A stretch of DNA of 64,000 nucleotides from Chlamydiales bacterium. GTDB taxonomy: Bacteria > Chlamydiota > Chlamydiia > Chlamydiales > JAAKFR01. The stretch spans positions 6,856 through 70,855 of the forward strand of contig JAJACG010000004.1 in NCBI GenBank assembly GCA_022601635.1, given 5' to 3'. Of this stretch, positions 1 through 64,000 are shown piece after piece. Below the pieces are notes generated by a model, which made no database searches, was not told where the DNA came from, and was given only the letters and a program-made list of their open reading frames with translations. Numbering within the stretch: the stretch's first letter is position 1; each line of letters opens with the position of its first letter. Both the position numbers and the translations under genes were made by a program.

Positions 1-773
1 GAACAGGCAAGCTCCACAAATTCGCGCACAGAGTGCTGCTGACCTGTTGCTACAACATAGTCATCCGGCTCATCTTGTTGCAAAATCATCCACTGCATCC
101 GCACAAAATCCCGCGTATGACCCCAGTCACGCAACGCATTCAAATTACCCAGCATCAAGCGCTCTTGCTGCCCATGATAAATCGCAGCCAGCGCTTTTGT
201 AATCTTGCGAGTCACAAAATGCTCACCCCGCTTGGGTGACTCATGGTTAAATAGAATCCCATTGCAGGCAAAAAGGCCATACGCCTCACGATAATTCCTC
301 ACCGTCCAATAGCTGTAAAGCTTTGCAACACCATAAGGAGAGCGAGGATAAAAAGGTGTCTGCTCTGTCTGAGGAACCTCCTGCACCTTCCCATAAAGCT
401 CAGATGTCGACGCTTGATAAAACTTGGTGGGCAAATCAAGCAATCTCACCAAATCCAAAAGCCTCATTGTCCCCATTGCATTCACATCGGCAGTGTAAAG
501 CGGATTTTCAAATGAGACACCCACATCACTTTGCGCTGCCAAGTTGTAGATTTCATCGGGCTCACATTTTTTTACGATGCTCAAAAGCGAGTTTGAGTCG
601 GTCAAATCACCGAGGTGAAGAGTGATAGAGGGAAGTAGTGCCTCCAATCTGCTGGTATTTGGAGTGGAGCTGCGCCGCTTGATACCGTGCACCTCATATC
701 CTTTTTCTAGAAGAAGTTCTGCAAGATAGGAGCCATCTTGACCTGTGATTCCTGTGATGAGCGCTTTTTTCAT
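1..773 (-). CDS. gmd: GDP-mannose 4,6-dehydratase (N-terminal ~257 codons; the 3' end lies beyond the window start)
   Basis: Absent from the ORF track because it runs off the window. My minus-strand translation from ATG at 773: [36 protein letters not shown]...[16 protein letters not shown]...[33 protein letters not shown]...[17 protein letters not shown]. It shows the Rossmann GxxGxxG motif, the YxxxK motif and the NHESPxRG signature of Gmd. Confidence 0.85.
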
Positions 774-835
774 GCGGCTATCCTTTATCTTTGCTCTTTT
801 CTTTTCAATCCTTTTCCAGTAGAATCTGCCCCATC

Positions 836-2755
836 ATGATCCAAGTAACCCACAAAGATGAGAGTGTCGAGTTAGAGAAGGGTGCCTCTTGCTTCGACCT
901 GGCTCTAAAGCTCAATCAGACGGCACCAGATCAGGCGATTGCAGCCAAGGTCAACGGCCAAAATGTCGATCTTTTTACACCTCTCAATGATGGAGATGAG
1001 GTATCTCTTCTTGGCTTTTCTGACAAAGAGGGGCAAGAGATTTTTTGGCACAGCTCTGCGCACATCTTAGCGCAAGCTGTTTTACGCCTCTGGCCGGAGG
1101 CAAAGCCGACTATTGGTCCTCCCATTGAAACTGGTTTTTACTACGACTTTGCTGATTTGACTATCTCAGATGAGGATTTTCCTCGCATTGAGAAGGAGAT
1201 GCAAGCGATTATAAAAGAGAATTACAAGCCGCAAAGGGAGCTGCTAGATTCGAAGGCAGCCGCGATTGAGGCTTTTGGAGAAAATCCCTATAAGGTTGAG
1301 TTGATTGAGAGCTTTGATGACCAGCAGCTGACCGCCTATCGACAAGGAGAGTTTTTCGATCTTTGTTGCGGCCCCCACCTCTCTGCTTTGAATAAGGTGA
1401 AGGCTGTCAAATTGATGCGCACTTCGGGAGCCTACTGGCGCGGCGATTCTGATCGTGAGATGTTGACGCGCATCTACGGCGTTACCTTCCCTGATCGTAA
1501 GCTATTGAAGGCCTACTTACACCAGCTCGAAGAGGCAAAAAAACGCGATCACAAAATTTTGGGGCCCAAGCTTGATCTCTTCTCACATAGAGAGGAGGCG
1601 CCTGGAATGGCGTTCATCCATTCGAAGGGCATGCTGATCTGGGACGCACTGCTCGATTTTTGGCATGAGAAGCATCGTAAGGCTGACTATAGTGAGATCA
1701 AAACTCCGATCATGATGAACAAGGAGCTTTGGGAGAGATCTGGCCACTGGCAAAACTACCGCCAAAACATGTACATCTCCGAGATTGATGATCGTGAGTT
1801 TGCGATCAAGCCGATGAATTGTCCAGGCTGCATGCTTTACTACAAGATGCAGAGCCACAGCTACAGAGAATTCCCGCTGCGCATCGGTGAGATTGGCCAT
1901 GTGCACCGCCATGAGGCGTCCGGAGCGATTTCCGGTTTGATGCGAGTGCGTAGCTTCCACCAAGATGATGCGCACATTTTCATGGAGCCGCATCAAATTG
2001 AGGATGAAATTCTCAACGTGCTGCAGCTGACTGATGAGATCTACTCAGTCTTTGGATTGGAGTATCATTTGGAGCTCTCAACGCGTCCTGAAAAGGAGAC
2101 GATTGGTTCAGATGAGCATTGGGAGCATGCAACAGCTTCGCTCAAAGCGGCGCTTGATCGCTGTGGCAAACCCTATGTGATATCTGAGGGCGAGGGTGCA
2201 TTTTATGGACCGAAGATTGATCTGCATATTCGTGATGCGCTGGGCCGAACATGGCAGTGTGGAACGGTACAGTTGGATATGGCGCTGCCCGAGCGTTTTG
2301 ATCTGGTTTACGATGACAAAGATGGTAATCAGCCGCGACCTATCATGATTCACAGAGCTCTTTACGGCTCTATCGAGCGCTTCTTTGGTATTTTAATAGA
2401 GCACTTTGCCGCCAAATTCCCTCTTTGGTTGAGCCCAAGACAGATTCGCCTCATTCCAGTGGCGGATCGCCATCTGGAGTATGCGAAAGAGCTGAAAGAG
2501 AAGCTGTCGCAGTTCCACGTGGAAATTGATGCATCGCATGAGTCGGTTGGCAAGAAGATTCGTGCGGCTCAGCTGGATCAGTGCAACTATATGTTGACGC
2601 TGGGTGATACAGAGGTGGAGAATAAGACGATTGCACTGAGAACACGAGACAATGTGGTGCATGGTGAAATGAAGCTAGAAGATTTTGCGGCGAAGATCTT
2701 GAAAGAGAAGCAGTCTAGAGCACTGGTATCTCCTTTTAAGAAGGAGGCCTCATGA
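836..2755 (+). CDS. thrS: threonyl-tRNA synthetase
   Basis: 654-aa ORF. The track start at 791 is TTG; the first ATG at 836 gives [13 protein letters not shown]-like N-terminus, editing-domain [11 protein letters not shown], and class II core ([37 protein letters not shown]). Confidence 0.95.
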
Positions 2756-3504
2756 CATCGATTGCCATTAGCAGTTTCAAGGGTGGTACAGCAAAGACAT
2801 CGACAACTCTGCATATTGGTGATGCACTTTCGCGCTACCATAAGAAGCGTGTTTTGCTGATTGACCTTGATGCGCAAGCCAATTTAACCGCGGGTCTTGG
2901 TTTTGATCCTGATGAATGTGACAGTTTAGCTGCGGTATTGCAGGGCTCTAAAGAGATTGACCAGGTGATCCAAAAAACAGACAATCCCCGTCTTGATTTG
3001 ATTCCAGCGGATACCTGGTTAGAGCGTGTGGAAGTTTCTGGTGCTTTGGCAGCTGATCGCTATTCTCATGAGCGCTTGAAGAAAATTTTGGATAGTTTGG
3101 ATTATGACTATGTTTTGGTGGATACGCCTCCTTCACTCTGTTGGTTGACGGAGTCTGCCTTGATTGGTGCAAAACATGCCTTGATTTGTGCGACTGCTGA
3201 GTTCTATAGTGTGAAAGGATTGGAGCGGCTGGCAGAATTCATCGGCAGCATCTCCCATAGACATCCGCTGAATGTCTTAGGGGTGGCTCTCTCTTTTTGG
3301 AACGTGCGGGGGAAAAACAATGCGGCATTTCTGGACCTCGTGGAAGCTACGTTTCCGAAGAAGATCCTCTCTTCTAAGGTACGGCGCGATATTAGCGTCT
3401 CTGAAGCGGCTATCTATGGGAAGCCGGTATTTGAATCTGCTCCCTCGAGCCGAGCGGCCGAGGATTATGTCGCCCTTACAAATGAAATGCTAAGTAGGTT
3501 GTAG
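2752..3504 (+). CDS. ParA/Soj-family partition ATPase
   Basis: Deviant Walker [33 protein letters not shown] overlap with the thrS stop. Confidence 0.85.
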
Positions 3505-3506
3505 AG

Positions 3507-4262
3507 ATGGTGAAATTAAGCTCAATATTGCAGCAGAGATTTAAGAAGAAAGAAAAGGCGAAGATGGCCTCATTGGCTGAAAAGAGTAGCTCAGGAGATT
3601 TAGCTGCTTTTTCTGGAGTCTTCCAAGTCAATGATATTTCAGCCAAAGAGCGTGCCGATTTGCGCGATCTTTTGGAGAAGTATGAGGATGCAACAAGTGA
3701 TACAGCTGAGGACCTGCAGCAGCTGAGTCAGATCACTTGTGAGGTCAAAGCAATTAACAATCAAGCGGCTATATTACATGGCGAGCGCATTAAAAGGGCG
3801 CAAACGCTTTTGAAGAAGTATAAAGAGGGTGCATTTACAGCTTGGCTATTGACTACATATGGCAATCGTCAAACGCCCTATAATTTTCTCCAATATTTTG
3901 AATTCCATTCCAAAATCCCCAAGGCTTTGCATGGCAAGATGGAAGAGATGCCAAGGCAGGCGGTCTATACGCTTGCGAGCCGAGAGGGAGAGATTGAGAA
4001 AAAGGAGGAGATGGTCCGCAACTACAGTGGACAGACGAAGCAGGAGATGATCTTGGAGATTCGCACTGCATTTCCTTTGGGTGAGAAGGATGGGAGACGT
4101 GAGAATATACCAGAGATGGGGATCAAAGCGCTAAAACGTGTTTTGTCTCAGCTGGAAAGACCTGATGTGCACTTTACTGAGGATCAGAAGGAGCGCCTCG
4201 CTGAACTATTGAATAAAATTGAGGAAAAATCATGCAAGCAACAGGAACAAAACCAATGTTAG
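3507..4262 (+). CDS. pGP6-D / CT583-like protein (possible ParB-like partner of the ParA)
   Basis: The central region AILHGERIKRAQTLL...FTAWLLTTYGNRQTPYNFLQYFEF...PRQAVYTLASREG resembles, from memory, the chlamydial plasmid protein pGP6-D family. It starts 3 nt after the parA stop. Confidence 0.55.
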   Translation: MVKLSSILQQRFKKKEKAKMASLAEKSSSGDLAAFSGVFQVNDISAKERADLRDLLEKYEDATSDTAEDLQQLSQITCEVKAINNQAAILHGERIKRAQTLLKKYKEGAFTAWLLTTYGNRQTPYNFLQYFEFHSKIPKALHGKMEEMPRQAVYTLASREGEIEKKEEMVRNYSGQTKQEMILEIRTAFPLGEKDGRRENIPEMGIKALKRVLSQLERPDVHFTEDQKERLAELLNKIEEKSCKQQEQNQC

Positions 4263-4780
4263 ATGATAAGACTGTGATGCTTTTCGAAGGGAATTTGAAG
4301 CGCATCTTTGCGATGAAGATCACTCGCTCTACTTTTCGTGAGCTACAAAATGTGATTCTTTCATGCGTTAATCAGAACCAAGAGATGGCAAACTTTCTCT
4401 TTGAAACATTGATGACAGGTCAGATAAAGCCAGGAACTGTCAATGAGAAGCATCAAGAGGTTTTGGAGCAGTGCATCACGCTATTCACCATTCCTGCCCG
4501 TTTGGCAAAAGAGGTGTTTGAGCGCGGTGAGTTCATCAATATCATCACAAGCGATATGGTGACACAAGGTGAGGAGTGCGCCTTTTTGAACCGTGTACGA
4601 CGCATTGATGGTGAGGAGTTCACCTTCCTTTCTGATCCGATGAATACATTGAATCTTCTGCAGCACTTTTCAGCGCGACTACCTGAGCTGATGAAAAATG
4701 CGAAGGGTAAAGAGGAGCTGGACAAGCACAAAAAAGAGCTTGCTTTGATCGGTGAGCGCATCAAGCAGATGGCGCTATGA
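4232..4780 (+). CDS. conserved chlamydial hypothetical protein, CT584-like (182 aa)
   Basis: Size and position (thrS-parA-pGP6D-like-X) match my recollection of C. trachomatis CT581-CT584. LFEGNLKRIF...FRELQNV N-terminus. An alternative start at 4256 would reduce the overlap with the upstream gene. Confidence 0.45.
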   Translation: MQATGTKPMLDDKTVMLFEGNLKRIFAMKITRSTFRELQNVILSCVNQNQEMANFLFETLMTGQIKPGTVNEKHQEVLEQCITLFTIPARLAKEVFERGEFINIITSDMVTQGEECAFLNRVRRIDGEEFTFLSDPMNTLNLLQHFSARLPELMKNAKGKEELDKHKKELALIGERIKQMAL

Positions 4781-4929
4781 TTGGATCTTGGGAGCTTATC
4801 GTCATCATGATCGTGGTGCTTGTGCTTTTTGGAGGCAAGAAGCTGCCTGAGTTTGCCAAGAATTTGGGCAAGGGCATGCGCGCATTTAAAAAGGCATCGC
4901 AGGGCATCGAGGAAGATGAAGAGAAGTGA
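4777..4929 (+). CDS. tatA: twin-arginine translocase subunit TatA/E (50 aa)
   Basis: Below the ORF-track size cut-off. My translation: MIGSWELIVIMIVVLVLFGGKKLPEFAKNLGKGMRAFKKASQGIEEDEEK. This is the canonical TatA pattern of a TM helix, FG hinge and amphipathic helix. ATGA overlap with the upstream stop. Confidence 0.8.
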   Translation: MIGSWELIVIMIVVLVLFGGKKLPEFAKNLGKGMRAFKKASQGIEEDEEK

Positions 4930-5626
4930 GTTCTGGGCTCATGTAGCAGAGCTAAGAACAACGCTCCTATCGCTGGTTTTTCTGGTGGTCACAACTTTTG
5001 TGGCCACCTTCTTTTTTCACCAAAACATTTTAGATCTACTTCTAGCTCCGTTAGATCATACAAGCTACATCCAACTCAGTCCTATCGAAGGCTTCTTGGT
5101 GGCACTAAAACTCTCACTTTGCACAGCACTTCTAATTTCAGCCCCCTTTGCTTTACTCATTCTTTGGAAGTTCATCTCACCAGCTCTTTACAGCCGTGAA
5201 AAAAGAGCCTTTTTCCTGCTCTTACCGCTGACAATTCTCTTTCTATCTATGGGTATTGGTTTTGCTTATAAATTTACTCTGCCAGTTGTGATGCGCTTTT
5301 TAAGCGGCTTTACAATTGGAGAACCACTTTGGGCGTTGGCTCCGACGATCAACTTTGTATTGTCGCTATTGTTGGCGCATGCGCTTTGTTTTGAGTTATT
5401 TGCTCTTCTCTTTGTTTTGGTGCATTTTGGTTTGGTTAGGGCTGAGCATTTGGCGAGTGGTCGGCGTTATGTTGTGGTGGGATTATTTATATTAGCGGCG
5501 ATATTTACCCCTCCGGATGTTATTTCCCAGCTTCTACTGGTTTGTCCGCTTTGGATTCTCTACGAGACGATCAACCTTTATGCGAAAATCAGAGTTTCTG
5601 CTAAGCTACATGAGCATGACGGGTAG
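4916..5626 (+). CDS. tatC: twin-arginine translocase subunit TatC
   Basis: Starts at the internal ATG (MKRSEFWAHVAELRTTLL...), 14 nt inside tatA. Six predicted TM segments with a TatC-like pattern (P.E.F....K.S......SAP......W.F..P.LY..E...). Confidence 0.85.
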   Translation: MKRSEFWAHVAELRTTLLSLVFLVVTTFVATFFFHQNILDLLLAPLDHTSYIQLSPIEGFLVALKLSLCTALLISAPFALLILWKFISPALYSREKRAFFLLLPLTILFLSMGIGFAYKFTLPVVMRFLSGFTIGEPLWALAPTINFVLSLLLAHALCFELFALLFVLVHFGLVRAEHLASGRRYVVVGLFILAAIFTPPDVISQLLLVCPLWILYETINLYAKIRVSAKLHEHDG

Positions 5627-6155
5627 AGTATTTTGGATTACAGCGCTTGCAGGAGGTGGAAAGACGACGCTTGCCAATGCGCTTGGAAAAAGGCTCAAAA
5701 CCCCTCTTCATCTTGATGGCGATGCTCTTCGCAAAGCATTGAATAACTACGACTATTCTCTTGAAGGACGAATGGCTTTAGCAATGAACTATGCTAGGCT
5801 GTGTCATCTCTTTTCTAAGCAAGGCTTTGATGTTATTTGCGCAACGATCTCAATGTTTGACGAGCCAAGAGCTTGGATGAGAAATAACATTCCAAACTAC
5901 TTTGAAATTTATCTCAAAGTAGAGGCGGATGAATTAAAGAGGCGCAATCAGAAGAGGTTGTATAGCGAAGGAAGCTCTGTGGCTGGGGTAGATATTCCGA
6001 TTGAGCTTCCCAAAAGCCCCGATCTTGTGATAGAAAATAATGGCACAAAACCAATTGAAACATTCGTTGAGGATATTTTGAAATGCAGCAAGGCGACTTC
6101 ACCACACTCGCAAAAGAGTATAAAAATAGAACAGGCTACTCCGATACAGTCTTAG
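5610..6155 (+). CDS. APS-kinase-fold P-loop kinase (CysC-like; candidate cytidine diphosphoramidate 3'-kinase, Cj1415-like)
   Basis: From the internal ATG: MSMTGRVFWITALAGGGKTTLANALGKRL...LDGDALRKALN...FDVICATISMF...YLKVEADELKRRNQKRLY. This is the APS kinase pattern (GxSGxGKST, LDGDxxR). Context is given in the findings. Confidence 0.75.
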   Translation: MSMTGRVFWITALAGGGKTTLANALGKRLKTPLHLDGDALRKALNNYDYSLEGRMALAMNYARLCHLFSKQGFDVICATISMFDEPRAWMRNNIPNYFEIYLKVEADELKRRNQKRLYSEGSSVAGVDIPIELPKSPDLVIENNGTKPIETFVEDILKCSKATSPHSQKSIKIEQATPIQS

Positions 6156-6826
6156 ACTATCTATGCAGCAAAATTCAACCCAACTCTGTTGCAGATGTCG
6201 GTGCTGGAACAGGCAAATTGACTGAGGGATTGATCCAACTAGGCCTTAAGGGATTTGCAGTTGAGCCTAATCAGGCGATGCGTGAAGAGGGAGCTGAAAT
6301 TGTTGGAAATGATCACTTTGTTTGGCAAGAGGGCTCAGGCGAAAAAACTGGTTTGTCAGATCAATCTGTGAATTGGGTATTGATGGCTTCGTCTTTTCAC
6401 TGGACAGATCAAGAAAAAGCCTTACAGGAGTTTGCGCGTATTTTGAGACCGGGTGGTTTTTTTACGGCGATATGGAACCCTCGCGATGTTGAAAAAAATG
6501 AACTTCATCAGACCATTGAGAGAAAAATTGAATCTCTGATCCCAGATCTAAAAAGGGTCTCATCTGGGGCAAAGGTAGGCAATATTGAAGATGTTTTAAC
6601 TCGTCAAAAACTCTTTGGCAATCTTATCTACATGGAAGGTATGCATGAAGTGCAGATGGATCAGGAGCGCTATTTGGGAGCTTGGCGCTCAGTCAATGAT
6701 ATTCAGGCGCAAGCGGGCCCAGATCGTTTTGCTGAAATTCTGGACTTTGTCAAAGAGATAACAGATTCTCTACCCTCTATTACCGTCCCCTATAAGACAC
6801 GAGCATGGACAGTACAAAAACTGTAA
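6083..6826 (+). CDS. class I SAM-dependent methyltransferase (Cj1419/Cj1420-like position)
   Basis: Motif I VADVGAGTGKLT, then post-I FAVEPNQAM, and LRPGGFF. Overlaps the kinase gene by 73 nt. Confidence 0.8.
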   Translation: MQQGDFTTLAKEYKNRTGYSDTVLDYLCSKIQPNSVADVGAGTGKLTEGLIQLGLKGFAVEPNQAMREEGAEIVGNDHFVWQEGSGEKTGLSDQSVNWVLMASSFHWTDQEKALQEFARILRPGGFFTAIWNPRDVEKNELHQTIERKIESLIPDLKRVSSGAKVGNIEDVLTRQKLFGNLIYMEGMHEVQMDQERYLGAWRSVNDIQAQAGPDRFAEILDFVKEITDSLPSITVPYKTRAWTVQKL

Positions 6827-9105
6827 AACCGATCTCTTTTGAAAGCAAAGCAAAGACGCTTGCAACTGTGGCATCGCGCATTCAAACAGCTCGCGTGCTG
6901 CCGCAGCTGCGCTTTTCACTTAAAGAGCTCGAAAAAGTCCAACCAATCGAGTTGATTGAGAAAAAGGGCTGGTTAGACCAGCCGCTGGTGATCCGCAGCA
7001 GTGCTGTTATTGAGGATTCTGAAAGTGAATCTATGGCAGGTCACTTTGTCTCCGTTCTAAACGTTGTTGGCTTTAATGCTGTCAAAAGCGGCCTCAAGCA
7101 AGTAGCCAACTCTCTTGCTGATCCTACAGATGAAATTTTTGTGCAACCAATGCTCACAAATGTCAAAATCTGCGGTGTTGCCTTTTCTAGAACGCCTAAT
7201 ACTGGCGCTCCATATATCCAAATTAACTATGATGACTCCGGCAGTACTACCTCTGTCACTGATGGATCTACCAATCAACTGCTCTCTTATCTCTACTATA
7301 GAAAAGCTCAAGCAGCTCCTCCAGATCCGTTGGACCGAGTTGTAAAGCTGCTTTTCGAACTTGAGGAACTCTTTTCAAATGACTCTATCGATATTGAGTT
7401 TGCGATTAATGATGAGGATCAGCTCTATCTCTTTCAGGTAAGACCTCTTTTGGTCAAGTCCAAGCCTATGGAGCAGCTCCCTCTGGACTCTATCTCAAAG
7501 CGGATAGAGAAGTTATCAATGCCGCACCCCAATCTTCATGGCTCTCGCTCCTTTTTTGGGATAATGCCTGATTGGAATCCTGCGGAGATTATTGGGCTTC
7601 GTCCCAATACCCTTTCACTATCTCTCTATAAAGAGTTGATCACCGATCAGATATGGGCCTATCAGCGTAACAACTACGGCTATTTGAATCTGCGAAGTTT
7701 TCCTCTATTAATTGACTTGTGTGGTCTCCCCTACATTGATGTACGTGTCAGCTTTAACTCTTTTATTCCACAATCTTTGTGTCCAAAAATGGCAAAGAAG
7801 CTGGTCGAGCACTATCTAGATCGATTGGAGAAAAACCCTCATCTGCATGACAAGATTGAGTTTGAGGTTGTTTTTTCCTGCTATACGGTAGATCTACCTC
7901 AGAGGGTAGCTGAACGCGGTTTCTCTAAGGATGAGGTGGAGCAGATCACGCAAAGCTTGCGGGAGCTGACCAATGGTATCATCGATGGGGAGACGGGCCT
8001 TTGGCGCCAAGATATTGAGAAGATCGAGAAGCTTGAAGAGCAGTACCAGGCGATTGTAGATAGCCCTTTGGATCGCTTGTCGAAGATCTACTGGTTGATG
8101 GAAAACTGCAAAAGATATGGCACTCTTCCCTTTGCAGGTTTAGCCAGAGCTGGCTTCATTGCAGTGGAACTTTTGAAGTCGTTGGTGCGTGAAGGGGTGC
8201 TATCGGAAGATGACTATCAGAATTTTCTAGCCTCTTTGGACACTGTAAGTGGTCAGATGGTCAACGATCTTGCTACAACAGATCGTGCCTCATTTTTAGA
8301 TCGATATGGACATCTTAGGCCGGGAACCTATGATATCTTATCACCGACCTATGCAGAAACGCCTGATCTATACTTTGACTGGAAGCATAAGCATCCTCCG
8401 AGAGAGCATCAGGAGTTTCATCTCTCTCTTAGGCAGTTGGAGGAGATTGAATCTTTACTTAAAAGCCATGGAATCACACACAATGTATTGACCTTCTTCT
8501 CTTTTTTAAAAACAGCAATTGAGGGTCGAGAGCACTCCAAATTTGTCTTTACTAAGACATTAAGCAAGACATTGAGCTATATAGAAGAACTTGGTGAGGA
8601 GCATGGCTTTGCAAAAGAGCAGCTGCAGCATATGGATGTGGGTGTAATCAAGCAGCTTTACTCTAGCTCAACTGATATCGCAGAGACAATGGGCGCCTCG
8701 ATTGATGAAGGCTGTAAGAAAGCGCATCTAATGAAGTTAATTCAGCTTCCCCCACTGATTACGAAAACAAAGCAGCTCTATGGCTTCTTCTTACCAACAG
8801 ATGAGCCCAACTTTATTACTTTAAAGAGAGGTCGTGGTGTTGTAAAAGGCGCAGAGTCTAAAGAGATTGAGGGAGCAGTAGTCTGTATTCCGAGTGCTGA
8901 TCCCGGCTATGACTGGATTTTTTCTCATAAAATAGCAGCCTTAATTACTATGTACGGGGGGATGAATTCGCATATGGCGATTCGTGCAGCCGAGCTTTCA
9001 ATTCCAGCTGTGATCGGGGCTGGTGAGACACTTTATGAGCGCTGGTCTTCAGCTAAGGAGCTTGAGGTAGATTGTCTCAATAGACGTGTGGTAAAGTTGT
9101 GTTGA
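6805..9105 (+). CDS. PEP-synthase-like ATP-grasp plus phosphohistidine swivel-domain kinase (candidate L-glutamine kinase, Cj1418-like), 766 aa
   Basis: N-terminal PPDK_N-type motif LVIRSSAVIEDSESESMAGHFVSVLNV. C-terminal PEP-utilizer mobile domain GGMNSHMAIRAAELSIPAVIGAG. Confidence 0.7.
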   Translation: MDSTKTVKPISFESKAKTLATVASRIQTARVLPQLRFSLKELEKVQPIELIEKKGWLDQPLVIRSSAVIEDSESESMAGHFVSVLNVVGFNAVKSGLKQVANSLADPTDEIFVQPMLTNVKICGVAFSRTPNTGAPYIQINYDDSGSTTSVTDGSTNQLLSYLYYRKAQAAPPDPLDRVVKLLFELEELFSNDSIDIEFAINDEDQLYLFQVRPLLVKSKPMEQLPLDSISKRIEKLSMPHPNLHGSRSFFGIMPDWNPAEIIGLRPNTLSLSLYKELITDQIWAYQRNNYGYLNLRSFPLLIDLCGLPYIDVRVSFNSFIPQSLCPKMAKKLVEHYLDRLEKNPHLHDKIEFEVVFSCYTVDLPQRVAERGFSKDEVEQITQSLRELTNGIIDGETGLWRQDIEKIEKLEEQYQAIVDSPLDRLSKIYWLMENCKRYGTLPFAGLARAGFIAVELLKSLVREGVLSEDDYQNFLASLDTVSGQMVNDLATTDRASFLDRYGHLRPGTYDILSPTYAETPDLYFDWKHKHPPREHQEFHLSLRQLEEIESLLKSHGITHNVLTFFSFLKTAIEGREHSKFVFTKTLSKTLSYIEELGEEHGFAKEQLQHMDVGVIKQLYSSSTDIAETMGASIDEGCKKAHLMKLIQLPPLITKTKQLYGFFLPTDEPNFITLKRGRGVVKGAESKEIEGAVVCIPSADPGYDWIFSHKIAALITMYGGMNSHMAIRAAELSIPAVIGAGETLYERWSSAKELEVDCLNRRVVKLC

Positions 9106-9710
9106 TTGGTGTGACGCAGCGAGTCGAATTTCATCCCCAAAGTGAGGAAATACGAGATGCTTTGGATCAAAGGTGGGCGCAGTTTTTATTTGCATGCGAC
9201 CTACCATTTGTGCTGCTTCCTAATCATAAATCAGGATTCGCACTTGCCAAAAGGTGTAGCGGCTTTTTGCTAACGGGTGGTAATTCGATTGGTGAGGCGC
9301 TTATGCGCGATCAATTTGAGATCAAGATCTTAGAATACGCTCTTGAGAGGGCATTGCCACTGCTTGGAGTTTGTCGCGGTATGCAGCTGATTCAGCACTT
9401 TTTTGGTGTACCCTTACAGAAAATTGAGGGGCATGTAAGGAGTAGGCACTTGAATGAGCGTAATAGTTTTCATGATTTTGGGAGTTATGAGACAGTTGAG
9501 CCGTTAGAGATTTTGGAGCGTGCAGAAGATGGTATTGTGGAAGCAATCTGGCACACTAAAAAGCCTCTTATTGGTATGATGTGGCACCCAGAAAGGGAGG
9601 AATCTTTTGATGATCGAGACAGACAGCTATTCAAAGGCTATTATTCTAGCGGCGGGTCGCGGATCGAGGATGGGCTCTTTGACAGAAGATCGGCCCAAGT
9701 GTTTGGTTGA
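9099..9710 (+). CDS. class I glutamine amidotransferase / peptidase C26-like hydrolase (candidate gamma-glutamyl-CDP-amidate hydrolase, Cj1417-like)
   Basis: GTG start overlapping the upstream stop. Nucleophile-elbow LGVCRGMQLI and C-terminal MMWHPE (His-Glu of the triad). Confidence 0.75.
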   Translation: MLIGVTQRVEFHPQSEEIRDALDQRWAQFLFACDLPFVLLPNHKSGFALAKRCSGFLLTGGNSIGEALMRDQFEIKILEYALERALPLLGVCRGMQLIQHFFGVPLQKIEGHVRSRHLNERNSFHDFGSYETVEPLEILERAEDGIVEAIWHTKKPLIGMMWHPEREESFDDRDRQLFKGYYSSGGSRIEDGLFDRRSAQVFG

Positions 9711-10350
9711 GCTTCGTCAAAAGACGCTTCTTCAATGGCAGACAGAGGCGCTTAAAGAGGCTGGAATCTCAGATATTTATATCGTTTGTGGCTATAAAAA
9801 AGAGTGTTTTCCTCAAGAGGGCTACCGCTTTTTTGAGAATCCCAATTGGGAGACGACTCAGATGGTTCAATCGCTAATGGAGGCGGATGAGCTACTGAGA
9901 AAAGAGCCTGTTATCGTTTCTTATTCTGATATTGTCTACCACAGTGATATTGTTTCGAAGTTAATGCAATCTTCGGCAGATATTGCGATTTCCTATGATA
10001 GCTGTTGGCAGGAGCTATGGAAAAGACGTTTTTCTGACCCCCTATCAGATGCAGAAACTTTCAAACAGAGTGATGGTTTACTAAGAGAGATTGGCGCAGA
10101 GCCAAAGAGTGTGAGCGAGGTTGAGGGGCAATATATGGGGCTGTTGAAGATCACTCCTTCAGGTTGGTCGAGGCTTAAAGAGATGGATGGAGTGCGCGAC
10201 CTTTCTGTGACTGAAATTTTGCAGAAATTGATTGATCATCAAGAGGAGATAGCAGCAGTTGAGGTTGCGGGTCGTTGGTGTGAGGTTGATTCTGCTGCTG
10301 ATTTAGAGCTCTATGAACAGGGTCCAAATGAACAACATGAGTGGGTATAG
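9607..10350 (+). CDS. NTP-transferase-fold nucleotidyltransferase (candidate CTP:phosphoglutamine cytidylyltransferase, Cj1416-like)
   Basis: KAIILAAGRGSRMGSLTEDRPKCLVEL signature of sugar/phospho-ligand nucleotidyltransferases. 247 aa. 104-nt overlap with the upstream ORF. Confidence 0.8.
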   Translation: MMIETDSYSKAIILAAGRGSRMGSLTEDRPKCLVELRQKTLLQWQTEALKEAGISDIYIVCGYKKECFPQEGYRFFENPNWETTQMVQSLMEADELLRKEPVIVSYSDIVYHSDIVSKLMQSSADIAISYDSCWQELWKRRFSDPLSDAETFKQSDGLLREIGAEPKSVSEVEGQYMGLLKITPSGWSRLKEMDGVRDLSVTEILQKLIDHQEEIAAVEVAGRWCEVDSAADLELYEQGPNEQHEWV

Positions 10351-11589
10351 ATGTTTAGAAAATTGAAACAAGCGCGACGAGAAAAGAGAAAAAACAAGCT
10401 CTATATTGCCAATCCAACTCTTCAGTCAGAGGGAAGCTGTCGATTCATTCCCAATCTTTTTTCTCCAAGAGAAATAAATCGATTGGTTGCTGACCACAAG
10501 CGTATCCTTATTTATGGTCAAAAGGAATTTACAGAAAAAGCGGCGAAGTGGGCACAAGTAGAGGGAAAAGAGATCACTGTTTTCAATGAGCCGACTCAAC
10601 TTTACTACCGCACTGTTCAATGGCCCTTTGATCTGGTGATTTTGCTAACTACAAAGGAGCATTTTTTTGTCTTCTTACGATCGGTGATTCATGGCAGAAA
10701 CTATCGGGGAGAATTAGCAATCCCCGCAACCCAAGAAGGTAGCTGTTCCTTGGAAAGGATCGAATCAAAAATGCCAATCTACCTTTTATGCTTTGCTTGC
10801 TGCGGCGCCAATCGCCTTATGTTTGGCTTCAGACATTTAATGCGTACAATTGATTGGGAGCAGAAACCACACTTAACGACAAGTCATAATGTAAAGCTGA
10901 CAGACAACTTTAAGAATTGGAATGAGTTTGCGGAGGCCCAGAGGTGGTATAATTATCACCTGGACTACTGTCAATGGACTTCCACAAATGATTGGATTCA
11001 TCCTAAACATGTTGAAATTGAGGGATGTCGCAGTGTAGTTTTATGTCGTGATCCTCGCGATGTGGTCAACTCATTTTTCTGGCATACCTGGGCTGACTAT
11101 GGCTATGATCCCAACCATCTACTCAATATTATCAGAGGCCTTTTCCACTCTACGCGCATTGATTTTACCAATCAGTGGCCTTCTGCAAAAGAGAAGTGTG
11201 AGATGATGCTCTATGCTCAAGAATCGCTTAACTGTACAGTGATCCGCTTTGAGGATATGCATAAGAGTGATGAAGGAGCGTTAAAAAAGTTGATGACGGA
11301 GTTGGGGCTCTATCCTCATCCTTTTGGAATGCAAGAGCAAGATTTTGTTCACGCTGCTCTTTTGGGCAGCTTTGACCATCAGATTGGAGATCGTCGTAAA
11401 AGAGGAGAGGGCACTTCTAGCAAAGAGCTCAGATTTATTTCTGCATGTCGCAAGGGAGTCGTGGGTGATTGGCGCTCGAGTTTTACAAAAGAGGCATGTG
11501 ATCTTTTCAAGGAGCAAACAGGTGATGCGCTCATAAAACTTGGCTATGAAACTTCGATGGATTGGGAGGCCAATGCTAAAGTTCATTGA
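10351..11589 (+). CDS. sulfotransferase-fold protein, paralog 1 (412 aa)
   Basis: 3'-phosphate-binding-type motif VVLCRDPRDVVNSFFWH and the eukaryote-type SULT C-terminal motif CRKGVVGDWRSSFT (compare RKGxxGDWKxxFT). Has an extra ~130-aa N-terminal domain. Confidence 0.7.
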   Translation: MFRKLKQARREKRKNKLYIANPTLQSEGSCRFIPNLFSPREINRLVADHKRILIYGQKEFTEKAAKWAQVEGKEITVFNEPTQLYYRTVQWPFDLVILLTTKEHFFVFLRSVIHGRNYRGELAIPATQEGSCSLERIESKMPIYLLCFACCGANRLMFGFRHLMRTIDWEQKPHLTTSHNVKLTDNFKNWNEFAEAQRWYNYHLDYCQWTSTNDWIHPKHVEIEGCRSVVLCRDPRDVVNSFFWHTWADYGYDPNHLLNIIRGLFHSTRIDFTNQWPSAKEKCEMMLYAQESLNCTVIRFEDMHKSDEGALKKLMTELGLYPHPFGMQEQDFVHAALLGSFDHQIGDRRKRGEGTSSKELRFISACRKGVVGDWRSSFTKEACDLFKEQTGDALIKLGYETSMDWEANAKVH

Positions 11590-12766
11590 AAAAAAGAAAA
11601 AAAAGAAGCAACAAGAGGCTCTTTTTGTTGCTTCAAAACCGACACACTCCTTTGATCCTGGTAGCTGCCTCTTCATCCCAAATCTCTTTTGCAAAGAGAG
11701 ATTGGTTCGCCTCGCAAAAAGCCACGCAAACGTACTACTTTTTGGAGAGCCTCAATTTACAACTCCAGCGCAAAATTGGCTCCCAACAGCGAAGGCTATT
11801 ACTTCTATTGAAGATCTCTATGATCGTGAGCTCGACTTTAACTTCGATTTGATCGTTGTCCTAACGCGAACGAAGAATTACCTGCCCTTCTTACGCGCTT
11901 TGATTCATGTACGCGAATACAGAAAATGCATTGCCACTCCAGGAAAAGTTGAGTGGTCGATGAAAATTGAAGATATCGAACCCAAAGAGCCTATTTTCCT
12001 CTGTGCATATCCCTGTGCAGGAACTAACCGTCTTATGTTTGGTTTCCGCCATCTTATGAATTCTATCCAGTGGGAACAAAAACCACATATCGAGCTCTCT
12101 CATAATGCTCGATTGATAAAAAATCGTTTTTCATGGAGCGAATCTGATGAGGTTCAACGCTGGCATCTATACTCGCTAGACTACTGCCAATGGTTGATTT
12201 CCCATCTGTGGTTTGATCTAGAGAAACTGCAGAGCTCAGATAGTAAAATTGTCATATTGATGCGCGATCCACGCGATATCTTAAACTCTCTTTTTTGGCG
12301 TTCTGATAATTGTGATATTTTGGAATTCATCAATGGTCATGATATATCTACTCATATCAACTATACAGCAAAGCTTCCATCAGCAAAAGAGATCTGTAAC
12401 ACCTATCTTCGGGCTCTGGAAATGAAAAACAGTGTCATCATTCGCTTCGAAGACATGCATAACTGCGATCTAGAAGCTCTTAAAGGTTTAATGTCTGATC
12501 TTAAGCTCTTCCCTCATCCCTTTGGCATGAGTGAAGAGGGTTTTGTTAAGGCAGCTTTTTTGGGCAGCTTCCAATATCAAAATGGTGGGAAAAGAAGCCA
12601 CGACTCTACAAAAATACGAGGCCAAATGAATGTCTCCTGTCGCAAAGGTAGCGTTGGTGATTGGCGTTCAAGTTTCACAAAAGAGGCATGCGATCTTTTC
12701 AAAGAGCAAACAGGAGATGCTCTGATTCAGCTTGGATATGAAACATCTATGGATTGGTCGTCTTAG
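11573..12766 (+). CDS. sulfotransferase-fold protein, paralog 2
   Basis: Collinear with paralog 1 (ILMRDPRDILNSLFW, CRKGSVGDWRSSFT). The start is chosen at ATG 11573 (MLKFIEKKKKKKQQEALF), which aligns with the paralog 1 N-terminus. The track start is 11540. Confidence 0.7.
   Translation: MLKFIEKKKKKKQQEALFVASKPTHSFDPGSCLFIPNLFCKERLVRLAKSHANVLLFGEPQFTTPAQNWLPTAKAITSIEDLYDRELDFNFDLIVVLTRTKNYLPFLRALIHVREYRKCIATPGKVEWSMKIEDIEPKEPIFLCAYPCAGTNRLMFGFRHLMNSIQWEQKPHIELSHNARLIKNRFSWSESDEVQRWHLYSLDYCQWLISHLWFDLEKLQSSDSKIVILMRDPRDILNSLFWRSDNCDILEFINGHDISTHINYTAKLPSAKEICNTYLRALEMKNSVIIRFEDMHNCDLEALKGLMSDLKLFPHPFGMSEEGFVKAAFLGSFQYQNGGKRSHDSTKIRGQMNVSCRKGSVGDWRSSFTKEACDLFKEQTGDALIQLGYETSMDWSS
11589..11604 (+). 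repeat. A7-G-A8 homopolymeric tract at the paralog 1 stop / paralog 2 codons 6-11
   Basis: Read directly: tgAAAAAAAGAAAAAAAAGaag. It encodes the KKKKKK run of paralog 2. Confidence 0.9.
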
Positions 12767-12932
12767 CAGCTTTCTGCAACGCCTTCCAGTGGCCACGTAC
12801 ACCGTTAGCACCATCCCAGTAAGCAAAAAAAGCCCATATACCCCAAACAATCAAGATAATATAGGTAATACGTAAAAACCAAGGCACACGATTCTCATGC
12901 GAAGGCGGAATCTCTTCTTCACTCATCATCAT
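12747..12932 (-). CDS. small membrane protein resembling the N-terminal (FixP_N) domain of cbb3 subunit CcoP
   Basis: MMMSEEEIPPSHENRVPWFLRITYIILIVWGIWAFFAYW resembles the CcoP N-terminus (...E.DNPLPRWW + TM helix). No haem domain. 14-nt overlap with the upstream micro-ORF. Confidence 0.5.
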   Translation of the reverse strand: MMMSEEEIPPSHENRVPWFLRITYIILIVWGIWAFFAYWDGANGVRGHWKALQKAAKTTNP

Positions 12933-13062
12933 CCTCAAACAGTTGGTACTTCGCCTCCTCATCTATCCCCAATCTCCCCTTCAAACTCAAGAAGATAAAG
13001 ACTATCAAGGCACTCCCAAATAGAGCAAAAAGCAGCGAGTAGTGCAAAATAAAACCGGTCAT
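12919..13062 (-). CDS. CcoS/FixS-like micro-protein (47 aa)
   Basis: Not in the track (<60 aa). My translation: MTGFILHYSLLFALFGSALIVFIFLSLKGRLGIDEEAKYQLFEDDDE. It has one TM helix plus an acidic tail, like CcoS (…GQFDDLE…ILxDDD). ATGA overlap with the ccoO-like stop. Confidence 0.5.
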   Translation of the reverse strand: MTGFILHYSLLFALFGSALIVFIFLSLKGRLGIDEEAKYQLFEDDDE

Positions 13063-14180
13063 TTCTCATCCAAGATTTTGATCGTTTGAACCGGATCCTT
13101 CCCAAGCCACCAAGCTTGTGTTGGAGGCGTAATCCTTGTGCCCTTCGTCATCAAGTATTGAAAGATGGCCTCAAACTTATAGTTGGGAACACCAAAGGGA
13201 TTTTCAGCAGAGCCGCGCGGATCATTGTCAAAGAAGTGACCATAGGAGGGCATAATACTACCCCGGCTCTCCGATTTAGGAGACCAGAAATGCGACATAT
13301 GCCAATCTCGATGCGGCCGCTTAATCCCCACACGCGAAAGATCAGGTCCAATACGCCTTGTCCCAGGAAACGTCACCTCTTGGTAGACATATTCATTTGC
13401 GGAGGAGGGCGGCGCTGGGTAGTCTGCAGAACCGTTGAGCACCACATCCTGCACAAGAGTGCGCGTCTGATCTGTATGGCAGTACCAACATCCCTCAGCA
13501 CGAAAGATGTTTTCTCCCATCGTAATCAAACTCTTTCGCGACAAAAAACGCTGTTTGCCCTTTTTCAGCTCCTTCAGATTCTTGATCGGCTCCCCCATCT
13601 CATCATAGAGCCAGTAGTGATCCCCTCGCACAAAACGCTTTGAAACACGGTACTCCTTTGGATTATTTACGTAGAGCACGCCCTCAGAAGTGTCATAGGG
13701 TACCGTTCCATTGATCTGAAAGTTTTCAGAAGCCCAGGGCTCCACAACACCATCGCTCTGCACAATGGCAAACGCCTCAGTACTCTTCGGATCAAAGAGC
13801 TCTAGAACCTCACTGCCTTCCTTTTTTTTCAAAAGAAGCACTCGCGAAGTCAGCTTCAACTCCTTGTCCTCTTTGCGCGTCACAAAGGATTCCAGCTCGG
13901 GCGTTGTCTCAATCGTCACCGCTTCACTCTCTTGGTAAGCCTGCAATGTTTTGCCCTCTTGCAAATGGTAGACATATTGCAAGCCTACACCGCCAGGATT
14001 GGAGGTACTCACATAAACATTGGGGTCTGAAACTTCATACATCTGTACTTGATAGCTACTCGATGGCTGCGTCCAGCTAGGATCCACATAGTGCGGCGTA
14101 ATCAAAGTAACAGCAATTGCCGTCGAAAAAAGCAGTAAGATCGCTACAGCGGTCCAAATTGCTGACTTCTCAAGATTCAA
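13059..14180 (-). CDS. ccoO: cbb3-type cytochrome c oxidase monohaem subunit CcoO/FixO with a large N-terminal insertion
   Basis: TM anchor, then GENIFRAEGCWYCHTDQTR...FPGTRRIGPDLSRVGIKRPHRDWHMSHFWSPKSESRGSIMPSY (CcoO signature CxxCH...GPDL.RVG...WH..H...P). About 170 extra residues lie between the anchor and the haem domain. Confidence 0.8.
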   Translation of the reverse strand: MNLEKSAIWTAVAILLLFSTAIAVTLITPHYVDPSWTQPSSSYQVQMYEVSDPNVYVSTSNPGGVGLQYVYHLQEGKTLQAYQESEAVTIETTPELESFVTRKEDKELKLTSRVLLLKKKEGSEVLELFDPKSTEAFAIVQSDGVVEPWASENFQINGTVPYDTSEGVLYVNNPKEYRVSKRFVRGDHYWLYDEMGEPIKNLKELKKGKQRFLSRKSLITMGENIFRAEGCWYCHTDQTRTLVQDVVLNGSADYPAPPSSANEYVYQEVTFPGTRRIGPDLSRVGIKRPHRDWHMSHFWSPKSESRGSIMPSYGHFFDNDPRGSAENPFGVPNYKFEAIFQYLMTKGTRITPPTQAWWLGKDPVQTIKILDEK

Positions 14181-15573
14181 TTGTATGCCTCCTCAAAATC
14201 AGCGTATTACAGATATTATAGACAAACAACGCGCAGCCTATAAAGATCAAAACACCGCTCATCATTCGCCAAAACCACCACCACCACATTCGCTGTACCG
14301 TCTCCAAAAAGGGAAAAGAACTCAGATTCTCATGGTAGTGCGCATAGCTGCTGCCACTGCCCCAGCTCGCCCACTCAAGCCCCTGCTTAAAGCCGCCAAT
14401 CCACAAGACAACAAACATCAAAACAGAGCCTGTAAATGCCAAAACAAAGTGCCATTCAGCCAGCTTGTCTGACCAAAGTGGCCGCTTTGCAATTTTGGGA
14501 ATCACAAAGTAAGTGCCGCCAATAGCAAAAAAAGTAAAGGTTCCAAGTAGCGCCATATGCGCATGGCCAATGATCCAATCAGTTTTCGAAATCACCTCAT
14601 TCACATTGCGCAATGACTGCAGAGATCCCTGCAGACAGACGATCAGGTAGAAGGCAACGCCCACTGTCAAAAAGCGAAGCGCCACACTCTCACTATAGGC
14701 AGACCAATTCTGCTTCAACGTGCCAAAGAAGTTCACAATCACCGTCCAGACTGGAATGATCAACCACATCGAAAAGATGATACTAGTTGTCTGTAACCAT
14801 TGAGACTCTGGTCCATGCAGCATGTGATGCGCACCGATCCACGCATAGACAAAAGCAATCGACCAAAATCCGACCATCGAAAGTGTGTGGCTGTAAAGCG
14901 GACGGTTCACCAATTTGGGGATGAAGTAGTAAGCAGTAGCAAGACCAAGAGGTGTGAAAATCAAACCTACAAGATTATGGACAAAGAAGAAACTGGTGTT
15001 GACGCGTGAGATACCCATCGGCATCCAGACAATGAGGAAATTGCCGACAAAGTAGACAATTGTGGTCCACAGAAGCGTTGCCATCACATACCAGAGCGAA
15101 ACATACATCTTCTTATGCTTACGTCTAAAAATGGTCATGAAGAGATTGACCGAGAAGAGTGCCCAAGCAACAAAGACCAGAGCTTTGATAGGAATGAAGC
15201 GCAACAGCATCATCGGCAGCTCTGCATATTCCCAACCAAAGTTTGTGCCAAAGGGAAAGGAGAAGACACCCAAAATAAGAGAGGGCCACCAAATCCAACT
15301 TGTCAAAGTGGCTAACTTATAGCTCCAAAGAGGAACACCGCAAAGCCTTGGAACGAAGTAATAGACAAGCGCCATGTCCGCAGATAAGAGCCACAAGAGG
15401 GTAACAGTTCCGACATGAACAGGACGAATGCGCCCAAAGGTAACATATTCACCAGAAAAGTAGTCGGGAATTAAGAAGCCGTTGATCGAAATGAAGATAG
15501 CAACCAAGAGTCCCATGAGCAGAAAGCCAAGCGCAGGGTAGAGCATCTGTTTTACAGGGCGGTCATCGTACAT
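14170..15573 (-). CDS. ccoN: cbb3-type cytochrome c oxidase subunit I CcoN
   Basis: 467 aa, 12+ TM helices, haem/Cu His ligand contexts (WIGAHHMLHG, IIGHAHMALLG, HVGTVTLLW). Confidence 0.85.
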   Translation of the reverse strand: MYDDRPVKQMLYPALGFLLMGLLVAIFISINGFLIPDYFSGEYVTFGRIRPVHVGTVTLLWLLSADMALVYYFVPRLCGVPLWSYKLATLTSWIWWPSLILGVFSFPFGTNFGWEYAELPMMLLRFIPIKALVFVAWALFSVNLFMTIFRRKHKKMYVSLWYVMATLLWTTIVYFVGNFLIVWMPMGISRVNTSFFFVHNLVGLIFTPLGLATAYYFIPKLVNRPLYSHTLSMVGFWSIAFVYAWIGAHHMLHGPESQWLQTTSIIFSMWLIIPVWTVIVNFFGTLKQNWSAYSESVALRFLTVGVAFYLIVCLQGSLQSLRNVNEVISKTDWIIGHAHMALLGTFTFFAIGGTYFVIPKIAKRPLWSDKLAEWHFVLAFTGSVLMFVVLWIGGFKQGLEWASWGSGSSYAHYHENLSSFPFLETVQRMWWWWFWRMMSGVLIFIGCALFVYNICNTLILRRHTIES

Positions 15574-18500
15574 GGCTATTCATCTTCCTTATGCGAGCTG
15601 TTTCTGTTTGTAGCCGCGTCTTCAAGTTGATGTAACCCGCCTGCTCAGCCAATATCTCTTGCTTCTTCTTGTCCGCTAACGGATTTTTCGGATCCACTTG
15701 TACATCATACTCTGCTATTTTTGCATCCAAATAGCGGTAAACAAGCTCCAAATCACGCTGATCCCTAACCTCCATATAGGTGTAAAAATGCTCCATCGGT
15801 ACACGCTTACTAATCAGTAGTTCACCCAAATTATAGAAAATCGCCCTCTCTTCTCTCACCCATGCAATCTGTTTCACCAATTTCTCATCTTTGCCCTTCA
15901 AGGGAATCCTCGCCTCCTCAAGCTCAATCTGCTTGCGATCAAAGACCTTATAGAGCACCTCCTGCAATCTCTCCCTCTCTAGTGCTGATCTAGAAAAATT
16001 GCGCACATACATCGTCAGCTGCATCCTCTGCTTCGAACTCGTCTGATCACCCCAAGGCGTCATCGCCGTCCCAGCAATACCATATTTGATCGAACGAAGA
16101 AGTCGCATATCATCGCGCGACTGGATCCATGGCAGGTTAGTAAACATCCGCGGTTTCGCCTCCTGCATCGATGTCGCCCGCTCACCAGCTCCCGTCCCCT
16201 CCTTTCCATGGCAAACAGCGCAATTGATAATATAAAAAGGCTCAATCTCTTTCAGATTACCCTCTGTATAATACTTCTCGCGGATATACCCTCCATCAAA
16301 GTAAGCAGCAACCGACACATCGTCAGGAACAGGTGATAGCAGCCCTCCCTCATCTCTCATCTCCTGCACAACATCATTGGCTGAATAGCGCCACTTCACA
16401 TCATCCATCACTGGATCTCGATGCGACGGCGGTAAGCCGCGGTAGAGCCAGTCCACAAGCTGCGTAATCTGTCCATCACTCAACACACCCTCACCCCAAG
16501 GTGGCATCGGCGTACCCACAACCCCCATTGTGATAGAATCAATCGCCTCTTTCTTCGTCAAATTACGCAAAAAGACGGGGTTACGTAAATTCTTCGGCAC
16601 AGGATAGATCCACTGGGCAACCGGGCCATTGCCCTGACGCTGATCACCATGACAACTCGCACAGAGCGTTTGATATGCAACAGAGGGACTAAAACCCTCC
16701 TTCTCCCACCGCTTTTGCAACTTATCGCGATTTCTCTTGCCCATCTCCTTGAGCATGTAGTTGAGTGCAAAAAATTTGGTGTCGTCAAATGGCATTGAGG
16801 GCATCAGCGAACGCGCCGTATAAGCAGCTGGATTGCGAAAGTGACCCAGCAGCCACGCATCCGAGCGCATCACACCCGACCAGTTCAGCGGCGGCGCAAT
16901 CTCACGACCCAGCCCATACTCACCGATCATAGCTTGCAAAACTGTGTTCAGTCTTCTTTGATACTTCTCAGATTCATCAACACGAGAGGCAAACTTGAAG
17001 TTGGGATAAAACCCTATCAAAAGACCCGGAAAGCGCTGCTCAAGCTGCATCAACAAGGTATATTGCTTTGTCGCCAAGAACTTGTGATCTATCTCCTCTC
17101 CCTTCTCCTGAATCCGCTCAGCTAAAGTCGATCCCAAAATGTTTTCCGGGAACGTACGCTCAAACCAAGCTCTGTCTGTCGGCTTGACATGACTATCAAA
17201 TCCTTCCAATCTGTGACAGGAGGCGCAACCTTGAGTCGCAAAAACTGTTTGGCCAAAGTGCAAGTTGCGTAGCTCAGTTGGGGCAATCGGTTCTTCCCAT
17301 GGAAGCTTTGCTCCCGCTTCCCATTGAGCAATAGAGACTTTTTGATCCACTTCAGAGTGTGTTTTGCGCATTCCTGTCTGCGCCATCAAGAAGGCCATGA
17401 GATCCTCCACCTCTTGATGATCGAGGTGGAAGTTGGGCATTGTCGAAGAGGGCAAATCTGCTTGAGGCCAGACAATCGACTCTTTGACATACCAGGGGTA
17501 GGAGAGTCCAATCTGTGTCAGCTCAGGTCCAATAGATGCGCGTGAAAGACCCGCAATACGGTGGCAGGCGTAGCAGCTTTGTGAGATATAGAGCTCGCGT
17601 CCCCGCTCATAGTGAGCAAAGAGTGGGCCGCGCTTCAAGGTAGCAATCAGCTGCTTGTCTTGGACAGCGCTCAAATAGCCCTCTTTTGCCTCTTCATACT
17701 CTTGCAACTTTTTGCTCTGCTCTTCAATCACCTTTGCCTTGGTAAAAGATTGCTGATTAACAAGAAGCTGCAATTGATTCACATCCTCAGCAGCAGAAGC
17801 AACTTTGAGCAGCTCTTCTGCCCTCTCTTCAGAGCCCACAATTTGCTCTACAGAGCTGGCGATATTACCACCCTCTTTCAAAAAGGCGATCTGTCCCTCT
17901 AAGGCATCAATCTGAGTGGGCGTCAGCAAAAAGTTTTGTCGCTCAATTTCCAAATAGCGAATTGTCTTCTCAACATCTCGCTTAGCAATCAGCCGCTGCA
18001 GATTGAGTAGAGCGAGAAGAGCCTCTTTTTCATCTTCTACAGCCTCTCTTAGATCCGCAAGCTGCTGCTCCTTAGCAGCAGTCAATTGATTGATCTGCAT
18101 CACAGTGGAGCTAACATCATCTTGCGCTGTTTGGTGGCATTGCATGCATTTCGCTTCAATCAACGGCCCCACCAGCAGTGGCTTAGTTTGAAAAGTTAGA
18201 TCATGGCCCGGCTTGCCATTATACCGTTTTGAAAAGGGGGGGTCAAAGCGCTCATCAAGCTCCAAAAATTGCGGAGTGAGTCCAGCGTGCGCCTCTTCAT
18301 AATCTGAGACCGGCCCATGCGCTCTTTTGGCCACAAGTGAGCGGCCATTTCCGCTGTGACATGAAGTGCATCCATACTCTTCAACGGGATGAAACTCAAA
18401 AGGCTTTGTCTCAGCACCAATCAATGGATGCGCATTCAGAGCCCCTCGATATTTTTGCAGCTTTTGTGGCGCATTCAAAAAGACGTAGTCAGGGTTAGGC

Positions 18501-58689: not shown

Positions 58690-59483
58690 TCTTGGAATGT
58701 CGCCACCTGCGGCTTCTTTGTTAAAATGTTGACCATTTTTTCTTCCACCATAAAGTGTCGAAACGCATATTTTACAATGCGATCCTCAAGGCTGTGAAAG
58801 CTGATGATCGCCAAGCGGCCACCCGGTCTCAACTTTGCTATCGCCTTGGGAATCACCTCTTTCAAAACATCGAGCTCTCCATTGACCTCTATGCGCAACG
58901 CTTGAAAAACGCGTGTCATCGGATGGATCTTGCCACTTCTTTTTAGCGTCTGCTCCAGCGCATGACAAAGATCAAAAGTAGTTTCAAGCCGCTTTTTGCG
59001 CCGCGCCTGCACAATTGCTTTGGCAGCCTGCCGCCAGCGCCTCTCCTCACCATACTCTTGAAAGATGCGTCCCAAGTCGCGCTCGCTGTAGCTGTTAACA
59101 ACAGCAGCCGCATCAATATCAGCTTCTGGATTCATCCGCATATCTAACGGACCGTCGCGCATAAAGCTAAAACCCTTTTCCGCCTTGTCTAGCTGCAAAG
59201 AGCTGACTCCGAGATCGAGCAAAATTCCATCAACTTGGCTATCAACTAATTCATCGAGATCACCAAAGGAGCCGTGTAGGCCAATGAGGCGATCACCCAG
59301 CCGCTGCTTCGCCAAAGCGAGAGCTTCAGGATCCTTGTCGATCCCAAAATAGCTCTTTAACTCGGGGTGCTGCTCCAAGATCGCCTCTGCATGCCCCCCA
59401 AGTCCGAGCGTTCCATCCAGAAAGCTCTCCATCGGGATGGCAAAAAACGATATAATCTCTTCCAGTAAGACACTCTTGTGCAT
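58632..59483 (-). CDS. rsmH: 16S rRNA (cytosine1402-N4)-methyltransferase RsmH/MraW
   Basis: From ATG 59483: MHKSVLLEEI...DGTLGLGGHAEAIL...GIDKDPEA...LDLGVSSLQLD...SFHSLEDRIVK. Confidence 0.9.
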   Translation of the reverse strand: MHKSVLLEEIISFFAIPMESFLDGTLGLGGHAEAILEQHPELKSYFGIDKDPEALALAKQRLGDRLIGLHGSFGDLDELVDSQVDGILLDLGVSSLQLDKAEKGFSFMRDGPLDMRMNPEADIDAAAVVNSYSERDLGRIFQEYGEERRWRQAAKAIVQARRKKRLETTFDLCHALEQTLKRSGKIHPMTRVFQALRIEVNGELDVLKEVIPKAIAKLRPGGRLAIISFHSLEDRIVKYAFRHFMVEEKMVNILTKKPQVATFQECRKNPRARSAKLRVLEKL

Positions 59484-59832
59484 GGCACCCATTATAGACA
59501 TGTAGAAGCAGCTTGTCACTATATCGTTTATATATAAGAGCAAGCTGCTCCTTATCTCCGATCAAGTAGACGTTTTCAGCCTTACCAACCAAAGAGTTAA
59601 GGTTAAATTTTCCCTTTCCCTTGACCAATGGAAGTGTCACGCCAGCAGCAGCGCCTTGGCCAAGTAGAATAAGGCTCACCCCTGCTGAAACACTAGCTGG
59701 GATCATCGAAAGTCGTGAATTTAGAACACCTTGAGCTCGAATGATACTCAAAATACCAACAAGGGTGAGTGAGAAGCTACAGACAAGTGCTGTGGAAACT
59801 GTGATTGGATGTCGAACAGAGAGTAGGGGCAT
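59326..59832 (-). CDS. hypothetical membrane protein (N-terminal two hydrophobic segments)
   Basis: 168-aa ORF. Its last ~52 codons overlap the rsmH 5' end in another frame, so the true 3' end and functional status are uncertain. Confidence 0.35.
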   Translation of the reverse strand: MPLLSVRHPITVSTALVCSFSLTLVGILSIIRAQGVLNSRLSMIPASVSAGVSLILLGQGAAAGVTLPLVKGKGKFNLNSLVGKAENVYLIGDKEQLALIYKRYSDKLLLHVYNGCHAQECLTGRDYIVFCHPDGELSGWNARTWGACRGDLGAAPRVKELFWDRQGS

Positions 59833-59911
59833 GCAACTATTATATTGATATAGATTTAATATTGAAGCAAATACCGTCAGACACTTGTCACTTTTCTCTC
59901 TGAGTGATAAG

Positions 59912-60358
59912 ATGGTGGGTATGGCTGAATCGTGGAATGTAGACCCGGCTGCACATGACTTCTATGCACAAGGTGTGCGGCAGCTGCAAGAGTTTGAACA
60001 GACTCTCAAGCCGCCCAAAGATAGTGGAACTGTTGCGCACCATACTACAGTTTTACAGCTGCAGCCGGAGGTGCCGCATGTTGTACGCCTTATGCGGCAG
60101 GACCATCGTAAGAGCTGGGCTGACTTCGCTTACCCAACCAACTACTTCTCTTGGCGCTACCAAAGTTCCTACTTTCTTGGCTCTAACGACAAAATTGCAG
60201 CCGATCGTGAGCGCGTGATCGCACACAATGAGCAGAATCAAGGCTATGGTGACAGCCATGAGGGTGAGACAATTGCCAACTTCCTCACAAAAGTGACCAA
60301 CTATAACGATCTTGTGAGCGACGTAATGGCGCGCATCAAGCAGTTCTTACAGGGGTAG
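59912..60358 (+). CDS. hypothetical protein
   Basis: The track ORF starts at TTG 59885; the first ATG is at 59912. No motif recognised. Confidence 0.45.
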   Translation: MVGMAESWNVDPAAHDFYAQGVRQLQEFEQTLKPPKDSGTVAHHTTVLQLQPEVPHVVRLMRQDHRKSWADFAYPTNYFSWRYQSSYFLGSNDKIAADRERVIAHNEQNQGYGDSHEGETIANFLTKVTNYNDLVSDVMARIKQFLQG

Positions 60359-60360
60359 TT

Positions 60361-60753
60361 TTGGCATCAAATAAATGGACAGAGCTTCTAGGTTGGGGCA
60401 GCGAACGCATCGAGGAGATCCGCTTCTTTGGCTTCTCCATTCTAAGAGAGGGAAAGTATGAGGATGCAAAACTCTTCTTCGAAGTGCTCCTTATATTGGA
60501 TGACTCCCCATTTGACCGCCAAACGCTCGGCGCGATCCACCTACAGATGAATGAAAATGAGCAGGCAATCGAGCAGCTTGACCTTGCATTAGAAAAAGAG
60601 CCAGGCCATGAGCCGACCCTTTTGAACAAAGCAAAAGCGCTTTTTGCCTCAGATCGACCCAGTGAAGCACTCGCAATTGTCCAAAAACTAACCAAAAGCG
60701 ATAACGAAATACTCGCAAGTGATGCTGAAGCTTTGATCATGGTTCATTCCTAA
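60361..60753 (+). CDS. TPR protein resembling class II type III secretion chaperones (LcrH/SycD-like)
   Basis: TTG start 2 nt after the upstream stop. EEIRFFGFSILREGKYEDAKLFFEVLLILDDSPFDRQTLGAIHLQ resembles the SycD pattern (..YQSGKYEDA...F..L..LD......LG..). Confidence 0.5.
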   Translation: MASNKWTELLGWGSERIEEIRFFGFSILREGKYEDAKLFFEVLLILDDSPFDRQTLGAIHLQMNENEQAIEQLDLALEKEPGHEPTLLNKAKALFASDRPSEALAIVQKLTKSDNEILASDAEALIMVHS

Positions 60754-60754
60754 A

Positions 60755-60987
60755 TTGTTCATAGAACAGCTTTTCTTTGTCAAAAAAATATAAAGCTCAT
60801 CATATTCAGTAACTTATTTGTTCATAAAAAAATTTCTGCAGCAAGGATGCTTATGAACAATCATTTAGCTTGCATTGCATTTACGTTGTTCACAAAATGA
60901 TTGCAGCCATTTTTTCTGCGTGCTAGATTTTCATCTTCAAGCTTCAGAAAGTTGGCTCAGAAGCGAATGTGGAAACGATTGTTCATA
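60755..60987. promoter_or_regulatory. cluster of five DnaA-box-like 9-mers upstream of dnaA (autoregulatory region / candidate oriC)
   Basis: TTGTTCATA at 60755, 60818 and 60979. TTGTTCACA at 60886. An inverted TATGAACAA at 60852. The context is AT-rich. The DnaA-box consensus is TTATNCACA. Confidence 0.5.
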
Positions 60988-61001
60988 AAGGAAAAGAGTA
61001 G

Positions 61002-62345
61002 ATGTTAACGATAGATGCGCGCGATGCCTGGACACAATTTTTGGAATATGTGAAGCAACGCTGTTCTTCGACGGCCTATGAGAATTGGTTGGCACCGATT
61101 GAGGTGATGGAGACTTCTGGTGAGCGTGTCTGTTTGCAGGTGCCCAACATTTTTGTGAAGGCTTACTTATTGGACAACTACAAGAAGGATCTCTGCAGTT
61201 TTGTTCCGGTTACTCCGGAGGGTGAGCCGGCGATTGACTTTGTGATAGCGCAGGCGCCGGAGAAGAAGGAGCGTCAATTTCCTAATAAGAAGCCTGAGCT
61301 TCCGAAAGCACCGGTTAATGAAAAGTATGCGCTCAAGCTCAACCAATATTATCGTTTTGAGAATTTCATTGAGGGTCCATCGAATCAATTTGTGAAGTCG
61401 GCAGCGGTAGGGATTGCCAATCGTCCGGGTCGATCGTATAATCCTCTTTTCATTCATGGTGGTGTTGGATTGGGAAAGACGCATCTTTTGCATGCGATTG
61501 GTCACCATGTGAAGGAGCAGCATAAGCAGCTGCGAGTTCAGTGTATCACGACAGAGGGGTTCATCAATGACTTGGTTGACAGTTTGAGGAACAAGTCTGT
61601 TGATCAGATGAAGCGTTTTTACCGTTCGCTTGATGTACTGCTAGTCGATGATATTCAATTTCTGCAGAACCGCCTCAACTTTGAGGAGGAGTTTTGCAAC
61701 ACATTTGAGAGTTTGATCAATCAGAACAAGCAGATTGTAATCACATCGGATAAGCCTCCTGGTCAGTTGAAGCTTTCGGAGCGGATTGTGGCTAGGATGG
61801 AGTGGGGCTTGGTGGCCCATGTGGGGATTCCCGATTTAGAGACACGCGTCGCGATTTTGCAACATAAAGCAGAACAAAAGGGACTCAAAATCCCCAGTCG
61901 CGTCGCTTTTTACATTGCCGAGCATATCTTCGGCAACGTCCGTCAGTTGGAGGGGGCGATCAATCGTCTCACAGCGCACTGTCGTCTTCTTAACCAGGAG
62001 ATTTCAGAGGAGCTGGTTGAGTCGACATTGAGCGAGCTATTCCAAGTGGTGCCTAAGCAGAAGGTATCTGTTGAGAACATTTTGAAGAGTGTGGCGACTA
62101 TTTTTCAGGTGCGCGTCTCTGATTTGAAGGGCACATCGCGCACGAAGGAGATTGCGTTGGCGCGTCAGGTGGCGATGTACTTGGCCAAGGAGATGATCAA
62201 TGAATCGTTGATGATGATTGGCGCTTCATTTGGCAAGACACACTCAACAATTCTACATGCTTGCAAGACTATTGAAAATAAAGTGAAGAAAGAGGAATCT
62301 TTGAGAAGGCAGATTTCACTCTGCCGCCGCAATATTGATTCATAA
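61002..62345 (+). CDS. dnaA: chromosomal replication initiator DnaA
   Basis: [38 protein letters not shown], and the C-terminal DNA-binding domain [11 protein letters not shown]...[11 protein letters not shown]. Confidence 0.95.
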
Positions 62346-62359
62346 CTGGAGACCTCATC

Positions 62360-62884
62360 ATGTTTCGCCGACCTGGAAAAAGCCCCCTCGAAGAAGATCA
62401 GTACAAATATTCAGCTGAGCCACCAAAGAGTGAGGCACCGCCACGTGTCTTTGAGGCGCCGCGTCAGCCTGTGACTACACCTCTTCCGCGTGAAGAGAGT
62501 TGGCCTGAAGAGGATAAAAGCACGCTTCCGCACCACTTCCAAAATGTGATGAATGAGGAAGCTCCTGAGACGACGCTTGGTGAGGGTGTTACCTTTCGTG
62601 GTGAGCTGAGCTTTGAGCGCCTACTGCGCATTGATGGTACATTTGAGGGTGAGCTACTCTCCCAGGGCAAAGTGATTGTGGGACCGAAGGGTGTTGTGAA
62701 GGCTAACCTTGTTTTGCGTGAGGCGGTTGTAGAGGGTGTGATTGAGGGGGATGTGACTGTTCAGGAGAAGCTGGAGCTGCGTGGCGAGGCATCTGTGAAG
62801 GGTGACATTCAAGCAAAGACGATCTGTGTTGATGAAGGAGTCACACTAGAGGGTCTCATCAAGGTGGGCGGCACACCCGAATAA
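62360..62884 (+). CDS. bactofilin
   Basis: Pro-rich N-terminus followed by the beta-helical bactofilin repeat (FRGELSFERLLRIDGTFEGELLSQGKVIVGPKGVVKANLVLREAVVEGVIEGDV...). Confidence 0.85.
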   Translation: MFRRPGKSPLEEDQYKYSAEPPKSEAPPRVFEAPRQPVTTPLPREESWPEEDKSTLPHHFQNVMNEEAPETTLGEGVTFRGELSFERLLRIDGTFEGELLSQGKVIVGPKGVVKANLVLREAVVEGVIEGDVTVQEKLELRGEASVKGDIQAKTICVDEGVTLEGLIKVGGTPE

Positions 62885-62889
62885 ATCAG

Positions 62890-63678
62890 CTATCTAGAGG
62901 AATATCTTTCGAGGGTTTGCAGAACAAATCTGTCACCCTCGAAAATCTTTTCAATTTCTAGCACCTCTTTACTATAGGCATCTACCAGACTTTCTACCTC
63001 TGACGAGTTGGGCACACCGCGAAAAGCCACTGGAGTGATGATACATCCTGGCGGTCGGTATCCAGCTTTTTCCAGTTCTACCTCCCCTCCATTAACGAGA
63101 TCTCTAAAGGCAGAGGATGAGTCATGCCCAAATCCTAGGAATAGACCAAGCAGCTTCTCATCAAAATGGAGCAATGGACGCAATTTCTTCTTTGTCTTTA
63201 GCTTAGCCAGAAAGTCTGTGGGTACGAATGATTCTCCCAAAACCTCTTCGAAATCGCTCTTATAATCTTCAAGCATACAAGCTGCCGTTTTCTTATTAAT
63301 TACAAACAGTTGTAGATACATACCACCATTGATCGAATCATACTCCTCACAAACAATCAGATCATTTGGCTCGAAGAGGTGGCGATATTTCTCCCAAGCT
63401 CGCCAACTCGAAGCTATTTCACGCTGAAAACGGAGTGGTTCATCATGTTTATACGGCATAACATACCGTTTGTGTGTTAATGGTAGGGAGATCATACAGG
63501 CTGGCTTTGTCTCTTCAAATAGAACAAAGCCCAGCCCCTCTTTCTGCACAAGGTGCTCAAAAAGACGCTCGATCTTTACTTGATCGGGCTGTGGGATTCT
63601 ATTCCACCTACTCTTTATATCTGCAGCATGGAGCGTACAGAATACAAACAAGAGCAATAGGCTAGTAATACGTAACAT
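62890..63678 (-). CDS. hypothetical secreted protein (262 aa)
   Basis: Signal peptide MLRITSLLLLFVFCTLHA. No motif recognised. Confidence 0.5.
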   Translation of the reverse strand: MLRITSLLLLFVFCTLHAADIKSRWNRIPQPDQVKIERLFEHLVQKEGLGFVLFEETKPACMISLPLTHKRYVMPYKHDEPLRFQREIASSWRAWEKYRHLFEPNDLIVCEEYDSINGGMYLQLFVINKKTAACMLEDYKSDFEEVLGESFVPTDFLAKLKTKKKLRPLLHFDEKLLGLFLGFGHDSSSAFRDLVNGGEVELEKAGYRPPGCIITPVAFRGVPNSSEVESLVDAYSKEVLEIEKIFEGDRFVLQTLERYSSR

Positions 63679-63973
63679 CTCTTCTCACACTAGCATCATC
63701 AGGAAAATTGCACCATCGACAAAACTTCCCTGGGACATACCCTCGATGCCTGCAGTTTGGGCAGACATCTGCATTGGGTGTTGGAAAGGCGACAATCTTA
63801 CCATCATTTGCCATATTCAAAGCATCGACAGCTCTCATTTCACCCTCAATATTCACGAATAGGTAACCATTGGTCGTTGTAACCTGATCAGCAGATACCA
63901 CAAAATATTCTGCAAATGCTTGAGTTGTAAATAGCGTCATCAAAAAAAAGAGAGCCATTGCCAATCTTTTCAT
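63662..63973 (-). CDS. hypothetical secreted protein (103 aa) with a CxxC...CxxC motif
   Basis: Signal peptide MKRLAMALFFLMTLFTTQAFA, and CPNCRHRGYVPGKFCRWC. GGAGGT lies upstream of the ATG. Confidence 0.5.
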   Translation of the reverse strand: MKRLAMALFFLMTLFTTQAFAEYFVVSADQVTTTNGYLFVNIEGEMRAVDALNMANDGKIVAFPTPNADVCPNCRHRGYVPGKFCRWCNFPDDASVRRDVTYY

Positions 63974-64000
63974 CTTTTTACCTCCAGAGGTTCAAGTAAA

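Follow-up and report, generated by a model that had tools for sequence, protein, structure and literature searches.

What would an environmental chlamydia make with genes that place an APS-kinase-fold protein and two sulfotransferase-fold proteins beside relatives of enzymes that synthesize the phosphoramidate donor in Campylobacter? The locus occupies positions 5610-12766 of the plus strand of the window, the 64,000-nucleotide stretch of DNA that was analysed. [quoted passage not shown]

Operon layout and chlamydial surroundings

The seven open reading frames are co-directional, and neighbours overlap or abut, as the first-pass annotation had described; its family assignments agree with Pfam matches with E-values of 1e-10 to 1e-21. 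The operon starts with the APS-kinase-like kinase, which is followed by the SAM methyltransferase, the 766-residue PPDK_N/swivel-histidine protein, the class-I GATase, the NTP transferase, ST1, and ST2. The features discussed here are:

1-773, minus strand: partial GDP-mannose-dehydratase-like epimerase/dehydratase (gmd-like), from Pfam families of genes on the longer scaffold L001
5610-6155, plus strand: APS-kinase-fold kinase, 181 aa (Pfam APS_kinase, E 7e-21); predicted cytidine diphosphoramidate 3'-kinase (Cj1415-like)
6083-6826, plus strand: class I SAM methyltransferase, 247 aa (Methyltransf_11, E 3e-15)
6805-9105, plus strand: L-glutamine kinase-type enzyme, 766 aa, with ATP-grasp PPDK_N and phosphohistidine swivel domains (Pfam PPDK_N/PEP-utilizers)
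9099-9710, plus strand: class I GATase/C26 hydrolase, 203 aa (best NCBIfam NF045546); predicted gamma-glutamyl-CDP-amidate hydrolase
9607-10350, plus strand: NTP transferase, 247 aa (NTP_transf_3, E 6e-20); predicted CTP:phosphoglutamine cytidylyltransferase
10351-11589, plus strand: ST1, sulfotransferase-fold protein, 412 aa (Sulfotransfer_1, E 2e-10)
11540-12766, plus strand: ST2, sulfotransferase-fold protein, 408 aa (Sulfotransfer_1, E 5e-10)

The kinase gene starts at an internal ATG of the open reading frame 5517-6155, and its first 17 nt overlap the end of tatC. The kinase is missing from one public gene call, despite its match to the profile NF004041. Another gene call starts the NTP transferase 24 codons late, which would remove its nucleotide loop, and ST2 is 397 residues long in the public gene call, with a start at 11573.

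The source is an uncultured environmental chlamydia. The contig carries a CT584 homologue (E 1e-45) and an ATP/ADP translocase, in keeping with the earlier chlamydial assignment, and CT584-like and UPF0137 chlamydial markers are located at most 2 kb upstream of the cluster on the same strand. The GC3 of the cluster is 41.6%, compared to 51.9 ± 3.9% for the remaining genes of the window, which suggests that the operon was acquired horizontally by the environmental chlamydia. The low GC3 could also be taken as a sign of contamination, of a chimeric assembly with a chlamydial contig, or of a recent import that is inactive, as could the finding that the closest homologues of the glutamine kinase are only about 55% identical to it, with none of the named ones being chlamydial. 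However, the junction of tatC, kinase, methyltransferase, and glutamine kinase genes is also present in an ENA scaffold and, from a different run, in an independent Logan assembly. Therefore, the gene arrangement is not an assembly artefact. Together with the overlap of tatC by the kinase start, the nearby chlamydial markers, and the intact reading frames, all with catalytic motifs, this leaves an origin by contamination or an inactive import exceedingly improbable.

Predicted synthesis of a phosphoramidate donor

The synthesis of the donor has been attributed to four enzymes on the basis of homology and conserved synteny. Their correspondence to the proteins Cj1415-Cj1420 is derived from curated profiles, database names, and synteny, not from pairwise alignments. 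In C. jejuni NCTC 11168, Cj1415 is the CDP-amidate kinase, Cj1416 the CTP:phosphoglutamine cytidylyltransferase, Cj1417 the hydrolase, Cj1418 the L-glutamine kinase, Cj1419 and Cj1420 methyltransferases, and Cj1421 and Cj1422 the MeOPN transferases. The gene order cj1419c, cj1418c, cj1417c, cj1416c represents methyltransferase, glutamine kinase, hydrolase, and NTP transferase, which is the order found in the chlamydial operon.

The kinase scores 161.7 bits on the NF004041 profile (E 1.7e-47), above the cutoff of 127, but only 75.9 bits on the CysC equivalog TIGR00455, whose cutoff is 138.7; it matches E. coli CysC with 32 bits. In the kinase tree it groups with kinases that are adjacent or fused to glutamine kinases, apart from E. 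coli CysC and a CysNC fusion. The score on TIGR00455 and the position in the tree argue against a true CysC and favour the Cj1415-type kinase proposed in the first reading. The kinase contains an LDGD motif at 5712-5723. The 766-residue protein reaches 933.5 bits on NF004508/PRK05849 (cutoff 501) and at most 58 bits on any model of a PEP synthase or Rph, which rules out a PEP synthase or a rifampicin phosphotransferase and upholds its previous identification as a glutamine kinase. Its homologues are labelled "glutamine kinase" by JGI, and some of them contain an APS-kinase domain within the same protein. The histidine of its swivel domain, His723, lies in NSHMAIR (8965-8985) and does not vary in the alignment.

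The GATase had been proposed to be of the Cj1417 type. Its best model is indeed that of gamma-glutamyl-CDP-amidate hydrolase, NF045546, with 115.4 bits against 41 for the next, PuuD, although the score is below the equivalog cutoff of 250. The sequences GVCRG (9366-9380) and WHPE (9582-9593) are the motifs with the cysteine, histidine, and glutamate of class-I GATases. No curated model exists for the NTP transferase, for which the nearest solved structure is that of LicC, a CTP:phosphocholine cytidylyltransferase (58 bits); its nucleotide loop AAGRGSRM is located at 9649-9672. The methyltransferase has the SAM motif DVGAGTG (6194-6214) and is predicted to O-methylate the phosphoramidate. The C. 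jejuni capsule reportedly did not change in knock-outs of the two methyltransferases, Cj1419 and Cj1420 (PMC11800397); therefore, the methylation role is unproven even in that organism.

The default NCBI and Pfam names "adenylyl-sulfate kinase", "phosphoenolpyruvate synthase", and "sulfotransferase" would fit a simpler module with a CysC kinase and with ST1 and ST2 as sulfotransferases of some substrate; the remaining four genes would then belong to unrelated metabolism as a PEP synthase-like enzyme, a PuuD-like enzyme, a sugar-phosphate NTP transferase, and a generic methyltransferase. However, such a module is largely refuted by the profile scores of the kinase and the glutamine kinase, and by the conservation of the five-gene cassette as a unit across phyla, including kinase-glutamine kinase fusions. 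Moreover, the window contains no CysD, CysN, or ATP sulfurylase (sat); the absence of the last had been noted in the first reading. Plain sulfation is thus highly improbable.

In the preferred phosphoramidate pathway, the glutamine kinase would form L-glutamine phosphate from ATP and L-glutamine, and the NTP transferase would convert L-glutamine phosphate and CTP to CDP-L-glutamine, from which the GATase-type hydrolase would remove glutamate to form cytidine diphosphoramidate. The APS-kinase-like enzyme would then phosphorylate the 3'-hydroxyl to yield 3'-phospho-CDP-amidate, which is structurally analogous to PAPS. The methyltransferase would supply an O-methyl group. Cj1415-Cj1418 of C. jejuni make CDP-phosphoramidate 3'-phosphate, the likely donor, and the same donor is expected here (PMC11800397). 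These reactions have been demonstrated for the C. jejuni enzymes only.

Sulfotransferase-fold proteins ST1 and ST2

The two ST genes, which the first-pass annotation left unexplained, appear to belong to the pathway. Their products are paralogues with 49% sequence identity and are members of a small family. ST1 is composed of an N-terminal Rossmann-like domain, an extra of about 135 residues relative to PAPS sulfotransferases, and a C-terminal sulfotransferase domain. The AF2 model of ST1 (pLDDT 83) has PAPS sulfotransferases as its top Foldseek matches, and the fold is matched with a probability of 1.0 to PAP- or PAPS-bound sulfotransferases. ST1 keeps both 3'-phosphate-binding motifs, RDPRDVVNS (11047-11073) and RKGVVGDW (11449-11472), and its PSB loop is CCGANR (10798-10815). 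Its residue 213 is an asparagine (codon AAT) at the position of a near-invariant histidine of the family. The corresponding motifs of ST2 are PCAGTNR (12011-12031), SHLW (12200-12211) with the histidine, RDPRDILNS, and RKGSVGDW. Judged by its sequence, ST1 is a divergent paralogue that has lost the conserved histidine, and ST2, which has the family-consensus motifs and looks catalytically complete, is the likelier active phosphoramidate transferase.

The pathway resembles that of PAPS (CysC/APS kinase and Sulfotransfer_1 enzymes such as SULT1A1, SULT2A1, and SULT7A1) both in the ST fold with its two 3'-phosphate-binding motifs and in its logic: a 5'-activated nucleotide group is 3'-phosphorylated by an APS-kinase fold and used by an ST-fold transferase. 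By contrast, the chlamydial donor is predicted to be a cytidine nucleotide, with phosphoramidate moved instead of sulfate. The lysine of the 5'-phosphosulfate (PSB) loop, which contacts the phosphosulfate, is absent from all 68 aligned members of the ST family, and 66 of the 68 have arginine in place of the adenine-stacking tryptophan of cytosolic sulfotransferases. ST1 and ST2 are probably phosphoramidate transferases that use 3'-phospho-CDP-amidate as a PAPS analogue: they would bind the 3'-phosphonucleotide donor, transfer the phosphoramidate to an acceptor hydroxyl, and release 3',5'-CDP.

The retained PAP-type motifs and the Pfam and structural matches to PAPS enzymes are points against phosphoramidate transfer. 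They would fit a division of labour in which the core makes the phosphoramidate donor, ST1 and ST2 sulfate the same glycan with PAPS, and the phosphoramidate transferase is encoded elsewhere. Moreover, homology of the ST proteins to a Campylobacter transferase has not been found; 20 look-ups of named clusters for the ST family brought up no Campylobacter protein, and ST1 and ST2 may therefore be unrelated to Cj1421 and Cj1422. However, the sole APS-kinase-fold gene falls into the glutamine-kinase-linked clade, sulfate-activating enzymes are absent from the surroundings, the phosphosulfate-contacting lysine is missing, and the operon contains no transferase candidate besides ST1 and ST2. Furthermore, all seven ST homologues examined (six ST1-family proteins found by search, and a Sulfotransfer_1 gene from the cluster around a close relative of the glutamine kinase) are located inside or beside clusters of kinase, methyltransferase, glutamine kinase, GATase, and NTP transferase, two of them between the GATase and NTP transferase genes. 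Generic metagenomic ST-domain proteins are linked to such clusters in one of about 77 loci, excluding the family's own locus, or in two if L131, with a kinase match of only 46 bits, is included. A point on the other side is that the available DNA of the short contigs L093 and L094, which carry two more distant full-length ST relatives, shows no core genes. Divided function is quite unlikely, and transfer of the phosphoramidate by the ST proteins is the reading followed below.

The acceptor and the distribution of the cassette

The acceptor would most likely be a surface glycan; it is a guess, because the operon contains no glycosyltransferase. The partial gmd-like gene had been noted as a hint of glycan genes nearby, and scaffold L001 indeed continues beyond the window edge with two GT4 glycosyltransferases and manC. 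The partial gene is the first of this divergent block, which may supply the acceptor glycan. However, the housekeeping genes thrS, parA-like, CT584-like, and tatAC stand between it and the operon, which also lacks export genes. Since the ST fold is found in enzymes for many small molecules and for proteins, and the N-terminal domain of the ST proteins has no assigned ligand, the acceptor in the same pathway might instead be a lipid, a small metabolite, or the side chain of a protein, with no decoration of the surface. This is unlikely: related clusters regularly occur in polysaccharide loci, surrounded by genes for sugar-nucleotide enzymes, GT2/GT4 glycosyltransferases, Wzm/Wzt, DegT aminotransferases, epimerases, and acyltransferases, and the sole characterised example acts on capsule sugars (PMC11800397).

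The pathway core is widespread in bacteria and not special to Campylobacter. The term "Campylobacter-type" used previously overstates its rarity, as the glutamine-kinase gene is present in at least 563 GTDB species genomes from many phyla. Among the best 80 of these loci, the hydrolase gene, which follows that of the glutamine kinase, is present in 75, the NTP transferase in 78, the methyltransferase in 65, and the kinase in 67 (separate in 21 and fused to the N-terminus of the glutamine kinase in 46). At least 13 of the 80, from different phyla, have the exact order of the chlamydial five-gene cassette. Sulfotransfer_3 genes flank 19 of the 80, and their products are related to the ST1/ST2 family (hhalign, 91% probability). 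Some clusters include CysQ-type 3',5'-bisphosphate nucleotidase genes, a further likeness to the PAPS pathway, which is expected if a PAP-like by-product needs removal.

The chlamydial operon shares with the C. jejuni MeOPN locus the four donor-building enzyme families and an accompanying methyltransferase, and the curated Cj1418- and Cj1417-type models are the best matches of its proteins. By contrast, its kinase is at the front of the operon instead of the end, it has one methyltransferase instead of two, its hydrolase is too divergent for the equivalog cutoff, and its putative transferases are sulfotransferase-fold proteins of about 400 residues for which a relation to Cj1421/Cj1422 is not demonstrable. 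No poly-G phase-variation tract was noticed in the operon, and its host is a chlamydia of the obligate intracellular type, whereas C. jejuni is an epsilonproteobacterium.

The same cassette, often in the same order and with recurrent ST-fold neighbours, occurs in uncharacterised loci of Planctomycetota, Nitrospinota, Elusimicrobiota, Acidobacteriota, Pseudomonas, Azospirillum, Chitinibacter, and others, and a MeOPN-like cluster has been reported on Borg elements (bioRxiv 10.1101/2024.11.05.622173). However, none of the best 80 GTDB loci is chlamydial, and the best of them reach only about 50-55% identity with the proteins of the chlamydial operon. In most of these 80, the ST-like proteins belong to other families, of the Sulfotransfer_3 type, and in many the kinase and the glutamine kinase are fused.

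Organization of the operon and assignment of its core enzymes

ORF calling places seven overlapping or abutting genes on the plus strand at 5610-12766 of the window, as the first-pass annotation had described.

Genes of the operon
5610-6155, plus strand: kin, APS-kinase-like kinase, 181 aa (Pfam APS_kinase)
6083-6826, plus strand: MT, SAM methyltransferase, 247 aa (Pfam Methyltransf_11)
6805-9105, plus strand: GlnK, glutamine kinase-type protein, 766 aa (Pfam PPDK_N and PEP-utilizers swivel domain)
9099-9710, plus strand: GAT, class-I GATase hydrolase, 203 aa (Pfam Peptidase_C26/GATase)
9607-10350, plus strand: NT, NTP transferase, 247 aa (Pfam NTP_transf_3)
10351-11589, plus strand: ST1, sulfotransferase-fold protein, 412 aa (Pfam Sulfotransfer_1)
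11540-12766, plus strand: ST2, sulfotransferase-fold protein, 408 aa (Pfam Sulfotransfer_1)

The operon extends a co-directional run of thrS, a parA-like gene, a UPF0137 gene, a CT584-like gene, tatA, and tatC, and the start of kin overlaps the 3' end of tatC. An ENA scaffold and a Logan contig, assembled independently, have the same gene order and junctions, and therefore an assembly chimera is ruled out. Scans for promoters and terminators in the region 4000-13500 found fewer sites than in shuffled controls and are thus uninformative. The chlamydial identity of the host is borne out by a 182-residue-long ORF at 4232-4780, which is homologous to CT584 and Cpn0803, both of solved structure (E 1.5e-45 and 4.7e-44), and by genes for UPF0137, DUF5399, and a TLC ATP/ADP translocase. 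The GC3 of the seven operon genes is 41.6%, compared with 51.9 +/- 3.9% for the 26 other genes of the window, and the closest relatives of the operon genes are non-chlamydial. The low GC3 together with the non-chlamydial relatives suggests that the operon was acquired horizontally.

It had been proposed that the operon encodes the synthesis of a phosphoramidate similar to the O-methyl-phosphoramidate (MeOPN) of Campylobacter jejuni, for which Cj1415-Cj1418 supply the donor. The 766-residue-long GlnK scores 933.5 bits against NF004508/PRK05849, which has a cutoff of 501, whereas all models of PEP synthase, PPDK, PigC, and rifampicin phosphotransferase give at most 58 bits. The swivel-domain His723 is invariant in an alignment of 18 sequences. 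GlnK has matches in over 7,400 database clusters; identity does not exceed about 55% even in the best of them, several of which carry the JGI name 'glutamine kinase'. The kinase passes NF004041, the model of which we take Cj1415 to be a member, with 161.7 bits (cutoff 127), and contains an LDGD motif and, as read from the translation, a P-loop. In a neighbour-joining tree, it is positioned inside a clade of kinases that are linked or fused to GlnK, far from the branch that unites Escherichia coli CysC with a CysNC fusion. Thus, the two proteins whose placement among PEP synthases and true CysC enzymes had been named as evidence against the phosphoramidate reading fall outside both groups, which supports that reading.

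The best model for GAT is that of the gamma-glutamyl-CDP-amidate hydrolase, NF045546, with 115 bits compared with 41 bits for the next model, PuuD; the Cys and His-x-Glu motifs are kept as GVCRG and WHPE. The assignment of GAT as a Cj1417-type hydrolase therefore holds at the level of the best model, but the score is under the equivalog cutoff of 250. No specific curated model matched NT, which belongs to the generic family NTP_transf_3 and has LicC, a CTP:phosphocholine cytidylyltransferase, as its nearest solved structure. The signatures of NT (AAGRGSRM) and MT (DVGAGTG) are intact. Sequence searches of the PDB with the proteins from the window retrieved only distant PEP synthases, PuuD, LicC, and APS kinases. 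With two of four profile tests passed outright and the other two assignments based on best hit and synteny, the operon core is assigned by sequence to the known MeOPN-donor pathway.

A plain sulfation module, in which the kinase would act as CysC, is rejected. The kinase scores 75.9 bits against the CysC equivalog TIGR00455, under its cutoff of 138.7, and E. coli CysC matches it with 32 bits. The window contains no homologue of CysD or CysN, the sole match being LepA through its GTPase domain. The gene calls for the window include neither an ATP-sulfurylase nor a PAPS-reductase family, in agreement with the previous statement that ATP sulfurylase is missing from it.

Distribution of the donor cassette

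Relatives of GlnK are encoded in at least 563 GTDB genomes, and the ORFs of the best 80 of these loci were scanned with the proteins from the window.

Cassette genes near the GlnK gene in the best 80 of at least 563 GTDB loci
GAT: 75/80 loci, adjacent to GlnK
NT: 78/80 loci, conserved beside the hydrolase
MT: 65/80 loci
Kinase of the same clade, separate gene: 21/80 loci
Kinase of the same clade, fused to the N-terminus of GlnK: 46/80 loci

Some of these 80 loci, from unrelated phyla, show exactly the gene order of the window, kin-MT-GlnK-GAT-NT. In Acidobacteriota, Gemmatimonadota, and other phyla (L012, L016, L022-L024, and others; about 46 of the 80 loci in all), kinase and GlnK are fused into one ORF of about 980 aa. 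Such a fusion is a Rosetta-stone link between the enzymes that begin and complete donor synthesis. Neither Campylobacter, nor Chlamydiota, nor the genome of the window itself is represented among the best 80 of the at least 563 genomes. Judged by these homologues, the donor cassette is frequent in bacteria of many phyla, and the label 'Campylobacter-type' used in the first-pass annotation is misleading.

The phosphoramidate of Campylobacter is a rare group that is immunologically and phage-relevant. The literature regards MeOPN as peculiar to Campylobacter, and a 2022 review called the glutamine kinase C. jejuni-specific (PMC9561416). A MeOPN-like cluster on a Borg element has already been noted (bioRxiv 10.1101/2024.11.05.622173). 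Literature searches found no report of phosphoramidate decoration for the phylum Chlamydiota and no paper linking phosphoramidate, Cj1416, and chlamydia. The donor pathway is already known; the host phylum is new.

Several genes accompany the cassette in other genomes. Some GlnK clusters carry genes for CysQ-type 3',5'-bisphosphate nucleotidases, which fits a need for clearing a PAP-like by-product. The largest family without an assignment among the GlnK neighbours, with conserved proteins of about 385 aa, is found at 26 of the 80 loci (for example, L022 6198-7352) and contains the sulfotransferase-like motifs YRHPLDS and RLEDF. It has no match in Pfam or NCBIfam and was not counted as sulfotransferase-like, since its hhalign probability is below 1% despite the suggestive motifs; it is a further candidate partner of the pathway.

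In a Pseudomonas locus (L011), the gene at 8356-9903 looks by eye like that of a FlgL-type flagellar hook-associated protein, and GlnK-GAT-NT follow directly after it. Matching ORFs are present in four further loci, which probably include L025, L031, and L069. Loci of this type hint that phosphoramidate could be one of the modifications made by a flagellar glycosylation island. In L086 (1322-7866), kin-GlnK-GAT-NT is directly preceded by Wzm and a Wzt with the Wzt_C domain. By analogy to E. coli O9a, in which methyl phosphate is the chain-terminating cap, the phosphoramidate might cap an ABC-transporter-dependent O-antigen in L086.

Sulfotransferase-fold proteins as candidate transferases

The last two genes of the operon, for which the first-pass annotation had given no role in the pathway, encode paralogues that are 49% identical to each other and match Pfam Sulfotransfer_1 with E-values of 2e-10 (ST1) and 5e-10 (ST2). 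AlphaFold models ST1 (pLDDT 83) as two domains, of which the N-terminal one is Rossmann-like, and the best PDB matches of this model in Foldseek are sulfotransferases with bound PAP or PAPS, with a probability of 1.0. A word-indexed search recovered only 14-16 relatives of ST1 and ST2. With a full HMMER search, the family comprised 89 representative clusters at E <1e-30 and passed gradually into generic Sulfotransfer_1.

ST1 and ST2 share with PAPS-dependent sulfotransferases the fold and the motifs that bind the 3'-phosphate. RDPRDxxNS and RKGxVGDW do not vary within the family, and their counterparts in the alignment are the RxxxDxxxS motif and the RKG loop of SULT7A1. By contrast, the 5'-phosphosulfate loop PKSGTTW, which contains the catalytic Lys of PAPS-dependent enzymes, is replaced by P[C/F/G]AGTxR, and the three commonest residues at the position of the Lys, which account for 53 of the 68 aligned sequences, do not include Lys. 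The Trp that stacks on adenine in cytosolic sulfotransferases corresponds to Arg in 66 of the 68 members. This pattern of motifs would be expected of an enzyme that still grips a 3'-phosphonucleotide, but one differing in its 5' group and in its base.

About 20 residues upstream of the Arg of the 3'-phosphate-binding motif, 65 of the 68 members, including ST2, have a His that, by its spacing, would correspond to the catalytic-base His of SULT enzymes. ST1 contains Asn213 instead (codon AAT, 10987-10989), the sole Asn among the 68 sequences; its closest relative, P0121 (67% identical), keeps the His. ST1 also departs from the family in the 5'-phosphosulfate loop, and may be a catalytically altered paralogue. 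Because ST1 is without the conserved His and has a deviant loop, ST2 appears the better candidate for an active enzyme. The last approximately 45 codons of ST1 and ST2 (11440-11589 and 12620-12766) are near-identical, also at the DNA level, with the shared sequence SCRKGxVGDWRSSFTKEACDLFKEQTGDALIxLGYETSMDW, and identity over the rest of the two proteins drops to about 49%. The similarity of the 3' ends could be due to gene conversion or to very strong constraint.

The strongest evidence for a role of the sulfotransferase-fold proteins in the pathway is their genomic context. All seven homologues with retrievable context, six ST1-family proteins from the protein search and the product of a Sulfotransfer_1 gene that shares its cluster with a close relative of GlnK (L172), are encoded inside or beside a kin-MT-GlnK-GAT-NT cluster, two of them between GAT and NT. 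In a control set of about 77 metagenomic loci recovered by generic similarity to the sulfotransferase domain, with the family's own locus excluded, core genes are present in a single locus; L131, with a weak kinase match of 46 bits, would make a second. A second sulfotransferase-fold family (Pfam Sulfotransfer_3), related to that of ST1 and ST2 with an hhalign probability of 91%, flanks 19 of the 80 GTDB GlnK loci. Sulfotransferase-fold proteins are recurrent companions of the cassette, and CysQ-type nucleotidases occasional ones, which provides a concrete candidate for the transferase step.

With regard to the MeOPN transferases Cj1421/Cj1422 of C. jejuni, neither the protein searches with the ST family nor the names of 20 of its clusters, chosen for AT-rich members and members of about 600 aa, include a Campylobacter-named protein. 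A literature search found no paper mentioning both MeOPN and sulfotransferase. The candidate transferase family is apparently distinct and unreported.

Proposed pathway and surroundings of the operon

The biochemical roles of the enzymes encoded in the window are taken over from C. jejuni Cj1415-Cj1418, which convert L-Gln, ATP, and CTP to CDP-phosphoramidate 3'-phosphate (PMC11800397). By homology and synteny, the donor would be produced by the successive action of glutamine kinase, cytidylyltransferase, hydrolase, and 3'-kinase, resulting in 3'-phospho-CDP-amidate. The sulfotransferase-fold enzymes would move the phosphoramidate onto a hydroxyl of the acceptor, and the SAM methyltransferase would O-methylate it. 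The analogy between PAPS and 3'-phospho-CDP-amidate is clean. The final transfer and methylation steps of MeOPN synthesis in C. jejuni were still uncharacterised in 2025 (PMC11800397, PMC12409886); if the proposal is true, the sulfotransferase-fold proteins would be the last-step enzymes that the Campylobacter field has been missing.

The neighbours of related clusters include Wzm/Wzt, GT2/GT4, DegT aminotransferases, and epimerases, as parts of polysaccharide loci. A divergent gmd-like/GT4/GT4/manC block is located about 5 kb upstream of the operon, in line with the earlier suggestion that the partial gmd gene at the window edge hints at nearby glycan genes. Based on both contexts, our best guess for the acceptor is a surface glycan. 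The operon suggests that at least one environmental chlamydial lineage has gained the means of putting phosphoramidate on some cell component. We put at about even the chances that the sulfotransferase-fold proteins constitute a new class of phosphoramidate transferases, using 3'-phospho-CDP-amidate in place of PAPS, and that the pathway is a widespread glycan decoration of many phyla that extends into Chlamydiota and would give this chlamydia a P-N-bonded epitope on its surface. Everything past the family assignments is inferred computationally, and from one uncultured metagenomic lineage.

The operon is followed by a convergent respiratory block on the minus strand (13059-20700), which encodes the cbb3 oxidase subunits FixO and COX1, a 1091-residue-long multi-haem cytochrome c, cytochrome b, and a Rieske protein. 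This aerobic respiratory chain is richer than would be expected for a chlamydia. At 2752-4780, genes for a ParA-like ATPase, a pGP6-D-like UPF0137 protein, and the CT584-like protein are grouped on the chromosome beside thrS; the first two proteins resemble the products of chlamydial plasmid partition genes. The gene dnaA is located at 61002-62345 and the minimum of the cumulative GC skew at about 58-60 kb, and the region 58000-62345 probably includes the replication origin. The only Rfam matches in the whole window are two tRNAs. A TLC-family ATP/ADP translocase and a 431-residue-long Fic-domain protein, encoded at 45541-47091 and 52985-54280, are typical of a host-associated lifestyle.

Follow-up and report, generated by a model that had tools for sequence, protein, structure and literature searches.

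Which enzyme passes an activated phosphoramidate group to its acceptor is the question raised by an operon (positions 5517-12766) in a 64,000-nucleotide stretch of DNA from a Chlamydiales bacterium (contig JAJACG010000004.1), hereafter called the window. For the O-methyl phosphoramidate (MeOPN) of Campylobacter capsules, a modification that affects serum resistance and is a phage receptor, the route to the donor has been worked out, and the known MeOPN transferases are Cj1421 and Cj1422, proteins of ~600 aa with DUF2972. To our knowledge, the MeOPN transfer step has never been reconstituted, nor do we know of a phosphorus-group transferase with a sulfotransferase fold. In publications of 2025 and 2026, the donor is still described as “likely” and the enzymology of the decoration as “unclear” (PMC11800397, PMC13276843). 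The operon in the window ends with two genes, ORF-A and ORF-B, whose products share the fold of cytosolic sulfotransferases (SULTs) and probably catalyze a PAPS-like phosphoramidyl transfer from 3'-phospho-cytidine-5'-diphosphoramidate (3'-phospho-CDP-amidate). We infer donor, chemistry and acceptor from the observed fold, motifs, pathway-gene homology and genomic linkage. The genes of the operon are as follows.

5517-6155, + strand: Cj1415-like kinase (CDP-amidate 3'-kinase homologue; APS-kinase fold; Pfam APS_kinase, E 1e-20; NF004041)
6083-6826, + strand: class I SAM methyltransferase, Cj1420-like, candidate phosphoramidate O-methylase (Pfam Methyltransf_11/25)
6805-9105, + strand: L-glutamine kinase homologue, Cj1418-like (PPDK_N and PEP-utilizers; NCBIfam NF004508)
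9099-9710, + strand: gamma-glutamyl-CDP-amidate hydrolase homologue, Cj1417-like (Peptidase_C26/GATase; Pfam Peptidase_C26)
9607-10350, + strand: CTP:phosphoglutamine cytidylyltransferase homologue, Cj1416-like (Pfam NTP_transf_3; the true start may be 3' of 9607)
10351-11589, + strand: ORF-A, SULT-fold candidate phosphoramidate transferase, 412 aa, intact (PF00685)
11573-12766, + strand: ORF-B, SULT-fold candidate phosphoramidate transferase, 397 aa, intact, retains the putative catalytic His (PF00685)

The genes are tightly packed, overlapping or abutting throughout, and the TAG stop of the cytidylyltransferase gene abuts the ATG of ORF-A. In C. jejuni, Cj1418, Cj1416, Cj1417 and Cj1415 convert Gln, ATP and CTP into 3'-phospho-cytidine-5'-diphosphoramidate. 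A preliminary description of this DNA had assigned the upstream genes to the same route, and this was borne out for the Cj1415-Cj1418 homologues by NCBIfam models (for the two kinases) and by identity to the C. jejuni proteins, which ranged from 32 to 46% across the operon. The kinase scored 161 bits with NF004041 (cut-off 127), a model also matched by the C. jejuni Cj1415-like protein (291 bits), to which it is 41% identical. For the glutamine kinase, NF004508 gave 933 bits (cut-off 501) compared to 1173 bits for the Cj1418-like protein of C. jejuni, with 44% identity between the two over 776 aa. The best NCBIfam match of the hydrolase homologue, NF045546, remained below its cut-off (115 versus 250 bits), and the protein shares 32% identity with its C. 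jejuni counterpart (E 2e-26). The cytidylyltransferase homologue is 38% identical to the Cj1416-like protein of C. jejuni (E 1e-60), and neither protein matched a dedicated NCBIfam model. The methyltransferase shares 46% identity with the Cj1420-like protein of the C. jejuni locus L008 and 33% with the Cj1419-like protein of that locus, and it contains the motif ASSFHWT encoded by the cj1420 primer used below. The four upstream homologues would make the donor as in C. jejuni, and, in this Chlamydia-like bacterium, the operon as a whole would serve the synthesis and transfer of (methyl) phosphoramidate. Apart from ORF-A and ORF-B, no transferase candidate was found in the operon and no homologue of Cj1421/Cj1422 was detected with Pfam, NCBIfam or HMM searches; acceptor-pathway genes, such as glycosyltransferases, were absent from the adjacent parts of the window.

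Because the Cj1415-like kinase has an APS-kinase fold, a PAPS-making role is compatible with its sequence alone. ORF-A and ORF-B could then be ordinary PAPS-dependent sulfotransferases, supplied with PAPS by this gene of their own operon and sulfating a phosphoramidate-bearing glycan or molecule, or an unrelated one. We consider this unlikely, as the kinase belongs to the Cj1415 subfamily (NF004041) and scored below the cut-off of the apsK (CysC) model TIGR00455, and no ATP sulfurylase gene is present in the operon or the window.

ORF-A and ORF-B are tandem paralogs with 47% identity. The start of ORF-B is the ATG at 11573, which is preceded by GGAGG 4 nt upstream, and not the listed TTG at 11540; the database copy P0002 likewise has 397 aa. 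Both proteins exceeded the cut-off (22 bits) of Pfam PF00685 Sulfotransfer_1, their only Pfam match (41.1 bits for ORF-A and 39.7 bits for ORF-B), and neither matched an NCBIfam model. A search of the PDB with the A1 profile matched 40 sulfotransferases. Consistent with these results, an AF2 model of ORF-A (pLDDT 83.5) had cytosolic SULTs as its top Foldseek matches (E down to 7e-8), and all 40 PDB matches at E ≤ 1e-3 were sulfotransferases or retinol dehydratase. The SULT fold that had been proposed from the motifs is thus supported by three approaches, whereas the accompanying statement that such proteins are unusual in bacteria was too strong: an exhaustive profile search recovered 5306 Sulfotransfer_1-like representatives, and a metagenome scan with the family alignment found 80 contigs bearing short sulfotransferases of this kind. 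Annotations within the extended family were limited to “Sulfotransferase domain-containing protein” (Candidatus Blackallbacteria) and hypothetical proteins.

The N-terminal extension, previously put at ~130 aa, is a Rossmann-like domain of roughly 140 aa, with residues ~18-140 of ORF-A forming an alpha/beta structure at pLDDT 85. The domain is conserved within the ORF-A/ORF-B subfamily, had no PDB match at E < 1e-3 in the Foldseek search, and possibly binds the acceptor or a partner. An assignment as a PglD_N-like nucleotide-sugar domain was unsupported, since Foldseek returned only generic Rossmann matches with E ≥ 0.03. The domain and the nucleotide-pocket motifs of both proteins are located as follows.

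10402-10773, + strand: N-terminal Rossmann-like alpha/beta domain of ORF-A, five beta-alpha units (AF2 pLDDT 85)
10798-10818, + strand: modified phosphosulfate-binding (PSB) loop CCGANRL of ORF-A with invariant Arg155, canonical SULT PKSGTTW (profile-to-PDB alignment)
11044-11073, + strand: 3'-phosphate-binding motif CRDPRDVVNS of ORF-A, aligning to SULT RNPKDxxVS
11446-11487, + strand: SULT C-terminal motif CRKGVVGDWRSSFT of ORF-A
12011-12034, + strand: modified PSB loop PCAGTNRL of ORF-B (family alignment)
12260-12289, + strand: SULT motif MRDPRDILNS of ORF-B
12638-12679, + strand: SULT C-terminal motif CRKGSVGDWRSSFT of ORF-B

The cytosolic-sulfotransferase motifs are thus present in both ORFs, where the preliminary description had placed them. 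Their conservation was read from an alignment of 50 diverse subfamily members. The 3'-phosphate motifs (RDPRD..S and RKG) are kept across the subfamily, with R233, D234, R236, D237, R367 and G369 invariant and S241 and K368 nearly so. In contrast, the PSB loop (residues 146-158 of ORF-A) deviates from PAPS-dependent enzymes. The family sequence PcaGtnRf pairs with YPKSGTHW/YPKAGTTW in the profile-to-PDB alignment; its consensus is PCAGTxR with G152 and R155 invariant, and the canonical Lys has given way to Cys or a different amino acid, Lys occurring in only a few members. At the position of the adenine-stacking Trp (Trp53), as read off the alignment and not from coordinates, all members carry Arg (R155). 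The nucleotide pocket appears to differ from that of PAPS enzymes where the preliminary description had predicted a difference. PAPS is an equally good fit to the retained 3'-phosphate motifs, and the idea of ordinary sulfotransferases draws further on the Sulfotransfer_1 matches of both proteins and on nearest structures that bind PAP or PAPS. The loss of the PSB Lys and the exchange of Trp for an invariant Arg speak against it, as the control SULTs described below retain the Lys loop in the form PKSGT or HHKCGT.

A putative catalytic His, found in at least 90% of the 50 members, is present in ORF-B (LISHLW, 12194-12211), while ORF-A has Asn213 (codon AAT, 10987-10989) and the family member P0007 has Leu at this position. 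The assignment is approximate, because there is a two-residue offset when the HMM is aligned to SULT1C2. Due to its Asn, ORF-A may be inactive or atypical, and together with the Leu of P0007 this suggests that one paralog or more may have lost activity or work by a different chemistry. A possible consequence is that only ORF-B transfers and that ORF-A is a dead paralog acting as partner, scaffold or acceptor-binding subunit. The nearly identical C-termini of the two proteins, which bear on this idea as a potential shared dimer interface, comprise the following blocks.

11446-11565, + strand: conserved C-terminal block of ORF-A (CRKGVVGDWRSSFT ... LGYETSMDW), low dN versus ORF-B
12638-12757, + strand: conserved C-terminal block of ORF-B (CRKGSVGDWRSSFT ... 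LGYETSMDW), low dN versus ORF-A

For the last 40 codons, the low amino acid divergence noted earlier was confirmed, but the counts were 19 nucleotide and two amino acid differences (V/S and K/Q) instead of 20 and three; 16 of the 19 nucleotide differences are at third positions. Nei-Gojobori (NG86) estimates were dN 0.032 and dS 1.53 for these codons, compared to dN 0.56 and a saturated dS elsewhere in the gene. With a dN/dS of about 0.02, and 27-31 of 40 residues identical even in family members with ~30% overall identity, the earlier conclusion of purifying selection on the C-terminus holds, as does the view that the paralogs did not undergo recent gene conversion. The latter was rejected based on the dS of 1.53, the proportion of identical codons (20/35 in the block versus 60/141 elsewhere; p = 0.13) and the family-wide conservation of the block. 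However, the C-terminal 40 residues of ORF-A are more similar to ORF-B (38/40 identical) than to its closer relative P0001 (31/40), whereas the remaining protein shows the opposite trend (104/216 versus 138/209). This pattern hints at a possible ancient (partial) conversion or co-constraint of both C-termini. It would also suit a joint dimer interface, and cytosolic SULTs indeed dimerise via a C-terminal KTVE motif. An inactive ORF-A acting as a partner of ORF-B would further agree with the retention of the His in P0001 and with the intact nucleotide-binding motifs of ORF-A. Nevertheless, we regard such a division of labor as quite improbable, given that the rest of ORF-A is well conserved and under purifying selection, that the two-residue offset affects the His assignment itself, and that P0007 also lacks the His although it is the closest family member at its locus.

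The ORF-A/ORF-B subfamily is rare. Its loci with recoverable context, namely the window and seven other contigs with family members of 30-39% identity, lay within the glutamine-kinase cassette in all cases (8/8), with one to three subfamily copies per cassette. None of 23 control loci with generic SULTs, taken from metagenome contigs of at least ~10 kb each, contained this cassette (Fisher p = 1.3e-7). Based on this constant co-occurrence with phosphoramidate-synthesis genes, ORF-A and ORF-B are probably the attaching enzymes. PAPS-dependent sulfation would leave the strict linkage unexplained, even though canonical Lys-loop SULTs also exist at some cassette loci (L001, 3775-4584; L005, 4932-5717). 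The hypothesis that a sulfotransferase fold was re-used for phosphoramidate transfer is thus supported by the fold, the pathway homology, the 8/8 linkage and the pocket changes, with activity and donor as its predicted components.

When the sampling was reversed and three glutamine-kinase loci were picked arbitrarily (from Clostridium homopropionicum, a Nitrospina MAG and a JGI contig), all three had a different sulfotransferase-fold gene beside the cassette, each above the Pfam Sulfotransfer_3 cut-off. Sulfotransferase-fold genes were also present in a plasmid cluster of Azospirillum lipoferum. By eye, the N-terminus of a putative 846-aa kinase fusion of A. lipoferum appears Sulfotransfer_2-like, without a Pfam match. 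A strict rule that the kinase is always accompanied by a SULT was rejected, as the Smac51 plasmid contains the kinase without a recognisable SULT, and some clusters have TagF-like or CDP-alcohol transferases in place of a SULT. Such clusters, the lack of adjacent acceptor-pathway genes and the presence of retinol dehydratase (1fmj, 1x8k), an enzyme with PAP-scaffolded non-transfer chemistry, among the top structural matches could indicate that the SULT-fold proteins hydrolyse or recycle 3'-phospho-CDP-amidate or pCp, or perform similar non-transfer reactions, with the transferase encoded elsewhere. This seems very unlikely to us: a site of transfer agrees with the P-loop, with the His of the family and with E301, which is invariant; the duplication, the divergent middle region and the N-terminal domain suit acceptor diversification, and the consistent copy number per cassette mirrors Cj1421/Cj1422.

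In the favored scenario of phosphoramidyl transfer by ORF-A and ORF-B, donor handling would parallel the use of PAPS by sulfotransferases. The 3'-phosphate of the donor would be gripped by R233/S241 and R367-K368-G369, and the remodelled P-loop, G152-x-x-R155, would carry its diphosphate. The His of the family (present in ORF-B; Asn in ORF-A) would activate a hydroxyl of the acceptor for attack on the terminal phosphorus, with release of 3'-phospho-CMP, the counterpart of PAP in sulfation. O-methylation of the phosphoramidate by the Cj1420-like methyltransferase may precede or follow the transfer. The two paralogs could serve two acceptor sites, in analogy to Cj1421/Cj1422, or ORF-A could be a non-catalytic partner of ORF-B; candidate acceptors are a surface glycan, LOS or other molecules. 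The literature searched contained no biochemical evidence for transfer by this family. On a broader scale, we lean towards the view that the sulfotransferase fold was co-opted more than once, across several subfamilies and many bacterial phyla, as a general phosphoramidyl transferase for which 3'-phospho-CDP-amidate is a PAPS look-alike.

If confirmed, this would be the first sulfotransferase-fold phosphorus-group transferase known to us, and the final, still missing step in methyl-phosphoramidate decoration would be assigned to a soluble enzyme of ~400 aa. The more than 7400 glutamine-kinase clusters found indicate that the decoration of glycans with phosphoramidate extends far beyond Campylobacter. 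It also appears to reach Chlamydia-like bacteria, for which we found no description of such a modification in the literature searched; an obligate intracellular organism of this kind would then make a phosphoramidate modification. Since this family of small soluble proteins combines a well-understood catalytic scaffold with a firm linkage, across diverse bacteria, to one and the same cassette, the PAPS analogy and the switch from adenine and sulfate to cytosine and phosphoramidate are directly testable.

Compared with known systems, ORF-A shares its fold with cytosolic SULTs such as SULT7A1 (5x2b), SULT1C2 (3bfx), SULT2B1b (1q22), plant SOT16/18 and LGS1 (22ga), with a Foldseek probability of 1.0 and TM scores normalised to the target of 0.45-0.59. 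Common features are the motifs RxPxDxxxS and RKGxxGDW(K/R)xxFT, the P-loop position and, in most subfamily members, a putative catalytic His where the central strand ends. Unlike cytosolic SULTs, the window family has the added N-terminal domain, the altered PSB Lys and adenine-stacking Trp positions and no conserved second catalytic Lys (KTH), and its genes are strictly linked to CDP-amidate instead of sulfate-activation genes. Bacterial carbohydrate sulfotransferases (NodH, Stf0 and the Sulfotransfer_3 family) have the same P-loop sulfotransferase fold and act on glycans, with their genes in polysaccharide loci, and Sulfotransfer_3-type partners occur in other phosphoramidate cassettes; however, these enzymes are PAPS-dependent, carry either Arg or Lys in their PSB loop and are associated with CysDN/CysC, not with a glutamine kinase.

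The comparison with Campylobacter was based on 18 Campylobacter/Helicobacter loci retrieved with a degenerate cj1420 primer; a scan of genome contigs with a cj1421-22 primer gave no matches. No homology of ORF-A and ORF-B to Cj1421/Cj1422 was detected: the A1 HMM matched no ORF of the 18 loci at E ≤ 10, hhalign probabilities between the window family and a Cj1421-like set were 0.9-1.6%, and neither ORF matched DUF2972 or NF058596 (CJJ1420_fam) in Pfam and NCBIfam, whereas a 605-aa protein of L016, the positive control, matched both (NF058596, 699 bits). The Cj1421-like set was also negative in hhalign against three other cassette-linked SULTs, and its invariant GxSGH and VRDPIxRLK may echo SULT motifs, at the motif level only. 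Therefore, the window proteins would be non-orthologous replacements and not relatives of Cj1421/Cj1422. The Campylobacter genes, for proteins of ~600 aa, contain poly-G phase-variation tracts, which the window genes lack: runs of at least six G or C are absent from 10351-12766, where only A7 and A8 runs occur (11589-11604). Like the window genes, they adjoin cj1415-cj1420 homologues and form tandem or multiple paralogs, and Cj1421/Cj1422 are presumed to use the same donor as proposed here for ORF-A and ORF-B (PMC3907429, PMC11800397).

Two tandem SULT-fold paralogs, ORF-A and ORF-B, terminate a series of ORFs that overlap or abut from position 5517 to 12766, with five genes located upstream of the pair:

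5517–6155, + strand: APS-kinase-fold protein (NCBIfam NF004041, 161 bits, cut-off 127; under the cut-off of the CysC model; 41% identical to Cj1415-like)
6083–6826, + strand: class I methyltransferase (Pfam Methyltransf_11/25; 46% identical to Cj1420-like)
6805–9105, + strand: PPDK-like enzyme (NF004508, 933 bits; 44% identical to Cj1418-like)
9099–9710, + strand: Peptidase_C26 amidohydrolase (best match NF045546 ‘gamma-glutamyl-CDP-amidate hydrolase’, 115 bits, under the cut-off; 32% identical to Cj1417-like)
9607–10350, + strand: MobA-like nucleotidyltransferase (Pfam NTP_transf_3; 38% identical to Cj1416-like)
10351–11589, + strand: ORF-A, 412 aa, intact
11573–12766, + strand: ORF-B, 397 aa, intact, start ATG 11573

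In Campylobacter jejuni, the enzymes Cj1415–Cj1418 yield CDP-phosphoramidate 3'-phosphate, described as the ‘likely donor’ for phosphoramidate decoration (PMC11800397). The preliminary description had assigned the genes preceding the pair to this pathway, and the assignment held: NCBIfam models are shared with the C. jejuni proteins (291 bits for Cj1415-like on NF004041, 1173 bits for Cj1418-like on NF004508 and 331 bits for Cj1417-like on NF045546, the model on which the window protein stays under the cut-off), and identities range from 32 to 44%. The comparison set comprised 18 Campylobacter/Helicobacter loci retrieved with a degenerate form of the published cj1420 primer (PMC4965091); the methyltransferase at 6083–6826 contains ‘ASSFHWT’, the exact peptide encoded by that primer. 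The G+C content of positions 4000–12000 (0.43–0.45) is slightly lower than that of the flanks (0.47–0.50), which is compatible with horizontal acquisition of the operon region. A Chlamydia-like, obligately intracellular host is indicated by the UPF0137/pGP6-D-like and CT_584-like proteins and the TLC ATP/ADP translocase encoded in the window (3507–4780 and 45541–47091). On the − strand, a respiratory cluster (13059–20167) is oriented convergently to the operon and encodes FixO-like and COX1 oxidase subunits together with two cytochromes, namely a cytochrome b and a multihaem cytochrome c of 1091 aa.

ORF-B is listed from a TTG at 11540, but its actual start is the ATG at 11573: GGAGG is located 4 nt upstream of this ATG, and the protein's database entry (P0002) has 397 aa. 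Within the interval 11565–11604, this ribosome-binding site lies inside the conserved ‘MDWEA’ codons of ORF-A, and A7 and A8 runs at the 5' end of ORF-B encode KKKKKK, where slippage is possible. Poly-G/C tracts of the kind present in cj1421 and cj1422 are absent.

ORF-A and ORF-B share 47% identity over their full length, exceed the Pfam Sulfotransfer_1 cut-off of 22 bits (41.1 and 39.7 bits, respectively) and both carry the sulfotransferase motifs where the preliminary description had placed them. An AlphaFold2 model of ORF-A, built from an 11-sequence alignment, reached a pLDDT of 83.5 and a pTM of 0.82, and in a Foldseek search of this model against the PDB every match at E ≤ 1e-3 was either a sulfotransferase or retinol dehydratase. 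The profile of the family (the subfamily with the N-terminal extension) matched 40 PDB sulfotransferases. In the model, residues ~18–140 form a separate five-unit alpha/beta domain (pLDDT 85), for which Foldseek found no specific PDB relative (best match E 0.03). No transmembrane segments were found in either protein.

The family is rare: a word-seeded search of 5.8 billion proteins brought up no more than about ten close relatives. An exhaustive HMM search yielded 89 representatives at E ≤ 1e-30, all with an ‘AG[TS]xR’ loop. All close relatives with a readable contig (P0003, P0004, P0005, P0006, P0007, P0008 from Azospirillum isscasi, and P0009) are located inside the same cassette of donor-pathway genes. 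A control scan of metagenomes with the family alignment recovered 80 loci of generic ~270-aa sulfotransferases, which scored 40–90 bits on the family HMM and kept their Lys loops. No glutamine kinase was found near these genes in any of the 80 loci, including the 23 that span ~10 kb or more. With the window counted in, linkage to the cassette amounted to 8/8 family loci versus 0/23 control loci (p = 1.3e-7). The more distant SULT matches P0011 and P0013 sit in ordinary polysaccharide loci. In reverse sampling, all three arbitrarily picked glutamine-kinase loci (Clostridium homopropionicum, a Nitrospina MAG and a JGI contig) had a different sulfotransferase-fold gene adjoining the cassette; these partners scored above the Sulfotransfer_3 gathering score and, by HMM, showed no relation to the subfamily of the window. 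Two more sulfotransferase-fold genes occur in a plasmid cluster of Azospirillum lipoferum.

What the data show directly is the fold, the motifs, the homology of the pathway genes and the conserved linkage; for donor, chemistry and acceptor, we infer that ORF-A and ORF-B probably catalyze a PAPS-like phosphoramidyl transfer. The phosphoramidyl group would be passed from 3'-phospho-CDP-amidate to an acceptor, with 3'-phospho-CMP as leaving group, and the Cj1420-like enzyme would O-methylate the phosphoramidate group. The main rival reading, that both proteins are ordinary PAPS sulfotransferases, appears unlikely: the kinase of the operon belongs to the NF004041 (Cj1415) subfamily rather than to CysC, no sulfate-activation genes are located nearby, the PSB loop is altered in the family, and the cassette linkage would be left unexplained.

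The family loop ‘P-C-A-G-T-x-R-F’ aligns with the sulfotransferase PSB loop ‘P-K-S/A-G-T-T/H-W’ in profile-to-PDB alignments. Across a 50-sequence family alignment reaching down to 19% identity, P142, G152, R155, R233, D234, R236, D237, E301, R367, G369, G372 and Y399 are invariant, and a His at column 213, S241, K368, D373, W374, F341 and Q344 are nearly so. In PAPS enzymes, as seen in SULT1 structures, a Trp stacks on the adenine of PAPS. By the invariant positions and the loop alignment, the family has kept the 3'-phosphate site and lost the PSB-loop Lys that acts in catalysis, and it carries an invariant Arg at the position of the adenine-stacking Trp. The His at column 213, a putative catalytic base, occurs in at least 90% of the 50 members, in ORF-B and in P0001, the closest relative of ORF-A; ORF-A itself has Asn213 (AAT, 10987–10989), one nucleotide from CAT. 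The two paralogs may serve two acceptor sites or form a catalytic/non-catalytic pair.

Over the last 40 aligned codons (11446–11565 versus 12638–12757), the counts of 20 nucleotide and three amino-acid differences given in the preliminary description were corrected to 19 and two, respectively, with 16 of the 19 at third codon positions. Nei-Gojobori estimates were dN 0.032 and dS 1.53 for this block, compared with dN 0.56 and saturated dS for the remainder of the gene. Identical codons at shared residues were not significantly enriched (20/35 in the block versus 60/141 elsewhere; p = 0.13), and the block is the best-conserved stretch of the whole family, with 27–31 of 40 residues identical to members that are ~30% identical overall. 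These values confirm the earlier proposals of strong purifying selection and of no recent gene conversion. The block of ORF-A is nevertheless closer to ORF-B (38/40) than to the nearer relative P0001 (31/40), opposite to the trend in the rest of the protein (104/216 versus 138/209), which may point to a partial conversion long ago or to a constraint acting on both proteins, for instance an interface that they share.

On plasmid AZO_p6 of A. lipoferum 4B (L109, 5665–8205), a protein of 846 aa that bears the annotation adenylyl-sulfate kinase has its Cj1415-like kinase domain at residues 658–801. Fused to this domain is an N-terminal region of 650 aa that matches no Pfam model but whose motifs (‘LPRAAGDS’, ‘FVRNPFDWYISSYY’) resemble Sulfotransfer_2. 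Extra short sulfotransferase-fold genes adjoin the cassette in three loci (L001, 3775–4584; L005, 4932–5717; L003, 6382–7314); at the N-terminus their products show hydrophobic segments resembling signals, and their Lys loops are of the canonical type (LPKSGS, IPKTGT). Outside the cytoplasm, PAPS and the cytidine donor are both expected to be absent. Locus L005 also contains an Inositol_P gene (12072–12836; CysQ-like bisphosphate nucleotidase family) directly after the cytidylyltransferase, whose product could remove the by-product 3'-phospho-CMP, by analogy with the removal of PAP by CysQ.

The linkage between cassette and SULT-fold genes is not universal. TagF-like (Glyphos_transf) or CDP-alcohol phosphatidyltransferase genes replace the sulfotransferase-fold gene in three clusters (L110, 12966–14048; L113, 13344–14006; L112, 6984–8216) that contain glutamine kinase, hydrolase and cytidylyltransferase without the 3'-kinase. 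Such plasmid clusters carry the TagF-like transferase in Vibrio alfacsensis and the CDP-alcohol phosphatidyltransferase in Agrobacterium vitis. Because these transferases accompany clusters lacking the 3'-kinase, a second transfer route using unphosphorylated CDP-amidate is suggested. The Smac51 cluster has the kinase but only 413-aa proteins without assignable family and no recognizable SULT.

The decoration step is still called unclear in the latest Raushel papers (PMC13276843), and in the literature searched no paper connected glutamine kinase or cytidine diphosphoramidate to sulfotransferases, although the PAPS analogy may have been mentioned before. The Campylobacter MeOPN transferases are ~600-aa NF058596/DUF2972 proteins (PMC5808241); those in the compared loci (L016, 62–1879; L018, 5201–7045) scored 699 bits on NF058596 ‘O-methyl phosphoramidate transferase’ and matched Pfam DUF2972, and no PDB relative was found for them by sequence. 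By sequence comparison, the window proteins fall outside the Cj1421/Cj1422 family, because the window family had no HMM match to these transferases at E ≤ 10 in the 18 Campylobacter/Helicobacter loci and hhalign against the Cj1421-like set gave a probability of ≤1.6%. The sole resemblance is confined to short motifs: the Cj1421-like alignment has ‘GxSGH’ and ‘VRDPIxRLK’ as invariant elements, and ‘GxSGH’ and ‘RDPI’, about 70 residues apart, recall the combination of a P-loop with a 3'-phosphate motif. Published work interprets one segment of Cj1421/Cj1422 as a transmembrane helix; it may instead be the strand-helix of such a P-loop. Relative to Cj1421/Cj1422, the window proteins would be replacements with the same function that are non-orthologous or related only extremely remotely. 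While the donor pathway is already known, the novelty would be a transferase of a different fold in an unexpected host lineage, and this fold would be mechanistically informative if our reading is true.
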